A stretch of 64,000 nucleotides of DNA from an uncultured Candidatus Saccharibacteria bacterium (GTDB lineage: Bacteria > Patescibacteriota > Saccharimonadia > CAILAD01 > JADZBC01). The position numbers and the translations under genes were made by a program. The stretch covers positions 6,374 to 70,373 of the forward strand of contig CAYTBW010000005.1 of the NCBI GenBank assembly GCA_964436255.1, given 5' to 3'. Shown here piece by piece: positions 1-64,000 of this stretch. Positions within the stretch are counted from its first letter, which is position 1. Each line of letters starts with the position of its first letter. A model generated the notes under the pieces. The model did no database searches and had not been told where the DNA came from. It saw only the letters and a program-made list of their open reading frames with translations.

Positions 1-41
1 TTATTCTTACATCAAACGTTTTAAGATGTAAGGAGTAAGCA

Positions 42-1130
42 GTGAGTACAGCAACAGTAGAAAAATCAGTAACGAAGAACGTAAAGGCGGAGAATACAAA
101 AGCAGTGAAAGACGATAAGACAGAATCAAAAGCACCAGGCGGGGAAAAGGCAGCACGATTGCGGGCAGTTGATCTCGCAGTAGAGCAAATCGAGCGTCAG
201 TTTGGTAAAGGCTCAATCATGAAGCTTGGTGAAGGCGCCAAGGTGCATGTAAAGACCTTCTCGACTGGGAGTTTGTCACTCGATATCGCGCTGGGTGGAG
301 GCATCCCCGAAGGCCGCATCGTAGAGATCTATGGCCCAGAATCAAGTGGTAAAACTACGCTGGCATTACACGCTGTAGCAGAGATTCAAAAGAAGGGCGG
401 CACAGCTGCATTCATAGACGCCGAGCATGCCTTGGACCCAGAGTATGCTGGCAAGATCGGAGTAAACCTAGACAATCTCCTAATCTCGCAGCCAGATAAC
501 GGCGAGCAAGCATTGGAGATATGTGAGACACTAGTACGCTCTAGTGCGGTTGATTTGGTGATCGTAGACTCTGTAGCAGCGTTGGTACCTCGTGCCGAGA
601 TCGAAGGCGACATGGGTGACGCGCAGATGGGCTTACAAGCTCGATTAATGAGCCAGGCCATGCGTAAGCTCACCGGTGTGATTAGTAAGTCCAATACTAC
701 GGTCATCTTTATTAATCAGCTACGCATGAAGATTGGTGTCATGTTTGGCAACCCAGAAGTCACTGCCGGCGGAAATGCTCTGAAGTACTACGCATCGGTA
801 CGACTCGACATCCGACGTAGCGAGCAGCTCAAAGACGGCGATACTCCGATTGGAAACCATGTAAAGGTGAAGGTTGTGAAGAACAAGATTGCCGCGCCGT
901 TCAAGGTCGCTGAGTTCGACATCATGTATAACGAAGGGATCTCTAAGGCAGGGGATATGATTGATCTAGCTGTTAAGCACAACATGGTGGTTAAATCAGG
1001 AGCTTGGTATTCGTACAAGGACGAGAAGATTGGCCAGGGTCGTGAAGCGGCAAAGACCTTCCTAAAGGAAAACCCTAAGGCCATGGAAGAGATCGAAAAG
1101 GCCATTCGTGCAGAACTAGACATTAAGTAG
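42..1130 (+). CDS. recA: Recombinase RecA
   Basis: 362 aa; Walker [13 protein letters not shown], conserved RecA core ([37 protein letters not shown]); recX immediately downstream. Confidence 0.97.
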
Positions 1131-1144
1131 CCTCCACTTGGCTT

Positions 1145-1795
1145 ATGCCGCAAATTACCAATATATCGTCACAAAGAAGAAACGCCGATATTTATAACAT
1201 AGAGGTTGATGGTAAGTTTATATGTGGCTTGGGTGCCCTCGAAGTAAGCAGCAGAGGCCTGCGAGTAGGGCAGAATCTAGAGAAAGCAGAGATTGAACAG
1301 CTTATTTTGTCCTCTCTGGGAGCCAAGGCCTATAACGCGGCGTTGAGATATCTGAGCTATCGGCCGCGTAGCGAATTTGAGGTCAAAGACTACCTGGCTC
1401 GTAAGGATTATAGTCCCGAGATGATCACTCTAACTTTAGACAGGCTTACAGGGGCACGGTTTGTCAACGACGAAGACTTCGCTCGGTCTTGGGTTCGTAG
1501 CAGACAATCTGCTAAGCCAAAATCAAAACGTGCCCTAAGTGCTGAGCTTGCTAAAAAGCGAGTACCACGCGACATCGTAGACATGGTGTTAGCCGACGTG
1601 GAGGACGAGGACGAATTATCTTCTCTAAAAGAAGTCGCCCTTAAGAAGACCAAGCTAGCCAGGTACTCTAGCGACAAACAAAAACTGACCCAGTATCTTC
1701 TAGGTCAGGGCTACAAATATAGTGATGTACGGGCTGTGCTCGAGGAGTTAGCGACTCATGACGACAAAACGGATTACAGTTCCAATAACAGCTAG
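1145..1795 (+). CDS. recX: Regulatory protein RecX-like
   Basis: 216 aa directly after recA; RecX-like helical repeat region (ALRYLSYRPRSEFEVKDYLARK...); synteny with recA. Confidence 0.65.
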   Translation: MPQITNISSQRRNADIYNIEVDGKFICGLGALEVSSRGLRVGQNLEKAEIEQLILSSLGAKAYNAALRYLSYRPRSEFEVKDYLARKDYSPEMITLTLDRLTGARFVNDEDFARSWVRSRQSAKPKSKRALSAELAKKRVPRDIVDMVLADVEDEDELSSLKEVALKKTKLARYSSDKQKLTQYLLGQGYKYSDVRAVLEELATHDDKTDYSSNNS

Positions 1796-1850
1796 CCACA
1801 TAAGAGCTACAATCAAATCACCCTCCTCACTTAGATGTAATTAGTATAGG

Positions 1851-2408
1851 CTAGGCTATGTTCTTGGGCAAGGGGATCGTAAGCGGTTTGCGTACGCGGT
1901 TGCGTAGGTCTCGTACTGTGATCTTTTTACTTTCGGCGCTAACAACATCTACAAGGTCAATGATCTGCTCTTGCTGCAGGGGGTTTCCGAAGAGCCCCGC
2001 AGTTACATATAGCTTGGCTATTTGCCAACTTGTGTCGTCAATTGCATAGTTTGTGACCTTGCCAAGTTTTTTACGACTTTCTGTTACAACGCTGCATCCG
2101 ATGGGATCGAAGTTCTGTGCTATGAGTTCCTGGTGTCGCAGCAGGTCGTCTTTGTCAGATAGCTTTTCTTCGGCATCGATGATCACGCGCTGTCCACTCA
2201 CGAAGCGAATGTCGCCCGGCATTAGGTATGACCGGCCTTGAAGTTCATCTATCGCCAGTAAGCTAATGGTGAGCTTACTGGGGTCGACTACAAAGCTGGC
2301 GATTCTGCCACATGGCATGCCAGACTGTACACTGGCTACGGTGGAGCCGATAAACTGTTCGCGAAATATAAGCATGAGCTTATTATAGCGCGCCGACAGG
2401 TTGACCAA
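1851..2408 (-). CDS. Hypothetical protein (possible PRC-barrel-like fold)
   Basis: 185-aa ORF, clean intergenic spacing; no confident family match from sequence alone. Confidence 0.4.
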   Translation of the reverse strand: MVNLSARYNKLMLIFREQFIGSTVASVQSGMPCGRIASFVVDPSKLTISLLAIDELQGRSYLMPGDIRFVSGQRVIIDAEEKLSDKDDLLRHQELIAQNFDPIGCSVVTESRKKLGKVTNYAIDDTSWQIAKLYVTAGLFGNPLQQEQIIDLVDVVSAESKKITVRDLRNRVRKPLTIPLPKNIA

Positions 2409-2528
2409 AAGCCCTTTATAAGGTAAAATAACTCGGTATTAACTAACCTTTTTGTTGTAGCGCACCTAGAGCAAAGACTACAGCAAAGGTCGACAAAGTC
2501 GGCCAAGCCAAAGAAAGGATTACAGCAT

Positions 2529-2909
2529 ATGCGTAATTATGAGATTGCTATCGTACTGCACCCAGATCTCGAAATCGATATCGAAAGTGCAACAAGCAAA
2601 GTAGAGAAGATCATTGAACTTGCCAAAGGCAAGATTGTCAAAAAAGATAACTGGGGTAAGCGCAAACTTGCCTATAAGATCAAGAAGCAAGATTGGGGTA
2701 TCTACGTGTTCTACAACGTACAGCTAGATCCGTCAGCCGTAGCCCAGATCGAAGGAACACTTCGCATTACTGAAGAAGTCATGCGCTATCTCATCGTTTC
2801 GTTAGAAAACACACGACTTGTGAGCAAAACTACTCAGCAGAACACAGAGCCAGAGCAAAAAGACGGCGAAAAAGAGAGTAAAGTAGAAAGTACTAAGGAG
2901 GACAAGTAA
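2529..2909 (+). CDS. rpsF: 30S ribosomal protein S6
   Basis: 126 aa; MRNYEIAIVLHPDLE N-terminus typical of S6; rpsF-ssb-rpsR synteny. Confidence 0.9.
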   Translation: MRNYEIAIVLHPDLEIDIESATSKVEKIIELAKGKIVKKDNWGKRKLAYKIKKQDWGIYVFYNVQLDPSAVAQIEGTLRITEEVMRYLIVSLENTRLVSKTTQQNTEPEQKDGEKESKVESTKEDK

Positions 2910-3376
2910 TGGCACAGGGATTCAACCAGGCAATCGTAATGGGCAACCTAACTCGTGACCCAGAGCTCCGAACAACGCCGAGCGGACAGTCAGTAGCAGG
3001 CTTTGCAGTGGCTACTAACCGTAACTGGACCGATCCATCGGGTGAGAAGAAAGAAGCAGTGGAGTACCACGATATTGTAGCTTGGGGAAAGCTCGGCGAG
3101 CTCGCCAGTAACTACCTTTCTAAAGGCCGCAAAGTACTCGTAACTGGTCGTTTGCAGACACGCTCTTGGGAAACTGATGGTGTAAAGCGCCAAAAGACCG
3201 AGATCGTAGCAACCGACATCAACTTCCTAGACCGAGCTGGCGACGGTGGTGGTGAATATACCCCTGCAGCGAACCAGGGCCCAACTGAAACTAAAAAGCC
3301 TGCCAAGAAAAGCGATGACGTGATCATCGAAGACATGGGCGAAGGCGAAATTAACCTAGACGACATACCATTCTAA
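2909..3376 (+). CDS. ssb: Single-stranded DNA-binding protein
   Basis: 155 aa; OB-fold SSB motifs ([21 protein letters not shown]...[11 protein letters not shown]), acidic C-terminal tail ending DDIPF. Confidence 0.95.
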
Positions 3377-3383
3377 GGAGAAT

Positions 3384-3599
3384 ATGATGGCAGAATACCG
3401 AAAGCAAAACCGATTCTACTCTGAAAAGATTAGTTTCATTGATTACAAAGACGTTAAGCTCTTGCAGAGATACCTAGGCCCAACCGGCAAGATCGAATCT
3501 CGCAAACGCACCGGAGCATCTATGAAGCACCAACGCATGTTGGCCACCGCACTCAAGCGCGCACGCCACATTGGCTTGCTTCCATACGTAGTACGCTAG
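3384..3599 (+). CDS. rpsR: 30S ribosomal protein S18
   Basis: 71 aa; basic protein with S18-like core ([22 protein letters not shown]...[10 protein letters not shown]). Confidence 0.9.
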
Positions 3600-3608
3600 G
3601 CTTAGCGC

Positions 3609-4169
3609 ATGTACGGAATCACCGATCTACGTAAAGACACGCTAATAGATATTGACGGTACGCCATACCGCGTAACGGAGTATTCACATACCCAGATGGG
3701 TCGTGGCGGAGCAACCGTGAAGGTAAAGATTAAGAACTTACTGGACGGTAGTGTACTAGAAAAGGCCTTCAAAACTAACGAGAAGATATCTCCAGCTAGC
3801 ATTGATCGTAGCCAACTCCAGTTCCTGTACGCCAATGGCAAGGACCTGGCATTTATGGACATGGCGAGCTTTGACCAGTACGAAGTACCAGCTAGTGTGG
3901 ACGATGCAGTGCTCAAATATTTCCCGGAAGGGGCAGAAATCACTGGTCTCATTTATAACGGCCAAGTTATTGGCTTTGATTTGCCCAAGAACACAGTAAT
4001 AAAAGTTACCGAAACACCAGGTGGGGCTAAGGGCAACACCAGTAGTGGCGGCACTAAGCCCGCTACGCTCGAAACAGGCATCGAGGTGCAAGTGCCAATG
4101 TTCATTAAGGTTGGTGATGGAGTGAAAGTTGATACTCGCACTGGGCAATATCTAGAACGCGCAAAGTAA
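3609..4169 (+). CDS. efp: Elongation factor P
   Basis: 186 aa; EF-P KOW/OB domains (GRGGATVKVKIKNLLDGSVLEKAFK); followed by a hairpin+T6 terminator. Confidence 0.9.
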   Translation: MYGITDLRKDTLIDIDGTPYRVTEYSHTQMGRGGATVKVKIKNLLDGSVLEKAFKTNEKISPASIDRSQLQFLYANGKDLAFMDMASFDQYEVPASVDDAVLKYFPEGAEITGLIYNGQVIGFDLPKNTVIKVTETPGGAKGNTSSGGTKPATLETGIEVQVPMFIKVGDGVKVDTRTGQYLERAK

Positions 4170-4177
4170 TACATCTT

Positions 4178-4203
4178 AAAAGGGACGAACACGTTCCTTT
4201 TTT
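4178..4203 (+). terminator. Rho-independent terminator after efp
   Basis: aaaaGGGACGaacaCGTTCCtttttt: 6-bp stem (one G-U), 4-nt loop, T6 tract. Confidence 0.6.
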
Positions 4204-4217
4204 GCTATGCTATAAGT

Positions 4218-4682
4218 ATGTATCGATCGCCCGCACACTTTTCTAGGAGTCAAGCCGAGCGTAATAATCAAATGTTGTCATGGGCTCGTGATGATAAATC
4301 CTTCTTTGCTTCAGGCGCCTGTCATATTCTGGCTTACACGTTTTTCTCGCTGCATCCAGATAAAGAACTTGAGATCGTTTTTCTGAGGCCAGCTGGTACG
4401 GCGAGTGGTGGCACTATTGGCTGCCATGCCTACGTTCGCCAAGGATCTTGGGCGTTTGATTTCCAGGGCTGGACTTTAGAATCGGAATTATTATCAGTTA
4501 CGAGACAGGATTGGCAGGATAGAGTTCCGGGTTGGGATTACACTACAGAGGTAGTAACTGATGACCTTGAGACTTTCTGTAGTAAGACAAACCATAGGCC
4601 GCCGGCCTACTTTGCCTTTTTACCATGGGCGAGAACTTACAATTATATTGCCCAGTTTGAAGACGGGCCGCCTAGCTACTGA
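4218..4682 (+). CDS. Hypothetical protein
   Basis: 154-aa ORF convergent with ychF; no recognisable domain. Confidence 0.4.
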   Translation: MYRSPAHFSRSQAERNNQMLSWARDDKSFFASGACHILAYTFFSLHPDKELEIVFLRPAGTASGGTIGCHAYVRQGSWAFDFQGWTLESELLSVTRQDWQDRVPGWDYTTEVVTDDLETFCSKTNHRPPAYFAFLPWARTYNYIAQFEDGPPSY

Positions 4683-5745
4683 ATCGAAACACGACAACGT
4701 CGCCGTCATGCATTACGTAGTCTTTGCCCTCTAGGCGAGTCTTGCCGACAGCCTTAGCTTCGGCAAATCCGCCTGCAGCAATGAGGTCATCGTAGCCAGT
4801 TACCTCGGCTTTAATAAATCCTTTTTCAAAATCAGTATGGATTACTCCAGCGGCTTGCGGGGCAGTGGCACCAACCGGAATAGTCCAGGCACGCGTTTCC
4901 TTGGGCCCGGTAGTAAGGTAGGTTTGCAAGTCGAGGATACGGAAGCTAATTTGCACCAGGCTATCAAGGCCACTTTGTTCTTGGCCAAGGCTTTGGAGTA
5001 GCTCGCTAGCTTCCTCGTCGGGTAGGTCTTGAAGCTCTGCTTCGATCTTGGCGCACAGGAACACAACGGGGGAGTTGCCAGCTAGTTTGGCTAGCTCGGC
5101 CTGTTTAGCCTTGTCGGCCAGCCCCGCTTCATCGAGGTTAAACACATAAATGAATGGCTTGGCAGTTAGGAGCTGCAGGTCGGCGATCGATTCTGGCAGC
5201 TCGCTATACGTGTGGCTAATCAACTCTCCATTATCGAGACTCGCGTTGATTTCTTGCAATTCGGCGACTATCGCACCAGCCTTAGGGTTGGTCTTTGCTT
5301 CGCGCTGTGTGGCTTCAATGCGCTTTTGCACCGTGGTAATGTCGGCTAAACACAACTCAGTTTTAATAGCATCAATGTCGTCCTGCGGATCAACTTTACC
5401 TTCTACGTGAATTACGTTGTCGTCATCAAATGCCCGCACGACTTGTATAATCGCATTTGTTTCACGAATGTTCGCGAGGAACTTGTTACCAAGTCCTGCT
5501 CCTTCAGACGCCCCACGCACAATGCCGGCGATATCCACGAATGTTACAGTTGCGGGTAGGGTGTCGATGGAGCCGGATATGCCAGCGAGCTTTGCCAGGC
5601 GCTTGTCAGGCACTGCTACAATACCAACGTTTGGTTCGATTGTGGCGAACGGATAGTTGGCTGCTAAAATGTTGTTTTTGGTTAGGGCATTAAATAGCGT
5701 GGACTTACCGACGTTTGGTAGACCCACGATGCCGAGGGATAGCAT
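4672..5745 (-). CDS. ychF: Ribosome-binding ATPase YchF (Obg-family GTPase)
   Basis: 357 aa; N-terminal P-loop GIVGLPNVGKSTLFNALT, G-domain + C-terminal TGS-like region. Confidence 0.9.
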   Translation of the reverse strand: MLSLGIVGLPNVGKSTLFNALTKNNILAANYPFATIEPNVGIVAVPDKRLAKLAGISGSIDTLPATVTFVDIAGIVRGASEGAGLGNKFLANIRETNAIIQVVRAFDDDNVIHVEGKVDPQDDIDAIKTELCLADITTVQKRIEATQREAKTNPKAGAIVAELQEINASLDNGELISHTYSELPESIADLQLLTAKPFIYVFNLDEAGLADKAKQAELAKLAGNSPVVFLCAKIEAELQDLPDEEASELLQSLGQEQSGLDSLVQISFRILDLQTYLTTGPKETRAWTIPVGATAPQAAGVIHTDFEKGFIKAEVTGYDDLIAAGGFAEAKAVGKTRLEGKDYVMHDGDVVVFRFSS

Positions 5746-7300
5746 CTAAACCCACCTTTTCACTAATAGGTACTTTGATTGATCCATAAATTCTTACTTC
5801 CATCTTGTTAATTATGACCTTGTCGATGAGATTCCTCACTATTGGCAGTTTATCCGCTCCATCAAGCTGTGATATATGCTTGATTGCCGCCTCAGATAGC
5901 TCATCACAGTTTATATCAGATTGGTGCAGCTCATCAACTCTAGTCTCATTTTTTTTGCCGAGTTCTAATCGCAAACTCTTTATCTCATTTAGCTGTGAGA
6001 TGAGTTCGTGGTCTGTTATTCGGCCGGATCTATGGCGCTCATAACAATCAAGTTCCCTAGAGTCCAATTCGGCTCTAGCCCTACTATTATTCGCATTAGG
6101 CTTGGGCGCTCTGACCGTTGGCCTATTCTTGAGCCACTCCGATGCTAGTCCTGCGACGTATTCGTGATTAAAAAGCTTCTGAATCTCTCTCCACACTAGC
6201 TCGTCAATCATGGAGACTTTTTGCCCTCGCTCGGCACAAGTGGCGGGGCGAGGGAAGGAGTGCATCTTTTCATTGCACCTGTAATAAGAGAATCCATTTC
6301 CGGCAGTATCGCCCCTTCTAGTGTGTCCGCATGAGCAGTAGGTGAGTCCGCGCAATAAGTACTCGCGCTTAGTGTTCTTACGGCTGAACTTCTTGTTCTC
6401 TTCAAGGATGTCTTGAACCCTGTAAAAAATTTCATCGTCTAATATCTTTGGAATCTCGATTGAAATCCATTCGGACTCAGGTCTCGTTCGCCGGCTATTC
6501 TTCTTAATCCTTTTGTACGTCGTGTCTGCCCCATATTTAACGTCACCCACAACAGACTCCCTTTTATTGTATGCGTGCTGGCCAATATAGCTCTTGTTTC
6601 GAACTAGCCTCCTGATTGTGCTTTGCGCCCACGTCTCACTCATTCGCTTAGGAGGAGCGATTTTTTCTTGATCGAGTTTTCGTACTACGTCGTTGAGTGA
6701 GAGGTGATCTCTGACTATCCATGAAAAGATGTCACGTACAATTTTAGCCTCCCCCTCGTTAACCTGGAAGAACCCATTTTCTTTATTGCCTGATGTCCTT
6801 GAAATAGGGATATAGTCGTACCCGTACGGGGCATTGTATCCAAGTAGCTCCCCCCGCTTTACTTTTGATAGTTTCCCAAGTCTGAATCTCTCAGTAATCT
6901 TAGTGCGTTCATACTCTTGGAATAGCCCTAGAAAACTTTGTGTCATCTTCTCCTCGGGGGAGTTGCTTGTGCCATCTTTTAGGCTCGTAAACTCTATTCC
7001 TAGCTCTCCAAGTTCGCTGATAATGATTTCTTGGTGCACGAAGATTCTGGACAACCTACCTCTGTCATAGACATATACGGAATCAAATTTTTTAGATCTT
7101 GCATCCTGTCTGAGTCTATCGAGGCCGGGCCGTTCTAGTAGGGTACCGGTCCAGCCATCATCGCAGTAAATATTATCCTCGAGTAAAGCGAGGCCATCAC
7201 TTGAAATTCGCTTCATTATCTCTTCAAGTTGGACCTGGATGGTCTCGTCCTGCTCTTGCTTGGCAGTACTGACCCGGGCGTATAGGGCAGCTCTATTCAT
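5705..7300 (-). CDS. Large serine recombinase (phage-type integrase)
   Basis: 531 aa; resolvase catalytic N-domain (ALYARVSTAKQ active-site Ser), recombinase domain, Cys-rich zinc ribbon (CSCGH...YYRC), C-terminal coiled coil; 3' end overlaps ychF start by 41 nt. Confidence 0.9.
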   Translation of the reverse strand: MNRAALYARVSTAKQEQDETIQVQLEEIMKRISSDGLALLEDNIYCDDGWTGTLLERPGLDRLRQDARSKKFDSVYVYDRGRLSRIFVHQEIIISELGELGIEFTSLKDGTSNSPEEKMTQSFLGLFQEYERTKITERFRLGKLSKVKRGELLGYNAPYGYDYIPISRTSGNKENGFFQVNEGEAKIVRDIFSWIVRDHLSLNDVVRKLDQEKIAPPKRMSETWAQSTIRRLVRNKSYIGQHAYNKRESVVGDVKYGADTTYKRIKKNSRRTRPESEWISIEIPKILDDEIFYRVQDILEENKKFSRKNTKREYLLRGLTYCSCGHTRRGDTAGNGFSYYRCNEKMHSFPRPATCAERGQKVSMIDELVWREIQKLFNHEYVAGLASEWLKNRPTVRAPKPNANNSRARAELDSRELDCYERHRSGRITDHELISQLNEIKSLRLELGKKNETRVDELHQSDINCDELSEAAIKHISQLDGADKLPIVRNLIDKVIINKMEVRIYGSIKVPISEKVGLDAIPRHRGSTKRR

Positions 7301-7502
7301 TTTCTATCGGTTGAACCTTAATCGTCGAGTTTTCGCCCAGGTATGTCTGGAGATCATCGTGGCTGATTCTATAATTTCTACCGACTTTGAGGGCCTTAAG
7401 TCGCTTAGCTTTAATTAAATCAAGTACGGTCTGCCAGTGCACTTTCATGAGCCCGGCGACTTCTGCAGTAGTGTAATATTGTGGGATGCGAGTTCGTCTC
7501 AT
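7293..7502 (-). CDS. Excisionase-family HTH DNA-binding protein
   Basis: 69 aa; helix-turn-helix of excisionase/MerR type (YYTTAEVAGLMKVHWQTVLDLIKAKRLKALKVGRNYRI); overlaps recombinase start. Confidence 0.75.
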   Translation of the reverse strand: MRRTRIPQYYTTAEVAGLMKVHWQTVLDLIKAKRLKALKVGRNYRISHDDLQTYLGENSTIKVQPIENE

Positions 7503-7658
7503 AATTTAGAACTAAGTAAAACCTAGTATTACCTCCTAATAATATGGTTATGCTACTTTGAAGTCAAGTTCATATATATCTTGCAGAATATCTTATTTAG
7601 TTCCGCATCGAGCAGAGCTTTTGATGGCTCTGCTTCGACGGAAACGATAGGCGTCTTG

Positions 7659-7826
7659 CTAGTCATTCTGGTTTGAGGTGAAGACATAGCCATGTACTCT
7701 CATATACTCATTCATTACCATTGTGACTAGCTCGCGCATAGAAATGTCTAGATCTATAGCCATATGCTTTATAGCTCTGTGCTCTTGTTCGGACACTCTT
7801 ATTGGCTTGCTTTTGATGTTATACAT
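7659..7826 (-). CDS. Ribbon-helix-helix (CopG/MetJ-like) protein
   Basis: 55-aa ORF not in supplied track; strong RBS GGAGTAAGGGAGA-ATG; RHH signature KPIRVSEQEHRAIKHMAIDLDISMRELV; hairpin terminator downstream (7600-7640). Confidence 0.5.
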   Translation of the reverse strand: MYNIKSKPIRVSEQEHRAIKHMAIDLDISMRELVTMVMNEYMRVHGYVFTSNQND

Positions 7827-8203
7827 TCTCCCTTACTCCTTGTTAATTTGTTTACAGTAATAACGCCAGGGGGATAGCCCTCCCTCGTACTCTGGTTCTG
7901 AAGTGGTGGGGCCATCTCCAGGAATGCTGTCCTGGTCATTTGTCCCACTTCGTCACCGTCATAGTCGGTCGGCCAGCAAATCCTAGATTTCTCTACCTCT
8001 TGCTGGTAAGGCCCTAAGTGCCTTTGCACTCATTAAGGAGTTTGTATATATACAGTCTGTTTCGTTGGTATTAAATTCACACAATATTTTTAGGACTAAA
8101 TAAAAACTAGTGAAACGAGCGAAGAACTGTCACTATATATACAAATTTTTATGACGCAAGGTGGTTGATTTTAAAAACTTATGACTTAGAGTAATATGTA
8201 TTA

Positions 8204-9433
8204 ATGAGTGAAGTAGTAAAGAAGGATCGACATATCAATAAATGGGGCACTAAGCGTATAGTAATTCTCGCCGCCATTTCAGGCATTGTAATTACTCTTC
8301 TGGGTTATCTCCTGACTGCGTATTACCAAAAATGGCCACCATTCAAACCCGAAATAGCACGCTATGTTGTCGTGAAGTCAGCAGGGCTAGAATCCAACAA
8401 TATTAAGTCCTTATATCGGGACTATGGTGGGGCAGTTCTATACGCTATAGCGGATACGTCATTGTATAAGAGTAGCGATGAGGGCCTTACATGGAGGAAC
8501 ATCTCATCGAAAATTGAGTCTCCTGAGGAACAATATGCAAGTAAATTAGTAGTTACCCCAGATGCTATATTCGTGCTCAATGGCACCAGAGTTTATTACA
8601 GTAAAGATAAGGGGGAAAGCTGGAAGCCAGCCTCCCCAAATAACATTTATGTAAAGAATTTTGCCGCCAGTCCTGCTCACCTAGCTCTTCAATACTCCGA
8701 GAGCGTAATCCGTGTGATAAGCACAGTTGATGTGATTGATTATTCGACAGATTCGGATATGGCGTCCGTCTGGCAGGATTATTCAAAGGTGATAAGTACA
8801 CCAGAATCAGTATATACGTGTGAGCCTTTTGATGATCCAGTTAACTGCCCATCTGACAATCTAGTCTCGTCCAATCAAAGCGTCCTGTATTTAACAGATG
8901 ACAATTCACTATACAGGCTGTCGCAAGGCCTAGACAAGAGCTCTGAGGAGCTTAAGCTCAAAGACCAGATAACTTGGGAGCAGATCAAAGGCTTTTATGA
9001 ATCGGGCAAGAGCGTAGGGGCGACTGGCCGACTACTAAAGGACCCTTTTGTCTTTACTGCACGAAAGATTACCTCATCCGATCTAAGCAAATATCAACCC
9101 GAAGAGCTAATGATGCTCCAAGGCGGCTCGGCATGGAAGTCCCTGGGCTTTTACCCAGAAGGATGTGATGATAAGGCAGTGAGAATCGCTTACCGAGCCT
9201 ATTGTTTTGAAACTTTAACAGATGAGATACTCATTAGGACTTTGTCTGCAAGCACTAAGGGTGGCAAGGCCAACCCTGTCGCCAGGGTAGAAAAAGGGAG
9301 TCTCTCTAACGACCCTGTAGCGGTTATGGCGCTCGGCACAGGAGAACCAGTCAGCGCCTTACCCAAAATGGTCTGGGCAAGCAAAGACCAGGGTCTATTT
9401 GTTTTGAGCCCTGTAGAACAGGCGTCAAAGTAG
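8204..9433 (+). CDS. Membrane-anchored BNR/Asp-box repeat protein
   Basis: 409 aa; N-terminal TM (IVILAAISGIVITLLGYLL); Asp-box motifs SSDEGLTWRNI, SKDKGESWKP. Confidence 0.6.
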   Translation: MSEVVKKDRHINKWGTKRIVILAAISGIVITLLGYLLTAYYQKWPPFKPEIARYVVVKSAGLESNNIKSLYRDYGGAVLYAIADTSLYKSSDEGLTWRNISSKIESPEEQYASKLVVTPDAIFVLNGTRVYYSKDKGESWKPASPNNIYVKNFAASPAHLALQYSESVIRVISTVDVIDYSTDSDMASVWQDYSKVISTPESVYTCEPFDDPVNCPSDNLVSSNQSVLYLTDDNSLYRLSQGLDKSSEELKLKDQITWEQIKGFYESGKSVGATGRLLKDPFVFTARKITSSDLSKYQPEELMMLQGGSAWKSLGFYPEGCDDKAVRIAYRAYCFETLTDEILIRTLSASTKGGKANPVARVEKGSLSNDPVAVMALGTGEPVSALPKMVWASKDQGLFVLSPVEQASK

Positions 9434-9651
9434 GCAGACTACTTTGAGCGTACCCCCATCAATAAATTCTATAAGCTGTAAAGTGTCATCTAATTTCGTT
9501 TTTTCGTCCGTCTGGGGTGTTTGTACCTTTTCGGAATTCAAACGATTTTAAAGGCCTTGTTCTACCTGTAAAGAATTCTTAGAATCGATTTCTATTAGTT
9601 CTTGTATGCCTTCATAGATATTGCTAATTCTGTGATAGTATATGCCTAACT

Positions 9652-10566
9652 ATGAAGACTAGACCAGCAAGCAGAAGATGGTACTCTTACGTTGGTAGGA
9701 TTCTGCTTGGAGTTGTTCTATCACTACTGCTTGTTTTTGTCTGCGCACGAGCGACTGAACTCATTGGAGGATTTAGCTCCGTTGGCGGAGAAGTGATGTC
9801 AAAAGAGCAAGAGTCCCAGTATTTATTCATTTTGGTCACCTTATATGGCCTTATCACTGCAGCATTTCTATTAGTTGCATTCATAAAAAGGCATTTTCGC
9901 TTAACCTCCGTAGTTGTCGCCATGACTTGGCTGGGTGGGCTAATTCTTACTGGCATCGTCATGGTGTTCCAGACTTCTGAGCCATACCGATATAGCGCAA
10001 TAACTCAAGCAAAACAGTGCACAGCAATAGTACTAACGGACCAAGGGCACGGCAGCGGTTTCTCAGTTAAGCCGGGGTACTTGTTGACCAACTACCATGT
10101 CGTACAGGGTTCTACAAACTTAAAAGTTTATGCCAATCAAGAATTACCAGCGTCAGTAGTCGCATATTCTGAGGCCGAAGACTTAGCGCTACTCAAGATG
10201 TCTGAGGAAATACCGACATGCGCATTGGCTGATTCTAGTACTTTTAAATTGGCTGAAGAGCTATATATTGTTGGGTGGCCGAACAGCCCCTATGGGGAAT
10301 CTACGGTAACTAAAGGGATTTACTCTCGTATGATTGACGAACAGCAGGCTAGTAATGAGCTTGGATTCGGGTATGTAAAGCTAATTCAGACAGACGCAAG
10401 CATTAACTCAGGAAACTCTGGAGGTCCCCTAGTCAACTCCAGGGGCGTAGTGGGGATGAATACAGGAAAGCTCGTAAGCCAAGATGAAAGTGATTCTGTC
10501 GAAGGTATTGGTTATGCTATAAGCGCTGAAAACATCCGAGCCTTCATCGGGAAAAATATGCCCTAG
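9652..10566 (+). CDS. Membrane-anchored trypsin-like serine protease (S1C/HtrA-like catalytic domain)
   Basis: 304 aa; three N-terminal TM helices then GSGFSV...TNYHVV (His), DLALLK (Asp), GNSGGPLVN (Ser) triad. Confidence 0.8.
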   Translation: MKTRPASRRWYSYVGRILLGVVLSLLLVFVCARATELIGGFSSVGGEVMSKEQESQYLFILVTLYGLITAAFLLVAFIKRHFRLTSVVVAMTWLGGLILTGIVMVFQTSEPYRYSAITQAKQCTAIVLTDQGHGSGFSVKPGYLLTNYHVVQGSTNLKVYANQELPASVVAYSEAEDLALLKMSEEIPTCALADSSTFKLAEELYIVGWPNSPYGESTVTKGIYSRMIDEQQASNELGFGYVKLIQTDASINSGNSGGPLVNSRGVVGMNTGKLVSQDESDSVEGIGYAISAENIRAFIGKNMP

Positions 10567-10730
10567 AGGGCTAAATAGTTAGCTCCTCGAAACTTGTAGC
10601 CAAATTCTTTGCGGTATGCCTGCTCTAGGTCCGATGGATCTGCTATTTGGGTAAATCTTCCACACATACGATGATTATTCCACCAAGATAAACCATCGTT
10701 TAGCCATCAGCGATCTGATAATATACCAAC

Positions 10731-11444
10731 ATGAAGCCCCATAAGAATATAGGCCTACACCCAGATAATGCAATCAAGATAGCACTAAAGCTATTCGACA
10801 ATAAGCAAACGGTTGAAGAAAAAATTAAGCTTCTATTAGATACCCGCCCAATTAGTAACTTGGCCTTTGTTGATACACCAAAAGACTTTGCAAGCGGTAA
10901 GACCATTGACATCGATACTGGCGAACTGCTTGGCATCGGTTGTGTCGCAACTTATTACAACTGGATGAGTAGAGAAGCTAACAGTGACAATTCGTATCAA
11001 GCAGTAGTTGGCATAGAGGATGTTGGGAAGAATCAAATCGAAAGCCAGCTTTCTGATGGAGCAATATACCACGACCAAACTAATCAGAAGATACTGGCTC
11101 AGCAGGTGATGACGCAAGGTTATCATCCCGACAAATGGATAACCAGCCAAGATGTAATCGACGCAGTGAAAAAGAAAACAATCATACGCAATAATTATCA
11201 TGAAAACTGCATATTGATTGTTAATGTATTCGGCGACAAAGTTAATGTAGATCGCAAGGAAATCTACGATGTGATAAGTAAGTTGCCTGAAAAGTATACT
11301 GACACTTATATGGTAGTTTATGGCTTGCCATCACTAAGCATGGCTCATGTAAGTTTCATTAGTGAAGCTGATGCCCGTGGCCTAGTTATCAAATTAGAAA
11401 GACACGAGTACGAAGATATTTGGCGTTTTAACAAAGTGAACTAA
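10731..11444 (+). CDS. Hypothetical protein
   Basis: 237-aa ORF, no recognisable domain. Confidence 0.45.
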   Translation: MKPHKNIGLHPDNAIKIALKLFDNKQTVEEKIKLLLDTRPISNLAFVDTPKDFASGKTIDIDTGELLGIGCVATYYNWMSREANSDNSYQAVVGIEDVGKNQIESQLSDGAIYHDQTNQKILAQQVMTQGYHPDKWITSQDVIDAVKKKTIIRNNYHENCILIVNVFGDKVNVDRKEIYDVISKLPEKYTDTYMVVYGLPSLSMAHVSFISEADARGLVIKLERHEYEDIWRFNKVN

Positions 11445-11459
11445 ATTCAGTTATGTGTA

Positions 11460-11718
11460 CCGCTGAATGCTTTGTTAACTCGCTCCGTGGGTGTAGATAC
11501 TACCTGGGTCAAGAAGGGTGAAAGCCCCTTTGTATGATGGGCGGATTGATAATAAAACCACCGGGTACCCTACGGCTTTAATGACACACTAAAGCTAAAA
11601 GGTATGTTTAATGTCCTCCCATGCCGAGGGATAGACTCATGCCTATAATTATACCAGGTTTAGCTTGAGATTGACGCCTGGCTGGACTATAGTAGTACCA
11701 TAAGCTTTTTATCTATAG
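11460..11718 (+). promoter_or_regulatory. Long structured 5' leader upstream of 1002-aa gene (possible cis-regulatory RNA)
   Basis: ~260-bp non-coding stretch with GC-rich helical segments (CCGTGGGTG...ACCCTACGG; GGGTGAAAGCCCC) unlike surrounding AT-rich intergenic DNA. Confidence 0.25.
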
Positions 11719-14700
11719 ATGAATGATATAACTCCACCAAAAAAGACTTTGAGTGAGGTAGTTGCTCAGGCCGACCAGGCCCCTGTTGCTTCTGCCAGCA
11801 ATGTTATGTCAAAACGCCGCCGGTGGCCGAGAGTTTTATTTGGTATAATTGGCCTAGCATTGGTCGTTGGTGGCTATATGGGGTGGCAGACTTGGAATAA
11901 TAGAAACTATCCACCAAAAGGTACGTACGCCATAGTTGCTTCGCAGTCAGAGAGTCAAAAGAATTTCGATGAGATTATGGCTGCATATATAAAGTTCGAC
12001 CAACAAAGTGCTGCTGGGAAAGACATTGACGCCAAGAAGGTTGAGCGCAGGGCCGCAGACGAGGTCGTGTTAAGGCTTGGCCTACAGGAAGAAGCGAGTA
12101 AAAGAAGTAAGCTTAACTGCACTCAGCAAAAAGTCGACGAGATTATGAAGGATCGCTATGTTGCCGCAGGCAGTAGAAGTGATTTTTACAGCCAACTGAA
12201 TGAGCAGTATGGCTGGACGGAGCAGGTAACAATGCACCAAGAATGCCTCGAGTATTACAAAGAACAGTTGAGTGACGAGTTAATATCGGGCCACGAATTA
12301 TTTGGGATATATGTACGCTGGGACATTGCTCTAGGTCAGCCAGATGATGTTAAGGCATCCGTGGAGCGCAAGGCTGTCGCTAAATTGACCAATGATTTCT
12401 TGCCGATGTTTGAGGCAGATAAGTCGGATCAAGATATCTCTGCCAAAGCAGATGTGAACGAGACAACAACTGATGAAGAATTTAATGCCAAGGTAGTGTC
12501 CATTGATGAGCCGCCAACAAGGATCATTAAGCTCGCGCGCTTCAATAGCGAAGTATATAAGACGTTCCAGCAGTACTCAGAAGGGGAGGACGAAACAGGC
12601 TACGTAGACGGTTTGGCGGAAGGCTCTCATACAAAGGTTTTCAAATCCAAAACAGGCTACTATGTGATCTATCGATCTACTAAGAAGTTCACTGGAATCT
12701 ATGAGTCGTATGACCAAATGTTAGGCAAGGTTGTGGAGTCTGCGAAGGTAAGTAAGTCTTACAGCCAGCTCCCACCAGCTGAAAAAACCGAACCAAAGCC
12801 GCAGGAGACAAGCCAAGGTCTATCCTGGGTCTCGAAGCTACTTGGAGGCGCCCTGCGTGCGATTACCCCTAGAGCTGAAGCGGCCACACCAAATAGCATT
12901 ACTTGCTATGGCGATTCGCACAAGCTACCGTTTAGTATAGAATATCGTGATGCAGCCACAAAAAGCATCATCCAGAGTAATACCGGGCAGATTAAGGTTA
13001 CAAGCACTGGTGATATTAGGACCCCGTGTAAGGATGAGCCAGCTGCTGGTACAAATGCCTTTGGAGTCAATATCGCGTACAGCGGCATCAACAACGGTCA
13101 GATCTCTTATACTACAGGGCTACACCCTAACCCTTGGAGCTTTGGCTTAACATGCTATACATCATGGCGTTTTAACTTTGGCGCACCGACTGGCTACGAA
13201 GAGCTTTCGAGTGCTGACTACACGAACAAGAATCGTTTCTACCTTAAGACCGAGTATGCTTCGAGCAACTACGCGGGCTATACCGCATCGAGCATTGCAG
13301 GGCAGTACCAGATTCCACAACAATATTATGCAAACATAGCCAATGGAGCCAAGGGCTTTACGATACGGGTTTACTTTACAAAAAAACCGCCACAGGAAGG
13401 ACCTAAGGGGGAAATAAAGTCATCTTCAAAATATAAAAAGACCAATGGAGAGTATACTACTGGTGACGCGTTTCCTAACGACTCTTTAACGGAAGATCAA
13501 AAGAAGAAGTTCTTTTGTCTGAAGGGACTAAAAGAGTTTACCCCCTCGGTAGATTATTCAACGAGATGCTCTGCAAATATAGTCGGTGGCCTAGCCCAGC
13601 CTAATAAGCTCTGGGGGGGGTCTCAGGCTGCAGATAAACTTGACGTAGGGGTTTATAGCGCAGGCATATACGGCGGCCTTACGGACTATTCGATCGCCAA
13701 GATAGAGGTCACATACCCAGCCCAGTGTCAGTCACATGCCGCCGGCAAGGAGACGTTTAGTTCCGTCGGTGCAGTTAAGGTTCGCGTATGTGAAGGCCAG
13801 ACTCCTACGGTAGTCTTTTACTTTGATCCACCGAGCGCTGCAGCCCGGTTTGGCCCATGGCTTAAGGCTCAAAGGGGCAATGTAATGTCACTTGGCAGCA
13901 TCGTAGGGCAAAGCAAAACCATTAATGGCGGAGCTGGGTCCGGCAATCAAGAGGCCGAATACTTAGTGATGGCTGTTAGCTCTACGAACTTCTGCAGTCC
14001 ATACAATCTTGGCAAAGTAACAGACACAGCTAGCTGTCGATATGATCTCGGCTATGAGTCGAATACTGATTTCGATGCGAATACCGATAAAGTTATTGCC
14101 GGCGTTGAAAAGATCTTTGAAGGAGGTGGGTATACGGGCTCGTGTTCTTCCGCAAGACCATACAAGGTCTTCATGGATATGAAGAGCACATTCCAGGCAA
14201 CTCAATCAAGTACTAATAGTGGCTTCGGGGGTACGCCCGACTGCCCTGTGATAGGCAAGGTAGACGCCACCTCATTTGCGGCCCAGCACTTCTTTACTCA
14301 GGACAGGGCAACTATTTATGTCGATCAGGACTTGACGATTACTGCGAATAATATAGTGCAGTTTAGTGGCGGGGGCTACGCTTCGGTTAATAAGATTCCG
14401 AATGTAGGATTGATCGTGAAGGGGAATGTGACGATAGCACCAGGTGTAACTCAATTGGATATGTCCATCTATGCAAGCGGGAAGATTAAGACATGCTCGA
14501 CTTATCCTTCTAGTGAGTGCAGGAATCAACTTAAAGTAAGGGGAATGCTGGCTGCAGGGAAGGGGTTTGAGTTCGGACGTAATGCGTATGGCTCATCAAC
14601 GCCCGCGGAACTAATAATCGGATCTGGGCTCGTCGAAGCTTTTCCGCCTCCTGGATTCCTTGATCTGTATGGCCAGAACGTGAAAGGGGTCAAGTACCTC

Positions 14701-14727
14701 ACCACCAAAGGGAGCCCACGTTTCTAG
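11719..14727 (+). CDS. Large membrane-anchored extracellular protein, function unknown
   Basis: 1002 aa; single TM near residue 40-58 (VLFGIIGLALVVGGYMGW); Gly/Ser/Thr-rich, beta-rich C-terminal region. Confidence 0.6.
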   Translation: MNDITPPKKTLSEVVAQADQAPVASASNVMSKRRRWPRVLFGIIGLALVVGGYMGWQTWNNRNYPPKGTYAIVASQSESQKNFDEIMAAYIKFDQQSAAGKDIDAKKVERRAADEVVLRLGLQEEASKRSKLNCTQQKVDEIMKDRYVAAGSRSDFYSQLNEQYGWTEQVTMHQECLEYYKEQLSDELISGHELFGIYVRWDIALGQPDDVKASVERKAVAKLTNDFLPMFEADKSDQDISAKADVNETTTDEEFNAKVVSIDEPPTRIIKLARFNSEVYKTFQQYSEGEDETGYVDGLAEGSHTKVFKSKTGYYVIYRSTKKFTGIYESYDQMLGKVVESAKVSKSYSQLPPAEKTEPKPQETSQGLSWVSKLLGGALRAITPRAEAATPNSITCYGDSHKLPFSIEYRDAATKSIIQSNTGQIKVTSTGDIRTPCKDEPAAGTNAFGVNIAYSGINNGQISYTTGLHPNPWSFGLTCYTSWRFNFGAPTGYEELSSADYTNKNRFYLKTEYASSNYAGYTASSIAGQYQIPQQYYANIANGAKGFTIRVYFTKKPPQEGPKGEIKSSSKYKKTNGEYTTGDAFPNDSLTEDQKKKFFCLKGLKEFTPSVDYSTRCSANIVGGLAQPNKLWGGSQAADKLDVGVYSAGIYGGLTDYSIAKIEVTYPAQCQSHAAGKETFSSVGAVKVRVCEGQTPTVVFYFDPPSAAARFGPWLKAQRGNVMSLGSIVGQSKTINGGAGSGNQEAEYLVMAVSSTNFCSPYNLGKVTDTASCRYDLGYESNTDFDANTDKVIAGVEKIFEGGGYTGSCSSARPYKVFMDMKSTFQATQSSTNSGFGGTPDCPVIGKVDATSFAAQHFFTQDRATIYVDQDLTITANNIVQFSGGGYASVNKIPNVGLIVKGNVTIAPGVTQLDMSIYASGKIKTCSTYPSSECRNQLKVRGMLAAGKGFEFGRNAYGSSTPAELIIGSGLVEAFPPPGFLDLYGQNVKGVKYLTTKGSPRF

Positions 14728-14796
14728 CCCAGGCAGTTGTAGGATTATCTAAAAACCACCTGTTGAGTTCATAGTACTTATGCTAATATAAGGTAT

Positions 14797-15837
14797 ATGA
14801 GTTTATTCACTGAAGAAGAGAATTTTTTTGGGCTAGACCTAGGAGCTAGCAGTATTAAGCTGGTTCAGCTCAAGCAGATGCATGGCAAGCCAAGCCTGCT
14901 TACCTATGGCGATATGGAATTATCACCAAACCTGTTGGCTAGCGATTCCCCTGTGGATCAGGATAAGCTGGCTGGTATGATCAAACAGCTAGTGGAAGAC
15001 GCGCGAGTTTCTACCAAGAACGTAGTCGCGGCCCTGCCGTCAAACTTCTCGTATGCCGCGGTAATAACTATGCCTAAACTTGGTCATGATGAGCTGGCGA
15101 ATGCCGTTCGATTCCAGGCAGACAAATACATTCCGATGGCAATTGACCAGGTTAAGCTTGATTGGGCAGTGCTTGGCCCTAAACCAGACAGCGAAGACGA
15201 GCTAGAGGTTTTATTGGTAGCGGCTCCGATTTCATTAGCCAACAAGTACCTGAATGTTATGCAGAAAGCTGGGCTAGAGCTTCTGGCCCTTGAGATCAAC
15301 CCGATCGCGCAGACGCGCTCTCTGCTTCCAACCGAACACGACCCACTAATGATTATTGATTTTGGCTCTGTAGCAACTGACATGGCAATTGTAACGGGTC
15401 AGGCACCACGCCTGATTCGTTCTGCAAATGTTGGTTCGCGAACCATGGTGCGGGTCTTGGCCCAGAACCTTAGTCTGGATGAGGAGCAAGCTGAGCAGTT
15501 CATGCGTAAATTCGGGCTTGTACACACCAAGCTGGACGGCCAGGTGTTTAACGCTCTAAAGCCTGCCGTGGACGGTGTGGTACAAGAGATTACCAAGTCG
15601 ATCAATTACTTTCATGAATCAAACCCAGACTTAAAAGTGTCAAAGCTCATCATTACTGGTGGAACGGCAGCACTTCCGGGCCTGCCCGCATACCTAGCTA
15701 ACACTACTGGGATCACAGTGGAAATCGGCAATCCCTGGAACAATATTAGTTATCCTGCCAACTTAGAATCTAAGCTGACGCCATTGTCGCTTACGTATGG
15801 TAGCGCCATTGGCCTGGCTATGAGGGGGATGGTATAG
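14797..15837 (+). CDS. pilM: Type IV pilus assembly protein PilM
   Basis: 346 aa; actin-like ATPase fold start (FFGLDLGASSIKLVQL); first gene of pilMNO-pilBTC cluster. Confidence 0.85.
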   Translation: MSLFTEEENFFGLDLGASSIKLVQLKQMHGKPSLLTYGDMELSPNLLASDSPVDQDKLAGMIKQLVEDARVSTKNVVAALPSNFSYAAVITMPKLGHDELANAVRFQADKYIPMAIDQVKLDWAVLGPKPDSEDELEVLLVAAPISLANKYLNVMQKAGLELLALEINPIAQTRSLLPTEHDPLMIIDFGSVATDMAIVTGQAPRLIRSANVGSRTMVRVLAQNLSLDEEQAEQFMRKFGLVHTKLDGQVFNALKPAVDGVVQEITKSINYFHESNPDLKVSKLIITGGTAALPGLPAYLANTTGITVEIGNPWNNISYPANLESKLTPLSLTYGSAIGLAMRGMV

Positions 15838-15838
15838 C

Positions 15839-16447
15839 ATGGCTGTGCTAATCAACTTATTGCCAGAGGCCAGACTGGCTAAGCTACGCGATATTAAGCG
15901 CAAGCGATTAGCTACTACCGTTATGATTGTGGTGTGCGTAATTATCCTGACAGTCATTGGCACGCTTTTAGTTCTCATGGCGTACAACGCAACCGTTTCT
16001 GCTGCCAATAAGGGGGAGATTAATACTCTAAATGAAGAGATTGCTAAGTCCAAGGATATGGAGCAGCAGACCGCAACCATCCAGGAGCACTTAGCTTCGT
16101 TCTATTCGCTCAACAGTAGCCGCCTGTACGCTAGCGAGATCTTCAGCAACTTTGGTAATACCATTCCTGCAGAGGTTACAGTGTCGAGCTTTGCATTGGC
16201 GGACGACTATACGGCAACGATTAGCGGTAGCACCTCGAGTATTAAACAAGTTAGTATATTCTCTAACGCCCTTGAGGAATATAACAAGAACTTTAAGATA
16301 CAGGAGAACCTGGATCGCAAGCAGCTCTTTAGTGACGTCAAAATAACTTCGGTTAGCAAGGACAACACAACTTCTAAAGTAACCTTTAGTATGACATTCA
16401 AGGTGGACCCTAGCTTATTCAAAACGAAAGGAGGCAAGAGCTCATGA
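15839..16447 (+). CDS. pilN: Type IV pilus assembly protein PilN
   Basis: 202 aa; INLLPEARLAKLRD + TM, typical PilN N-terminus; coupled to pilM. Confidence 0.7.
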   Translation: MAVLINLLPEARLAKLRDIKRKRLATTVMIVVCVIILTVIGTLLVLMAYNATVSAANKGEINTLNEEIAKSKDMEQQTATIQEHLASFYSLNSSRLYASEIFSNFGNTIPAEVTVSSFALADDYTATISGSTSSIKQVSIFSNALEEYNKNFKIQENLDRKQLFSDVKITSVSKDNTTSKVTFSMTFKVDPSLFKTKGGKSS

Positions 16448-17112
16448 GTCCGCAGCAACAAAGTCCGGCACAAACGCCCAAGCAAGTTGAGCATCCTAAG
16501 ACGCCCGTTTCAATGAATGATAAGCTGGCAGCCAAAAACTTCCTGACTATCATGGGGGTAGTCACGGTCGCCGTGGTTGTAATTGGCGGTTATTTCATCT
16601 ATCAACTTGGCCAAACTTACGTACGTACCGCCAATGAAGTAAAGGCCCAAGACAGGCAGGTCGCCGCGCTTAAGAAGAAACAGACAGATCTGGAGGCACT
16701 GAAGCCGGCTTACAACAGTATTATTCAAAAGCCAGCCGGTGGTATTAGTGATGCCGAGCTTGTATTGCGAGCGGTGCCTGTCAGCGAAGACTACAAGAGC
16801 TTAATCGCATCACTTGAAAAGATCGGGCAAGAGAGTGGCGTTAAAGTTACATCCGTGAGCCAAACTGCTAGCGTTGCGACCACCACAAGCGCCGCTGGCC
16901 AGCCCCAGTCATTCGGCTTCACGGTCAACTTAGAGGGCCCTTACGACAAAATATTCACCTTCCTGCAGAACACCGAGCGATCTGCCAGGGTGATGAACTT
17001 TTCAAACATGACACTATCGGGCAATTCAGGCACAGTAACTGCAAGCTTGAGCATGAAGACGTACTGGCAGTTGCCGGCAGACATTAGTGATAAAACGGAG
17101 CCACTACGATGA
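16444..17112 (+). CDS. pilO: Type IV pilus assembly protein PilO-like
   Basis: 222 aa; N-terminal TM + coiled coil; position after pilN; ATGA overlap. Confidence 0.55.
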   Translation: MSPQQQSPAQTPKQVEHPKTPVSMNDKLAAKNFLTIMGVVTVAVVVIGGYFIYQLGQTYVRTANEVKAQDRQVAALKKKQTDLEALKPAYNSIIQKPAGGISDAELVLRAVPVSEDYKSLIASLEKIGQESGVKVTSVSQTASVATTTSAAGQPQSFGFTVNLEGPYDKIFTFLQNTERSARVMNFSNMTLSGNSGTVTASLSMKTYWQLPADISDKTEPLR

Positions 17113-17348
17113 AAAAACGTGACATCATTACCCTCATTGTTTCGGTTGTAATACTGCTTATTGCTGGTGCGCTGATTTACCGTTACTTTGTCCCGCCTTC
17201 ACAAAACAACGGGGTTCAGGTGGTTGTGCCGCGGCCGGTTCAGACTACATTTGACCAGCAGCAGCTCGATACCCTGAAGAACGACGTAACCGATTTTACC
17301 CCCGACATTACACCAACTGATTCAGCAGCCAAGCCAATAATTCAGTAA
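17109..17348 (+). CDS. Small membrane protein (PilP-like position)
   Basis: 79 aa; TM helix (IITLIVSVVILLIAGALIY); translationally coupled to pilO. Confidence 0.4.
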   Translation: MKKRDIITLIVSVVILLIAGALIYRYFVPPSQNNGVQVVVPRPVQTTFDQQQLDTLKNDVTDFTPDITPTDSAAKPIIQ

Positions 17349-17360
17349 AGGGGCGTAACA

Positions 17361-19157
17361 GTGCTTTCCAGCGACACAGCACAAAAGATAGAGCAGATCA
17401 TCATCGACAATAAGCTTGTCGATGATGGGGTTCTGCGTGTAGCGAAAGAGCAGGCGAACAGTATGGGCAAGACTCTTATTGAAGTACTAGTTGAGCGCAA
17501 GGCAATTACCGATGAGGATAGTACTAAACTTATTGCCCTGACGAGCGGTACGCCGTATGTTGATCTCAAGAGTCGCGAGATTGACCAGAAGGTATTAAAA
17601 CTTTTACCTAGGGACGTTGCTTCAACATATATGGCGGTACCATTTGCCATGAATGGTGCGAAGCTTCAGGTCGCCATGGTCGATCCTTCCAACCTCCAGG
17701 CGGTTGACTTCATAGCACGTAAGACTGGGTACGGCCTAGAAACGTTCATGGCAACCAAGCAGCAAGTAGATGCCGTGCTAGGCAACTACACTGAGGGTCT
17801 AGGCGCAGAGGTTGCCCAGGTGTTGGACAGGGCCGCTACTACTCAGCAAGCTGCTACTGATGCGCAGGCCGAGAAGAAATCGTTTAAAGACTCGGCCAAA
17901 GAAGTTGAGAATCTGGTACAGGATGCGCCGATTACTCGAGCCCTTAACGCGATACTTGAATATGCGATTAACTCCAAGGCATCTGACATTCATATAGAAC
18001 CGCGCGAACAGGACCTAAAGATTCGCTTTAGGATTGACGGCATATTGCAAGACGCTATGACATTACCCAAGACCACTGAGCCCCCTCTAATCTCTCGCAT
18101 CAAGATCTTGTCTAACCTCAAGATTGATGAGCACCGCATTCCACAGGATGGCCAGGCTCAGTACAAGGTTGCTGATCGCGAGGTGGATTTGCGTATCGCT
18201 ATAGCACCTATTACTTACGGCGAGCAGGTGGTGATGCGTATCTTAGACAAGAGTGAATCACTCATGACCCTGGATAGTTTAGGCTTCAGGGGTAGATCCT
18301 TGCGCTTGATCGAGCAGGGGATGAAAAAGCCCCACGGCATGATCCTCTCAACTGGGCCAACGGGCTCGGGTAAGTCCACCACACTGTATGCCGTTATCCA
18401 GGAAATTAAGGACGTATCGATAAACATCGTTACGCTAGAGGACCCGGTAGAGTACAAGATGGATGGAATAAACCAAATCCAGGTAAATAGCGCAGTCGGG
18501 CTGACGTTCGCTTCGGGCTTACGCTCGATCCTACGTCAGGATCCGAACGTAATTATGGTTGGCGAGATTCGTGACCACGAGACTGCAGATTTGGCCGTGC
18601 AGGCCTCCCTGACGGGTCACGTGGTATTATCTACGCTTCACACGAACTCTGCTTCTGGCGTGCTCCCCAGAATGTTGGACATGGATATAGAGCCCTTCTT
18701 GATCGCGTCTACGATCAATACGGTGATTGGACAGCGCTTGGTACGTAAGGTATGCGAGAACTGTAAAAAGCCGGTCGAATCGACCGAAGCGGCCACCCAG
18801 ATGATCAATCGGGCACTAAGCGCAGTGTTGCCGAAGAGCGAGTCTGAGGCGGCTGCTAAGGCTGAAGAATTGGGTTACGACAATTTGCCAATCTATAACG
18901 AAAAAGCTTATACTTTGTATAAGGGGGAGGGCTGCTCTCAGTGTGCCGATGGCTACAAGGGCAGAACTGGTATTTACGAAGTGTTTGAAATGAACACGGC
19001 CATGGAGAAGCTTCTGTTGAGCCATGCGACTACCGCAGACATTCAAAAGCAAGCGCAGGCAGATGGCATGCTGACTATGCAGCAAGACGGTATACTTAAG
19101 GTCCTCATGGGCGTGACAACGATCGAAGAAGTATCGAGGGTAGCAAGTGATTATTAA
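17361..19157 (+). CDS. pilB: Type IV pilus assembly ATPase PilB (GspE family)
   Basis: 598 aa; N-terminal T2SE_N domain, Walker A GPTGSGKSTT, tetracysteine CENCKK...CSQCADGYKGRTG. Confidence 0.92.
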   Translation: MLSSDTAQKIEQIIIDNKLVDDGVLRVAKEQANSMGKTLIEVLVERKAITDEDSTKLIALTSGTPYVDLKSREIDQKVLKLLPRDVASTYMAVPFAMNGAKLQVAMVDPSNLQAVDFIARKTGYGLETFMATKQQVDAVLGNYTEGLGAEVAQVLDRAATTQQAATDAQAEKKSFKDSAKEVENLVQDAPITRALNAILEYAINSKASDIHIEPREQDLKIRFRIDGILQDAMTLPKTTEPPLISRIKILSNLKIDEHRIPQDGQAQYKVADREVDLRIAIAPITYGEQVVMRILDKSESLMTLDSLGFRGRSLRLIEQGMKKPHGMILSTGPTGSGKSTTLYAVIQEIKDVSINIVTLEDPVEYKMDGINQIQVNSAVGLTFASGLRSILRQDPNVIMVGEIRDHETADLAVQASLTGHVVLSTLHTNSASGVLPRMLDMDIEPFLIASTINTVIGQRLVRKVCENCKKPVESTEAATQMINRALSAVLPKSESEAAAKAEELGYDNLPIYNEKAYTLYKGEGCSQCADGYKGRTGIYEVFEMNTAMEKLLLSHATTADIQKQAQADGMLTMQQDGILKVLMGVTTIEEVSRVASDY

Positions 19158-19166
19158 GGAGGGCGG

Positions 19167-20237
19167 ATGGAGTCGACTCAGCTGAGAATCGAACCATTTT
19201 TAGAAGAAGTACTGCGGCGCGATGCGTCTGACTTGCATTTGCAAGTTGGCTTGGCGCCTATGCTTCGTGTTGATGGCGCACTCCAGCCAGTTTCTGGAGG
19301 CAAAGCCCTTAACAGATCAGATGTTGAACTGCTCGCATACTCTTTACTGGACGAAGATCAGAAGAAGATCCTTGTTAAGGATCGCGAATTAGACTTTTCA
19401 TTCGCGTTTGGCAATAAAGCTCGATTTCGTGTAAATGCCTTCCACGAAAAGGGCAATGTAGCCGTTGCCTTGCGTCTTATCCCCACCAAGATTCGCACTC
19501 TAGAAGAGCTGGGCATGCCTCAGATCGTTAGCAAGTTTACCGACTTCCCACGTGGCCTTATGCTTGTTACCGGTCCTACAGGATCTGGAAAGTCTACTAC
19601 GCTGGCGGCTATGGTGGATCAAATTAATACCAACAAGTCTCTTCATATCGTGACGATCGAAGACCCTATAGAGTACGAGCATCATCACAAAAAGTCTATT
19701 GTAGTCCAGCGTGAAGTTCACTTCGACACCAACGGGTTTGCTCCGGCTCTAAGGTCAGCCCTTCGTGAAGACCCGGATGTAGTGCTTATTGGTGAAATGC
19801 GCGACCTCGAAACCATCGCCGCAGCTATTACAATTGCTGAAACCGGTCACCTGGTATTGGCTACGCTACATACCAATAGCGCCGCGCAAACCATTGATCG
19901 CATCATAGACGTATTCCCGCCATACCAGCAGCAGCAGGTGCGCGTACAATTGGCCGGTATATTGCAGGCAATCGTGGCCCAGCGTTTAATCCCAATGGTT
20001 GGTGGCGGCCGAATTGCTGCCGCCGAGATTATGGTGGCGACCTCTGCGGTCCGCAACATTATTCGAGACGCCAAGACACACCAGCTAGACGCGGCTATCC
20101 AGACTGGCGCAGAGTACGGTATGCAGACTATGGACCGTACACTTATTTCGCTCGTACGCTCAGGCAAGATATCGTACGACGAGGCTCGTAACTACGCAGT
20201 CGATCCAGTTGAGCTAGAACGGCTCATGAGGGGCTAG
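19167..20237 (+). CDS. pilT: Twitching motility ATPase PilT
   Basis: 356 aa; Walker A GPTGSGKSTT, PilT-type retraction ATPase length and motifs (no N-terminal extension, no Zn motif). Confidence 0.9.
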   Translation: MESTQLRIEPFLEEVLRRDASDLHLQVGLAPMLRVDGALQPVSGGKALNRSDVELLAYSLLDEDQKKILVKDRELDFSFAFGNKARFRVNAFHEKGNVAVALRLIPTKIRTLEELGMPQIVSKFTDFPRGLMLVTGPTGSGKSTTLAAMVDQINTNKSLHIVTIEDPIEYEHHHKKSIVVQREVHFDTNGFAPALRSALREDPDVVLIGEMRDLETIAAAITIAETGHLVLATLHTNSAAQTIDRIIDVFPPYQQQQVRVQLAGILQAIVAQRLIPMVGGGRIAAAEIMVATSAVRNIIRDAKTHQLDAAIQTGAEYGMQTMDRTLISLVRSGKISYDEARNYAVDPVELERLMRG

Positions 20238-20239
20238 CT

Positions 20240-21487
20240 ATGATAGATTACCTATATACAGCTCGTGATCAGTCGAGCGGCTCCATTATCAAAGGCAACA
20301 TTCAGGCCGACAATGAATCAGCTGCTGCTGATTTGCTCATGCAAAAGGATTTAGTCCCCGTTAAAATAGTGCCTGCTAAAAATGGCAAGGTGCTTGGCAT
20401 AGATTTTTCTGGGGTGGAGAAGGTCAAGGCAAGGGATAGAGTAATATTTACTCGTCAGCTGTCCACATTGATTAAAGCAGGGCTGCCGATTACGCAGGCA
20501 CTCGCTACTGCAGTGGACCAGGTAAGTAGCGATAAGTTTAAATCGATTCTGCAAAAGGTCGTGGCTTCGGTTGAAGGCGGCACAAGCTTGGCTGAATCTT
20601 TCGGGCGCTTCCCGGACGTATTTAATCACACCTATGTTAGCCTTGTTAAGGCCGGAGAGACGTCTGGTACCCTTGACGTTGCTCTAGAGCGCTTGGCGGG
20701 TCAGCAGGAGAAGGAACTGGCCATTGCCTCAAAGATACGCGGGGCTCTCATCTACCCACTTCTGGTGCTCGGTGTCATAATCTTGGTGCTCGGTTATATG
20801 CTGGTTTCTGTGCTCCCACAGATTACAGGGCTCTATAGTGACTTAGGAAAGACGCTCCCGATTTACACGAGCATTCTTCTGGGTATTTCACAGTTCACTA
20901 TCAACTACTGGTGGCTGACAATTCTGATTATTGTCGCAATGGTGTTCGGGGTTAGGGCGTATGTGCAGTCCAGGGGCGGTCGGCGCATGCTGGACAAGGT
21001 TAAGTTAACTGCTCCAGTATTTGGTAAGTTGTTTCAAAAAGTCTATATGGCGCGCTTTACACGTACGCTAGGTTCGTTGGTCGCTAGTGGCGTGCCTATG
21101 CTCGAAGCACTCGACATCACAGCCGAATCGGTAAACAACGTGATTATCAAAGACATCATTGATGGTGCTGCCCAGCAAGTTAAGGGCGGTAAGGCCCTTT
21201 CTATGACGTTAAGCAATCATAAATACATTCTGCCGCTTGTACCACAAATGATTCGCATTGGTGAAGACTCTGGTACGCTTGGCGACATGCTGGATAAGGT
21301 CGCTAGCTTTTATGAGGACGAAGTAGACCAGACGGTCAAGAACCTCTCGACCATCATAGAGCCCGTTATGATGATTGTGCTTGGTGGGCTAGTGTTCTTT
21401 ATGATCGCGGCCATTTTGCTACCGGTTTATAGCTTGGTTGGCGGTGGGATCGATACGAACCCTGCTGATACGGTACAGACCAAGTAG
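20240..21487 (+). CDS. pilC: Type IV pilus inner-membrane platform protein PilC (GspF family)
   Basis: 415 aa; duplicated GspF domains with 3 TM segments. Confidence 0.9.
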   Translation: MIDYLYTARDQSSGSIIKGNIQADNESAAADLLMQKDLVPVKIVPAKNGKVLGIDFSGVEKVKARDRVIFTRQLSTLIKAGLPITQALATAVDQVSSDKFKSILQKVVASVEGGTSLAESFGRFPDVFNHTYVSLVKAGETSGTLDVALERLAGQQEKELAIASKIRGALIYPLLVLGVIILVLGYMLVSVLPQITGLYSDLGKTLPIYTSILLGISQFTINYWWLTILIIVAMVFGVRAYVQSRGGRRMLDKVKLTAPVFGKLFQKVYMARFTRTLGSLVASGVPMLEALDITAESVNNVIIKDIIDGAAQQVKGGKALSMTLSNHKYILPLVPQMIRIGEDSGTLGDMLDKVASFYEDEVDQTVKNLSTIIEPVMMIVLGGLVFFMIAAILLPVYSLVGGGIDTNPADTVQTK

Positions 21488-21562
21488 CTATTGACTGGCA
21501 TGGTTAAATCAACTAATCTAAACATAAGAACTTTAAAGAATATTACAAAGGAGAATTTATAA

Positions 21563-21991
21563 ATGTTAGCTCTTAAGAAAAAAGGTTTCACATTAATCGA
21601 GATAGTGATCGTTTTGGCAATAGCCGCTTTGATCTTGGTAATTGTATTCTTGGCAGTTGGTGGCGCCCAGCGTAGCCAACGTGATAACGCCAGCAAGGAC
21701 GCCGCATCTAGGGTGATCGCGGCATACACTACGTACTTGGGTGATAACTCAAACAAAGCCCCTACTACAGACGCACAGATGAGTACATATTTGACTGATG
21801 TTAAAGATGCGCGCGGTAATGTGCCAACAATTAGTGCCACCGCCTTTTCTGCTGCCGCTAAGACGGATTTTAGATACACGCCTAAGGGGACATGTGCATC
21901 TGGTGCTACCGTTGTTGGGACCTCAGATACAGCAATCGCTGTAGTTTACTACTCTGAGTCAAAAGGCGGTTCGGTCTGCATGAGCAATTAG
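21563..21991 (+). CDS. pilA: Type IV pilin (major pilin candidate)
   Basis: 142 aa; class III signal KKGFTLIEIVIVLAIAALI (cleavage after G, Glu+5); followed by a perfect 21-bp-stem terminator. Confidence 0.85.
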   Translation: MLALKKKGFTLIEIVIVLAIAALILVIVFLAVGGAQRSQRDNASKDAASRVIAAYTTYLGDNSNKAPTTDAQMSTYLTDVKDARGNVPTISATAFSAAAKTDFRYTPKGTCASGATVVGTSDTAIAVVYYSESKGGSVCMSN

Positions 21992-22004
21992 GGCTAAGGT
22001 CTTA

Positions 22005-22050
22005 TTCTGCAATCTAAAAGCGCCCCTGTGGGCGCTTTTAGATTGCAGAA
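22005..22050 (+). terminator. Strong hairpin terminator after pilin gene
   Basis: TTCTGCAATCTAAAAGCGCCC-ctgt-GGGCGCTTTTAGATTGCAGAA, perfect 21-bp inverted repeat; the stem itself contains the 5' A4 and 3' T4 tracts, so it is symmetric/bidirectional. Confidence 0.7.
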
Positions 22051-22077
22051 ACATAAGAACTATACTAGAGTAGACAT

Positions 22078-22506
22078 ATGAAACGTTTCCAAAAAGGCTT
22101 TACTCTGGTTGAGATCATTATGGTGTTAGGGATTGCTTCTCTTATTACTGCAGCAGTCTTCATTGCAGTTAGTGGCGCACAACGTAGCGCCCGAGACACC
22201 ACTCGCCGAGCAGATACTCAGAAGCTGGCGACTGCAATTGAGCAGTATGCAGCTAACCATAACGGGTCTTTGCCGCAAACAGAGGCAGAGCTACGGGGTC
22301 TGACCGAACCTGGTAACGGTTATATTGACCCAGCTAAGTTTAAAGACCCTAAGGATGGCATGACATACAGGCTTTTTATGCGCCCTACAGACAGTTTTAG
22401 CTTCTTCTGGACTGGTAACATGTTCTACATATATGATCCGGCCAACCCTAGCGAATACCGTATTATGTCCAAACTTGAGGGCGGCCAATATACATATACG
22501 CCGTAA
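22078..22506 (+). CDS. Type IV pilin, second paralog
   Basis: 142 aa; QKGFTLVEIIMVLGIASLI prepilin leader. Confidence 0.85.
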   Translation: MKRFQKGFTLVEIIMVLGIASLITAAVFIAVSGAQRSARDTTRRADTQKLATAIEQYAANHNGSLPQTEAELRGLTEPGNGYIDPAKFKDPKDGMTYRLFMRPTDSFSFFWTGNMFYIYDPANPSEYRIMSKLEGGQYTYTP

Positions 22507-23273
22507 TGATTGTTCTATTCGGTATTCTAGGTCTGTTGGTGGGCAGCTTCCTCAATGTCCTTATACTCCGCACAAAGAGCGGTAAAAGCTTCGTAGCGGG
22601 TCGCTCTGAGTGCCCTAAGTGTCACAAAGCCCTCGCATGGTACGAACTCGTGCCCGTGTTGAGCTACGTGCTGCAGAAGGGCAGGTGTAGGGGCTGTCGA
22701 GCAAAGATTAGCCCGCAGTACCCATTGGTCGAATTACTCACGGGGGCTGTCTATGCTGCGCTGTATATGGCAATTGGAGTAGAGTCTTCACAAGCTGTAT
22801 TTAGCTTATGCATATGGCTTGCCGCCGCAAGCTTGCTAATCGCCGCAGCGGTGTACGATTCGCGGTGGATGATTTTGCCGGACCGGTTCATGATTCCGCT
22901 TATAGTTCTAGGAATCATAAACGTTATCGTATTGAATACAGTTTTTGATCAAAGCGTGCTAATTCCTCGGCTGATAGCAGCGTCTGCATTTGCATTATTC
23001 TTTACAACACTTTGGCTCGTCTCATCTGGAAAATGGTTAGGCGATGGCGACATTCGGCTGGCTTTTGCCATGGGCTTGCTACTCAGTTTTGAGCAACTTT
23101 TGGTAGGGATATTCTTTGCCTTTAACATCGCTGCCGTAGTAGCAATTGGGCTGTTACTGAACAAAAAGAAGACGCGGCATGATGCGGTACCGCTCGGCCC
23201 GTTCTTAATAATTGGTACATTTATCGGCTTGTTCTTTGGCCAAGCAATTATGAATTTTTACCTTGGTTTGTAG
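22506..23273 (+). CDS. pilD: Prepilin peptidase PilD
   Basis: 255 aa; Zn-binding CPKC...CRGC tetracysteine, multi-TM A24 peptidase layout. Confidence 0.9.
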   Translation: MIVLFGILGLLVGSFLNVLILRTKSGKSFVAGRSECPKCHKALAWYELVPVLSYVLQKGRCRGCRAKISPQYPLVELLTGAVYAALYMAIGVESSQAVFSLCIWLAAASLLIAAAVYDSRWMILPDRFMIPLIVLGIINVIVLNTVFDQSVLIPRLIAASAFALFFTTLWLVSSGKWLGDGDIRLAFAMGLLLSFEQLLVGIFFAFNIAAVVAIGLLLNKKKTRHDAVPLGPFLIIGTFIGLFFGQAIMNFYLGL

Positions 23274-23323
23274 CGAATTCTCGGTAGCATAAGTGGTATA
23301 ATATATCCAATTGGAAAGCATTT

Positions 23324-24040
23324 ATGTACAGGCTAAAAAAACATATTTTTAATCGTCAGCCCCAGGGCATTGGATTGGTAGAAGTGATACTCGTTATCGC
23401 CATTGCCGGCTTTATGATTACCTTGGCTATCAGCGGCATATCTAGTGGTGGTCGCTCTAGCTTCGACGACGGCATGAAGCAAGTACTCAATGACCTCCGT
23501 CAGGTTCAAAACGAAGCAGCCAGTGGACAGGCTATCGGTACCGTGCCTGGTGGGAGCGAATTATTTGGTAAGGGTGTTGGATTCGCTACTAAGGCCGACG
23601 AGGTGCCTGCTGGGTCCTTTGTCTTTCGGGGCTCGGGGCTAGATTCTGTAGGAATTGACTCTCGAAAATACTTTGCGCTGCGTACGACCGGCACTGACAC
23701 ACTTACTGAGCACAGCCCCGCTGCTAGCGCTTACCCAGGCTCTGTGGCCCTCAAGAGCATAGAGGTCGTGCCCAATGCTGGCGGTAACGCCGTAGCTTAT
23801 TCTAAGGGCACCCTGGTCTTTACCGGTGGGGGCGCGAATTCAGGCAACGTATTACCTTATTTCTTTCCCAATTATGGCGTGGCAGATCCGTCACCAGCTT
23901 CAGGAGTAGGCACTGTAGCGCCATATGCGCAGTCACAGGATAACAAAGTTACGTTAACTTATGTGGGCAGGAGTAACACTGGCTATACTGCAAAAATTGA
24001 GGTCAATACTGCAACGGGCACAATGGAGCTGAAGCAGTGA
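23324..24040 (+). CDS. Minor pilin / pseudopilin
   Basis: 238 aa; N-terminal QGIGLVEVILVIAIAGFMITL prepilin-like hydrophobic segment. Confidence 0.6.
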   Translation: MYRLKKHIFNRQPQGIGLVEVILVIAIAGFMITLAISGISSGGRSSFDDGMKQVLNDLRQVQNEAASGQAIGTVPGGSELFGKGVGFATKADEVPAGSFVFRGSGLDSVGIDSRKYFALRTTGTDTLTEHSPAASAYPGSVALKSIEVVPNAGGNAVAYSKGTLVFTGGGANSGNVLPYFFPNYGVADPSPASGVGTVAPYAQSQDNKVTLTYVGRSNTGYTAKIEVNTATGTMELKQ

Positions 24041-24528
24041 AGCTGAAGAATAGGCGGGGGGACACCTTGATCGAGGTTATATTTGCTTTGGCTATCTTGG
24101 CCACCATACTTACTGTGGTAACAAGCGGTGCAATTACAGCCTGGCGAACTTCGCGTGCTGCCGGTGAACGGGCGCAGGCTGCCGCTATGGCCACTGAGCA
24201 GGTGGAGGCACTAAGGTCTTATAAGCAAGCCTTGGAGTGGGGGGATTTTAGGGATACCATTCTTGGCCTCACCTCGCCTTATCATGCGGAAATTTCTGGC
24301 CTGAACGCCCTTCCCGATATGCCGTATTGGGACTTGAAGCCAGGTACTATAAACGGAGAGTTGCTCGATGCCCCACTCCCTGGTGCGATTGTAGGGCTAT
24401 CCCCAAAGAATCCGGTTACGAGCACGAGCACTTCGATCGATTTAGAAGTTACCGTTACCTGGAAGACGCTAGGTTCAAGCGTGACCAATAAGACAACGCA
24501 GCTTGTAACACTCTCGGAGAACAAGTAG
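24037..24528 (+). CDS. Minor pilin / pseudopilin
   Basis: 163 aa; RRGDTLIEVIFALAILATILTVV prepilin-like N-terminus; coupled. Confidence 0.6.
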   Translation: MKLKNRRGDTLIEVIFALAILATILTVVTSGAITAWRTSRAAGERAQAAAMATEQVEALRSYKQALEWGDFRDTILGLTSPYHAEISGLNALPDMPYWDLKPGTINGELLDAPLPGAIVGLSPKNPVTSTSTSIDLEVTVTWKTLGSSVTNKTTQLVTLSENK

Positions 24529-25091
24529 TGAAGATGCGCTGTAACGACAGAAAAGGCTTCACACTCATTGAGCTAATATTCGCCATGGCAGGCTTTAGTA
24601 TTATGCTAATTGTAGCCGTGTCTGGCTTTCTAAACGCGGTCGGGATTTATAATCAGGCTAATGTAAGTAGGGACAATCAACAGCAGGTCCGAAGGGCTAT
24701 GGAGCAGTTGGCGGGAGACATTCGTGTGGCCAAGGGCGCCACAACGAGCACTGCTGGATCCGGGACTTGGCTATGCTTAGAGGGCCTACCTAGCGGCAAC
24801 ACAGCTTACTATAGACTCAGCGGTAGCTCTGAACTGAAGCAACAAGATCTAGCACCGGGTGTTGATTGTGCCACGTTCGCTGCTGCGCCTACGGCAATCG
24901 CTGGCGATTCAGGAGTACTCCTAAACGTGAGCGCGTTTGAGCCTACCAAGCTACAACAATCCGATGCCGATGCCGGCTCCGTAAGGGTACTCATTGGGGT
25001 TCAGAGGGGGAGCGAGTCTTCGCCTCGTGCTAGGCAATTTAGCAATGCTTATGAGTTGCAGTCTACATACTTCCTGAGGGGAGGGCTGTAG
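24528..25091 (+). CDS. Minor pilin / pseudopilin
   Basis: 187 aa; RKGFTLIELIFAMAGFSIML prepilin leader; coupled. Confidence 0.65.
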   Translation: MKMRCNDRKGFTLIELIFAMAGFSIMLIVAVSGFLNAVGIYNQANVSRDNQQQVRRAMEQLAGDIRVAKGATTSTAGSGTWLCLEGLPSGNTAYYRLSGSSELKQQDLAPGVDCATFAAAPTAIAGDSGVLLNVSAFEPTKLQQSDADAGSVRVLIGVQRGSESSPRARQFSNAYELQSTYFLRGGL

Positions 25092-25092
25092 C

Positions 25093-26175
25093 ATGGCGTT
25101 AACAGCTCAGCGATTATCTGCTAGCATAAGGAGTATGAAAAACCGACTAAATACTCAAGCTGGCGGAGCTTCACTTTTAGTTACCGTAGTTCTAGCCCTT
25201 TTACTATTAGGCGTAGTTGGTGGACTTACTACGCTGTCCGTGCGTGAATTGCGCCAAGCAAGTAACACAGAGCAGTCTAATCGTGCGTTGAGCGCGGCGG
25301 AGTCATTTGTGGAACAGAAGGCAAACGAAATCGTGGTCGCTGGTAGCACAGCCTTTAACGATACGTGCAAAAACCAGAGCATCGGCGGTGCTGCGGACAA
25401 CCTCGCCATTACTTGCTACACAGTTACAAAAGGAAGGGGCGATAGCGCAGAGGCGGTACTAGATAGGGATAAGACATTCCGACTCCAGCTTGATGACGTC
25501 TCACCAGCACCCGCCAGTATGTCCATAGAGTGGCATGTAGAGTCCGACGGGAGTCTACCTGATAATTGGGCTGACTATTATGCAGGGGCCGGTTGGCCAA
25601 CCACTTTTGAAGGCGAGGGGGATGTCCCTGCTGCAATCGAGACTACCTTCGTAGCTTGGCAAAAGAGCAGCGGCAACATTGTCCCTAATGCTACTGATGG
25701 GGACTTTGGTCTGCCACTAAAGAAGTACTTAACGAAACCTGGTGGCAGCAATGGTACTACAATCCAGACTATTTGTGGTGAACCAGAAGAGGGTTATTAT
25801 TGTAGGACTTCCAGCCGCATTAATCTAGCCACTGCTACGGGCCAGCCTATTGGTAGCAATCTGGTCTTCAAAATCACTCCACGCTACAGTGGCGCCAAAG
25901 TACGGATCAAGTTTTTTGACAGTACTGGTAAGGTTATTACGATTCCGCTACCATACGCGACTATTGATGTTACTGCCCGGGCTAACAACCTATATAGACG
26001 GGTCGTAGCTACTAAAGCGCTTGATCCGACATTGGCCTATAGTCATTTAGATGGAAATGTCTTGTTCTCGGGCAAGAACATCTGCAAGACACTCATGGTT
26101 GGGAGTGACTACAATGGGGTGAATGGTGGTAATGGTACGAATGATGTAAATTGCGAGAACCCACCACCCGAATAA
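25093..26175 (+). CDS. PilX-like minor pilin / pilus tip-associated protein
   Basis: 360 aa; PilX-type N-terminal hydrophobic domain (GGASLLVTVVLALLLLGVVGGLTTLSVREL). Confidence 0.5.
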   Translation: MALTAQRLSASIRSMKNRLNTQAGGASLLVTVVLALLLLGVVGGLTTLSVRELRQASNTEQSNRALSAAESFVEQKANEIVVAGSTAFNDTCKNQSIGGAADNLAITCYTVTKGRGDSAEAVLDRDKTFRLQLDDVSPAPASMSIEWHVESDGSLPDNWADYYAGAGWPTTFEGEGDVPAAIETTFVAWQKSSGNIVPNATDGDFGLPLKKYLTKPGGSNGTTIQTICGEPEEGYYCRTSSRINLATATGQPIGSNLVFKITPRYSGAKVRIKFFDSTGKVITIPLPYATIDVTARANNLYRRVVATKALDPTLAYSHLDGNVLFSGKNICKTLMVGSDYNGVNGGNGTNDVNCENPPPE

Positions 26176-26178
26176 TAT

Positions 26179-27090
26179 TTAGCTATTATCCGAATGGAAC
26201 TTTTTATGCACGTCCTTCAGGTGCGGGTCGGTAATGTGGGTGTAAACTTGTGTTGTCGAGATGTTGGAATGTCCCAGCAGACCCTGCACGCTACGGATGT
26301 CAGCACCGTTCATAAGTAGGTCCGTGGCAAAGCTATGCCGCAGCGTGTGTGGCGTAACGTGCTTGGTTATGCCAGCTAGCTTGCTGTACTTTTCAACAAT
26401 ACGCTGAATGCTGCGAGTGGTAAGTCGGGTGTATTCGCCGCCTTCGAGCTCGCTTTTGCTACCACTAAAGTGGATAAAGAGAGGGTCGAAGTCGTCTTTT
26501 CGACCCTGCAGGTAATCTGCCAAGATTTGTGTTGCCGAATCGCTCAGGTACACCGGCCGATCTTTTTGGCCTTTACCACGCACACTGAACTCACCACGTT
26601 CTAAGTTAATGCTGTCGCGATTGAGCGCCACCAACTCGGATACACGCAGCCCGGTAGAGAACAGGAGGGCCAGGATGGCACGATCGCGCTTACCAGTTTG
26701 CGTATCAGGCTTCACGGCCTCCATGAGCCTGTGAACTTCGTCTTTGTCCAGGAAGCTTACTTGTGGCCGTTTCGCCACCGCAAGCTCTATCTTGTCAGGG
26801 CTGAGGCTGGTTATGTCACGCTTAACCAAGTAGCGTAGGAAGCTACGCATAGCAATTAGGTGGTAGTTTTGCGTAGTGCGGCTAATACTGCGCCCATCGT
26901 CGGTGACGTAGCGGTTTAGCCATTGGCGCCATTTGCTGATGGTGTCGAGGGTGATTTTATCTACCTTAATCTCACCTGTGAACTCGTCGAAGCGGTTTAG
27001 GTAATGCGAATAGTTCTCGATCGTCTTGAGGCTGCGCCCACGCTCGACCTCTAAGTATTCTAAAAAGTCACCCATGTAGTCGCTAAACAT
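26179..27090 (-). CDS. Tyrosine recombinase XerC/XerD family
   Basis: 303 aa; Xer-type motifs (R...HTLRHSFATDLLMNGADIRSVQGLLGHSNISTTQVYTH). Confidence 0.85.
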   Translation of the reverse strand: MFSDYMGDFLEYLEVERGRSLKTIENYSHYLNRFDEFTGEIKVDKITLDTISKWRQWLNRYVTDDGRSISRTTQNYHLIAMRSFLRYLVKRDITSLSPDKIELAVAKRPQVSFLDKDEVHRLMEAVKPDTQTGKRDRAILALLFSTGLRVSELVALNRDSINLERGEFSVRGKGQKDRPVYLSDSATQILADYLQGRKDDFDPLFIHFSGSKSELEGGEYTRLTTRSIQRIVEKYSKLAGITKHVTPHTLRHSFATDLLMNGADIRSVQGLLGHSNISTTQVYTHITDPHLKDVHKKFHSDNS

Positions 27091-27169
27091 ACTCTTAGCT
27101 TAAGCTGTTTTGGGTGCAACCGCAAGCTGACAAAGTGACAGTTTTCAGGTATAATTAGCCTCGATTTGT

Positions 27170-29059
27170 ATGACTGCCAAAGCTAAAAACACAACTGAAT
27201 ATGACGTGATTGTGGTAGGAGCTGGGCACGCTGGCTGCGAAGCAGCTGTAGCGGCAGCAAAGCTTGGTGCTCGCACCGCGCTGATCACGACTACACTAAC
27301 TAAAGTAGCGACTCTGCCGTGCAACCCTTCCGTAGGTGGACCAGGCAAGGGCCACTTAGTCCGCGAAATCGGCGCCCTGGGCGGCATTATGGCCGATGTG
27401 GTGGACGCGAGCGCCATACAGCTAAAGGAGCTTAATACCTCCAAAGGACCTGCCGTACGGGCTTACAGAGCGCAGATAGACAAGCCAGGCTATAACGACA
27501 ACATGCTAGCGGTTTTGCGAGCCACAAAGGGCTTAGAGCTTATTGAAGACGAGGTGAGCGGGGTAGACGCTGAGCGCGGCAAGATTACGGCCGTACAGAC
27601 CAAGCATCGAGGCGCACTTGCTACTAAATCAGTCATTATCTGTGCTGGTACGTTCCTAAACGGCGAAATTGTGGTGGGGGACAGAGTGGTGCGCAAGGGT
27701 GGGCGGATCGACGAAGACTCCGTTGGTGGGCTCACAGAGTCATTGGTTAAGCTGGGGCTTAAGCACGGTAGGCTCAAGACCGGAACTCCTCCGCGCATAG
27801 CGCGCGACAGCATTGACTACAGTAAGATGGAGCTGGCTCCAGGTACGGCGGGTCCCGTTAGCTTCAGCTATCCAGATAGGGAGGTCTTGCCGCTAGAGAG
27901 CCAAGAGCCTTGCTACCTAACCTACACCACTCCACAGACGCACAAGATTATCATGGATAACCTTAAAAAGTCACCTGTGTTCTCAGGCATGATTAATGAG
28001 CGAGCCCCTAGGAGCTGCCCATCGCTTGATCTGAAGGTGGCGAACTTTCCAGATAAGGAGCGCCACCCGCTATTCATAGAGCCGGAGGGTCGAGTAGGTG
28101 GACCTGACGGTAACCGCATGTACATACAGGGAGGATCCTTGGCCTTCCCCGAGGAAGTGCAGGAAGAAATTATCCACAGCGTGCCCGGTCTAGAACGTGC
28201 ACAGTTTTTAGCCCATGGCTATGCGGTTGTATACGATTATTTTTTGCCCCATCAGCTCAAGCTCACATTGGAAACAAAAGTTGTTCAAGGTTTGTATTTT
28301 GCCGGTCAAATGAATGGAACCACGGGCTACGAAGAAGCAGCCGCTCAGGGGCTAATATCAGGAGTGAATGCCGCTCATAAGGCTCTCGGCAGGCCAGAAT
28401 TTACGTTGGATAGAACGCAGGCTTACATCGGTGTTTTGATTGAGGATTTAACGACCAAAACACACGTGGAGCCGTATAGAATGTTCACCAGCCGCGCCGA
28501 ATATCGCTTGCTGTTGCGCAACGACAATGCCGATGTGCGCCTGACCAGGCTCGGTTACGAGCTAGGCCTTGTCAGCGAAGCGTCGTACATGAGCGTAGAG
28601 GAAAAGCAGGCGGGCATACAAAAAGCCCTAAAGGAGTTGCAACAGGTTAGGGTTCGCCAGGACCATGGCAGGATGCCGCTCTATGAGCTCCTTGCTAGGC
28701 CAGAGGTGAAACTGGCCGACCTAGTAAAGGATCATAATCTAGATATTCCAGATGACTTGATTGACGCCGTAGAGCTCGAGGCCAAATACCATGGTTACTT
28801 TGAGCGTCAGCAGCGTGAGGCGGACAGGTTGCGCGACAAGGCCGGCCAACCAATACCAGATGACTTTGATTACGAAAAGGTTAGGGGACTGCGTAATGAA
28901 GCGCGTAAGCGGCTCGAGGAGATTCAACCAACCACCCTGGCGCAGGCCGGTAAAGTGCAGGGGATTACGCCAGCTGATTTGAGTATTCTGATGATAGCGC
29001 TACATGGTTATCGGCACCGTGGCCAGAGTGCGCGCAAAGCTGCTACAATAACAACTTGA
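27170..29059 (+). CDS. mnmG: tRNA uridine 5-carboxymethylaminomethyl modification enzyme MnmG (GidA)
   Basis: 629 aa; FAD-binding YDVIVVGAGHAGCEAA, full-length GidA. Confidence 0.95.
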   Translation: MTAKAKNTTEYDVIVVGAGHAGCEAAVAAAKLGARTALITTTLTKVATLPCNPSVGGPGKGHLVREIGALGGIMADVVDASAIQLKELNTSKGPAVRAYRAQIDKPGYNDNMLAVLRATKGLELIEDEVSGVDAERGKITAVQTKHRGALATKSVIICAGTFLNGEIVVGDRVVRKGGRIDEDSVGGLTESLVKLGLKHGRLKTGTPPRIARDSIDYSKMELAPGTAGPVSFSYPDREVLPLESQEPCYLTYTTPQTHKIIMDNLKKSPVFSGMINERAPRSCPSLDLKVANFPDKERHPLFIEPEGRVGGPDGNRMYIQGGSLAFPEEVQEEIIHSVPGLERAQFLAHGYAVVYDYFLPHQLKLTLETKVVQGLYFAGQMNGTTGYEEAAAQGLISGVNAAHKALGRPEFTLDRTQAYIGVLIEDLTTKTHVEPYRMFTSRAEYRLLLRNDNADVRLTRLGYELGLVSEASYMSVEEKQAGIQKALKELQQVRVRQDHGRMPLYELLARPEVKLADLVKDHNLDIPDDLIDAVELEAKYHGYFERQQREADRLRDKAGQPIPDDFDYEKVRGLRNEARKRLEEIQPTTLAQAGKVQGITPADLSILMIALHGYRHRGQSARKAATITT

Positions 29060-29077
29060 TACAGAAGGAGAACTAGG

Positions 29078-29569
29078 ATGGAAAGAACGTTAGTTATTGT
29101 TAAGCCTGACGGCGTGGCGCGAGGACTTATTGGCAGGATTATTCAGCGATTTGAAGACGCCGGCATGAAGGTGATCGGCATGAAGCTTATGAATGTGAAC
29201 AAAGAGCACGCCGATGCACATTACGATGGCCTGGCAGAACGCGTGAGCCAGAAGGTCTTTGATGAAGCAACTGCTTACATGTCAGAAGGGCCGGTATTGG
29301 CATTTGTACTTGAAGGCGTTGGCGTGATTGCCGCTGTGCGTAAGATCGCAGGAACTACCGAACCACTCGGCGCAGCACCAGGAACAATTCGCGGTGACTT
29401 TGCGCATGAGAACTACAACTGGGGGGATAGTAACAACAAATCCTTGCGTAACTTGGTACATGCTTCAGGTAATGCCGAGGAAGCTGCTCACGAGATCAAG
29501 CTCTGGTTCGCTGACGAAGATATTCACGACTATAAGACCGTTCATCAGATCCATACCTTTGGTCACTAG
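29078..29569 (+). CDS. ndk: Nucleoside diphosphate kinase
   Basis: 163 aa; NDK motifs (ERTLVIVKPDGV, NLVHASG active His). Confidence 0.95.
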   Translation: MERTLVIVKPDGVARGLIGRIIQRFEDAGMKVIGMKLMNVNKEHADAHYDGLAERVSQKVFDEATAYMSEGPVLAFVLEGVGVIAAVRKIAGTTEPLGAAPGTIRGDFAHENYNWGDSNNKSLRNLVHASGNAEEAAHEIKLWFADEDIHDYKTVHQIHTFGH

Positions 29570-29589
29570 TGATAAGTTCTAATAATACT

Positions 29590-29619
29590 GAAGCCCCGAG
29601 TAATCTCGGGGCTTTTGGT
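29590..29619. terminator. Bidirectional hairpin terminator between ndk and GC-rich island
   Basis: GAAGCCCCGAG-taatc-TCGGGGCTTTTGG; serves ndk (+) and the convergent minus-strand small-gene operon. Confidence 0.65.
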
Positions 29620-29653
29620 TTGCGGGACCGGTCCAGTGCCGTAATCCCGCGCT

Positions 29654-29749
29654 TCAGGTGTCGATGGATCGAAGCAGGGCTCCGATGATCAGGCCGATGA
29701 ATCGACCAATCCGGTAGGCCAGGCGCTGTGAGCATGTCTCAGGCTTCAT
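29654..29749 (-). CDS. 31-aa hydrophobic peptide, 4th gene of coupled operon
   Basis: Not in ORF track; ATG overlaps 3' end of upstream gene, AGGAAG 9 nt upstream; MKPETCSQRLAYRIGRFIGLIIGALLRSIDT single TM. Confidence 0.4.
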   Translation of the reverse strand: MKPETCSQRLAYRIGRFIGLIIGALLRSIDT

Positions 29750-30002
29750 CACGCCAGCTTCCTGGCTCACCTAGCGGTGTTCTGCCCTCAGCCTGATCGC
29801 GTTTGGCCTTGTACTCCGCGGCACCATCGAGCCCTGCCTTGGTCAGGGCATCACCGAAGTCGTATCGGCTTGGTGGTACGCGTCCTTCACGAACGGCCCT
29901 GGTCTTTGCTCTGGCTCGCTCGATCTTGCCGGGAGCCGAGCAGATCAGATCCCACCACGCTTGCGTAAAGTTCGGGTCTTTGCCTGGGTATGGCTGTGTC
30001 AT
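29739..30002 (-). CDS. 87-aa basic soluble protein, 3rd gene of coupled operon
   Basis: ATGA stop/start overlap with upstream gene; MTQPYPGKDPNF...; true start inside longer track ORF 29739..30119. Confidence 0.5.
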   Translation of the reverse strand: MTQPYPGKDPNFTQAWWDLICSAPGKIERARAKTRAVREGRVPPSRYDFGDALTKAGLDGAAEYKAKRDQAEGRTPLGEPGSWRDEA

Positions 30003-30139
30003 CGGTGCCTCGTTGCACTTGGGTTCATGACCGCATCCCATCCGTGGACCAGGGCCCACCCGGCTGCCTTGACCGAGGTGATGCCGATGGCAGCACCCAG
30101 GCCAATTGCTCCGACGCACTTCAGTCCGTTGCGGATCAT
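29999..30139 (-). CDS. 46-aa single-TM peptide with GxxxG motifs, 2nd gene of coupled operon
   Basis: GAGGAGG RBS 5 nt upstream of ATG, ATGA overlap with upstream stop; MIRNGLKCVGAIGLGAAIGITSVKAAGWALV. Confidence 0.55.
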   Translation of the reverse strand: MIRNGLKCVGAIGLGAAIGITSVKAAGWALVHGWDAVMNPSATRHR

Positions 30140-30399
30140 CGGTTCCTCCTCAGCGGACGAGTGATGAGCCACGTCAGGCCGACCGGGGTGAGCACGAAGG
30201 CAGCCCCGAGCACCTGGTCCAGGAAGTGAGGCCCTCCCTGGTACTTGACCTCCTTTGGCCGTGCCGCTTCGGCGTGCTTGCGCTTGCTCGCCAGCGCCAA
30301 GCTGACTGCGCCCGCTGCGGCCGTGAGACCGAGCGAGACTGCCGTTCCAACTGCTTTCAACGTTCCCCCTAGTGGTTCTTGCTCGTGCGCGGATCGCAC
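30136..30399 (-). CDS. 87-aa two-TM membrane protein, 1st gene of coupled operon
   Basis: GTG start; two hydrophobic helices; preceded by AT-rich promoter-like region (TTGAGA-17-AATAAT) and upstream terminator. Confidence 0.5.
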   Translation of the reverse strand: MRSAHEQEPLGGTLKAVGTAVSLGLTAAAGAVSLALASKRKHAEAARPKEVKYQGGPHFLDQVLGAAFVLTPVGLTWLITRPLRRNR

Positions 30400-30530
30400 T
30401 ATGCATGGAGGGTATTATTAAATGAACACGCAAATATCTCAAGCTTAAGTATAAAGTAAACGAAAAAACGACCTAGATATTTCTAAGTCGTTCTGGGGTG
30501 GGCCCTGCGCCACACCCCGCCGCCTGCCGG

Positions 30531-30758
30531 CTAGTGGCCGCAAGCGATGACGCCGTTGGCGTACTGGATGCAGGTCACGACCGTGTCGTGGTGTTGGCTT
30601 CGCTTTACGGCCTCTTTGATGAGGGCCACCACGAGTGTGCCAAGCCAGATGCCGATGATCATGCCGCCGATGCGAGCGAGGCTGATCTCGCCAGACTCTC
30701 CAGCTCGGGTACGACTAGCAGGTGACTTCGCGCCTTGATAGTGCGAAAAAGCTTTCAT
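30531..30758 (-). CDS. 75-aa single-TM protein with Cys-containing C-terminal tail
   Basis: Strong RBS AAGGAGAGG 8 nt before ATG (MKAFSHYQGAK...); terminator hairpin AACGACCTAGA-tat-TTCTAAGTCGTT + T-run downstream (30462-30495). Confidence 0.6.
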   Translation of the reverse strand: MKAFSHYQGAKSPASRTRAGESGEISLARIGGMIIGIWLGTLVVALIKEAVKRSQHHDTVVTCIQYANGVIACGH

Positions 30759-30787
30759 CTCATACCTCTCCTTAGTGAGCGGGCGAA

Positions 30788-30973
30788 TTATCCGTTGATG
30801 AAGTTGATGACGCCGATCGTCACGAACACGGCGAAGGCCAGGAAGAAGATCGCCGTGTAGATGTTGCTGACCTCTACTTCTTCCGGGTGGCCCTTTTTGC
30901 TCTTTCTCCGGAACTCGTACATCCAACCGAACCGGGCCGGGTACTTATAGGTACCCCATTTTGCTTTGGCCAT
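30788..30973 (-). CDS. 61-aa membrane peptide (C-terminal TM)
   Basis: RBS GAGGAGG 5 nt before ATG; MAKAKWGTYKYPARFGWMYEF...IFFLAFAVFVTIGVINFING. Confidence 0.6.
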   Translation of the reverse strand: MAKAKWGTYKYPARFGWMYEFRRKSKKGHPEEVEVSNIYTAIFFLAFAVFVTIGVINFING

Positions 30974-31088
30974 TCAGGCCTCCTCAGTGTTTGGGGCGCC
31001 ATAGGCACCATGTGCAGGAACTTGTGTATTTATAGCATGAAATTAAGATGATTACAAGGGCTAGTATGTTATCTCTACGAGACTTTAA

Positions 31089-31136
31089 TTATCACCTAAA
31101 CTCACAATGCTGGATTATGAACTTGGGTAATGCCAG
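31089..31136. repeat. Junction repeat R3, copy 1 (TTATCACCTAAACTCACAATGCTGGATTATGAACTTGGGTAATGCCAG)
   Basis: ~90% identical to 33365..33413. Confidence 0.8.
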
Positions 31137-31181
31137 GTCTCGACTGGCAACGCTGCACATTGATGCGTGCAGGACATGGGT

Positions 31182-31619
31182 TCAGCTATCAGCCGAAGTC
31201 GATTCCTCGTCAGAGGTCTTTCCTCCGGTCTTCTTCATCTCCAGTAGGGTCCTAAAGATCATGTAGCCGACGAAGAGAATCGCGATGAAGATCATGCGGA
31301 GCAGTACGACTGCTTCGTGCATGTCCTTTACCTCGACCGGTGGTGGTGCCGGTGTCACCGGCTGCAGCCAAGAGGAGCTGCTCGCAGGCGGGCAGGGCTT
31401 CCACTGTTCGGTGCCGGGCACCGGCCCTCGTGGGTCACCTGGTAGCTCGGTCGGGACTAGGGCCTTGGGCACGCATTCTGACTTGGTTGGCGGCGCGGTC
31501 GTCGTGAAGGCCTGTGTCGTTGTTGTCGACGGGGAGCCTTCGCTTGACGCCGCAGAAGCGGGTGAGCCGATCGATGCTCCGAAGAGAATGATCAGCATTA
31601 GAATCAAGATACGCCTCAC
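31182..31619 (-). CDS. Secreted Pro/Thr-rich protein with C-terminal membrane anchor
   Basis: 145 aa; GTG start 9 nt after AAGGAGG RBS; signal peptide MRRILILMLIILFGASIGSPASA, TTTT/PPP-rich linker, C-terminal TM + charged tail. Confidence 0.65.
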   Translation of the reverse strand: MRRILILMLIILFGASIGSPASAASSEGSPSTTTTQAFTTTAPPTKSECVPKALVPTELPGDPRGPVPGTEQWKPCPPASSSSWLQPVTPAPPPVEVKDMHEAVVLLRMIFIAILFVGYMIFRTLLEMKKTGGKTSDEESTSADS

Positions 31620-31623
31620 GGCG

Positions 31624-31716
31624 CCTCCTTAGGGTAGGGATGGGACAAGCTTGAAGAAGCTAGCACCCGAACGTTAGAACTAGACTATAATAGCATAAGT
31701 GTAATAAAAAGTCAAT
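31624..31716 (-). promoter_or_regulatory. Promoter/RBS cassette P1, copy 1 (TTGACT-17-TATTAT ... CCTAAGGAGG)
   Basis: Minus-strand -35 at 31710-31715, -10 at 31687-31692, RBS 31624-31631; near-identical copy at 40899..40975. Confidence 0.65.
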
Positions 31717-31746
31717 GGTACATCACGTGATTGAGATTTGGAAATC
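31717..31746. repeat. Junction repeat R4, copy 1 (GGTACATCACGTGATTGAGATTTGGAAATC)
   Basis: Matches 33336..33365, where it directly abuts R3. Confidence 0.75.
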
Positions 31747-31861
31747 TTACGAGCTCAGTTCGGCTCGTTATACGAAATGAGCCCCACGTTGCCGTGGGGC
31801 TCGAGATCAGCTTGCCCTGCTTGGTGTATCGAGGATCTCATTCACGATACGCAGTTGTTGC

Positions 31862-32482
31862 TCAGGCCTGAGCCTGCTCCTTGTCCTCGACCTGCACCAC
31901 CACGAGGGGCGGGCAGGCCTTGTTCCACCAGGCACTGAAGCGGAACTGCCGCTTCTTGTAGAGGACCCCGATGATCCAGCAGGCTCCGATGATCACCGCT
32001 ATCCCGAGGAAGTACGGCCAGGCGGCCTGCAAGAAGTTGCCGATCGCAAGGAAGGCTTCCCACAGCATGCCGTTGGAAAGCCCGGCCACGATGACGCCAA
32101 CGCCGACGAAGGGGAGTACGTAGTACCAGGGGTTGTGCTTCCGGTACTCGCCCGTGCGCGGGCTGTAGCCCTTCGGAAGGAGCATCTTGTCCGTCGGGAT
32201 GTGTGACGGCAGCTTGTCTTTCTTCTTCGTTGTCTCGGGGGTAGGTGTGTAGCCGAGGAACCATGCGATTGGCACGACCAGGATCCAGAAGAGGAGCATG
32301 ATGATGCCAAGGATCACTGACCCGATGGCCGAAGCCGGAATCATGATCCAGTAGAACTTGCAGGCCTTCGCTCCTTCGATCTTCTCGGGATCCTCCCAGA
32401 AGAAGTTGACGAACCGGTAGCGCCTGCTGTCGGTGGGGATGGTCGAGAGCCGCGTCTTGAGCTTGCTGATGGGGTGGGGCAC
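31862..32482 (-). CDS. Four-TM membrane protein
   Basis: 206 aa; GTG start with GAAAGGCGG RBS; transcribed from minus arm of bidirectional promoter P2a; stem-loop GAGCCCCACGTTGCCGTGGGGCTC downstream. Confidence 0.6.
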   Translation of the reverse strand: MPHPISKLKTRLSTIPTDSRRYRFVNFFWEDPEKIEGAKACKFYWIMIPASAIGSVILGIIMLLFWILVVPIAWFLGYTPTPETTKKKDKLPSHIPTDKMLLPKGYSPRTGEYRKHNPWYYVLPFVGVGVIVAGLSNGMLWEAFLAIGNFLQAAWPYFLGIAVIIGACWIIGVLYKKRQFRFSAWWNKACPPLVVVQVEDKEQAQA

Positions 32483-32536
32483 GATGCCGCCTTTCTTGGG
32501 TGCGTAGCTACCACGGGTTGTGGCGGCATGAACAAC

Positions 32537-32585
32537 GCATATAATACCACGAAACCTTTACAAAAGCAATAGATTATGGTAATAT
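32537..32585. promoter_or_regulatory. Bidirectional promoter cassette P2, copy a
   Basis: Plus TTTACA(32557)-17-TAATAT(32580); minus TTGCTT (comp. 32564-69)-17-TATTAT (comp. 32541-46); drives 31862..32482(-) and 32636..33067(+). Confidence 0.65.
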
Positions 32586-32635
32586 GTACCCCTGCTCTCA
32601 ACCGAAGCAGTTGAACATCACAGGAAGGGGCTACA

Positions 32636-33067
32636 ATGCCCGACGTGGAAGTGGATTATCCCGAAGGCATGCTCGACGACATCACCAACCGTCTCCGCTT
32701 CAAGCGGGACGTCAAGGGGGTGGTCGCGCGTGGCATGGACTGCATCAAGCCGCCCGAGGAAGGTGAGCCGGAGGTCATGACGCGGTACGCCGCCGATCCC
32801 GACGGCAACGTCGGCCTGCTGCTCCGTCCGTACAAGCCCGAGGACGGCAGCGACATCTGGACCCCCATCCAGGTCCGGATCAGCACCTACGCATGGCCCG
32901 ATCGCATGGCCAACCTCGATGACCGCATCTGGGACATCACCCAGGACGTGCGGCGCCTCCTCAACGTCGAGGTCGAGGAGTTCCTGGAGCGCATGTTCCC
33001 CGGCAAGACCAAGCTGGTGGCCGTTCGCTTCGACCCCAAGTTCCCCGGAGCCTGGGCCGAGGCCTGA
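32636..33067 (+). CDS. Acidic soluble protein, unknown function
   Basis: 143 aa; RBS AGGAAGGGG; high-GC codon usage; followed by hairpin + intrinsic terminator module. Confidence 0.6.
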   Translation: MPDVEVDYPEGMLDDITNRLRFKRDVKGVVARGMDCIKPPEEGEPEVMTRYAADPDGNVGLLLRPYKPEDGSDIWTPIQVRISTYAWPDRMANLDDRIWDITQDVRRLLNVEVEEFLERMFPGKTKLVAVRFDPKFPGAWAEA

Positions 33068-33089
33068 TGCTTCAAGGCCAACAAGAGGC

Positions 33090-33166
33090 GGGGTGTCTCT
33101 GGAGCCAAGAGGCTCACACCCCAAGCGCGGTTTGCACAGAAATGTGCGAGCCGCATTTTCATTTGT
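33090..33166 (+). terminator. Terminator module T1, copy a (bulged hairpin + 12-bp stem/GAAA loop/U-tract)
   Basis: GGGGTGT..GAGCC-aaga-GGCTC..ACACCCC then GCGGTTTGCACA-gaaa-TGTGCGAGCCGC-ATTTTCATTTGT. Confidence 0.7.
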
Positions 33167-33298
33167 ACCCATTAATCCCAGGAGGGTAGGTTGCTAGCGC
33201 AACCTCCGTGGCGTGCTTGGTCAAAGCGCAAGCGAACTTGCTTTTGACGCTGCGCGCGCCACTCCACCGAACCTGCGGTTCTCATCCGCCCTAAATAC

Positions 33299-33341
33299 AA
33301 AAGCCTGCTGACTACTAATGTAATCATCAGACTTTTGGTAC
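33299..33341. terminator. Bidirectional hairpin T2, copy a, plus 7-nt copy of tRNA-Arg 3' end
   Basis: AAAAGCCTGCTGA-ctactaatgtaa-TCATCAGACTTTTGG-TACA; duplicate of tRNA-Arg 3' flank at 34426..34469. Confidence 0.65.
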
Positions 33342-33413
33342 ACCACGTAATTGAGATTTGGAACTTATCACCTAAACTCACAATACTTTGATTATGAACT
33401 TAGGTAATGCCAG
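33336..33413. repeat. Junction repeats R4+R3, copy 2 (contiguous)
   Basis: GGTACACCACGTAATTGAGATTTGGAAC|TTATCACCTAAACTCACAATACTTTGATTATGAACTTAGGTAATGCCAG. Confidence 0.8.
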
Positions 33414-33438
33414 TTTTGTGGGTCTGGCAACCATTTGC

Positions 33439-33750
33439 TCAGGCGTGCGAGCGCCTGGTTGGCTTTACTTTGTCAGCGACGCCGTCTGGTCCGTAGAAGA
33501 CCAGCTTACGAAGCCGGGGATGGAAGGTGAAGTTCTCGGCCTCCAGGAACTGCTCGAGAAGTTCGCGGGACATGCCCCGGACGACCAGCTCCTCCGTTCC
33601 TCCGTACATCAGCGCCCACGTCACCTGCATGAACTCAGGTGGCCTGAAGTCGACCACGAGCTTCCAGGGGTAGGTGTCGTCATCGGGCTCGTTGAACTGC
33701 CCGGTGAGGCTGATGAGCTTGATGCCTTCAATTGCTGGGTACTCGGGCAT
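33439..33750 (-). CDS. 103-aa soluble protein, unknown function
   Basis: Strong RBS AGGAGGG 6 nt before ATG; transcribed from minus arm of P2b; preferred over overlapping plus ORF 33388..33843. Confidence 0.6.
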   Translation of the reverse strand: MPEYPAIEGIKLISLTGQFNEPDDDTYPWKLVVDFRPPEFMQVTWALMYGGTEELVVRGMSRELLEQFLEAENFTFHPRLRKLVFYGPDGVADKVKPTRRSHA

Positions 33751-33803
33751 GGCAGCCCTCCTTGTTCAGGACGGGCTAGCCGTCATTACCAACATGAGAA
33801 CCC

Positions 33804-33852
33804 GCATATAATACCACTAAACCTTTACAAATGCAATACTTAGTGGTATGAT
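33804..33852. promoter_or_regulatory. Bidirectional promoter cassette P2, copy b
   Basis: Plus TTTACA(33824)-17-TATGAT(33847); minus TTGCAT-17-TATTAT; ~90% identical to copy a. Confidence 0.65.
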
Positions 33853-33876
33853 GTGGCATCACCCAGTGGTGAAAGA

Positions 33877-34302
33877 ATGACTTCCAGAAGCGATGAAAGG
33901 GTTCTTGAGATGGTTTCAGAAGCAGCTACCTTCCTTACCTCCTCGACGGAGGTGGGCCGGATCTACGGGCAGGGGATGGACGACGAGTGCATGTTCGACA
34001 CCCTCCCTCTGTTCGGGGGTGATCACGTGATCAACGTCCGGACGCGTGGGGCTGAGGCCCAGAGCATCATGATGCCGAGGCGTACCACGCTCCTGGTGCA
34101 GCTCTTCGAGAGGCCGGACACTCTCTGGCTGGCCTCAGTAGTGCGGATCAATGGCGAATGGATGATCATGTACTCGCCGGTCTCGCTCCCAGAAGTCCTG
34201 GACGGAAGGTCTGAGGCACCCGAACTTGCCGTCGTCACAGAGCGACAGCAGGCCGAGGGGGTCACGGACGAGATGGAGCATCGACTCCGACGAGATACGT
34301 GA
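33877..34302 (+). CDS. Acidic soluble protein, unknown function
   Basis: 141 aa from ATG 33877 (track GTG start 33853 lies inside the -10 element); followed by T1 copy b. Confidence 0.55.
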   Translation: MTSRSDERVLEMVSEAATFLTSSTEVGRIYGQGMDDECMFDTLPLFGGDHVINVRTRGAEAQSIMMPRRTTLLVQLFERPDTLWLASVVRINGEWMIMYSPVSLPEVLDGRSEAPELAVVTERQQAEGVTDEMEHRLRRDT

Positions 34303-34309
34303 GTGCGGC

Positions 34310-34386
34310 GGGGTGTCTCTGGAGCCACGAGGCTCACACCCCAATCGCGGTTTGCATAGAAATGTGCAGGCCGCATTTTCATTTGT
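34310..34386 (+). terminator. Terminator module T1, copy b
   Basis: Same structure as copy a; stem substitutions remain paired via G-U/compensatory changes (GCGGTTTGCATA-gaaa-TGTGCAGGCCGC). Confidence 0.7.
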
Positions 34387-34425
34387 GCTCAAAATATACC
34401 TACGGCTCTCATCCGCCCTAAATAC

Positions 34426-34465
34426 AAAAGCCTGCTGACTACTAATGTAATCATCAGGCTTTTGG
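34426..34465. terminator. Bidirectional hairpin T2, copy b (native tRNA-Arg terminator)
   Basis: AAAAGCCTGCTGA..TCATCAGGCTTTTGG immediately 3' of tRNA-Arg on minus strand. Confidence 0.7.
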
Positions 34466-34538
34466 TACCCTGGGAGGGAATCGAACCCCCGACGCTCTCC
34501 TTAGGACGGAGACGCTCTATCCACTGAGCTACCAGGGC
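34463..34538 (-). tRNA. tRNA-Arg (anticodon CCT)
   Basis: 76-nt cloverleaf read by hand: acceptor GCCCTGG/CCAGGGT, D-arm GCTC/GAGC, anticodon stem TCTCC/GGAGA with loop GTCCTAA, T-arm GGGGG-TTCGATT-CCCTC, encoded CCA. Confidence 0.8.
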
Positions 34539-34630
34539 GTATGCTTAACTCTGCTCACTCTACAACGCCAAGGCCCTCAGTGTAAGGGCGTTCGACGCTT
34601 GTTTTCAATCCTCGGCCTACGGCCTGGGCA

Positions 34631-34653
34631 CTGAGCTACCAGGTCGTGTGATG
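34631..34653. repeat. Partial duplicate of tRNA-Arg 5' half (CACTGAGCTACCAGGTCGTGTGATGC)
   Basis: 22/24-nt match to 34522..34544, ~110 bp outside the tRNA; att/pseudo-tRNA remnant. Confidence 0.6.
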
Positions 34654-34733
34654 CTCAGTTATAAAACTAGCAGTTTCGTGACTAATCTAACAGCGTGCAG
34701 AAGTTATTATACACTAGTTATTGTCATGGGGGA

Positions 34734-34762
34734 TTGACAGAAAAGCATAAGTGTTGTATTTT
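34734..34762 (+). promoter_or_regulatory. Sigma70-type promoter (TTGACA-17-TATTTT) for Zn-ribbon gene
   Basis: Consensus -35, 17-bp spacer containing the recurring AGCATAAGTGT motif, TAGGAGG RBS downstream. Confidence 0.55.
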
Positions 34763-34794
34763 TAGGGCGTCCGCAACCTACTTAGGAGGTAGAT

Positions 34795-35484
34795 ATGGAC
34801 TGCACTAATTGCGGTGCCGCGATCCCTCCTAAGGAGGAGGAATTTGCTGGTACCTGTTATGGCTGTGGGGAATCTCTTGGCTTCCAGCCGTTCGTGAGCG
34901 AGACAGATGAAGCCCTCGATCGCCTAGAACAGCGGGTGAGGGAGGCCCGATTCCACGAGTTGGCTGGAGCCGCAGAGGTGGCCGACGACATCGAGCTTGG
35001 TGATCCTGAAGAGGGCATCGACTTCGAGGCGAATCGTCGTTCGCTGGCTGAGACTCACGAGTTTTTCGCCCCCGTACTCCCGATCTTTGGGACCGAGGAA
35101 GATGCTCGTGCCTCTGCCAGCAGGCACCCAACAGCTCGAGACGGCCAAACGCCGACAAGGGCTGTCGCCTACGAATATTATCGGGTTACCGGTAATATAA
35201 GGGGCGCGCCGACGTCGTTCTGGGTCGAGGTCTCGAGTAACGCTAAGGGTGACACCTCGGCTCGTAGCAAGTACTGCCAGTACGTCTCCGAGCAAGGGTG
35301 GAAGCTGTTCGACCGCGAAGGCCGCTTTGAGTGGCCTGAGGACCCCGCGAAGCGACACCCGGCTAAGAGGAGGTCCCTGGATGTATCAGCTTCAACCCAC
35401 GATGAACCAGACGAGTACCTGTATCGGTTGACGAGTAATTCGCCCTTGGTGTTGGGCCGTCGGGAACGGACACAAGGCACATGA
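34795..35484 (+). CDS. Zn-ribbon (CxxC...CxxC) acidic protein, unknown function
   Basis: 229 aa; RBS TAGGAGG 6 nt upstream; N-terminal CTNCG...CYGCG; GC-rich codons; hairpin terminator 35494..35532. Confidence 0.65.
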   Translation: MDCTNCGAAIPPKEEEFAGTCYGCGESLGFQPFVSETDEALDRLEQRVREARFHELAGAAEVADDIELGDPEEGIDFEANRRSLAETHEFFAPVLPIFGTEEDARASASRHPTARDGQTPTRAVAYEYYRVTGNIRGAPTSFWVEVSSNAKGDTSARSKYCQYVSEQGWKLFDREGRFEWPEDPAKRHPAKRRSLDVSASTHDEPDEYLYRLTSNSPLVLGRRERTQGT

Positions 35485-35493
35485 AGGTGCCTG

Positions 35494-35532
35494 CCCGGTT
35501 TTCTCAAAGACGAGAAGACCGGGTTCCCTTTT
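35494..35532 (+). terminator. Rho-independent terminator
   Basis: CCCGGTTTTCT-caaagacg-AGAAGACCGGG-TTCCCTTTT. Confidence 0.6.
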
Positions 35533-35580
35533 ACACCGAGTATTTATATCTGGCAGAATTGCAGCATAAGCTGTTACAAT

Positions 35581-36153
35581 ATGCGCATGAGTGAACATAA
35601 TCATCGCGACAAAAGAGAGCTCGCCCGTAAGCGTAAATGCAGTGTGGCGCCGGGCCACGAGGGAGAAGTAGTCATTGCCGTTGTGCGCCAATTCGTCGTT
35701 GCCTTGCGCCGCCCGATCCTCTTTATTGGCACAGTTACCGTAATAGCGATGCTGCCCTGGGCGCTGGCGAGTAATTATGCGTCTGACTTTGTCGGCATGA
35801 CCGCGGGGCTTATGTGGATCACGTTTGGCATCCTTGCCCTGTACGGCTTCTGGCGCTGGGTAGGCTGGTATTACAGCGTGTATGTATTAACCAATAAGAG
35901 CCTCACGATTATCACGCAAAAGGGCTTCTTTAACCGCAAAGTATCAGACATGGAGCTTCATAATATCCAGAGCGTTAACTACCACATCGATGGTTTTAAT
36001 GCTGCGGTTTTTGGTTATGGCAACGTGCTAGTCCAGACCCTATCTGGTTCGGGGGACATGGAGTTGAAGTTCGTCCATAAGCCGGCAGTTTTGGCCAAGC
36101 AGATTACTGATGCCGTCCACCAATACGGTTCGACACCACCTGCTGCTTCGTGA
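35581..36153 (+). CDS. Membrane protein with bacterial PH (bPH_2/YdbT-like) domain
   Basis: 190 aa; two TM helices followed by bPH-like region; moderate GC like core genes. Confidence 0.5.
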   Translation: MRMSEHNHRDKRELARKRKCSVAPGHEGEVVIAVVRQFVVALRRPILFIGTVTVIAMLPWALASNYASDFVGMTAGLMWITFGILALYGFWRWVGWYYSVYVLTNKSLTIITQKGFFNRKVSDMELHNIQSVNYHIDGFNAAVFGYGNVLVQTLSGSGDMELKFVHKPAVLAKQITDAVHQYGSTPPAAS

Positions 36154-36181
36154 TACTATACGGGGTAAGTATTAGTAATTT

Positions 36182-37306
36182 ATGAGGGTGAAATCACGTT
36201 ATATGGCACAAGATCCAGACATTAAGCAGAACAAGAAGCCGGCTAAGCCTGCGGCCTCATCAACTAAAAAGTCAGCTCCGAAGAAGTCTGCGGGCAAAGC
36301 AGAGGTAAAGCCTGCAGCTAAGCCAGCAGAAGAGGCCAAAAAGCCTACCGGTGCCAAGCAGCAGAGCTTCCAGGAACGACTCAATAAGCTCGGAGTCAAG
36401 AACGGACCAAGCAAGAAGACCATTGGTTTGATTGTAGGTGCTGTTGTGGCTGCGATTGTAGTTATGATGATTGTGTTTGGCGTACTGATTTACAAATACA
36501 AGCAGACGAACCGTGCTGTGCGCATCTTTGCCAGCGTGGTGCCATATCCAGTGTCGAGCGTGAATGGCAACGTAGTATGGAACACTACTAGCTACAAGGA
36601 TTATTTGTTCGAACTTGCAAGTGTAGAGAAGTTCTATAAGTCACAAGGTCAGGACTTAACTTCTGCAGATGGCAAAAAGAAGTTCGCACAACTTAAGCAA
36701 GACTTAATTAAGCAGCAGGAAGACAACATCCTCGTAGAGCAGTCTGCTAAGAAGTATAAGATTGTCGTGACCAAAAAGGACGTAGACACTGAATTCAACG
36801 AGCTGGTTAAGAATGCCGGCGGTATCGAAAAGGTCAAGACGACCCTAGACAAGCTCTATGGCTGGACGGTCGATGACTTCCGTGAAAAGGTGCGTCAGAG
36901 CATCGTGCAAAAGAAGCTCGGCGAGAAGATCGCGAGTGATCCAGCATTGAACGGCGGAGCAGAGAAGCAGGCCGAGGACATCCTCAAGCAGGTTCGCGAA
37001 GGCGGTGACTTTGCAGAGCTGGCCAAGAAGTATTCTCAGGACGGTAGTGCATCGAACGGCGGAGACCTCGGGTTCTTCGGCAAAGGTCAAATGGTGCCAG
37101 AATTCGAACAGGCAGCCTTTGCGCTCGAAAAGGATGCAGTAAGTGGTATCGTAAAGACCCAGTACGGCTACCATATCATCAAGGTCACGGATAAGAAGGA
37201 TGACCAGGTGAAGGCATCACACATCCTCATTAAGGGAACTGATGTGGAGACTTGGCTCAAGGCTCAGCGAACCAAGGCGAAGATTAAGCAGTACTTCCGA
37301 CCGTAG
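36182..37306 (+). CDS. Membrane-anchored parvulin-type peptidyl-prolyl isomerase (PrsA/SurA-like)
   Basis: 374 aa (start may be ATG 36205); Lys/Ala-rich N-terminus, TM, PpiC rotamase signature (DFAELAKKYSQDGSASNGGDLGFFGKGQMVPEFE...YGYHIIKV). Confidence 0.75.
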   Translation: MRVKSRYMAQDPDIKQNKKPAKPAASSTKKSAPKKSAGKAEVKPAAKPAEEAKKPTGAKQQSFQERLNKLGVKNGPSKKTIGLIVGAVVAAIVVMMIVFGVLIYKYKQTNRAVRIFASVVPYPVSSVNGNVVWNTTSYKDYLFELASVEKFYKSQGQDLTSADGKKKFAQLKQDLIKQQEDNILVEQSAKKYKIVVTKKDVDTEFNELVKNAGGIEKVKTTLDKLYGWTVDDFREKVRQSIVQKKLGEKIASDPALNGGAEKQAEDILKQVREGGDFAELAKKYSQDGSASNGGDLGFFGKGQMVPEFEQAAFALEKDAVSGIVKTQYGYHIIKVTDKKDDQVKASHILIKGTDVETWLKAQRTKAKIKQYFRP

Positions 37307-37323
37307 GTTTTAATCTAGCTCAT

Positions 37324-37354
37324 AAAACTCCTGGGCACACCCAGGAGTTTTTAG
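37324..37354 (+). terminator. Rho-independent terminator after PPIase gene
   Basis: AAAACTCCTGGG-tgcaca-CCCAGGAGTTTTT perfect 9-bp stem + U-tract. Confidence 0.75.
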
Positions 37355-37452
37355 TTATACGAAAATGATTACAAAAGGGTGCGCCGCTTCACCCGAGGGG
37401 AGTTTGTAACTCCTTCCTATGAGTGAAACGGCGGTGTGGTGGAGTAGCTGGG

Positions 37453-37707
37453 CTACTCGTTGCGCTTGTGCTGCCCGTGGGCCCGTGCGCGCTGGATGCA
37501 GTAACGCATCTCCCACTGGATCGGCCACAGCCAGTCACGACGCTTGCGCGGCTTCTGGATGTAGGGCTGATCCCAAGGTCCCAGGAGCCAGTAGATCACC
37601 CACATGACAGCAATCGCCGCCAAGATGAGGACCAACAGGCTTGTGGTGAGCGAGAGGTCCGCGTACCAATTTCCGATACCCTCGAGGGTATCTGTGAAAA
37701 CGCTCAA
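37453..37707 (-). CDS. 84-aa membrane protein
   Basis: TTG start, one TM helix (LLVLILAAIAVMWVIYWLL), basic C-terminus; weak RBS. Confidence 0.4.
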   Translation of the reverse strand: MSVFTDTLEGIGNWYADLSLTTSLLVLILAAIAVMWVIYWLLGPWDQPYIQKPRKRRDWLWPIQWEMRYCIQRARAHGQHKRNE

Positions 37708-37786
37708 TCTTTTCCCCTGATTCTGTTAGTGCGAGCGAGGAGAGAATCATAACAGATTCATGGCTGGTTCGCAATAGGATAAGCGT

Positions 37787-38179
37787 TCAGCCCGCGTCCC
37801 AGTAGCGAACGAAGGCTCCGCAGCTACCACAGTGAATATCGGCTTCGTGCCACATCATGCTGTAATTACGCATTTGGTGCGGTCCGGGGAAGCCACAGGC
37901 TTTGCAGCTGTTCGCAATCCTATGAGCTTCTTGGACTGGTCCAAGGTGCTCGGCGCAGTGGAGCGCACTCCCAACACCCGTGCCTTTGTTGTCACCGACT
38001 ATCTCCGCGTAGCAGTCGTGGCAGTAGCCGTAGACGGTCTTCCGGGGATCCTCCGTTGCATACATGAACGGGTAGTTCCCGTAGCCTCGGTGTACATGGG
38101 GGTCAGAATGGCCCTTCTCGCGTTCACATGTGAATTGAGCATTGTCGCCGATCGCAAAGTCACAGGTTTCTAGCTGCAT
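37787..38179 (-). CDS. Cys/His-rich putative metal-binding protein
   Basis: 130 aa; RBS TAGGAGAAT; multiple CxxC pairs (CHDC, CKAC, CGSC). Confidence 0.6.
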   Translation of the reverse strand: MQLETCDFAIGDNAQFTCEREKGHSDPHVHRGYGNYPFMYATEDPRKTVYGYCHDCYAEIVGDNKGTGVGSALHCAEHLGPVQEAHRIANSCKACGFPGPHQMRNYSMMWHEADIHCGSCGAFVRYWDAG

Positions 38180-38240
38180 CTGATTCTCCTAAGTTGTTAA
38201 GGTGCGTTTTCATTCTGCTCTTGTGACCACACGAGACATA

Positions 38241-38252
38241 GCAAAACGTTTT
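38241..38252. promoter_or_regulatory. 12-bp perfect palindrome CAAAACGTTTTG in divergent promoter region
   Basis: Centered between divergent genes 37787..38179(-) and 38285..38947(+); candidate operator for the adjacent wHTH protein. Confidence 0.35.
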
Positions 38253-38284
38253 GTACTGCTTGGCCTTGGGGTATACTTGGGCTT

Positions 38285-38947
38285 ATGCACTGGATTGAAC
38301 GCCACATACTCAAGCAACTCGCCTTTAACGACACAATGCGCTATAGCGAGCTCAAGCCCGATGCGGTAGAAGGTAATTTGTTTCAATACCACGCGCGGGT
38401 GCTAGAGAAGCAGAGTTTAATAAGTCGATCTGACGAGGGCTATAGCCTTACCGCCAAGGGTAAAGTATTCGTTGCCGATCTGAGCCAGATGAAGCAAATG
38501 GGCGTTCGTAAGTTGCCCCGTGCGGTCGTGATGATTGCGTGCAAGAATGACGCTGGGGAGTATTTGTTATTCAAGTGGCGCCGTCAACCGTACAGGGGGA
38601 TGGTGAGTCTACCGTTTGGCCGCCAGTTCTACGGTGAACCGCTCGACTGGGTGGTTAGCGAGCAGCTACGCTTAAAGACTGGTTATCAAGCTCAACTAGA
38701 GTTTATTGGCCAAGTGGACAGCATCACTTTGGATAAAGAGAGCGAGGCGGTTGATCATCTCGCGATTAGCGTATTCGAGGCTTCGGGGCTGACACGTGTC
38801 GAAACCCCCGACGGCTTAACAGGTGAAGCATTCTGGGCGCATCCGGGTATGCTGGACTCAGGCAACTGCCTGACCGGGTTTAGGGAGATTATTACGTGGC
38901 TAGGGGACCCCGGGCGAGCGCCGCTATTGAAGGTTTCGGGCTTGTAG
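38285..38947 (+). CDS. wHTH + Nudix-like domain protein (possible regulator)
   Basis: 220 aa; N-terminal winged-helix, C-terminal Nudix-fold-like segment with degenerate Nudix box (GRQFYGEPLDWVVSEQLRLKTGY). Confidence 0.45.
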   Translation: MHWIERHILKQLAFNDTMRYSELKPDAVEGNLFQYHARVLEKQSLISRSDEGYSLTAKGKVFVADLSQMKQMGVRKLPRAVVMIACKNDAGEYLLFKWRRQPYRGMVSLPFGRQFYGEPLDWVVSEQLRLKTGYQAQLEFIGQVDSITLDKESEAVDHLAISVFEASGLTRVETPDGLTGEAFWAHPGMLDSGNCLTGFREIITWLGDPGRAPLLKVSGL

Positions 38948-39075
38948 ATGAGCAGTGCTTCTAAATGGAGCTAGGTCAAGGGCAATGATCTGGGTTGACT
39001 ATTTTAAAGACAAACTGAAGGGGCCCGCCAAATCCTTTACACTTGTCGTGCTTAAGATATGGCGGGCCCCGGTGG

Positions 39076-39411
39076 TCACTTCGGAGGCCCGAACCTCCAC
39101 TCGCAGTGCAACCAGGCGGCTGTCTTGACCTCGAGTGAGAGGAGGGCTGCTCTGGCGACTTGGTATCCGGCAGGGGAGAGGTCGTACCTAGTAGCGCTCT
39201 CGCCCTTGAACTCGGTGACGATGCCGGCAGATACGCGTTTCTCGAGCAGTGGGTAAAGGGTTCCGTCTGCGACACCCGTTCGAGCCATGATCTCACGGGC
39301 GGTGATGGGCCTAACTGCTTCGATCAACGCTGCGTAGGTCTGGAGCGATTGCAGGCTCTCGTTGATGCGACGCGGCTTGCTTGGCAGCGCATCTGGTTCT
39401 TCTACGTCCAT
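39076..39411 (-). CDS. PadR-family transcriptional regulator
   Basis: 111 aa; RBS AAGGAAA; PadR winged-helix signature (ITAREIMARTGVADGTLYPLLEKRVSAGIVTEF...YDLSPAG). Confidence 0.6.
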   Translation of the reverse strand: MDVEEPDALPSKPRRINESLQSLQTYAALIEAVRPITAREIMARTGVADGTLYPLLEKRVSAGIVTEFKGESATRYDLSPAGYQVARAALLSLEVKTAAWLHCEWRFGPPK

Positions 39412-39472
39412 GCGGTTTCCTTATCCTCGATATACTTGGGTGGAGTCTCTTCTTCAAATTGCTGACGATTGG

Positions 39473-40027
39473 TCAAGCTGGCATAATCCCCGGGATACTC
39501 GTGTATGACACGTATTCGAACAGCTCGTTCCTGGTAAGGGAACTTGGGAATTGATCGAATCCAAGGATGGTGACCTTGATGTCCGATAGGGCAAGGATCT
39601 CCAGGATGGCATTGAATCGCTTGCCGTCGTTCGACGCCAAAACAATCTCGGCAACTCGATCTTGTCTGACGAAGTAGTCGATACATTCGACGATGTCTTC
39701 ATCGACATCGCTGTCTTCGGTGGTGCGCACTTTTGAATACACCCGATAGCCGAGCTTTTTCATAGTCATGACCCACCCGAGCTGCTTGAGGCTCGCATCT
39801 GGGTCGATTGGGCGGTTGACGAAGATCTTGGCGTAAAGCGTGCAGCCTTGCGCGGATGACTTCTCGCGTAGCCACTTCATCAGCATGTCCAGGCGCATGC
39901 GTTCGTTCGCTCTTGGGGCTCTTTCTCCCAGAGTCAAGCCGAAGCTTGCATCGACGTTTGGAGCATCCATTACGAATACAACGAGCTTTTTGCGTGTTGG
40001 CTTGCGGCGTTTCCTTGGTTCAGGCAA
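39473..40027 (-). CDS. NYN/LabA-like (PIN-fold) putative RNase
   Basis: 184 aa; TTG start; NYN motifs VVFVMDAPNV ... IVLASNDGKRF (lvSgDgDF-like). Confidence 0.55.
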   Translation of the reverse strand: MPEPRKRRKPTRKKLVVFVMDAPNVDASFGLTLGERAPRANERMRLDMLMKWLREKSSAQGCTLYAKIFVNRPIDPDASLKQLGWVMTMKKLGYRVYSKVRTTEDSDVDEDIVECIDYFVRQDRVAEIVLASNDGKRFNAILEILALSDIKVTILGFDQFPSSLTRNELFEYVSYTSIPGIMPA

Positions 40028-40136
40028 GGGCCGAACCTTTCATTTCAAGGAGCATATACTGCTCATGGATAGGAACAGCAAAATTATGACACTAAACACA
40101 GGAAACTACAACCACATTGTCTAGTAAATGAAGGGC

Positions 40137-40185
40137 CCCCGGCAGAGCTCCTTCTGGGTAGAAGGGTTGCCCTGCCGGGGGCGTA
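40137..40185 (-). terminator. Hairpin terminator after 40190..40756 gene
   Basis: CCCCCGGCAG-[loop with inner CCTTCT/AGAAGG hairpin]-CTGCCGGGGG. Confidence 0.5.
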
Positions 40186-40189
40186 GTTG

Positions 40190-40756
40190 TCATCGCTCGT
40201 CGAGCGGGTAGTTCCTCTCGTCGAGCGGGTCGTAGCGGCTCTCATCGAAGTCGTACCGGTCGAGGTCGGCCCGGTAGGCCGTCTCCGACCGGTAGGCATC
40301 GAAGGTGTCTTCGATGATCCCACGGATGGCCGCGATGGCCTCGTCCTCGCTGTCACACTTGATGACTTCGCGGTGGTTGCAGTACTGGTTGACCGTCCCC
40401 TTGACGCCGACGAGCAGCGCCTCGTTGTGGCCCAGCACATGCTTGTCGACACCGATGCCGCGGTCCCAGACGTCCATGAAGAGGCGGACGTTGATGGACG
40501 CTGGGTCGAGCGAGTAGCTCGACCTGAAGCGATCGGTGCAGCCACTTGGGCGCCAGTAGGCCTCACGGATGGCGTCAACCTTGCCCCAGGGGATGCGGTC
40601 GAACTCATCCGGCCACAGTTCCTGGGTGTAGATGAAGGTCGACCCGTTCGCTCGAGTGCCCTCCTGGTCGGCCCGGACGGAGGTTGCCGTCTCGAGCTTC
40701 TCGCGGATGACTCGCTCGAAGAGTGCGTAGGTGTTCGGGTCGATGTTGGTCTGCAT
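40190..40756 (-). CDS. 188-aa protein with acidic C-terminal repeats, unknown function
   Basis: ATG at 40756 with AAGGAGCAACACC RBS; overlapping track ORFs 40084..40950(-) and 40187..40972(+) judged spurious GC-rich frames. Confidence 0.6.
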   Translation of the reverse strand: MQTNIDPNTYALFERVIREKLETATSVRADQEGTRANGSTFIYTQELWPDEFDRIPWGKVDAIREAYWRPSGCTDRFRSSYSLDPASINVRLFMDVWDRGIGVDKHVLGHNEALLVGVKGTVNQYCNHREVIKCDSEDEAIAAIRGIIEDTFDAYRSETAYRADLDRYDFDESRYDPLDERNYPLDER

Positions 40757-40853
40757 GGTGTTGCTCCTTGCGAAGTAGGTACGGTTGCCCGTACCAGTTC
40801 GAAGGAACACACCCTGGTGTTCAGGTACGGGAGAGAAGGGTGGGGCCGTAGCC
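40757..40853 (-). promoter_or_regulatory. Leader with mutually exclusive hairpins (possible attenuator)
   Basis: CCCGTACC (1) / GGTACGGG (2) / CCGTACC (3): 1:2 and 2:3 pairings are alternative; between 14-aa leader ORF and main gene. Confidence 0.3.
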
Positions 40854-40898
40854 CTACGCTTGTCGCTCCTGTTCCCGAATGGTGTAACGGTACTTCAT
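40854..40898 (-). CDS. 14-aa leader peptide MKYRYTIREQERQA
   Basis: AAGGAGG RBS 7 nt upstream of ATG, directly after P1 promoter copy 2; not in ORF track. Confidence 0.35.
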   Translation of the reverse strand: MKYRYTIREQERQA

Positions 40899-40975
40899 GC
40901 CCCACCTCCTTAGGTAGACTTGAGGGACGTGATGAGGTGTATAATAGCATAAGTATAATAAAAAGTCAATAGCCC
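40899..40975 (-). promoter_or_regulatory. Promoter/RBS cassette P1, copy 2 (TTGACT-17-TATTAT ... CCTAAGGAGG)
   Basis: Minus -35 at comp. 40954-40959, -10 at comp. 40931-40936; near-identical to 31624..31716. Confidence 0.65.
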
Positions 40976-41034
40976 GGCATTCATACAAAGTAAAAACCCC
41001 ACTTATTGAGTGAGGCTCTTACTTTGGCGGGCCC

Positions 41035-41056
41035 GACCGTGGATTACTATAGGTAT
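41035..41056. repeat. Partial direct repeat of tRNA-Asp 3' end (TTGGCGGGCCCGACCG-T-GGATT)
   Basis: 16-nt exact match to comp. of tRNA-Asp 3' end at 41185..41200, ~130 bp away; att-site-like remnant. Confidence 0.65.
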
Positions 41057-41184
41057 AATTTCCTCACATGCTCGAAGCTAGGAGGTAGCTTCTGCGCGTG
41101 CTCGTCATTATCGAACCGCGGTAACGAATAGCGAGCTGGCGCTCACCCAAGAAAAAACACCGAGGCAAGCTCAGTGTCTTTTCT

Positions 41185-41261
41185 TGGCGGGCCCGACCGG
41201 ATTCGAACCGGCGATCTCCTCCGTGACAGGGAGGCATGTTAGGCCTCTACACCACGGGCCC
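41185..41261 (-). tRNA. tRNA-Asp (anticodon GTC)
   Basis: 77 nt; acceptor GGGCCCG/CGGGCCC, anticodon stem CCTCC/GGAGG with loop CTGTCAC, T-loop GGTTCGAATCC, encoded CCA. Confidence 0.8.
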
Positions 41262-41356
41262 GTAGCGTTCTTGGCAGCACATAACTAAGATATAGTACCA
41301 AAAACAGGCTAGGGGAGCAAGGTTGGCATGCATAGACCCAAACATAAGAAATATAC

Positions 41357-41385
41357 TTGAAAAGTATTGACAATCGGCGTATAAT
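41357..41385 (+). promoter_or_regulatory. Sigma70-type promoter TTGAAA-17-TATAAT
   Basis: Consensus elements upstream of 41497..41724. Confidence 0.5.
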
Positions 41386-41496
41386 ATTCAGCTGTTAGTG
41401 TTTTTGAACACATTAGTGGAGGTGGAATGAATACATAAAATAAAATGCTTTATTGAGTAACAAAAACGAACACAAAATTAGAACAAGGATTAAGCA

Positions 41497-41724
41497 ATGT
41501 TTTACAACTATGAACCAAGCAAAGAGCGAGCCATTAAGGTGCGCAAAGTTAAGCCTCAGGCCCAGGTCCCATACCTGCATGGCGAAAATGTGGTCAACAC
41601 ACGCAGTGAAGCAGTAAAGAAGTTTGGTGCTACATTCTTGCTAAAGCTGCCTAATGCCCCACAGGCCGAGCAGGCTCAGTGGGAAACCCTGGAATCCAAG
41701 TTGCAAAAGCGCCTTCCCAGATAG
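41497..41724 (+). CDS. Small hypothetical protein
   Basis: 75 aa; AAGGA RBS; hairpin+T-tract downstream (41765-41795). Confidence 0.45.
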   Translation: MFYNYEPSKERAIKVRKVKPQAQVPYLHGENVVNTRSEAVKKFGATFLLKLPNAPQAEQAQWETLESKLQKRLPR

Positions 41725-41843
41725 GGAGTCTACCAGTTCGCCACAACATTGTGTTAAAATAACTCGCGTAACCCACGTGAGTTATTTTAGTTTCACGCAG
41801 GATTAATTTTAGGGTAAAATTTGGTACAATTGGGCTATATTAG

Positions 41844-41916
41844 CGGGTATGGTTTAGTGGTAGAATGCGACCTTCCCAAGGTTGAGATACGGGTTCGATT
41901 CCCGTTACCCGCTCCA
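41844..41916 (+). tRNA. tRNA-Gly (anticodon CCC)
   Basis: 73 nt; acceptor GCGGGTA/TACCCGC, anticodon loop TTCCCAA, T-loop GGTTCGATTCC, CCA encoded. Confidence 0.8.
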
Positions 41917-42140
41917 TGACTGAACGACTGGCTGTAGCCAGGTGCACAGTCATATATGTACCAACCTTGGTAACTTAACAGGTTTGAGTTCCGTCAAAAT
42001 CAGACATCTTGCCTTGACATCGTGATAACGCGCGGTAAACCGAAGTGCGTAGCACTGTTTGTCAAGCGAAGAGGAGAATTTATGCCAAGGAGTGGAGCTC
42101 ATTGTCTGTTATGAGCGACTAAAAGGCATAAAATCGACGA

Positions 42141-42216
42141 GCCACCTTAGCTCAGTTGGTAGAGCGACGCTTTCGTAAAGCGTAGGTCGCCGGTTCAATC
42201 CCGGCAGGTGGCTCCA
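42141..42216 (+). tRNA. tRNA-Thr (anticodon CGT)
   Basis: 76 nt; GCCACCT acceptor, D-loop AGCTCAGTTGGTAGAGC, anticodon loop TTCGTAA, T-loop GGTTCAATCC, discriminator U, CCA. Confidence 0.8.
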
Positions 42217-42263
42217 GGAATTATCTCCCCCTAGCAGGCTCAAAATGCTATACTACTATCAAG

Positions 42264-42653
42264 ATGAAAAAGAAGCTTAAAGGCCAGCTTGGCCAGGTTA
42301 AAAGGCACCAGCTTTTTAGCGACACTCCTTTGTTAATAGTAGTCTTGTTCAACGTGGCAATTCTGCTGGGCCTGCTGTTTTGGAGTTTTAATAACATAAA
42401 GCCAACGGAACTATCTGTACCGATTCGGTTCACGAGCTTCGCTAACTTCGATATCCTTGGGAAATGGTATCAGCTCTATGAATTATTCCTGATTGCCCTA
42501 ACTGTGTTCGCCTGCAACCTTGTTTTGGCCTTAGTCGCACATTCTAAGCACCGCTTCCTGAGTGTTGTGCTGTTGGGGGTGAGCGTAGTGGTTTCAATTT
42601 TGTGCTTTGCTATGCTGGTTGGCTTTACGGCAATTAACTTCGGCGGGGTATAG
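42264..42653 (+). CDS. Small multi-TM membrane protein
   Basis: 129 aa; 3-4 predicted TM helices; upstream of GT2 gene. Confidence 0.5.
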   Translation: MKKKLKGQLGQVKRHQLFSDTPLLIVVLFNVAILLGLLFWSFNNIKPTELSVPIRFTSFANFDILGKWYQLYELFLIALTVFACNLVLALVAHSKHRFLSVVLLGVSVVVSILCFAMLVGFTAINFGGV

Positions 42654-42656
42654 GTT

Positions 42657-44342
42657 ATGGCTCGTCGTACCATCCCGCGCATTTCACTAGGCTTTGCAGA
42701 CACTCATTGGTTTTATCGCTTACTCGAGATCGCCCCAGGCCTGCTCACCTGGACGATAATCCTCTTACCATTTTACCTAAGCTTCAGTGCACCAGTAGTG
42801 TTGGCATACTTCATTATCGCCTTTGATATCTACTGGCTGCTCAAATCGGTGCGCATGAGCACAAATCTGATCATAGCCTACAGAAGGTACAAGAATAACA
42901 AAACGGTCAAATGGGAGCAGCGATCAAAGGATCTAAACAACCTCGCTGCAGCATTAAAACAAAAGCAAGAAGAGTTTCTGGAAATGCCGCGCCCGACCAT
43001 TTGGCAGCGCATCATGCCGAACGCCGAAACCCGTCAGCGCAAAGAGCTGAAGCGCTACATTGCCGAGCTCCAGGTGCTCGCAAGTCACGAGGATTTACTC
43101 ATGAAGCCAAAAGACCTGTACCACATGGTAATTATGCCGTGCTATAAGGTGATGCCAGAGGTGGTTGAGCCGTCGATTGAGGCTGTACTTAAATCCAGCA
43201 ATGATGCCAAGAAGATTATATTTATTCTGGCCTACGAAGAGCGCGGGGGTGAGGAATCCGAGCGTAATGCAGAGCAAATGGCAGTGAAGTATAAGAACTC
43301 CTTTAAGACCTTCCGGATCGTTAAGCACCCAGATGGTATTAAAGGTGAGCTGCGCGGCAAAGGTGCCAACATTACTTTTGCCGGTAGGGCCTCCCTTGCA
43401 ATCGTAGAAGAACTTGAAATACCTGTAGGTAATGTAATTGTTACAACGTTAGACGAAGATAACATTGTAGACCCGAACTACTTTTCCTACCTGGCAGCCT
43501 CATACGCCTCGGAGCCGAACCGTCGCCGTAGGTCGTTCCAGCCGATCGCTATGTATTTGACCAATATATGGGACGTGCCGGCTCCTATGAGGGTGATTGC
43601 TAGCGGTAATTCATTCTGGAACATGATTGAGATGACTAGGCCACACCGCTTGCGTAACTTTGCATCCCACGGACAGGGCTTACAGACCCTGATTGATACC
43701 GACTTTTGGTCAGTCACAACCGTAGTAGAAGACGGCCATCAGTACTGGCGCACGTACTTTACTTACGATGGGGACCACAAGGTCATTCCAATGTATGTAC
43801 CGATCTACCAGGACGCCATAGAGGGTCGGAGTTACCGCCACGCGTTCAAGAATCAGTTTGTACAGCTGCGACGGTGGGCATGGGGGGTGAGTGATTTTGC
43901 CTATGCAGTGCGCGAAGCAGTCAAAAACCCGCGGGCTCCGTTTGGCGACAAGTTTGTACAAATAGCTCGCTTGCTCGAAGGCCACGTAAGCTGGGCTACG
44001 GCCCCCTTGGTGCTTGCGTACTACGCATGGCTGCCATTATTGCTCAACCCGTCCTTTAAAGACCAAGTATTAGCGCACCAGCTGCCAGTAATAGCGTCCA
44101 ACGTCCTTACTTTTGCCTCAGTCGGTATCGTAGCCACCATATGGGTCAGTCTATTACTCCTGCCACCTCGCCCGGCGCACCACAAAAAGACTCGATTCAT
44201 ATCAATGCTCCTACAGTGGCTGTTGTTACCTATTACGACCGTAGCATTCGGTGCGTTCGCAGCTCTAAACGCGCAAACACGGCTCATGTTTGGCAAGTAT
44301 CTGGAGGAGTTCGATGTAACCGAAAAGGGCATTAAGAAGTGA
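42657..44342 (+). CDS. Processive family-2 glycosyltransferase (cellulose/chitin-synthase-like)
   Basis: 561 aa; N-terminal TMs, DxD (TLDEDN), QxxRW motif (FVQLRRWAWG), C-terminal TMs. Confidence 0.7.
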   Translation: MARRTIPRISLGFADTHWFYRLLEIAPGLLTWTIILLPFYLSFSAPVVLAYFIIAFDIYWLLKSVRMSTNLIIAYRRYKNNKTVKWEQRSKDLNNLAAALKQKQEEFLEMPRPTIWQRIMPNAETRQRKELKRYIAELQVLASHEDLLMKPKDLYHMVIMPCYKVMPEVVEPSIEAVLKSSNDAKKIIFILAYEERGGEESERNAEQMAVKYKNSFKTFRIVKHPDGIKGELRGKGANITFAGRASLAIVEELEIPVGNVIVTTLDEDNIVDPNYFSYLAASYASEPNRRRRSFQPIAMYLTNIWDVPAPMRVIASGNSFWNMIEMTRPHRLRNFASHGQGLQTLIDTDFWSVTTVVEDGHQYWRTYFTYDGDHKVIPMYVPIYQDAIEGRSYRHAFKNQFVQLRRWAWGVSDFAYAVREAVKNPRAPFGDKFVQIARLLEGHVSWATAPLVLAYYAWLPLLLNPSFKDQVLAHQLPVIASNVLTFASVGIVATIWVSLLLLPPRPAHHKKTRFISMLLQWLLLPITTVAFGAFAALNAQTRLMFGKYLEEFDVTEKGIKK

Positions 44343-45397
44343 TCTACTTGCTTGGCCTGGTAGCCGGCGCGCTCGTTGCGTTATTGCTCGTGCCATCTGT
44401 GCGGCGCTTTGCCTTCCAGGTTGGCGCGGTTGATGAGGTCTCCAAAGAAAAGCGCAAACTTCACACCAAACCAATAGCTCGTGCAGGTGGGCTGGCTATA
44501 TTCATTAGCTTTGTGAGCGTTAGCTTGGCGCTCATTAGCCAGGTCAGCACACCCTATATTGGCCTGCTTGTAGCTGGCACCATAGTCCTATTGGTCGGGC
44601 TAGCCGATGATATATGGGGTGTTAATCCTTGGGTAAAGCTACTCGGCCACACTGGCGCAGCACTCGTCGCAGCTATTGGCTTTGGCATCAGTATTGACGC
44701 CGTGAGCAATCCATTTGGTGAGACTTTTGTATTTTCTACAACACAATGGACGCTTGCCCTTGGTTCGTGGAGCGTTACGGTCAACGTCGTAGCCGTTGCG
44801 CTTACCGTCGTGTGGCTGGTGGGCATGACCAATACTATGAATCTACTCGATGGCCTTGATGGCTTATCGAGCGGGGTAGCGGCTATCGCGGCGGTCATTA
44901 TGTTCTTCGTGGCAGCAGGGCCGAACGTTAACCAACCAGATACAGCACTTATTTCGCTTATTCTAGCAGGAGCTTGTTTGGGCTATCTGGTTTACAACTT
45001 TTACCCTGCCAAGATCTTTAATGGTGATAGCGGGGCGTACTTTTTGGGTATGACCATCGGAATATTAGCCATTTTCTCGGGTGCTAAGCTCGCAACCGCC
45101 ATGCTGGTCCTCGGTTTACCGATTGTGGACACGTTCTGGGCCGTGGTGCGCAGAGTTGCGGCCGGGCGGTCGCCATTTAGCGCCGACAGGGGGCATATCC
45201 ATCATTTATTGCTTGATGTAGGCCTGAGCCAGCCTCAAGCCGTTTTGGTTATCTATGCATTCTCAATTGTTTTTGGCTCTATCGCACTGTTTGCCTCAAG
45301 TGCGCAGAAGATTCTAGCCTTTGCCTGTCTGGTAGTTATTCTGGCGGTATTAATCCTGTCCCTAACGCTCCTACGACGCAAAAAACAAGCCGCCTAG
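44339..45397 (+). CDS. Polyprenyl-phosphate sugar-1-phosphate transferase (GT4, WecA/MraY family)
   Basis: 352 aa; MraY/WecA signatures (MNLLDGLDGL, IFNGDSGAYFLG), ~10 TM. Confidence 0.85.
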   Translation: MIYLLGLVAGALVALLLVPSVRRFAFQVGAVDEVSKEKRKLHTKPIARAGGLAIFISFVSVSLALISQVSTPYIGLLVAGTIVLLVGLADDIWGVNPWVKLLGHTGAALVAAIGFGISIDAVSNPFGETFVFSTTQWTLALGSWSVTVNVVAVALTVVWLVGMTNTMNLLDGLDGLSSGVAAIAAVIMFFVAAGPNVNQPDTALISLILAGACLGYLVYNFYPAKIFNGDSGAYFLGMTIGILAIFSGAKLATAMLVLGLPIVDTFWAVVRRVAAGRSPFSADRGHIHHLLLDVGLSQPQAVLVIYAFSIVFGSIALFASSAQKILAFACLVVILAVLILSLTLLRRKKQAA

Positions 45398-45423
45398 TAT
45401 CAGATTGACTCCTGGAGGCGAAA

Positions 45424-45852
45424 ATGCTATGCTTTATGGCAAGAGGGAGTACGCATTTGACAAGCAAAAATCTGCAAGAGCTGATTAAGAACCTCCAGGT
45501 TTTCTACAAGTGTCCTTCCTGTGACGGCGGCTATCGACTCAATGACATTACATTCTTGGGCAAGGTGGACAACCACTGCTTCATGCAGCTGAACTGCCAC
45601 CACTGTTCATTGCCGGTACTCGCTACCGTGTTCTTGACTGAGGACAACCAGGTTGACCCTAAATCGATACCAAATCGACCTACGAAGCGCCGCAAAGCCG
45701 CCAAGACGGACTTAAAGGCAGGCGAGAAGGCTCGGTTTGCTCGCATGGAGCCCATAACTTCGGCCGAGATTGCAGATTTTCACTTGCAGATTAGTGCTTA
45801 CAAAGGAAACTTTGTGGACAAAGCGTCACCCGCACGCAAACGTAATAAGTAA
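45424..45852 (+). CDS. Zinc-ribbon hypothetical protein
   Basis: 142 aa; CPSCDG...CHHC motif; basic C-terminus. Confidence 0.45.
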   Translation: MLCFMARGSTHLTSKNLQELIKNLQVFYKCPSCDGGYRLNDITFLGKVDNHCFMQLNCHHCSLPVLATVFLTEDNQVDPKSIPNRPTKRRKAAKTDLKAGEKARFARMEPITSAEIADFHLQISAYKGNFVDKASPARKRNK

Positions 45853-45863
45853 AAGGATTCAAC

Positions 45864-46544
45864 ATGACAGATTCGACTGCCTTAAAGGCGCAAAAACGTG
45901 ATATTAAAGGAAAAGCAATCGCTGGATTGCGCGCAGAAGGCAAAATGCCAGCTGTAATGTATGGTCAGGGCAAGGAAGCTAAGCTTTTGAGCTTCGACGC
46001 TGTTGAGTTTGGCAAAATGTACGCTCATGCCGGTCACAATACGATCTTGCAGATCGAAGTCGAGGGCGAAGGAACTGAAAACGTACTAATCCAGGACGTC
46101 CAGAACCACCTACACAGCATTACTCCAATTCATGCTGATCTTTATACGGTTAAGATGGACGAGACCGTACGCACATCTGTGCCACTACACTTTGTAGGTG
46201 AATCAACTGCAGTATTCCAAGATGGTGGTAGCTTGCTTACAGCTATTGATGAGCTCGAAATCGAATGTCTGCCAGGTAAGTTGCCTGCGAGTATCGAAGT
46301 AGACATTGCCGTGCTTGATGACTTCGAAAAGACCATTACTGTGGCTGATTTGAAGATTCCTGCTGGTGTAGAAGTTCACACTGAGCTCGAAGAGCTTGTT
46401 GCTAAGGTAGATGCTCCACGTAGCGAAGAGGAAATGGAAGACCTCGATTCAGAAGTTGGACCAGCTGCTCCTGCCGAAGAAGGCGAAGAGGGTGAAGCTG
46501 CCGCTGAGGGCGATAAAGCCGAAGGCGAAGCTACTAAGGAGTAA
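45864..46544 (+). CDS. rplY: 50S ribosomal protein L25 / general stress protein Ctc
   Basis: 226 aa; L25 N-domain + Ctc-type extended acidic C-terminus. Confidence 0.85.
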   Translation: MTDSTALKAQKRDIKGKAIAGLRAEGKMPAVMYGQGKEAKLLSFDAVEFGKMYAHAGHNTILQIEVEGEGTENVLIQDVQNHLHSITPIHADLYTVKMDETVRTSVPLHFVGESTAVFQDGGSLLTAIDELEIECLPGKLPASIEVDIAVLDDFEKTITVADLKIPAGVEVHTELEELVAKVDAPRSEEEMEDLDSEVGPAAPAEEGEEGEAAAEGDKAEGEATKE

Positions 46545-46564
46545 TCCTACCCTTTACCACTTAG

Positions 46565-46594
46565 AAAAAGGCCCCAACCGGGGTCTTTTTCTTT
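46565..46594 (+). terminator. Rho-independent terminator after rplY
   Basis: AAAAAGGCCCC-aacc-GGGGTCTTTTTCTTT. Confidence 0.7.
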
Positions 46595-46595
46595 C

Positions 46596-47086
46596 CCTGC
46601 AGCTCACACCCCGACCTTGGAGCCCCTGCCGCTAACCGCGACATTCGAAGATCCTGGACGTGGTTCGAAGTATTCAGAACAGAACGCTCGAGGATTGTCT
46701 GAGTCTGGCCTCCAGGCGAGTCCCGCAGAGCACTTCTGTTTGAGTACGAAGAAGCACCACCAAGAGATGAGCCCCATGTCGCAAGGGCTTTAGGTTCTTT
46801 TGGCCCATTCAAAAGAACGAATGACTTAGTGAAATATGGTTTTATGCTTATAATGCCCTTTTGAAAGACCCAAAAGGGCGAAAAGGTCTTCCGACCACGG
46901 GTTCGCATCTAGGTGCGTTCGTTCACTCATGAGACTAGAATGCCCAAGCCCACTGCGAGTTTGAGGACTCTCGTGGTTCACTCTTTCTGGTTCATGAGCT
47001 CCTCACTACCTGATGCTCCAAGGTCGGGCCTAGTGGCAAGAAGCTGGTACATATAATCAATGTGAAAGCATCAAAGTTAAGTTACA
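46596..47086. ncRNA. Possible small RNA in long convergent intergenic region (unclassified)
   Basis: ~490 bp with no credible ORF in a compact genome; two perfect 9-bp hairpins (GTTCTTTTG..CAAAAGAAC; GCCCTTTTG..CAAAAGGGC) and further paired segments; tmRNA/RNase P/SRP signatures not recognised. Confidence 0.2.
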
Positions 47087-47521
47087 TTAAACGAGGCGGG
47101 AGGGGTCTTTGCTATCTGTTGGCGGGTGGTCAGCTAGGTAGCGCATAGTGGCAGTAATACTTAGTGGGCGAATGCTTTTAACCACGATATCAATAATCTC
47201 ATCCCGGTGGAGGAGGGGTTTTTGCATAGCCTGCAGCTTGTGCTCGATGGTGGCTGTGATGTTGTCGATATTCTGATCATCACCCAGCTTGCTTCCTACG
47301 AATGCCATATACACGCTGCTGAACAAGCGGGCTCGGCTATAGGGGAGTACGGCGTCGCTGCGTTGTTTAACGTCCAAAAAGCCTAAGTCATACGCCTCAT
47401 ACGTGGTAAAGGCGTTCAGGCAACTCTTGCAGCGTCTGCGGCGCCATACTTGGGTGCTGTGGGCGGTACCGCGGCTATTGAACACCTCTGTTTTATTATG
47501 TTGGCAAAATGGGCATAACAT
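47087..47521 (-). CDS. nrdR: Transcriptional repressor NrdR
   Basis: 144 aa; N-terminal zinc ribbon MLCPFCQHNKTEVFNSR...CKSC and ATP-cone. Confidence 0.9.
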   Translation of the reverse strand: MLCPFCQHNKTEVFNSRGTAHSTQVWRRRRCKSCLNAFTTYEAYDLGFLDVKQRSDAVLPYSRARLFSSVYMAFVGSKLGDDQNIDNITATIEHKLQAMQKPLLHRDEIIDIVVKSIRPLSITATMRYLADHPPTDSKDPSRLV

Positions 47522-47634
47522 GACTATATGTTGTCATATGACTATAAAAATAACAAGTGGAAAAGTCTTTTTGGGTGGGGAAAAGTGAATAAATATTGTG
47601 TTTTAAGGTGTTGTAGAAAGTGTGCAGAAAGGGT

Positions 47635-47664
47635 TTGCATACTTAAGACGCTTAAGGTTATAAT
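47635..47664 (+). promoter_or_regulatory. Promoter TTGCAT-17-(T)TATAAT for first giant surface-protein gene
   Basis: Near-consensus; places transcription start downstream of track ORF start 47528, supporting ATG 47720. Confidence 0.5.
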
Positions 47665-47719
47665 GAGCCTATATATAACGCTTAAGGTAAGTGCCAGGAA
47701 AAAGACTCCGCACAAAGAG

Positions 47720-50700
47720 ATGGTGAAACCAAAATCAAATCAAACTAGTTTCAAGCGTGTTATTACCTTCTTGCCCAAGAAGGCTCTTCGCGTTGTGCGC
47801 AAAGCCCACCACCACGCCATCACGAAACCTCACACCCACCTGATGAACAAGGGAAAGGTCTACGCTACCTGGCATACAAAAAAGCACCACCACAAAGTTC
47901 ACCTAGGTATAGCTAGTGTATGGGCCATGATTGCCATCGTAGGCGCCCTAGGGCTTACTAACATTGCCAAAGCCTATGACACCTTCACTCAATCTGATTG
48001 GAGCGGTGGGGTTGGAAGCTCAACCACTGACCAGTACTTATATAAGGATAATATTGTTGTTTCTAACGCTGGCGAACTGTCACTTGACTCCACGGTTATA
48101 TCTAATTGGTGCAGTACGGCGAATTGCGATAACAACTGGACTAAGCGCAAAAAGATAGAAATAAGCAATCAGGGCGTGGAAAGAACTGACTATCAGGTTG
48201 AGTTCACAGTATTCGACACTGGTGCCGACATGGATCCGTATTTCCACACCCTACGCTTTACAAACGAAGCTGGCGACACAGATCTCCCATTTACATTCCG
48301 TAATGTTAATGAGGATGTTTCAGCTAAAGTAATGGTAAAGCTGCCGATCTTGTACGGGGCGACTACAACTAGTGTGTATGTGTACTACGGTAACTTGACC
48401 GCAGGCAGCGCGGAAAACTCAAATGCAGTTTATGACTGGTACGACACCTTTAATGGCTCGGCTGGCCAGCTTGACCCTGCCAAATGGCAGGACGTGGCTA
48501 CTGCTGAGGCCAATGGGGTCACGCTGGATGGAAGTGACAACCTAACCGCTGACGGGAGCACTGCCTCAGGCATTAACCTTATGCCAGTTAATAGCGCGAT
48601 TGACCGAAGCGACCCTGCTGTGTATGAAATAAAGCACCTAGGTGTGCAGGCTATTGGTAACAACGCCACCTGCAATGTCGACAATCAATCTTGGTTTGGC
48701 CCAAAGGTGGTTGGGTCGGATGGGCCCGACCAAGATGATTATGGAATCACGTTAGGTTGCAACGAGGGGCAAAATACCTACACTATTAGTGCCTACAGCG
48801 CCGCCGGCGGCAATAGTTGGGCTGGGTCTTATCCTGTGCCTCTTTCTGATAGAAACTTCGGTTCGGGTGGTTTCGGATACAAAGTAGGCTTAAGTGGCGG
48901 GGCGCCCGTGTTGCAGTACTCTACAAGTGGTGGCTCCAGCGGGGCTGACTGGACAGATTTCGAATCAAGCGTGTATCAAATTGGGTCAGTTCCATCTCTA
49001 AACTTCTTTATCACAGCGAGTCCGGGGTCACAGTTCACGATAGATAGTATGTATCGATATAAGGCAGGCGCTAACTACGGTGCCAATGTTGGCTTAGAAG
49101 AATCAATTGGGGGGAGTGTCGGTACTATATCCTCCGCTGCTTTTGACTTAGGCGGCGTTGATTTGGAATCGTGGGCGATAGGTGCTGTTCATTTAACAAC
49201 GTCTGGTAGTGGGGGTAGAGCAGCCCTCAAGGTATATCGCAGCTACGGTGCGGCTGGGCCGTCTGACTTCCTGTATTGTCCAATCGCTCTTGACGGCGAA
49301 ACGCCATCAACCGGTACGGCAGACTGTTTGCTGAATGGGCACGGTGATGGCGCTACATACTTATACTATCAGGTAGTCATGAGCGGGGATGCGGGGAATG
49401 ATTTCAAGGTAGAGGAGGTTAGTCTCGACTACCTTCTGGACGTGACTCCGCCAACTAATCCAACCACTCTTACGATGGCCGAGGGCCCAGGTGGGCAGGC
49501 CATTAGCAATGGCGGTTTTACGAATTTGCGCACAATACCCACTGAGCTAGGTGGGCAGGTCGGTAAGCCTTACTTCGAGTGGAGCGGGGCAGCAGACAAC
49601 GTTGGTGGAGCTGGGGTACTCGGCTACTGCATATACTTTGGTACCGATAATAGCGCCGACCCGCTAACGAGCAAGGGCGCAATTACAGATAATAGCCCGC
49701 TCGATACAAACGGGACTTGCCCCTACGCTATAACTGGCACCAGTTTGGACTTTGCGAATGTCACAACGTCAATTGACCTGACTCAGTTTGCGATTAACGA
49801 TGCTAACTACTACTTACGTATTCGTACACTCGATGCCGTATACAACCCAAGCGTTGCTACAGAGCAGTTTGAGTTCAAGCTAGACTCCACGTACCCCGGG
49901 ATGTTCAGCCCCGTGATATCCGCTGCAACCAGGCAAGGCCCTGAGGTAGAGATCACTTGGCCTACTACGCTTGGGGGTATGTTGCCATTACCGACAGACA
50001 ATGCTTCGGAATTATTTGGCGGGGGCCCTGGCAACCCAAGTGGCGTAGCGGGGATCGCTTGGTGCTCCTCCGACACAGCAGGAGCATTTGCTGGCCACTG
50101 CATGTCTGATCCTAATGCCCCGGTTTGGCACGGAGCGAACGGGTCTGCTGCTGGTAGCTTCCTAGATATGATTAACGGTAACTTTACTTTTGCAGATGCT
50201 TCTGCTGGACAGCTCATTGCAGACCTGAGCGAGGAGCCCACTACTGACTTTAACGGCCCGAACACTATGTATATCGCTGTATTCGACAACGCTGGGAACT
50301 TTACTAACATGCCGGCCAGTGGCTTTAATGTAGGCAATAACAAGTTCGTCGTCTTCAACAACACCCCGCCATCTGCCCCACAGAACTTGGCTGCTACGCC
50401 AACCACTAACACTGCCAACAGCTTTGCCTTCAGCTGGGATGCTCCGAGCGACCTCGTAGGCCTGACCCAGAACGCTAACTACTGCTGGAGTGTAAACGTT
50501 CTGCCAAACGCCAACAATTGTACCTATGCCGGAGTAGGGGTAGAGAACCTAAGCGCTGACGCTTACGCTACTCAGCCAGGTCTCAACACGATGTATGTGG
50601 TAGCCAAAGACGAAGCTGGCAACATAGACTACGCTAACTATGCATCTACTACCTTTACCGCTAACACCTCAGCTCCTGGCGCTCCGCGCAACCTCGAAGT

Positions 50701-52189
50701 CATTGACGCCTCTAACAAGGCCACCAGCACTTGGAAGCTGGCTCTAAGCTGGGATATCCCACTCTTAGCTGGTTCGGGCATAGATAAGTACAAGATCTTC
50801 CGTAGCCAAGACGACATTACCTACACCGAGATTGGTTCTACTACTGCCACTAGCTTCGTAGATGCTGGCCTCAGCCAAGTAGAGTACTTCTACAAGATTA
50901 AAGCCTGTGACAATGCCAATAACTGTGGTCTCTACAGCGACATGGATTCACTCCTACCAACTGGCCGCTACACTGACCCTGCCAACTTAGTGTCTGGACC
51001 TCAAGTTGTGAACATTAAGACGAGGAGTGCTGGCATCCAGTGGAGTACTGACCGCGTAAGTGACACCAAGGTAGCGTATGGTACCAGCAGCAACAACTAC
51101 CAAGCTGCTCAAGCCTACCAAGCTGCTCAAGTGACCAGCCACAGCATAGAGCTCAGCAACCTCCAGCCCGGAACTACCTATTACTACCGAGCCCGCTGGA
51201 CCGACGATGACGGTAATACTGGCCAGTCTGCTGAACTCCAGTTCAAGACCCAACCAGCTCCAGTAGTGAGTGACGCTACCATTAGTAACATTAACCTCAG
51301 CAGTGCTACCCTTGGCTTTACCACCCAAGCAGCCGTCAAAGCCAAGATCTACTACGGTACCTCTACCGCCTTTGGCTCACTCGTAACCGTAAACACTTCA
51401 ACTGACCTATCTACCTACACCACACAGCTTAGTGACTTAGCTGATGGTACCAAGTACTACTACCGCATTAACACGGTAGACAGCTCCGGGTATGAATATG
51501 ATGGTAGTGTAGCAAGTTTTACAACGATAGCTCGCCCGCGCATTAGCAATTTACGCTTCCAGACAGTCGAAGGCGAACCATCCTCGACGCAAAAGATTAC
51601 CTGGACCACCAATGTGCCGGCCAGTAGTGAAGTCGTATTCGGCCCAGTAGGTTTGCCACAGGCCAGTGTGAGCGAAGGTGGCGACTTGCGCACAGAGCAC
51701 GAAGTAACGGTGCGCGAGTTGCTGGATGACACTACATATAGCTTGATCGCCCGCTCCCGCGACGCCCTGGGTAACGTAGCCACCAGTGACCCTCAAGAGT
51801 TCCGTACTGCTCTAGACACCCGTGCCCCTAAAGCCTTCGACATTAACACCGAATCTAGTATTCGTGGTACGGGTGCTGAAGCTCGTGGACAAATCATCGT
51901 AACGTGGAAGACGGACGAACCATCTACCAGCCAAGTAAGCTATGGCGTAGGTGCAGGGTCCTCTGCTAGCACCAAGACGGCCGAAGACGCTCGACTAACC
52001 ACTGACCACATTGTGATCATCTCTGACCTATCTACCTCGAGCGTATACAACGTGCAAGCTATCTCTGCTGACAAGGCTGGCAACAAGGTAGTTTCTACCG
52101 ACCAGTCTGTAGTAGTAGGTAGGGGAACAGACAACATCTTTAGCATCATCTTCGGCGCCTTACAGAAGATATTCGGGTTGGAGTTGTAG
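47720..52189 (+). CDS. Giant FN3-repeat cell-surface protein (paralog 1)
   Basis: ~1489 aa from ATG 47720 (track start 47528 lies upstream of promoter); His-rich N-terminus + TM (IASVWAMIAIVGALGL), multiple fibronectin-III-like repeats, conserved C-terminal anchor-like tail (IFSIIFGALQKIFGLEL). Confidence 0.8.
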   Translation: MVKPKSNQTSFKRVITFLPKKALRVVRKAHHHAITKPHTHLMNKGKVYATWHTKKHHHKVHLGIASVWAMIAIVGALGLTNIAKAYDTFTQSDWSGGVGSSTTDQYLYKDNIVVSNAGELSLDSTVISNWCSTANCDNNWTKRKKIEISNQGVERTDYQVEFTVFDTGADMDPYFHTLRFTNEAGDTDLPFTFRNVNEDVSAKVMVKLPILYGATTTSVYVYYGNLTAGSAENSNAVYDWYDTFNGSAGQLDPAKWQDVATAEANGVTLDGSDNLTADGSTASGINLMPVNSAIDRSDPAVYEIKHLGVQAIGNNATCNVDNQSWFGPKVVGSDGPDQDDYGITLGCNEGQNTYTISAYSAAGGNSWAGSYPVPLSDRNFGSGGFGYKVGLSGGAPVLQYSTSGGSSGADWTDFESSVYQIGSVPSLNFFITASPGSQFTIDSMYRYKAGANYGANVGLEESIGGSVGTISSAAFDLGGVDLESWAIGAVHLTTSGSGGRAALKVYRSYGAAGPSDFLYCPIALDGETPSTGTADCLLNGHGDGATYLYYQVVMSGDAGNDFKVEEVSLDYLLDVTPPTNPTTLTMAEGPGGQAISNGGFTNLRTIPTELGGQVGKPYFEWSGAADNVGGAGVLGYCIYFGTDNSADPLTSKGAITDNSPLDTNGTCPYAITGTSLDFANVTTSIDLTQFAINDANYYLRIRTLDAVYNPSVATEQFEFKLDSTYPGMFSPVISAATRQGPEVEITWPTTLGGMLPLPTDNASELFGGGPGNPSGVAGIAWCSSDTAGAFAGHCMSDPNAPVWHGANGSAAGSFLDMINGNFTFADASAGQLIADLSEEPTTDFNGPNTMYIAVFDNAGNFTNMPASGFNVGNNKFVVFNNTPPSAPQNLAATPTTNTANSFAFSWDAPSDLVGLTQNANYCWSVNVLPNANNCTYAGVGVENLSADAYATQPGLNTMYVVAKDEAGNIDYANYASTTFTANTSAPGAPRNLEVIDASNKATSTWKLALSWDIPLLAGSGIDKYKIFRSQDDITYTEIGSTTATSFVDAGLSQVEYFYKIKACDNANNCGLYSDMDSLLPTGRYTDPANLVSGPQVVNIKTRSAGIQWSTDRVSDTKVAYGTSSNNYQAAQAYQAAQVTSHSIELSNLQPGTTYYYRARWTDDDGNTGQSAELQFKTQPAPVVSDATISNINLSSATLGFTTQAAVKAKIYYGTSTAFGSLVTVNTSTDLSTYTTQLSDLADGTKYYYRINTVDSSGYEYDGSVASFTTIARPRISNLRFQTVEGEPSSTQKITWTTNVPASSEVVFGPVGLPQASVSEGGDLRTEHEVTVRELLDDTTYSLIARSRDALGNVATSDPQEFRTALDTRAPKAFDINTESSIRGTGAEARGQIIVTWKTDEPSTSQVSYGVGAGSSASTKTAEDARLTTDHIVIISDLSTSSVYNVQAISADKAGNKVVSTDQSVVVGRGTDNIFSIIFGALQKIFGLEL

Positions 52190-52284
52190 GGGATGAGGGT
52201 AAAAACACACATGACTACATTATTTGCTCACTACCAACTGGTTGCTGATTTAGCCTCGAATCCGTACAATGGTAGGAACCGCTT

Positions 52285-55200
52285 ATGCTAAAACACATAA
52301 CAACAACAGCCAAGAAAGTTCATCACCACACGGTCGGTAAACCCCATGCCCACCTGATGGCCAAGGGTAAGGCGTACGCTACGTGGCATACCAAAAAGCA
52401 TCACCATAAGGTCCACCTAGGCATAGCTAGTGTCTGGGCTATGATAGCCATTGTAGGTGCACTTGGGCTTAGCAACGTAGCTAAAGCAATCGATACCTTT
52501 ACTCAGTCCGACTGGAGTGGCGGGGTAGGCACCTCGACTGTCGATGAGTATTTCAACCAAAGTGGAAATATAGATGCTTCTGTATCGGGAGAACTCAGCT
52601 TGGACGCACTGGCACCTACAATCTCAGATTGGTGTAGCACCGCGAATTGTGACAACAACTGGACCAAACGAAAGCAGATATTCTTCCAGAACAACGGCGG
52701 AGCTCGGACTGATTATCAGGTGTATCTTGCTATACCATATGACGCCGCAATGCGGGCGGATTTTGGCGACTTGAGGTTTACAAACGCAGCCGGTGATACA
52801 GACTTGCCATACTATATCGACCATGTTTCAAATGGCGTATCCGCGCGCGTGTACGTTAAGACCGATATAGGTGCCGGCGGCAACTTCATTAGAATGTATT
52901 ATGGTAATGGCGCAGCCTCTGGCCAAAGTGACGGGGAAGCTACCATGGACTTCTTCGATGAATTTGATGGTACAGGTACTCTTGACCCAACGAAGTGGGA
53001 CAATGTAAACGACCTTGCAACTGCAGGCGTTGGCTTGAGCGGCGATGGGGCAATGGTAGTAAATAGCACGACTACAAACGGCATCAACATCATCCCAAGT
53101 AGTGGTAGAGCTTCAGTTCTTCGCAATGACCCGGCAGTTTTTGACTTTGGCCTTCAGGTGAACTCCATGGGGAATAACGGCGACTGTAACGGGAGTGATA
53201 TTAGCCCCAATATGTGGACTAACAGTAACGGCATTGATAATTACACAGTCGGCTTTAGTTGCCAAAACAATGGGGGCTCCTATAGTGTCTACTCCCATGC
53301 CAGCACAGCCGACAGTGGTGATGGGGGGTACCCCGGTGCTGGGATGGATAACCAGCCGCTTGGTCAATTTCCCGTAAAATACCGGGTTGGGCTTGATGGC
53401 GCTAATGGTATAGCCGCTTATAATAACAACTATCACCTTGGGGACTGGGTAGACTTACTGGGTGCTAATAATAAGGCTGGCTCGCAATCGCCACTTAACT
53501 TTAGTTTTTACTTTAATGGTATCGGGACGGGCTTCAGGGTCGATAAGGTTGCCCGCCACAAGTCGGGCGCAGATCTGAGCACGCCATTGTTTGGTATCAC
53601 GGAGTTCGTGGGCGGCCGCTCTGGCTGGCTTACCTCTGCAACATTTGACACCGGCACTACGGAGTATAAGCTGTTCAATAACGTGCATATCGTCAGTAGC
53701 GGCTCTGGCGGCGAGGCTATGGTCCAGCCAAGGTTTGTTTCGAGTGCCAGTGATAACTCAAGCTATGATAACGCGTGCTCGTTCCTATACGATGGCACAG
53801 CCCCGAGTGTTTGTAATAACGGGGCTGAGCAGTACCTTAAGTATGCTGTGTTCATCTCCGCCGAGGATGGCAGCAACTTCAAGGTTGAAGACATTAGTAT
53901 TGACTATACGGTAGACGGAACTGCCCCTACAAACCCAACAATCACTATGGCAGAAGGCTCGGGTGGCCAGGCAATCCCTAACGGCGGCTGGACGAACCTG
54001 CTAGCGATGCCGAGTACCCCAGGTGGCACCTTCGGCCAGACTACGTACAGTAAGCCTTACTTCGAGTGGAGTGGGGCGGCAGATAACGTCGGCGGATCTG
54101 GTGTATTGGGCTATTGTATATACTTTGGCAGGGATGACAGCGCCGACCCACTTGTGACGAAGGGGAGTATAACTACTTCAAGCCCGCTTGATACGAATGG
54201 GGCTTGCCCATATGCGATTGCCGGAACGAGCCTAGACCTGACCGGGCTTGGCACTGTAATGGACAACATCCAATACAATGGTGCAAGCGACGCCAATTAC
54301 TACCTGCGCATCCGAACGATCGACGCCGTATATAACCCAAGTGTGGATACCGAGCAGTTCGAGTTTAAGCTGGATACGGTGTCGCCGCTGGGCTTCACAG
54401 CGGTCGTTCCCGGGGCGACGGTTAGCGGGACGGCAATGAGGATAACCTGGCCTACGAGTGTTGATGTTCTTGGTAACGTATTGACGATTCCTGCCGATAA
54501 CTTGCAGAGTCTATTTGGGGGCCCGCCAGGCAACCCAAGTGACATCGCCGGCATAGCTTATTGTGTTGCAGATATCCCGCATACTTTTGCTGGACATTGC
54601 GTAGGTGGTTCGCAGGACGCGAGCTGGTATAAGGCCAACGGCGAAGCCCCGGTAACACTTCAGCAACTCCTTACTTCGACGCAGACAGGCCTGATACCGG
54701 CCACCTCAGGAGAGTACTTTGCTGATCTGAGCACCAACCCCGCCGTAGACTTTAATGGGCTGAACATTATCCAAATCATGCTCTTCGACAACGCTGGAAA
54801 CATAACCAACACGTTCGCTTCTGGCTATGACCCTTCTTCGGCAACGTTCGTCGTCTTCAACAACACCCCGCCATCTGCCCCACAGAACCTGGTAGCCACA
54901 CCAACTACCAACAACGCCAATAGCTTTGCCTTCAGCTGGGATGCTCCAAGTGACCTCGTAGGCCTCACCCAGAACGCCAACTACTGCTGGAGTGCTAATG
55001 TACTGCCAGATGCTAACAACTGTACCTTCGCCGGGGTAGGGGTGGAGAGCTTGAGCGCTGACGCCTACGCCACTCAGCCAGGCTTAAACACCATGTACGT
55101 TGTAGCTAAAGATGAAGCCGGCAACATAGACTACGCTAACTACGCCAGTGCTACCTTCACTGCCAACACCTCAGCTCCTGGCGCCCCACGTAACCTCGAA

Positions 55201-56688
55201 GTCATTGACGCCTCCAACAAGGCCACCAGCACCTGGAAGCTGGCTCTAAGCTGGGATGTACCACTCCTAGCTGGTTCCGGCGTAGACAAGTACAAGATCT
55301 TCCGCTCCGTGGACGACATTACCTACACCGAGATTGGTTCTACTACTGCAACCAGCTTCGTAGATGCTGGCCTCAGCCAAGTAGAGTACTACTACAAAAT
55401 TAAAGCCTGTGACAACGCCAACAACTGTGGACTCTACAGTGACATGGACTCACTCCTACCGACTGGTCGCTACACTGATCCTGCTAACTTGGTCTCTGGC
55501 CCTCAGGTCGTAGACATTAAAACCCGCAGTGCCCGCATCCAGTGGAGTACAGATAGAGTAAGTGACACTAAGGTAGCCTACGGCACCAGTAGTAATAACT
55601 ACCAAGCGGCTCAAGCCTACCAAGCTGCTCAAGTCACCAGCCACAGCATAGAGCTGAGCAACCTCCAGCCCGGTACTACCTACTACTACCGAGCTCGTTG
55701 GACTGATGATGATGGTAACACCGGCCAGTCCGCTGAACTTCAGTTCAAGACCCAACCAGCTCCAGTAGTAAGTGATGCATCCATTAGCAACATTAACCTT
55801 AGTAGTGCCACCCTTGGCTTCACAACCCAAGCAGCAACAAGAGCTAAGATCTACTACGGTACCAGTACTGCCTTCGGTTCACTCGTAACCGTAAACACCT
55901 CAACCGACCTATCTAGCTACACCACGCAGCTTAGCAACTTAGCTGACGGTACCAAGTACTTCTACCGCATTAACACCGTAGACAGCTCAGGTTATGAATA
56001 CGATGGAAGTGTTGCGAGCTTTACAACACTTCCAAGACCAAGGATTGAAAATCTGGTGCGTGCACAAATTGAAGGCGAACCGAGTAGCACACAGAAGATT
56101 ACGTGGACCACCAACGTTCCGGCTAGTAGTGAGGTAGCTTACAGCCCGACCGGAACTCCACAAGAAGTAGCGGTTACGAGTGAACTTAAAACTCAGCACG
56201 AGATGATCATCCGTGGCTTGAGTGACGATACCCAGTACACGTGGATCGCCCGCTCCCGCGACGCCCTGGGCAACGTAGCGGTCAGTGATCCTCAAGAGTT
56301 CCGTACTGCCCTAGACACCCGCCCACCAAAGGCCTTCGACATTAACACCGAATCCAGCATTCGTGGTACTGGTGCTGAAGCCCGTGGACAAATCATCGTT
56401 ACGTGGAAGACCGACGAACCATCTACCTCCCAAGTAAGCTATGGCGTAGGTGCAGGATCCTCTGCCACCACCAAGACAGCTGAAGACGCCAGACTGACCA
56501 CTGACCACATTGTGATCATCTCTGACCTATCTACGTCGAGTGTATACAATGTGCAGGCAATTTCAGCTGACAAGGCCGGTAACAAAGTAGTCTCTACTGA
56601 CCAGTCTGTGGTAGTAGGTAGGGGGACAGACAACATCTTTAGCATCATCTTCGGCGCCTTACAGAAGATATTCGGGGTGGAGTTGTAG
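52285..56688 (+). CDS. Giant FN3-repeat cell-surface protein (paralog 2)
   Basis: 1467 aa; same N-terminal His-rich/TM module; C-terminal ~615 aa nearly identical in protein to paralog 1 with many synonymous nucleotide differences. Confidence 0.85.
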   Translation: MLKHITTTAKKVHHHTVGKPHAHLMAKGKAYATWHTKKHHHKVHLGIASVWAMIAIVGALGLSNVAKAIDTFTQSDWSGGVGTSTVDEYFNQSGNIDASVSGELSLDALAPTISDWCSTANCDNNWTKRKQIFFQNNGGARTDYQVYLAIPYDAAMRADFGDLRFTNAAGDTDLPYYIDHVSNGVSARVYVKTDIGAGGNFIRMYYGNGAASGQSDGEATMDFFDEFDGTGTLDPTKWDNVNDLATAGVGLSGDGAMVVNSTTTNGINIIPSSGRASVLRNDPAVFDFGLQVNSMGNNGDCNGSDISPNMWTNSNGIDNYTVGFSCQNNGGSYSVYSHASTADSGDGGYPGAGMDNQPLGQFPVKYRVGLDGANGIAAYNNNYHLGDWVDLLGANNKAGSQSPLNFSFYFNGIGTGFRVDKVARHKSGADLSTPLFGITEFVGGRSGWLTSATFDTGTTEYKLFNNVHIVSSGSGGEAMVQPRFVSSASDNSSYDNACSFLYDGTAPSVCNNGAEQYLKYAVFISAEDGSNFKVEDISIDYTVDGTAPTNPTITMAEGSGGQAIPNGGWTNLLAMPSTPGGTFGQTTYSKPYFEWSGAADNVGGSGVLGYCIYFGRDDSADPLVTKGSITTSSPLDTNGACPYAIAGTSLDLTGLGTVMDNIQYNGASDANYYLRIRTIDAVYNPSVDTEQFEFKLDTVSPLGFTAVVPGATVSGTAMRITWPTSVDVLGNVLTIPADNLQSLFGGPPGNPSDIAGIAYCVADIPHTFAGHCVGGSQDASWYKANGEAPVTLQQLLTSTQTGLIPATSGEYFADLSTNPAVDFNGLNIIQIMLFDNAGNITNTFASGYDPSSATFVVFNNTPPSAPQNLVATPTTNNANSFAFSWDAPSDLVGLTQNANYCWSANVLPDANNCTFAGVGVESLSADAYATQPGLNTMYVVAKDEAGNIDYANYASATFTANTSAPGAPRNLEVIDASNKATSTWKLALSWDVPLLAGSGVDKYKIFRSVDDITYTEIGSTTATSFVDAGLSQVEYYYKIKACDNANNCGLYSDMDSLLPTGRYTDPANLVSGPQVVDIKTRSARIQWSTDRVSDTKVAYGTSSNNYQAAQAYQAAQVTSHSIELSNLQPGTTYYYRARWTDDDGNTGQSAELQFKTQPAPVVSDASISNINLSSATLGFTTQAATRAKIYYGTSTAFGSLVTVNTSTDLSSYTTQLSNLADGTKYFYRINTVDSSGYEYDGSVASFTTLPRPRIENLVRAQIEGEPSSTQKITWTTNVPASSEVAYSPTGTPQEVAVTSELKTQHEMIIRGLSDDTQYTWIARSRDALGNVAVSDPQEFRTALDTRPPKAFDINTESSIRGTGAEARGQIIVTWKTDEPSTSQVSYGVGAGSSATTKTAEDARLTTDHIVIISDLSTSSVYNVQAISADKAGNKVVSTDQSVVVGRGTDNIFSIIFGALQKIFGVEL

Positions 56689-56749
56689 GGGATGATTAAG
56701 TTGGTCCCAACAAAGTGCTTATGCTACAATAGGGGAAAGAATTGAGGCT

Positions 56750-57553
56750 ATGAACGACGACGTATTAGTAAAATTTGAGAATGTTTCCAAGCAGTTCCAG
56801 CTAGACGATGGGCCGGTTGAGGTATTGCATAACGTGAACTTCACCGTTAAGCGCGGGAGCTTCACAATCATTTATGGACCGTCTGGATCTGGTAAGTCGA
56901 CCTTACTCAACGTATTAACGGGACTGGAGCCGCCTACAACTGGATCGGTCGTGGTCGATGGTCAGCACCTATACACTATGGACGCTGATGAGCGAGCTGG
57001 TTTTCGTGCTCGCCGTATGGGCATGGTGTACCAGACCAATTACTGGGTGAACAGCCTTACCGCAATCGAGAACGTGGCACTGCCACTCTTCCTGACCGGC
57101 CGCACCTACCAGGAAGCAATGGGGGAGGCTAAGGCGAGTATTAGCCGTGTTGGACTGGATAAATATGCCGAGTATCGTCCTAATCTGCTCTCTGGTGGTC
57201 AGCAGCAGCGCATATCTATGGCGCGAGCATCGATCATCAGTCCCATGCTCCTGATCGCAGATGAGCCAACCGGTAACCTGGACTCCAAGAACGGCGATAT
57301 GATCATGGAGTTGGTGCAATCGTTCAAGAGCGACTTCGGTAGCACAATCATCCTGGTTACTCACAACTTAGACTACTTGCCACTTAGTGATTACCGCCTG
57401 TACATCAAAGATGGTGTTGTAACCGAGGAAAAGGGTTCATACAAGGGCCCAAACAAGCCAAAGGACGATGACGTAATGAAGGAATCGAAGCACCCGGCAC
57501 CAGTTTTGGACTTTAACCCCGTAATACCAAATAAGAAGGGCAATACACTATGA
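56750..57553 (+). CDS. ABC transporter ATP-binding protein (FtsE/MacB/LolD-like)
   Basis: 267 aa; Walker A GPSGSGKST, signature LSGGQQQRISMARA, Walker B LLIADEPTGNLD. Confidence 0.9.
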   Translation: MNDDVLVKFENVSKQFQLDDGPVEVLHNVNFTVKRGSFTIIYGPSGSGKSTLLNVLTGLEPPTTGSVVVDGQHLYTMDADERAGFRARRMGMVYQTNYWVNSLTAIENVALPLFLTGRTYQEAMGEAKASISRVGLDKYAEYRPNLLSGGQQQRISMARASIISPMLLIADEPTGNLDSKNGDMIMELVQSFKSDFGSTIILVTHNLDYLPLSDYRLYIKDGVVTEEKGSYKGPNKPKDDDVMKESKHPAPVLDFNPVIPNKKGNTL

Positions 57554-58770
57554 GCAAGCAAGCCCCACAGCCAGTGATCAAGCCAAATGTATTGGCCCGC
57601 ATTGCAGTTAAGAACTTATTCTTCAAACGCCTACGCACAACCCTAACGATATTGGGCGTTGTAATCGGTATTGGCTCGATCGTGTTCTTGCTTTCACTTG
57701 GTTTTGGCCTGCAGAAGCTGGTTGCCAGTCAAGTGGTGGGCTCAAAGTCGATTAAAACGATAGATGTAAGTACGCCAAAGTCGAAAAGCGTGAAGATTGA
57801 CCGCGAGCGCGTGGCTGGATTTAAGGACTTGGCAGGCGTTGAGCAGGTTGCTCGAGTGTATTATTCATCTGGTAAGGCTAGCTTGGGCGAGTCCGAAACT
57901 GACGTAGTTGTTTATGGCGCCGATCAAGCTTATGTAGATTTAAGCTCACTCAAGAGTATTGCTGGTTCGACCGGCACCATGGAGAGCACTGACAGCGTGA
58001 TCGTGAACACATCTCTTCTAAAGGCGATTGGTTCTAAGGAGAACACCAAGGCAGTTGGCAAGGAAATTACTCTAAACGTCACGATCCCGGGTCAGAAGGA
58101 TGGCGAAGAGGATAGAGTGGTGAAGCGCACGCTCAAAGTGGGCGCGGTAGTTGAGACCGGCGCTGGTTCAGAGGTGTTCACACCAATTAACGTATTCGAG
58201 GAAGAGGGCCTTACGAGTGCTACTCAGGCAAAGATCCTCGTCGCTGACCGCGATCAGGTAAGCGTAGTTCGTAAGCAGGTCGAGAACCAAGGCTTCATAA
58301 CCGCTTCACCAATCGATACGATCGATCAGATTAACCAGATCTTTAACCTCCTTAACGTCGTGCTCGTTGGCTTTGGTGGTATCGGTATGGTAATCGCGAT
58401 CCTGGGCATGTTTAATACCCTAACTATTTCACTCCTGGAGCGCACCAAGGAGTTCGGCCTTATGATCTCGCTCGGTGCTCGTGCCAGGGATGTTAAGCGC
58501 TTGTTCGTAGCTGAAGCGCTAACCCTATCTATGCTTGGTGGCATCTTCGGCATCGTGGCTGCCGTAATCCTTGGCGCAGTTACGAATGCGGTCGTAAACG
58601 GCTTTGCTCGCGGACGGGGAGTGACCGATACCGTTAGCCTATTCGCAATCTCACCAACCCTTATGTTTGCCACTTTGCTGTTCGTGGCTGGCCTTGGCTT
58701 CTTGGTTGTACTGTACCCAGCACACAAGGCTGCCAACACTAACCCCGTTGATTCTATGCGCCGCGAATAG
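57550..58770 (+). CDS. ABC transporter permease, FtsX/MacB-like
   Basis: 406 aa; N-terminal TM, large extracytoplasmic domain, three C-terminal TMs; coupled to ATPase. Confidence 0.8.
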   Translation: MSKQAPQPVIKPNVLARIAVKNLFFKRLRTTLTILGVVIGIGSIVFLLSLGFGLQKLVASQVVGSKSIKTIDVSTPKSKSVKIDRERVAGFKDLAGVEQVARVYYSSGKASLGESETDVVVYGADQAYVDLSSLKSIAGSTGTMESTDSVIVNTSLLKAIGSKENTKAVGKEITLNVTIPGQKDGEEDRVVKRTLKVGAVVETGAGSEVFTPINVFEEEGLTSATQAKILVADRDQVSVVRKQVENQGFITASPIDTIDQINQIFNLLNVVLVGFGGIGMVIAILGMFNTLTISLLERTKEFGLMISLGARARDVKRLFVAEALTLSMLGGIFGIVAAVILGAVTNAVVNGFARGRGVTDTVSLFAISPTLMFATLLFVAGLGFLVVLYPAHKAANTNPVDSMRRE

Positions 58771-58831
58771 CGTGTAAATTTATTCGTATTTTGTTTGGTA
58801 TATAGCCCCAAAGTGGGCTATAATCTTTTGT

Positions 58832-60070
58832 ATGTTTGAAGATATGCTATCTGCTCAGAAGCCCCAGGAATATGCTGCAATGTACATCGACATGGATGCA
58901 TTCTTTGCCTCTGTGGCGCAACAGGAGCACCCTAGACTGCGTGGAAAGCCTGTAGGTGTTGTTCCTTGTCTCGGGAGTAATTGCTCGATTATAGCGGCCT
59001 CGTATGAGGCCAGGGCGTATGGTGTGGGGGTAGGGACTCGGATCCGCCGGGCGCAGGAGCTTTGCCCGACTATAGAGGTCGTGCGCGACGACCCCGCTGT
59101 CTATCGGCGCTACCACGAGCAGATTTTAGCAATTTTAGAAGCCACTATATGTCGTATCGGCGTGCGGGGGATAGACGAAGCTTACATGCTCGTACCCTCG
59201 TATGCGCGAAGGTATTATAACGTTTATGCTTTAGCAAAAGAAATTAAGAAGAGCATAAAAACCCAGGTTGGTGAACACATTTCGTGTTCAATTGGTATTG
59301 CGCCCAATATTTGGTTGGCCAAGATGGCAGCACAGAGTAATAAGCCGAATGGGGTTACGATTTTGACGCTTGAGAGCCTAGCCGAGTTCTATCGTGGCCT
59401 GCCCCTCGTAGCGTGTACGGGGATTGGCAGGCGAATGGCCAGGCGGCTTTATGATGTGGGCGTGTCGGATACGGCCGATTTGGCAGGTCGTTCACTTCCA
59501 TTCATGCGTGGCCACCTTGGTGTCATGGGGGAGAAGTGGTATTTGCGCTTGCGTGGTTTCGAAGTAGACGAAACACGGCGGAGCCGCGAGCGTAAGAACA
59601 TCAGCCACCAGGTAACCGTGCTGGGGGACCGTAAGTTGACTACAGCTCAGCGCCAGAAGTATGTGATTGCACTAGCGGCTCGTTTGTCGGCACGCTTGCG
59701 GCGCTATGGGCTTAAGGCACGTGGTATCGGCCTGTACGTTTCTTATGCCGATGGTGCAAGTGGGCACAGGGAATTCCCGCACACGAGGTGTTTGCAGGGC
59801 GAAGCGGAGATTGTTGCCTTATCACTCGAATTGCTAGAATCCATCGCTGCAGAGGGTCGAGAGGTGCGGCTGCTTGCGCTTTGGTTGAGTGGCTTAACGG
59901 CGGTGGAGCAGCAAAGCTTACAGCTTGAGGACGCGGAGAGTCTGCAGGATGCGGCCTTGAGCCGTGCGATTGACAAGCTTAACGCCAAGTTCGGCCCACA
60001 CACCGTTCAGCGGGCAGTAATAGCCAGTAAGGATTATGTACCGGACCGGATTGGCTTCGGGAATTCATGA
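58832..60070 (+). CDS. dinB: Y-family DNA polymerase (DinB/Pol IV-like)
   Basis: 412 aa; MYIDMDAFFASV catalytic motif, UmuC/DinB palm/fingers; GC visibly elevated. Confidence 0.8.
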   Translation: MFEDMLSAQKPQEYAAMYIDMDAFFASVAQQEHPRLRGKPVGVVPCLGSNCSIIAASYEARAYGVGVGTRIRRAQELCPTIEVVRDDPAVYRRYHEQILAILEATICRIGVRGIDEAYMLVPSYARRYYNVYALAKEIKKSIKTQVGEHISCSIGIAPNIWLAKMAAQSNKPNGVTILTLESLAEFYRGLPLVACTGIGRRMARRLYDVGVSDTADLAGRSLPFMRGHLGVMGEKWYLRLRGFEVDETRRSRERKNISHQVTVLGDRKLTTAQRQKYVIALAARLSARLRRYGLKARGIGLYVSYADGASGHREFPHTRCLQGEAEIVALSLELLESIAAEGREVRLLALWLSGLTAVEQQSLQLEDAESLQDAALSRAIDKLNAKFGPHTVQRAVIASKDYVPDRIGFGNS

Positions 60071-60141
60071 GTCTTTCATGACACTCATGCTTGCCGTGCG
60101 ATTTTCGTATCTGGTAATCTAGCCTAGAAGTAGGAGCACGC

Positions 60142-61707
60142 ATGACAGTACAGCTCGATCTTAGTAAAAAGATTACCCCAGCAAGTATGGGGCCTGTATT
60201 GTCGCCAAAAATAATCAAAAACGTTACGAATAAGTTCCAGGTGAAACACCAAAGTCCTGGACAGGGGCGTTTGGCCCTCTCGTTGTTCATTCAGGGCTTG
60301 GCGCCTTCGAAGGACGCGCTAAAGCAGGCTCTAAAGGGAGTCAGTTTCCCGCTCAATGTAGTCGCAGCCGAGTTGAGCACCGGTAGCACGATGCAGGATG
60401 AGGCACTGGCAGGGATCACGGAGCAGTGTCTGGGCACACTCGCGGAAGTTGGTCACGCAAAAGTAACTAGTCTACATATCGGTTTAGGCAAGATGTGCGT
60501 GTTGGCTCCCGACGGAATCCCGGTAGATAAGTTATGCGCCGAGGTGAAGAAGGTTGTTCGGTCGTTTGGTGCAGAAGTGAATATCGGCATCTGCGAAGAA
60601 GTAGCAAACGCGCGAGATCTACCGGTGGCGTATGGTCAATCATGCGAGGTGGCTCGGGTCGGTGAGCGCTTGTGGGGCAAACCTTACGCGTACCGTAAGG
60701 CTGACCTTGGCATCATCGGTGCGGTGGTAGACGAATGCGGTATGAAGGATCGTGCCGCGGCAGAGTCAGAAGCCATTTTAGCTTCACTGGCCAAGCCGAA
60801 AAACTTGTTACCCACACTAAAGCTGTTCTTTACTCACAACATGAGCCCTACGGAAGTTGCAAGGGCAGGTAGAATTCATCGCAATACGGTTATTTATAGG
60901 CTGGAGAAGATTAAGAATCAAACCGGGTTGGACCCTTTGGATTTCAATGATGCCTCTCAGTTATATCTGGCAATCGGCTTGACCGAGATCAATGAGCTAG
61001 GCGCGGTCTCATGCTGCTTGAGCACAAACGCATCGATAACCGAAAAAGTAGTGGCGGGCTTGTTCTGTAGTAGGGCCGACGTAAGCGACGATAAGATCCG
61101 AGAAGTTATGAGTAGCCTGGGCGTAACGTTGCCACAAGACTTTGCAATGTTCCTGCAGCGTAACGGCGGAGGTACCGCTATCGAGCCACAGGACTCAGTA
61201 ATCTTCTCGATGCCACTTGGTGATGATCTGGAATTCTCGATTCGGCCTATGCAAGGAAAGCGAGTTATTCAGGCTGCAGAAACGCTTGGCCAGCAGGGCA
61301 CGGTAGCGTATTTGAATAGCAGACGGGCCAAGGGGCACTTGAGCAAGGCTCTTCTGGTGCTCGTGCACGACCTGCGCCTAGGCGAGTCCAAATGGCCTAG
61401 TAGGCGCGTGATTGCCGAGGGGGCTGTGGGTGGCTTGCTCGCGCTGACAAACAGCAACAGGCTAAGAAGTTATGCTCGTGTTCGAGCTGGGGCTATCGTT
61501 GCCGAGATTCAGGCTAACAGGCAGCTAGAGAGAACTGCTACCGCGCTGCTTGATTCGTCTTTAAATCTCACGCTGGCGGCAAGCCGGCTCAAGGTGCACC
61601 GCAACACCCTGATTTACAGAGTCGGACGAATAAGGCAGGCAACGGGCTACGATCTTACGAGATTCGAAGATGCTCTGCAGATTCGCCTCGCACTCCTTAT
61701 GGCCTAA
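60142..61707 (+). CDS. PucR/CdaR-family regulator with internally duplicated C-terminal HTH
   Basis: 521 aa; two PucR-type HTH segments (GRIHRNTVIYRLEKIKNQTG and LKVHRNTLIYRVGRIRQATG). Confidence 0.6.
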   Translation: MTVQLDLSKKITPASMGPVLSPKIIKNVTNKFQVKHQSPGQGRLALSLFIQGLAPSKDALKQALKGVSFPLNVVAAELSTGSTMQDEALAGITEQCLGTLAEVGHAKVTSLHIGLGKMCVLAPDGIPVDKLCAEVKKVVRSFGAEVNIGICEEVANARDLPVAYGQSCEVARVGERLWGKPYAYRKADLGIIGAVVDECGMKDRAAAESEAILASLAKPKNLLPTLKLFFTHNMSPTEVARAGRIHRNTVIYRLEKIKNQTGLDPLDFNDASQLYLAIGLTEINELGAVSCCLSTNASITEKVVAGLFCSRADVSDDKIREVMSSLGVTLPQDFAMFLQRNGGGTAIEPQDSVIFSMPLGDDLEFSIRPMQGKRVIQAAETLGQQGTVAYLNSRRAKGHLSKALLVLVHDLRLGESKWPSRRVIAEGAVGGLLALTNSNRLRSYARVRAGAIVAEIQANRQLERTATALLDSSLNLTLAASRLKVHRNTLIYRVGRIRQATGYDLTRFEDALQIRLALLMA

Positions 61708-61772
61708 AGTTGACGGTAGGCGGGTTTTTAGCATAAAGTAGGGCATGGCTGCACCTCGGATGTAGCTTTTGT

Positions 61773-61849
61773 GGGCCCTTAGCTCAGTTGGCTAGAGCGC
61801 TTCCTTGACGTGGAAGAGGTCAGTGGTTCGAATCCTCTAGGGCCCACCA
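61773..61849 (+). tRNA. tRNA-Val (anticodon GAC)
   Basis: 77 nt; acceptor GGGCCCT/AGGGCCC, anticodon loop TTGACGT, T-loop GGTTCGAATCC, CCA. Confidence 0.8.
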
Positions 61850-61867
61850 GAAAAATGCAATTATTAT

Positions 61868-62494
61868 TTGGAGGTGAGGGTGTCAAAATTATCACAAACA
61901 GAAGCTCGCGCGTACCTCAAGGAGCATAACGTATTGAGGGAGAGTGGGCATTATGTTTACACCTCGGGCAAACATGGCGATACGTACCTGAACAAAGATG
62001 CCTTGCTACCGCACGTGGAGCTGGTAAGTGAGATATGCGAGCAAATAGCCAGCGAGTTTGTTGGGCAGGGCATTGATGCCGTTTTGGGCCCAGTGGCTGG
62101 CGGGGTGGTGTTGAGTCAGTGGGTGGCGCATCATTTGGGTAAGCTCGAAGGCCGCGAGGTGTTGGCCGTTTATGCCGATAAGCGCAAAACCGAAGGAGAG
62201 TTTATTATCCGGCGTGGTTACGATGAGATGATTCGCGGTAAGCGCATTCTGCTCGTTGACGATATTATCAACCAAGGCTCTTCCCTCAAGGGGCTGCAAC
62301 GTGAGGTTGCGCGGATAGGGTGCGAAATAGCTGGAGTGGGGTGTTTGTGTAATCGCTATGAATCAACTGCCGAGGACTTCGGAGTGCCAAAGCTGTACAG
62401 CTACATCGAATTCAAACTAAACATTTATGGGCCAGAGGACTGTCCCCTTTGCAAGGCCGGCATGCCTATGAGCAAAGGTCTGGGCCACGCTTGA
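61868..62494 (+). CDS. Type I phosphoribosyltransferase, PyrE-like
   Basis: 208 aa; PRPP-binding motif ILLVDDIINQGSSL; C-terminal CxxC pair. Confidence 0.6.
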   Translation: MEVRVSKLSQTEARAYLKEHNVLRESGHYVYTSGKHGDTYLNKDALLPHVELVSEICEQIASEFVGQGIDAVLGPVAGGVVLSQWVAHHLGKLEGREVLAVYADKRKTEGEFIIRRGYDEMIRGKRILLVDDIINQGSSLKGLQREVARIGCEIAGVGCLCNRYESTAEDFGVPKLYSYIEFKLNIYGPEDCPLCKAGMPMSKGLGHA

Positions 62495-62706
62495 ATTGTG
62501 CTAGGCTTTCGGCTATGCTTGGGCTAGATAAAGAGAGTGTTTGAGCTTAGTTACCACCTAGGCAAGCTCCGCGGCTGACGACGCGTTACAGGTCAGGGAA
62601 GAGTGATCCACCAAGGATAAGCCCGGTGGAACCCCCCAAGATCTTGGGGCCGGGCAGCATCATTTTGGTGGTTTTTGTATAATATTACAAAGTTAGGAGC
62701 ACATAT
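62491..62706 (+). promoter_or_regulatory. Promoter + T-box-like leader upstream of thrS
   Basis: TTGAAT-17-TATGCT promoter; AGAGAG motif; candidate Thr specifier ACC-A at 62553; GGTGGAACC (62625) matching T-box UGGN; long terminator helix CCACCAA...TTGGTGG + T5 (62605-62676). Confidence 0.45.
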
Positions 62707-64000
62707 ATGGCAGATCAGGCAAATATCGAAGCAATGAGGCATTCACTCGCGCACATCATGGCTGCGGCGGTGTTCAAATTGCAACCTGTCGCGCAGTTTG
62801 GCGTGTGGCCAGTGGTGGTGAATGGCTTTTATTACGACATTAAGCTAGCCGAAACACTCAGTAGCGATGATTTGGCCGGTATTGAGACTGAGATGGCAAA
62901 GATTATTGATGCCAAGCTCGACTTTGTGCGCGAAGAATGGCCAATTGACGAAGCGATTAGCTTTTTTAAGGACCACAACCAGCCTTTTAAGGTCGAGCTG
63001 CTGACAGATCTCAAGACGAAAGGCACAACTGCTGTAAAGGATTCTGGTGACGAAAACCTAGTCGGGGATAACGTTGCGTCAGTTACAACAGTTACGGTGT
63101 ATCGCACGGGTGACTTTGTGGACCTATGTCGAGGGCCACACGTAGAAAATACGTCTGAGGTCGGAGCGTTTAAGCTCACTAAGCTGGCCGGTGCATACTG
63201 GCGCGGCGATGAAAAGAATCCTCAAATGCAGCGTGTTTACGGAGTGGCGTTTGCTACTCAGGATGAGCTTGATCGCTACCTGGCTATGCTTGAAGAGGCC
63301 GAGAAGCGCGACCACCGCAAGATCGGTAAAGAGCTTAATCTGTTTGTGTTCTCAGATAAGGTCGGCTCTGGTTTGCCGCTCTTTACCCCCAAGGGAACAA
63401 TATTGCGCGAGCTTCTGAACGAATACTCACAAGCTCTGCGACTCGCACTTGGGTTCGAAAAGGTCTGGATTCCTCATGTAACCAAAAAGGAGCTTTACGA
63501 AACTTCAGGACATTGGGACAAGTTTGGCGATGAGCTATTTCTAGTAAAGAGTCAGGAAACGAGCGACGAGTTGGTACTAAAACCAATGAACTGTCCTCAC
63601 CACCAGCAAATTTACGCTTCACAGCCCCATAGTTATCGAGACTTACCTATTCGATACCTGGAAACAACTACGGTATACCGCGACGAAAAGAGTGGTGAGC
63701 TAGGTGGCCTGTCTAGAGTGCGCTCCATTACCCAGGACGATAGCCATATATTCTGTACGCCCGAGCAGATCGAAGGCGTGCTAAGTGAACTAACGACCAT
63801 TACCAAGGAGTTCTATGGTGCGTTGGGAATGAAGTTACGGGCCCGGCTGTCTAAACGGGATGAGTCTGATGCGTATCTGGGGGACAAGGCAACTTGGACG
63901 CAGGCTGAGTCGACGTTACGTAAAGTTTTAGAAGAAAGCGAACTGGAGTTTTATGAAGCAGAGGGTGAAGCGGCTTTTTATGGTCCCAAAATCGACTTTA
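62707..64000 (+). CDS. thrS: Threonine--tRNA ligase (N-terminal part, runs off window)
   Basis: Open to window end; ThrRS N-terminal TGS/editing-domain motifs (MRHSLAHIMAAAV..., RDHRKIGKELNLF, HQQIY). Confidence 0.9.
   Translation, partial: MADQANIEAMRHSLAHIMAAAVFKLQPVAQFGVWPVVVNGFYYDIKLAETLSSDDLAGIETEMAKIIDAKLDFVREEWPIDEAISFFKDHNQPFKVELLTDLKTKGTTAVKDSGDENLVGDNVASVTTVTVYRTGDFVDLCRGPHVENTSEVGAFKLTKLAGAYWRGDEKNPQMQRVYGVAFATQDELDRYLAMLEEAEKRDHRKIGKELNLFVFSDKVGSGLPLFTPKGTILRELLNEYSQALRLALGFEKVWIPHVTKKELYETSGHWDKFGDELFLVKSQETSDELVLKPMNCPHHQQIYASQPHSYRDLPIRYLETTTVYRDEKSGELGGLSRVRSITQDDSHIFCTPEQIEGVLSELTTITKEFYGALGMKLRARLSKRDESDAYLGDKATWTQAESTLRKVLEESELEFYEAEGEAAFYGPKIDF

Follow-up and report, generated by a model that had tools for sequence, protein, structure and literature searches.

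How Patescibacteria recognize and hold their host cells is an open problem, and, to our knowledge, the factors implicated to date are limited to type IV pili and some unlinked 'adhesins'. In an uncultured Candidatus Saccharibacteria bacterium (assembly GCA_964436255.1, contig CAYTBW010000005.1, positions 6,374 to 70,373), two tandem genes for giant surface proteins, A1 and B1, lie directly upstream of an ABC ATPase and permease, raising the question of what these proteins share, how their common parts have stayed alike and what the ABC pair does for them. We analyzed the locus within this 64,000-nt stretch of DNA, hereafter the window, and number positions from its first letter:

47634..47665, + strand, promoter-like TTGCAT-spacer-TATAAT element ahead of A1 (read from sequence)
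~47711-47716, + strand, A1 ribosome-binding site AAAGAG (read from sequence)
47720..52189, + strand, giant surface-protein gene A1, 1489 aa, intact ORF, with ortholog A2 in the sister genome L001
52285..56688, + strand, giant surface-protein gene B1, tandem paralog of A1, 1467 aa, intact ORF
56750..57553, + strand, ABC ATPase, LolD/FtsE/MacB-NBD-like, 267 aa, PF00005 109.5 bits
57550..58770, + strand, type VII (MacB/LolCE-class) ABC permease, 406 aa, PF12704 60 bits (cut-off 27) and PF02687 60.5 bits (cut-off 25.5)
58801..58822, + strand, terminator-like hairpin 3′ of the permease (consensus scan only)

A longer A1 ORF starting at 47528 is possible. With this start just 6 nt would separate the ORF from nrdR, which starts divergently at 47521, and the promoter-like element would fall inside the ORF, and position 47720, backed by that element and the AAAGAG site, is therefore the likely start. 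The ATPase and permease genes overlap by 4 nt. A consensus scan found no terminator-like hairpins in the stretches separating A1, B1 and the ABC genes, which suggests a four-gene operon, with the reservation that the promoter and terminator scan returned no more sites than shuffled expectation.

Each giant can be read in the same order, from an extended signal through a DUF2341 head, a mid island and a second variable part to a stalk of six FN3-like domains and a C-terminal helix, as laid out for A1. The stalk and helix make up a conserved C-terminal module:

50345..52189, + strand, A1 conserved module, six FN3-like domains and tail
51521..51820, + strand, A1 paralog-specific island in FN3-5, ~100 codons, 68–71% aa identity, not homogenized with B1
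52124..52186, + strand, A1 tail at the C-terminus, GRGTDNIFSIIFGALQKIFGLEL, an amphipathic helix conserved in all ABC-adjacent giants
54846..56688, + strand, B1 conserved module
54874-55167, + strand, B1 FN3-1
55168-55461, + strand, B1 FN3-2
55462-55731, + strand, B1 FN3-3
55732-56031, + strand, B1 FN3-4
56032-56310, + strand, B1 FN3-5, which holds the paralog-specific island
56311-56622, + strand, B1 FN3-6
56623-56685, + strand, B1 tail

An AF2 model of the B1 module (mean pLDDT 89.1) predicts six beta-sandwiches and a helix at residues 602-614, the tail helix itself being predicted with low pLDDT, and Foldseek searches with this model returned tandem FN3 arrays with E-values down to 1e-19. 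Pfam likewise detected only DUF2341 and FN3/Pur_ac_phosph_N domains in A1 and B1 (PF16656 at 75.6 and 82.8 bits, PF00041 at 48 bits). LamG and PKD domains, suggested alongside FN3 in the initial annotation, gave no Pfam hit, and a ConA/LamG-like fold is hinted at solely by a low-confidence model of the head. Family conservation of the B1 module domains is 0.60–0.68, and the module is kept at 40–55% identity across phyla. In a library of 1.84 billion proteins, most of the best 150 matches, all with E<1e-219 and from proteins of 565–6321 aa, carry the module at their extreme C-terminus. Within the window the tail motif occurs in A1 and B1 only, and beyond it the motif is kept in every giant, taking a distinct variant where the ABC component is a fused MacB-like protein (L076, L081, L082). 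Both giants end in ...GRGTDNIFSIIFGALQKIFGLEL, with neither LPXTG nor a basic tail, and an NCBIfam search of A1 and B1 for C-terminal sorting signals (LPXTG, PEP-CTERM, GlyGly-CTERM, MYXO-CTERM and similar) found no sorting model, its sole hit being a sub-threshold FN3 match to MXAN_2561_fam; we rejected assignment to sortase-anchored or other C-terminally sorted proteins on these grounds. Together, the sequence comparisons identify the shared module as a Patescibacteria-wide unit of six FN3 domains and an amphipathic C-terminal helix.

A1 and B1 combine this module with a common start and dissimilar heads. As the initial annotation held, the intact tandem paralogs share a His-rich signal/TM segment (88% aa identity) and an FN3-rich C-terminal region of ~615 aa (91% protein and ~87% DNA identity); from ~50321 in A1 and ~54823 in B1 to the stop codons, identity runs at 82–100% in protein and 81–97% in DNA. 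Its claim of divergent central regions applies to the heads, which are 19–47% identical, and not to a mid island absent from that annotation, which is 70–80% identical. The N-terminal features are as follows:

47720..47974, + strand, A1 extended signal peptide or signal anchor, pN 0.15 and saturated pS against B1
48248..48490, + strand, A1 DUF2341 domain within the variable head (~47975-49444), PF10102 40.6 bits (cut-off 23.4)
52285..52488, + strand, B1 extended signal peptide or signal anchor
52759..53004, + strand, B1 DUF2341 domain within the variable head (~52489-53919), PF10102 63.7 bits (cut-off 23.4)

The A1 signal comprises a His/Lys-rich cytoplasmic stretch (..AHHHAITKPHTHL..YATWHTKKHHHK), a hydrophobic helix and the site AKA before YDTFTQSDW, and B1 follows the same plan (..KVHHHTVGKPHAHL..YATWHTKKHHHK, helix, AKA before IDTFTQSDW). 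Related N-terminal motifs and AxA sites recur in many family members, from which we infer cleavage at the AxA site; an uncleaved signal would hold the head near the membrane and alter the geometry. An AF2 head model built from a 10-sequence alignment reached a pLDDT of 50, and its best Foldseek matches were all ConA-like folds, albeit weak (E 3e-4, TM 0.2-0.4), so that the DUF2341 heads may be ConA-like jelly rolls, at the low confidence of this model. Pfam searches with the head, middle and second variable pieces and a profile search with the head against PDB sequences gave no match, and the only homologs that a word-index search with the head retrieved were four DUF2341 fragments. In X3 the head is of B type, whereas the middle and the FN3-5 island are of A type, and the sequences thus indicate that heads vary and are shuffled between strains. 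At L085, bAvd and a reverse transcriptase adjoin a giant; a diversity-generating assignment (DGR) was rejected there since a search within 15 kb found no template/variable repeat pair.

Nei–Gojobori comparison of 613 codons of the shared segment counted 203 synonymous and 93 non-synonymous differences (dS 0.74, dN 0.069, dN/dS 0.093), and outside the FN3-5 island the module has a dN/dS of 0.04–0.05. Strong purifying selection, with mostly synonymous differences, is therefore borne out as first proposed; dN/dS is not close to 1, and the two DNA sequences are not identical, although they come near to it in the final ~51 nt and in ~10 nt beyond the stop codons. The initial annotation went further and read the similarity as long-term maintenance rather than recent conversion, the 615 aa having stayed alike since duplication through selection alone. 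A dN/dS of 0.05–0.09 at dS 0.4–0.7 and a longest identical A1–B1 run of 51 nt fit this account, and the cross-phylum identity of the module means that constraint by itself could explain the amino acid identity. Protein constraint, however, does not reduce dS. Module paralog dS (0.42–0.70) matches ortholog dS to the sister genome (0.45–0.70), and module paralog pS (0.32–0.46) equals the ortholog values, whereas paralog pS is saturated elsewhere in the genes (0.72–0.86) and reaches 0.74 even in the equally conserved signal/TM segment. The module thus coalesced much later than the duplication, which argues for conversion, and the near-identical 3′ end extending beyond the stop codons, the grouping of paralogs within genome L001 at alignment columns 1180-1300 and 1390-1530 and a Sawyer-type permutation result (P<=0.0004) point the same way. 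In the FN3-5 island, by contrast, paralogs reach pN 0.33 with saturated pS and orthologs a dN/dS of 0.01–0.05 (site pattern 'O'). In the sister genome A2 and B2 share tracts with dS 0.019 over 145 codons, and B1 matches A2 over ~300 nt, with the caveat that the identical A2/B2 stretches are longer than typical k-mers.

That caveat opens a different explanation, in which chimeric metagenome assemblies created the mosaic and the real genes are simple orthologous pairs. MAGs or metagenome contigs underlie all three sources, the identical A2/B2 tracts span hundreds of nt, third-strain contigs (sample 3300043411) break inside the giants, and, at genome scale, blocks in which the window and L001 are 100% identical alternate with blocks of ~85% identity; the sister-locus mosaic could partly be such a chimera. 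Within the window, however, A1/B1 identical runs never exceed 51 nt, making cross-paralog misassembly unlikely, and the contrast in dS between module and remainder is internal to the window and independent of other assemblies. Saccharibacteria are also naturally competent (PMC10633639), which makes true mosaicism plausible. We consider wholesale chimerism quite unlikely and maintenance by selection alone more improbable still. The sequence record instead indicates that the module has undergone concerted evolution together with purifying constraint; the part of the initial reading that stands is selection and the absence of recent events, as conversion within the window appears old.

The ABC pair had been described as FtsE/FtsX-like, an identity that the profile comparisons do not support. 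The best NCBIfam models for the ATPase are LolD (203.9 bits, cut-off 307.75) and FtsE TIGR02673 (185.6 bits, cut-off 264.85). The permease consists of TM1, a MacB periplasmic core domain and three FtsX-type TM helices and aligns over its full length to MacB and LolCE models, while FtsX_actino, FtsX_Gneg and FtsX_Gpos reach 23–31 bits against cut-offs of 225–255 and cover only residues ~230-385, the TM part. FtsEX was rejected on these low scores, on replacement of the FtsX ECD by MacB_PCD and on the missing hydrolase partner, as no peptidoglycan hydrolase or activator domain (EnvC, PcsB, CwlO, RipC) occurs in A1, B1 or the cassette neighbors; the hydrolases once proposed as ABC clients thus have no counterpart in the cassette. 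MacB proper (MacAB–TolC) was set aside since model NF007826, which has a cut-off of 966 bits, scored 62 and 170 bits, the ATPase and permease genes are split and the operon holds no HlyD-family (MacA adaptor) gene, and LolCDE since both LolD and lolCE (57.8 bits, cut-off 362.45) fall below their equivalog cut-offs. A type 1 secretion RTX adhesin (LapA-like) was likewise discarded, given the N-terminal hydrophobic signal, the lack of an RTX hit and the MacB-type ABC. The profiles place the pair in the MacB superfamily (type VII), as a MacB/Lol-class member and not FtsEX.

The initial annotation also suggested that the ABC pair could act on the giants, and gene order across Patescibacteria lends strong support to a functional tie. 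In 67 of 68 loci anchored on the permease, a giant ends no more than 300 nt upstream on the same strand, the 68th having an adjacent, convergent giant, and in all seven loci anchored on a giant the ABC pair follows directly downstream, in otherwise unrelated surroundings. This linkage spans Saccharibacteria, Dojkabacteria, CPR3 and others, and several loci show an overlap of start and stop codons. Where two cassettes are co-resident (L017, L019), the two are dissimilar (0.49-0.50 in the C-module and 0.42-0.43 in the permease) and match counterparts in the other genome, which suggests that cassettes duplicate as units, a weak comparison in that only these two related genomes were complete enough. 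Giants served by one ABC pair are mutual nearest C-module relatives in L011, L017, L035, L002 and L027, and C-module and permease identity correlate over 61 cassettes (r=0.77), in part through shared phylogeny. For Southlakia, a cultivated oral strain, the annotation tables list no PF16656 or PF10102 hit, and in literature on Saccharibacteria/CPR surface proteins, FN3, DUF2341 and MacB/FtsX-type ABC we found no published description of the cassette. We regard it as highly probable that giant and ABC pair are functionally coupled and that the history of the module is one of constraint plus conversion.

What the pair does for the giants can be framed as a working model, and the overall explanation we favor, which we hold to be reasonably probable, is that the giants are adhesin-like secreted proteins whose constant stalk and tail are docked on a dedicated type VII ABC mechanotransducer. 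At the N-terminus would stand a Sec signal peptide or signal anchor, extended and rich in His/Trp, the variable DUF2341 head would probably be the ligand-binding part, and the six-FN3 stalk with its amphipathic helix would dock on the ABC machine, which, using ATP, may anchor, assemble or mechanically actuate the surface protein, by analogy with FtsEX, LolCDE and MacB acting on extracytoplasmic partners. Since two paralogs are served by one ABC pair, the A1 and B1 stalks must remain compatible, and strong purifying selection (dN/dS ~0.05) with occasional inter-paralog conversion would keep them so while the heads and one face of FN3-5 remain distinct; homologous recombination, with the conserved ends as arms, could swap heads between gene positions and strains. 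Physical docking and adhesin function are proposed here, host attachment by the giants is plausible, and the specific docking and actuation mechanism, drawn by analogy, is tentative.

A different use of the ATPase cycle would be export or release, with a MacB/Lol-class ABC extracting the giants from the membrane (for example from a signal anchor, LolCDE-like) or expelling them across the wall. The same cassette linkage fits, LolD is the best ATPase model, the permease aligns to LolCE and MacB throughout, and about one third of giants have a conserved His/Trp-rich n-region. The universal cassette feature is, however, the C-terminal stalk and tail rather than the N-terminus, the N-terminal motif is missing from many members, and AxA sites suggest ordinary signal-peptidase release, leaving this account fairly unlikely. 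The points against it are not decisive, and it differs from docking on a mechanotransducer only in the role of the ATPase cycle. An ordinary efflux or antimicrobial-peptide resistance pump, merely co-transcribed with surface proteins, would agree with the frequent annotation of MacB-type pairs as multidrug or peptide exporters and with the lack of a detected known partner domain. Near-invariant adjacency over several phyla with unrelated flanks, duplication of cassettes as units and overlapping start and stop codons oppose it, and we judge it highly improbable. A bolder extension of the docking model, which we think unlikely, is an unrecognized Patescibacteria surface organelle in which an ATP-driven ABC mechanotransducer takes the place of sortase-type anchoring for swappable glycan-binding heads, with ATP used to hold, extend or retract, or release the constant stalk; if true, an energized, head-swappable adhesin would govern how the epibiont attaches to its host.

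The cassette points to a surface machine not described before, whose probable role is to hold or drive attachment heads that can be interchanged. It defines a searchable module of three components (a head that varies, a six-FN3 stalk that stays constant and ends in a signature tail, and a MacB-class ABC pair dedicated to them), would add giant surface proteins to the hydrolase activators, lipoproteins and adaptors on which type VII ABC mechanotransducers act outside the cytoplasm, and offers a clean case of segmental concerted evolution in which a common interface is homogenized and specificity regions escape.

Large FN3/ConA/DUF2341 surface proteins of Patescibacteria have been proposed to act in adhesion or host interaction (PMC11809585, PMC13059738), and FN3 and lectin-like envelope proteins of Southlakia are essential for epibiotic growth (PMC10633639); these reports describe neither the six-FN3 stalk and tail module nor an obligatory MacB-type ABC partner. 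Two Southlakia proteins mentioned there, SEML1_0890 and SEML1_0891, are of small size and unrelated architecture, and SEML1_0890, an essential FN3 protein of 195 aa, was rejected as a relative. For possible mode of action the closest match is FtsEX with its partners EnvC, PcsB, CwlO and RipC, likewise a type VII system in which the ATPase is separate from the 4-TM FtsX-fold permease and the extracytoplasmic domain works on a nearby-encoded partner rather than in solute transport. Unlike FtsEX, the permease here has a MacB periplasmic core domain in place of the FtsX ECD, and its partner is an FN3 stalk protein of 1–3 thousand aa with no hydrolase or coiled-coil domain. MacAB–TolC and LolCDE share the Pfam ABC_tran, MacB_PCD and FtsX architecture, yet the cassette of this CPR bacterium has no MacA/HlyD adaptor, outer membrane partner or LolA/B logic, and the NBD is fused, as in MacB, in only the few distant lineages noted above. 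Gram-positive adhesins (MSCRAMM/SRRP, with YSIRK or KxYKxGKxW signals) resemble the giants in their extended signal motif, variable head, Ig/FN3 stalk and C-terminal attachment element, and in tandem paralogs with common stalks and recombining heads. In contrast to these adhesins, the giants have no variable repeat array but a stalk of six domains that is fixed as a unit and conserved from phylum to phylum, and in place of an LPXTG/sortase signal an amphipathic helix and the ABC pair appear to take charge of attachment.

The tandem giant surface-protein genes of the window, A1 and B1, are closely spaced on one strand with an ATPase gene and a permease gene (the ABC pair), and a consensus scan found no terminator-like hairpin between any of the four:

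47720–52189, + strand: A1, giant surface protein of 1489 aa (reading frame extends back to 47528)
52285–56688, + strand: B1, giant surface protein of 1467 aa
56750–57553, + strand: ABC ATPase
57550–58770, + strand: permease
58801–58822: terminator-like hairpin after the permease (consensus scan only)

We place the A1 start at 47720 because a TTGCAT-N-TATAAT promoter-like element (47634–47665), inside the longer reading frame, and an AAAGAG ribosome-binding site precede it. The divergent upstream neighbor is nrdR, and dinB and then a PucR-type regulator follow the permease. Beside the nrdR start codon (47521–47550), ATGACTATA occurs twice, 18 nt apart, inside the AT-rich near-palindrome catgactatatgttgtcatatgactata, a putative NrdR-box-like operator between the divergent nrdR and A1 genes. 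The window comes from a MAG of Saccharibacteria (TM7); the nearest permease loci in GTDB species genomes bear the names Saccharibacteria, Saccharimonadia or Patescibacteria, and the same 64-kb window that holds the giant-protein cassette includes a cluster of type IV pilus genes, as is typical for Saccharibacteria:

11719–23273: type IV pilus cluster with PilM, a PilN-like protein, PilB (MshEN+T2SSE), a PilT-like protein, PilC and a prepilin peptidase
11719–14727: 1002-aa ORF in this cluster, no Pfam match

Elsewhere in the window, a gene for a large serine recombinase with Resolvase, Recombinase and Zn_ribbon_recom domains (5705–7300, − strand) runs into the end of ychF. The stretch 29500–35000 has a GC content of 0.55–0.57 versus ~0.49, holds short ORFs exclusively, carries direct repeats ~1.2 kb apart (33087–33171/34307–34391 at 92%; 33271–33341/34398–34468 at 96%), and ends at tRNA-Arg(cct) (34463–34538), with a partial tRNA 3′ repeat at 34629–34650; together with a tyrosine integrase at 26179–27090, these features suggest a small integrated element.

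A permease-based search of genomes, one for each species, recovered 79 loci; nearly all are from Saccharibacteria, and the other few come from the CPR lineages CPR3, Dojkabacteria, Buchananbacteria and UBA9296. Of 82 ABC cassettes, linkage was scored in the 68 whose upstream sequence exceeds 1.5 kb. A giant ORF (~600 to 3040 aa) ends ≤300 nt upstream of the ABC pair on the same strand in 67/68, with its C-terminal ~615 aa matching B1 (E 1e-140 to 1e-228); in the remaining cassette the giant adjoins the ABC pair but on the opposite strand. The reverse search from giants placed the ABC pair immediately downstream in 7/7 loci with unrelated flanking genes, so the co-occurrence across genomes, proposed as a check in the initial annotation, holds from both anchors.

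An AF2 model of this C-terminal module (mean pLDDT 89) contains six FN3-like sandwiches, the stalk, followed by a short helix, and Foldseek with the model returned generic FN3 arrays, bearing out the earlier call of FN3 surface proteins. Conservation is roughly equal over the six domains (0.60–0.68, 76 giants). When a module profile was compared with 1.84 billion representatives, the best 150 matches all had E<1e-219, and most are proteins of 565–6321 aa that carry the entire module at their very C-terminal end (for example, residues 913–1545 of 1545 and 839–1471 of 1471); sources label module-bearing proteins 'hypothetical' or 'FN3 domain-containing'. Every cassette keeps a signature tail in the last ~20 residues (approximately IIGRasDsvlsIIFNaLqkIFGf); giants next to a fused MacB-like ABC protein have the variant TVFEsVinSLxsIFxFLR. 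A helical-wheel projection shows the tail to be amphipathic, its polar face being a narrow stripe, and it is below membrane-spanning length. No known C-terminal sorting signal was found in the giants' C-terminus, and A1 and B1 are the only tail carriers within the window.

Several cassettes depart from this layout. ATPase and permease are fused (~750 aa) in three loci of distant CPR lineages (L076, L081 and L082), coinciding with the different giant tail motif, and L086 (7625–9691) encodes a 688-aa permease variant with an enlarged extracytoplasmic region. In L002 (14343–16080 and 21460–24227), two Lcl_C-domain genes separate giants that belong to one cassette, and the ABC pair is followed by MCP, CheW and response-regulator genes; in L088 an Lcl_C gene immediately precedes the giant. 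In L085 (418–5791), genes for bAvd (PF22296) and for a reverse transcriptase (RVT_1), with two DDE transposases between them, stand directly before a giant of 1069 aa and its ABC cassette, an arrangement resembling a diversity-generating retroelement; the 15 kb of sequence searched contained no template/variable repeat pair.

The same stalk carries at least three classes of head, the variable part that follows the signal: a DUF2341 type starting ..QSDWSGGVG, to which A1 and B1 belong, a ~2040-aa type starting ..DxWDFsxPxDY, and heads outside both. Many giants of all classes carry a His/Trp-rich cytoplasmic motif resembling WYxxWHxxxHH (YATWHTKKHHHK in A1/B1) and after it a hydrophobic helix; an AxA site comes immediately before the conserved mature N-terminus. 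We read the segment up to this site as an extended Sec signal peptide, the alternative being an uncleaved signal anchor. A head model (pLDDT 50) gave weak matches, all to ConA-like jelly rolls, among them glucanases, alginate lyases, toxin receptor-binding domains and phage receptor-binding proteins.

Codon alignment of A1 and B1 along both genes gave 88% aa identity in the His-rich/TM segment, 19–47% in the heads, and 70–80% in a middle island between two variable parts (A1 49451–49897/B1 53926–54384). This island, absent from the initial annotation, contains PYFEWSGAADNVGGxGVLGYCIYFG and is matched in a subset of other giants (E 1e-8 to 1e-15). From ~50321/54823 to the gene ends, the proteins are 82–100% identical, yet the DNA only 81–90%, except for a ~100-codon island (A1 51521–51820) at 68–71% aa. 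Nei-Gojobori analysis of the shared segment counted 203 synonymous and 93 non-synonymous differences (dS 0.74, dN 0.069), with dN/dS 0.093 overall and 0.04–0.05 outside the island. This confirms the observation of the initial annotation, which had described the differences as largely synonymous; the two outcomes that would have refuted its reading, a ratio near 1 or identical DNA, were not seen.

Selection is one part of this history. We compared A1 and B1 with their counterparts A2 and B2 in a syntenic JGI metagenome locus (L001) with the same ABC pair. In two sub-segments of the module, dS was 0.70 and 0.42 between paralogs A1–B1, 0.70 and 0.67 between orthologs A1–A2, and 0.62 and 0.45 between orthologs B1–B2, making paralog dS equal to ortholog dS; outside the module, paralog pS is saturated (0.72–0.86), including in the equally well conserved signal/TM segment. 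Because protein constraint cannot lower dS, the module ancestor appears much younger than the duplication, indicating gene conversion between the paralogs. In L001, A2 and B2 share long identical tracts (dS 0.019 across 145 codons), B1 and A2 are the same for ~300 nt, the grouping shown by site patterns changes along the module among 'genome', 'cross' and 'orthology', and a Sawyer-type permutation gave P≤0.0004 for most pairs. The sole near-identical A1–B1 stretch is the last ~51 nt, running ~10 nt beyond the stop codons, so conversion in the window pair is old. The earlier proposal of selective maintenance rather than recent conversion thus stands for strong constraint and for the lack of recent exchange between A1 and B1, but an older conversion is very likely. 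The island inside the shared part, in FN3-5 (~75–100 codons), shows the opposite behavior: it is saturated between paralogs (pN 0.33) with ortholog dN/dS of 0.01–0.05, and by these patterns represents a paralog-specific patch escaping homogenization.

The heads differ sharply in how they evolve. A1–A2 heads are almost identical (dS 0.025), B1–B2 heads differ (pN 0.19, pS saturated), and in a third strain the gene in the A position combines a B-type head with a middle part and an FN3-5 island that are both A-type, an instance of modular head exchange. Baseline genes between the window and the L001 genome have dN/dS 0.007–0.11 and dS 0.03–1.15. Across window 40744–62180 versus L001 2993–24521, 99–100% blocks (for example, 41042–42841, 47814–49313 and 60397–62180) alternate with ~80–88% blocks; this alternation reflects either genome-scale recombination, which would make the whole region a mosaic, or strain-chimeric assembly. 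The regulator after dinB (60142–61707; 521 aa, two PucR-type HTH_30 stretches, weak SUKH/SMI1 match) is 99–100% identical to the sister genome and the adjoining dinB only ~80–86%. All compared sources are metagenome assemblies, and chimeric assembly could account for some of the mosaic, as the identical A2/B2 tracts and the third sample's contigs, which break inside giants, would fit; the dS contrast between the module and the rest of the gene, however, is internal to the window and independent of other assemblies.

The initial annotation called the adjacent pair FtsE/FtsX-like. Pfam identifies the ATPase as ABC_tran and the permease as MacB_PCD plus FtsX; among NCBIfam models, LolD ranks over FtsE for the ATPase, FtsX models cover the permease TM part only, and MacB and LolCE align with the permease at full length but far sub-threshold. 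Based on this architecture and these rankings, we assign the pair to the MacB superfamily (type VII) and reject both FtsEX, given the LolD ranking and TM-confined FtsX match, and MacB proper or LolCDE, given the sub-threshold alignments. No adaptor or hydrolase gene accompanies the pair.

In five other lineages (L011, L017, L035, L002 and L027), the C-module of a giant is most closely related to that of the giant with which it shares an ABC pair; same-genome giants with their own ABC pairs are only 0.48–0.61 identical to each other and 0.78–0.80 to counterparts elsewhere. The giants, ATPases and permeases of L017 and L019 all show the same pairing between the two genomes, and C-module identity correlates with permease identity (r=0.77, partly shared phylogeny). 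The simplest reading is that stalk and tail form the interface with the ABC machine, and that selection and conversion keep the stalks of two clients compatible because both use one machine. In the proposed mechanism, giants would be exported by Sec with signal cleavage, and their tail or stalk would dock on the permease, either at its extracytoplasmic domain or in its TM groove. Mechanotransmission powered by ATP would anchor, assemble or actuate the giant, whose heads would bind glycans on the host surface. The chief rival reading has the ABC pair extracting or releasing the giant instead of anchoring, assembling or actuating it.

Large FN3, ConA and DUF2341 proteins have been named as likely adhesins in Patescibacteria (PMC11809585, PMC13059738), and lectin-like envelope proteins are essential in Southlakia (PMC10633639); the Southlakia tables hold no PF16656 or PF10102 match, so those genetics do not bear on the cassette. 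The literature searched yielded no published description of the stalk/tail module or of an obligatory ABC partner. Anchoring, assembly or actuation by the ABC pair, our preferred reading, draws on analogy with FtsEX–PcsB/EnvC, LolCDE and MacB: a type VII ABC system with an extracytoplasmic partner is of a known kind, and the new aspect is a putative modular adhesin as that partner.

Follow-up and report, generated by a model that had tools for sequence, protein, structure and literature searches.

Does the RNA that precedes thrS in a member of Candidatus Saccharibacteria sense tRNA? The question is raised by one end of the window, a 64-kb stretch of DNA from a Candidatus Saccharibacteria genome (candidate phyla radiation). 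The gene there is thrS: its product scores 419 bits against TIGR00418 (cut-off 384), despite the window end cutting the gene, and Pfam recognizes in it tRNA_SAD and the class II core. Together with its Shine-Dalgarno sequence (SD) the gene spans 62695-64000 on the plus strand, the strand of every leader feature described here, with the SD AGGAG at 62695-62699, an ATG at 62707, and a reading frame that runs off the window end. Saccharibacteria are ultrasmall epibionts in which, to our knowledge, almost no regulatory RNAs are known. The initial annotation had proposed a T-box on thrS and called it notable for this lineage; T-boxes are indeed not expected in Saccharibacteria, and the family, the covariation, the threonine specifier and the UGGAACC bulge described below all bear the proposal out. 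We conclude with considerable confidence that the leader is a Thr-specific T-box riboswitch that regulates thrS by transcription attenuation and represents a minimal architectural class.

The leader belongs to a family. Of 81 Saccharibacteria loci, 55 carry it immediately before thrS. A covariance model (R1) built from other clades only, without the clade to which the window belongs (the window clade), finds the window leader at 62535-62655 with 39.8 bits (E about 2e-8). This was the sole significant match in 64 kb, and the runner-up in the window scored 9.3 bits. Across the loci R1 gave exactly one match per locus in 55 of the 81, always just upstream of thrS, and no further match elsewhere in their 582 kb. 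Between 88 and 90% of cells were paired, as against 25-47% when the partners were slid, and 17-24 pairs showed compensatory changes; the observed values were reached in none of 500 shuffles. The Rfam model RF00230 returned nothing at its gathering score (93 bits), whether in the window or across 20 homologous loci, and a limit relaxed to E values of 10 brought up nothing in 62300-62800 or in the leader of homologous locus L080. As a positive control, five canonical T-boxes were scored by RF00230 at 102-107 bits.

The 5’ end of the RNA was approached through its promoter. A predicted promoter occupies 62491-62519, with a -35 hexamer TTGAAT (62491-62496), a 17-nt spacer and a -10 hexamer TATGCT (62514-62519), and these elements would place the transcription start near 62526. 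The stop codon of the upstream neighbor, a phosphoribosyltransferase-like ORF, overlaps TTGAAT. A 13-sequence alignment of the window clade shows no conservation upstream of the element except at TTGA and TA...T. Of 54 homologous leaders, 33 have a -10-like hexamer whose end lies 6-7 nt short of model position 1; in the window clade this gap is 15 nt. With a -10 box 6-15 nt upstream of the K-turn described below, there would be no room for further 5’ RNA. A generic scan for promoters and terminators made no call at the leader: the promoter hexamers agree at just 8 of 12 positions, and the stem of the terminator is bulged and nested. The initial annotation began the leader at 62491 and implied a long Stem I, but 62491-62530 appears to be promoter and not RNA, and no 5’ strand for such a stem is available. 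A long Stem I does occur in the MFE fold, where CUAGG (62501-62505) pairs with CCUAG (62557-62561) and ACCA falls in an internal loop. We rejected this candidate because its z-score is only -1.36, because the upstream bases are unconserved save for the promoter positions, and because the -10 box abuts the K-turn in other clades.

The first structure of the leader is an ultrashort Stem I (62535-62569), a K-turn hairpin that displays the codon in its terminal loop. The C-stem pairs GAGU (62535-62538) with GCUC (62566-62569); GUUU (62539-62542) forms the bulge; GA (62543-62544) stands opposite AA (62564-62565); and the upper helix, GCUUAG (62545-62550) with CUAGGC (62558-62563), closes on the 7-nt loop UUACCAC (62551-62557). 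Automatic parsing recovered this layout identically in 47 of 57 leaders, 44 of these 47 having tandem GA/GA and a bulge of 3 or 4 nt, and throughout the family Stem I closes in a specifier loop of 7-9 nt. Pairing in the C-stem reaches 98-100%, 4 of 4 pairs show compensatory changes, and the upper helix covaries too. The window K-turn is itself non-standard: its bulge has 4 nt, and its 3’ side reads AA in place of GA (A-A for A-G). Its C-stem covaries. We found no distal Stem I platform (AG bulge, distal loop or tRNA-elbow contact), the mark of a long Stem I. The AGAGAG motif singled out in the initial annotation is present at 62532-62537, but it is not an AG bulge; its 3’ part belongs to the GAGU of the C-stem.

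The family is specific for threonine. The specifier codon ACC and the conserved purine A that follows it (62553-62556) lie in the covarying loop, as the initial annotation had suggested. At this position 49 of 55 aligned leaders carry ACC, three ACG and three ACU, exclusively Thr codons; 53 leaders continue with A and two with G, a purine in 55 of 55, and ACCA is invariant within the window clade. ACC is also the specifier of Bacillus thrS leaders. Two observations had been named in advance as together speaking against a T-box, a missing RF00230 match and a missing specifier loop. The first is what we observed; the second is contradicted by the covarying K-turn hairpin loop.

These data bear on whether an ordinary leader and terminator might merely contain T-box-like words. 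Such a chance likeness would fit the lack of an Rfam match and the frequency of the 9-mer RGTGGNACC, which occurs in the window at the chance rate and is insignificant alone (3 matches, 3.4 expected). It is nevertheless refuted, and we give it next to no credence: there are 55 homologous leaders with covariation, the window is recognized at E 2e-8 by a model that excludes its own clade, and the specifier is confined to Thr codons. T-box-like 9-mers at 4864 and 54022 of the window lie inside long ORFs, at the chance rate, and were set aside; so was AGTGGTACC at L006:1249 (also in L007-L009 and L041), which falls within a long ORF there, reading ...GKWYL.... The thrS leader is very probably a tRNA-sensing T-box in stripped-down form, invisible to the standard database model.

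A hairpin before thrS whose loop of 7-9 nt has the size of an anticodon loop also brings to mind E. coli, whose thrS operator imitates the anticodon arm of tRNA-Thr. A comparable operator bound by threonyl-tRNA synthetase (ThrRS) is, however, very improbable here. The loop bears a codon (ACC, ACG or ACU), not an anticodon; the F-box, the purine string and the UGGAACC with its A1 and A2 helices belong to T-boxes and have no role in an operator of this kind; and the output is a terminator, not occlusion of the Shine-Dalgarno sequence.

Directly after Stem I, the T-box continues with Stem IIA/B (62570-62596), whose pairings imply a pseudoknot. IIA joins CGCG (62570-62573) to CGCG (62582-62585), IIB joins CUGAC (62575-62579) to GUCAG (62592-62596), and an F-box-like CGCGUUAC lies at 62582-62589, so that both the F-box and the IIA/B element of T-boxes are present. 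In a 24-sequence alignment IIA is 100% paired, its third pair alternating between U-A and C-G, and compensatory changes occur in 5 of 5 IIB pairs. IIB is re-coded throughout the window clade (CUGAC/GUCAG, GCCUG/CAGGGC, UGUUCG/CGGACA, UCCAGA/UCUGGA). A Stem II with S-turn is absent, IIA (62570) adjoining the end of the C-stem (62569) in the window and likewise in the 24-sequence alignment. An ACG in the IIA loop (62577-62585) was considered as an alternative specifier that would fit the window tRNA-Thr(CGU); it was rejected because these bases form IIB and a IIA strand and are wholly re-coded in relatives.

The 5’ part of the discriminator follows at 62601-62620 and comprises the purine string GAGUG (62601-62605), Stem III (AUCC-ACCAA-GGAU, 62606-62618) and AA (62619-62620). 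This arrangement, GAGUG-AUCCACCAAGGAU-AA, conforms to the T-box consensus for the discriminator flank, 5’-RRRxG-Stem III-AA-3’ (PMC7583486). Stem III has 4 bp (-3.2 kcal/mol) and forms in the MFE fold when the transcript is taken to 62655; its pairs are invariant in the clade, and covariation therefore speaks neither for nor against the pairing.

The antiterminator (62621-62655) is supported by covariation and RNAalifold and consists of A1, GCCCGG (62621-62626) with CCGGGC (62650-62655), a 7-nt bulge, and A2, CCCCAA (62634-62639) with UUGGGG (62644-62649), closed by the loop GAUC. Within the clade A1 and A2 are 100% paired with compensatory changes, and RNAalifold predicts both independently. 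The T-box bulge between them, UGGAACC (62627-62633), is invariant in 55 of 55 leaders, forms part of GGUGGAACC at 62625-62633, and has A as its variable base in every one of the 55. A metagenome scan with a narrow pattern for members with a non-A bulge returned canonical T-boxes or noise, 80 loci scoring at most 16 bits with R1. At the base of A2, canonical T-boxes have a G-U pair that serves as the principal steric sensor for the aminoacyl group; the family does not conserve it: U-A occurs in 26 leaders, G-C in 15, C-G in 6 and G-U in 4, and the window pair beside the bulge is C62634-G62649 (C-G).

The tRNA-Thr at 42141-42216 has an encoded 3’ end UCCA, discriminator U and anticodon CGU. The initial annotation had paired this tRNA with the leader at both ends. 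At the acceptor end the complementarity is confirmed, the bulge UGGA matching the UCCA end of a tRNA from the same genome. At the codon end the match fails, as CGU reads ACG and not the leader’s ACC. The cognate of ACC would be a tRNA-Thr(GGU), which is absent from the window; a search for tRNA-Thr(GGU) in the homologous thrS loci found none, and tRNA-Val(GAC) alone near thrS.

The leader ends in a terminator (62659-62676) made of the 3’ strand AUCAUUUUGGUGG (62659-62671) and the U-tract UUUUU (62672-62676). Two alternative pairings meet here: the 3’ strand pairs with 62608-62618, the region of Stem III. The terminator core, CCACC/GGUGG, is 98.5% paired, has an A-U to G-C compensatory change in five sequences, and agrees with RNAalifold. 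What the initial annotation described as a long terminator helix before the thrS ribosome-binding site is partly right, in that a GC-rich helix, UUUUU and then the ribosome-binding site are found in that order; the helix itself is in fact A1, bulge and A2 wrapped by an outer terminator helix. The terminator of the window clade thus encloses the antiterminator, and A1 and A2 form in both states; a mutually exclusive fold, in which the terminator is made from the antiterminator’s 3’ half, was not found in this clade. In the sister leaders that were folded (e.g., L080, L053, L033, L055) the terminator recruits GAGAC of the A1 3’ strand, which on these predicted folds is ordinary T-box competition. 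In the window the terminated (OFF) fold has -31.0 kcal/mol and the read-through (ON) fold -23.6 kcal/mol; with OFF more stable by 7.4 kcal/mol, a ligand would be needed for read-through. A pairing of CCACC (62609-62613) with the T-box GGUGG, as an anti-antiterminator, was rejected because it would disrupt the -20 kcal/mol A1/A2 hairpin and because the covariation tracks the downstream GGUGG/GGCGG.

Several features of the leader count against a T-box reading: the blank RF00230 result, the absence of platform and Stem II, the lack of a conserved A2 G-U, the unvaried Stem III and, in the window, a K-turn with A-A for A-G and a bulge of 4 nt. To these is added the presence of A1/A2 in both states, to which the usual exclusion of antiterminator by terminator is inapplicable in the window clade.

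The nested fold could also be the relic of a T-box that has decayed in the window clade into a constitutive or leaky attenuator, unresponsive to tRNA, with an antiterminator that does not compete. We regard decay as unlikely. For the window, L004 and L006, the MFE folds do place A1/A2 within the terminator, Stem III has just those four base pairs, and the K-turn has its A-A pair and 4-nt bulge. However, ACCA, UGGAACC and GAGUG-Stem III-AA are invariant in 13 leaders whose ThrRS proteins are 64-92% identical, and the helices around the tRNA-contacting positions vary by compensation. Invariant contacts amid compensating helices argue for selection on tRNA binding rather than for decay.

The position of the terminator speaks to the level of control. 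Previously described T-boxes with an ultrashort Stem I are all translational (10.1101/2023.02.28.530422; PMC7583486), and CUCC (62567-62570) is complementary to GGAG of the SD, so that one might expect the leader to sequester its ribosome-binding site, like the ultrashort ileS T-boxes of Actinobacteria. We think this highly unlikely, since in the window clade and the sister leaders that were inspected the conserved hairpin runs straight into a U5-U6 tract, and the SD lies at least 19 nt past the U-tract, at a variable distance and in no covarying helix. In the window itself, AGGAG is 19 nt past the U-tract and in no conserved pairing.

For the tRNA-sensing attenuator that we prefer, we infer the following mechanism from the conserved pairings. 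The transcript would begin a few bases before the K-turn, and the loop of its ultrashort Stem I would display ACC followed by A; the IIA/B pseudoknot, the purine string, the 4-bp Stem III and the antiterminator with UGGAACC would then emerge in turn. In the ON state, an uncharged tRNA-Thr, expected to have anticodon GGU and discriminator U, would pair with ACC while its UCCA end pairs with UGGA, locking Stem III, A1 and A2 as a stacked discriminator and allowing RNA polymerase to read into thrS; the leader would in this way sense aminoacylation. In the OFF state, without the lock, 62659-62671 would invade the Stem III region (62608-62618), and the A1/A2 hairpin, always formed, would be extended to the U-tract as a long intrinsic terminator. 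Capture of Stem III would thus be the putative switch.

We compared the leader with known T-boxes. The order and sequence of its elements fit the RF00230 consensus (GGAGcuuc, CGg..cCGUUA, AGuG-Stem III-AA, GGGUGGUACC) minus the distal Stem I and Stem II. With canonical class I T-boxes (RF00230; e.g., Bacillus subtilis thrS/thrZ, tyrS) it shares a probable K-turn at the base of Stem I with GGAGCUUC after it, a specifier that precedes a purine, IIA/B with an F-box (CG..CGUUA), the purine string, Stem III and AA, the 7-nt UGGNACC bulge, and an intrinsic terminator before an aminoacyl-tRNA synthetase gene (PMC7583486). Unlike class I, the Saccharibacteria leader has no distal Stem I (AG bulge, distal loop, tRNA-elbow platform), no Stem II and no S-turn; its codon is in a terminal and not an internal loop; the G-U at its A2 base is unconserved and A2 does not start with GCG; and the terminator of the window clade pairs with Stem III rather than with the 3’ halves of A1 and A2. 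The distal platform of Stem I is considered required in transcriptional T-boxes, and Stem II essential once Stem I is truncated (PMC7583486).

The ultrashort class II ileS T-boxes of Actinobacteria (e.g., Mycobacterium smegmatis, M. tuberculosis) resemble the leader in their short Stem I, with the specifier in a terminal loop and no elbow platform (10.1101/2023.02.28.530422), and in their IIA/B pseudoknot and a discriminator with Stem III (10.1101/2023.02.28.530422; PMC11297988). These T-boxes are all on ileS, respond to tRNA-Ile, keep an essential Stem II and sequester the SD, whereas the Saccharibacteria leader is on thrS, with a Thr codon, no Stem II and an intrinsic terminator. The glyQS T-boxes are likewise transcriptional, lack Stem II and use a GC-rich codon-anticodon pair (GGC-GCC, compared with ACC-GGU here), but they keep a long Stem I with elbow platform and lack IIA/B; in the Saccharibacteria class it is the other way round. 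In TBDB, the class II model was run on Actinobacteria genomes and on class I matches with a truncated Stem I (PMC7778990), so a leader that RF00230 does not see would have been missed. A literature search found no published report of a T-box in Saccharibacteria, TM7, Patescibacteria or the candidate phyla radiation, and no published description of a minimal thrS T-box class. On balance, and with modest confidence, we favor a third architectural class of T-box, which would also be the first known from the candidate phyla radiation. Its members would be transcriptional and would consist only of a codon hairpin on a K-turn, IIA/B and the discriminator, with neither elbow platform nor Stem II nor canonical G-U sensor, and in one clade the terminator would capture Stem III while the antiterminator stays folded.

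A long Stem I platform is thought to be needed for fast tRNA capture in transcriptional T-boxes (PMC7583486). If our reading is true, a family without platform or Stem II, yet with a terminator, would define a minimal tRNA-sensing core and challenge the rules drawn for T-boxes. Structural studies and the engineering of tRNA-responsive switches would also gain a compact scaffold. T-boxes would extend to Saccharibacteria, where annotation based on Rfam misses them. Their presence there may fit proposals of a position inside Terrabacteria for the candidate phyla radiation, or may instead stem from exchange with actinobacterial hosts, the holders of the only other ultrashort T-boxes.

The open reading frame downstream of the leader (+ strand, ATG at 62707) is thrS: it scored 419 bits against TIGR00418 (cut-off 384), although the window end cuts the gene, and Pfam recognized tRNA_SAD and the class II core. 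The window ThrRS (62707-64000) begins straight in the editing/second-additional-domain region (MADQANIEAMRHSLAHIM...); the N-terminal TGS domain is not among its Pfam matches, and its best-aligned stretch to TIGR00418 starts from profile position 79. Direct reading with scripted coordinates recovered each motif that the initial annotation had cited for a T-box leader: AGAGAG (62532-62537), ACC followed by A (62553-62556) and GGUGGAACC (62625-62633), then a GC-rich helix and UUUUU (62672-62676) ahead of AGGAG (62695-62699) and the start codon. The tRNA-Thr gene at 42141-42216 has the discriminator U ascribed to it, its encoded end being ...GGUGGC-UCCA. Its anticodon, however, is CGU, which reads ACG rather than ACC, so the proposed match between the specifier and this tRNA is wrong. 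Among the Thr codons of the long ORFs in the window, ACC is used most often (252/851), so tRNA-Thr(GGU) is the expected ligand; no gene for it was found within the window or any fetched locus. A different tRNA gene, tRNA-Val(GAC), lies within ~1-2.5 kb of thrS on its 5' side, both in the window (61773-61849) and in nearly all of 60 loci scanned. Its strand varies, and in the window clade (the window and 12 related loci, L001-L010, L013 and L016) a phosphoribosyltransferase-like gene separates it from thrS.

At gathering score, the Rfam T-box model RF00230 matched neither the whole window nor any of 20 homologous loci; with the threshold relaxed to E = 10, it still gave nothing on positions 62300-62800 or on L080, the relative closest to the consensus. 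As a positive control, the same model gave 102-107 bits (gathering score 93) on five canonical T-boxes in metagenome contigs. The initial annotation had named a missing Rfam match, together with failure to form a Stem I that holds the specifier in a proper loop, as counting against a T-box; the match is indeed missing, but the T-box reading stands on the remaining analysis.

A search with the ThrRS fragment yielded 80 loci (61-92% protein identity), nearly all labelled Candidatus Saccharibacteria, Saccharimonadales or Patescibacteria. Of the 81 sequences, 57 carried the pattern [GA]GTGGAACC 70-340 nt 5' of thrS, and a common plan was visible in all full upstream sequences. A covariance model, R1, was derived from 24 Saccharibacteria leaders outside the window clade; in an unfiltered scan of the window it gave a single match at 62535-62655 (+; 39.8 bits, E 2e-8) that covered the full model; the runner-up scored 9.3 bits. 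Across the window and the 80 loci, exactly one match was returned in each of 55 sources, always just 5' of thrS, with none away from thrS leaders in 582 kb. R1 also matched canonical T-boxes weakly (16 bits, E about 0.1; metagenome loci L112, L150, L154, L157 and L090), confined to their 3' half from IIA/B to the antiterminator, and RF00230 gave the same T-boxes more than 100 bits; this is faint cross-recognition of the two classes. In 26 of the 81 sources R1 recognized no leader; upstream sequence was too short for a judgement in five, leaving about 21 that truly lack one (L064, L065, L070, L075, L077, L079 and some 15 further thrS loci). A low-GC group among the thrS loci, labelled Candidatus Saccharimonas sp. 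or unnamed bacterium MAGs, has tRNA-Val(GAC) about 115-125 nt 5' of thrS and no leader. Part of the phylum, therefore, either lost the T-box or never acquired it.

The structure is supported by covariation. In the alignment of the 24 leaders without the window clade, 88.1% of cells were paired, against 33-38% with slid partners, and 20 of 28 pairs showed compensatory changes (shuffles, 0/500); the C-stem and IIA were 100% paired, and IIB was compensatory at every pair. The 13 window-clade leaders gave 90.4% (slid, 25-42%), 17 of 35 compensatory pairs and 0/500 shuffles, with the antiterminator helices A1 and A2 100% paired and carrying compensatory changes. The 55 model-fitted leaders gave 88.8% (slid, 22-47%), 24/25 and 0/500, counts that lean towards structure because this alignment was fitted to the model. 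The specifier in the 55 aligned leaders was ACC in 49, ACG in three and ACU in three, all Thr codons, and was followed by A (53) or G (2). A threonine-specific T-box would be expected to vary just so, only at the third position of its Thr codon, and no other single argument for function weighs as heavily in our view. The bulge was UGGAACC in 55/55 leaders, its variable base always A, and a metagenome scan with a narrow pattern found no relatives with a non-A bulge.

The R1 match in the window, the 55 leaders with covariation and the Thr-only specifiers exclude a chance resemblance; we judge the main reading of the initial annotation, a threonine T-box on thrS, to be correct. An operator that binds ThrRS by mimicking the anticodon arm is unlikely, since it is the codon and not the anticodon that the loop displays. 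Control at translation is also unlikely: the U-tract adjoins the hairpin, and 19 nt separate this tract from the Shine-Dalgarno sequence, which takes part in no conserved pairing. From its sequence, the leader is very probably a threonine T-box attenuator.

The order of its parts was established by a scripted parse and the three alignments. A putative promoter in the window consists of TTGAAT (62491-62496), a 17-nt spacer and TATGCT (62514-62519). In 33 of 54 leaders the -10 box, which often matches TGnTAYAMT, stops 6-7 nt short of the element; in the window clade the distance to its first base is 15 nt. Promoter positions are the only conserved ones upstream of the element. With the -10 box so placed, transcription would start at or just before the K-turn. 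A long Stem I in the MFE fold (z = -1.36) was rejected, as it would need DNA upstream of this predicted start. The K-turn has a C-stem of 4 bp, a bulge of 3 nt, or of 4 nt in the window clade, and tandem GA facing GA; that of the window is non-standard, with AA on the 3' side. Above it, a helix of 5-6 bp bears a terminal specifier loop of 7-9 nt (consensus ACUCACCAA; UUACCAC in the window). The IIA/B pseudoknot follows Stem I with zero bases between, IIA pairing CGY with the RCG of an F-box-like RCGNNA motif (CGCGUUAC in the window) and IIB forming a helix of 5-8 bp. Then come the purine string AAGAGU(G), an optional Stem III, AA, the antiterminator (A1, the UGGAACC bulge and A2), and a terminator hairpin with its U-tract. 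Helix A2 carries insertions of 30-100 nt in many sister leaders (L028, L037, L040, L044, L047, L056, L058, L059, L071). Stem III, called indispensable in published work (PMC7583486), is absent in about half of the family (for instance L012, L014, L039, L042, L045, L055, L067, L068), where GAGU runs straight into AAA and A1.

Folding of the antiterminator and terminator alternatives upheld mutual exclusion in the sister leaders folded and not in the window clade. In those sister leaders the terminator 5' strand starts within the A1 3' strand (GAGAC...GCGC with GCGC...GUCUUUUU), and terminator formation breaks A1 in the MFE fold, which is ordinary T-box competition, though via A1 only and not helix A2. 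In the window clade, the U-tract is preceded by a strand (62659-62671, AUCAUUUUGGUGG) whose partner, 62608-62618, spans Stem III from the distal half of its 5' strand through the loop to the 3' strand; the terminator therefore encloses an intact A1-bulge-A2 hairpin. The CCACC/GGUGG core of this helix is 98.5% paired, with CCGCC/GGCGG in five sequences, CCACCU/AGGUGG in L004 and CUCACC/GGUGAG in L005; unguided RNAalifold predicted the terminator helix, A1, A2 and the C-stem. The transcript to 62655 folds as Stem I, IIB, Stem III, A1 and A2. A1 and A2 contribute -20.4 kcal/mol and Stem III -3.2, giving -23.6 kcal/mol for the ON fold (Stem III, A1, A2) versus -31.0 kcal/mol for the OFF fold (outer helix, A1, A2).

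These folds suggest that in the window the T-box bulge would be permanently displayed and that the decision would be whether Stem III is kept folded. A clamp formed by the purine string and the 3' end of bound tRNA, which in published structures stack on and track the antiterminator (PMC7583486; 10.1101/2023.02.28.530422), would keep it so; otherwise the downstream strand would capture Stem III and complete the hairpin down to the U-tract. Stem III is invariant in the clade, so covariation is silent on it, and we lean only slightly towards Stem III capture as the switch. The most serious rival reading is that the T-box of the window clade has decayed into a constitutive attenuator. It is contradicted by the tRNA-contacting positions, all invariant in the 13 leaders while ThrRS has diverged to 64% identity, and by the helices around them, which change by compensation. 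Right after the U-tract, about 12 nt before the Shine-Dalgarno sequence, the window has a perfect TATAAT (62678-62683, UUUUUGUAUAAU), conserved in L001-L003 only and lacking a -35 box; it could be a weak constitutive promoter bypassing the attenuator.

Another conserved unit of ~110-130 nt, resembling a small RNA gene, was seen at about 2825-2965 of locus L019 and is absent from the window. Such units lie 5' of thrS or its leader in L015, L022, L024, L027, L029, L034, L050, L060, L062 and L073, and occur also in L012, L014, L032, L033, L045, L048, L052, L055, L063 and L066. A promoter-like UACUAGCCUUAUAAUACUAACC and the conserved core ACAGGUGAAGUUUUG(A/C)CGAGAUUGUUUU are present, as is a terminator with U-tract whose hairpin reads GGUUGAAUGA-UUGCGAGA-UCAUUCAACC; Rfam at gathering score gave no match for the unit in L012, L014, L032 and L033. 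AT-rich terminator arms of the UUGAAU...AUUCAA type around a UGCGAGA loop recur in this unit and in the L033, L042, L045, L048, L067 and L080 leaders, suggesting that a terminator module is shared or mobile. The word TTGCGAGA shows no enrichment in the window (2 matches vs 2.2 expected).

We classify the element as a T-box riboswitch by its probable mechanism and by the homology of its parts. It shares with the RF00230 consensus the order of elements and the words GGAGcuuc, CGg...cCGUUA, AGuG-[Stem III]-AA and GGGUGGUACC, and also fits the discriminator consensus 5'-RRRxG-Stem III-AA-3' (PMC7583486). Unlike canonical (class I) T-boxes, it lacks the whole distal Stem I (the AG bulge and distal loop that form the elbow platform) and the whole of Stem II, places its codon in a terminal loop and, in the window clade, has a terminator predicted to capture Stem III. 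Nor does the family conserve the G-U at the A2 base, which in canonical T-boxes is held to be the chief steric sensor of the aminoacyl group (here U-A 26, G-C 15, C-G 6, G-U 4; C-G in the window). Elsewhere a terminal-loop specifier is known only in the ultrashort actinobacterial class, all members of which, a 2023 paper states, regulate ileS and respond to tRNA-Ile (10.1101/2023.02.28.530422). That class is translational and keeps Stem II, which is regarded as essential once Stem I is truncated (PMC7583486), whereas the present family is on thrS, lacks Stem II and ends in a terminator. The glyQS leaders also lack Stem II, but they retain a long Stem I and miss IIA/B. The TBDB class II model was applied to Actinobacteria genomes and to class I matches with a truncated Stem I (PMC7778990), and a full-text literature search found no paper joining T-boxes with Saccharibacteria, TM7, Patescibacteria or the candidate phyla radiation. 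The element stands outside RF00230 as now modelled and outside the ileS ultrashort class, and its architecture and output logic are more unusual than the initial annotation supposed. The family is of interest in that the elbow platform, Stem II and the G-U sensor are all missing, yet it is proposed to capture tRNA quickly enough to act during transcription and to reject charged tRNA.
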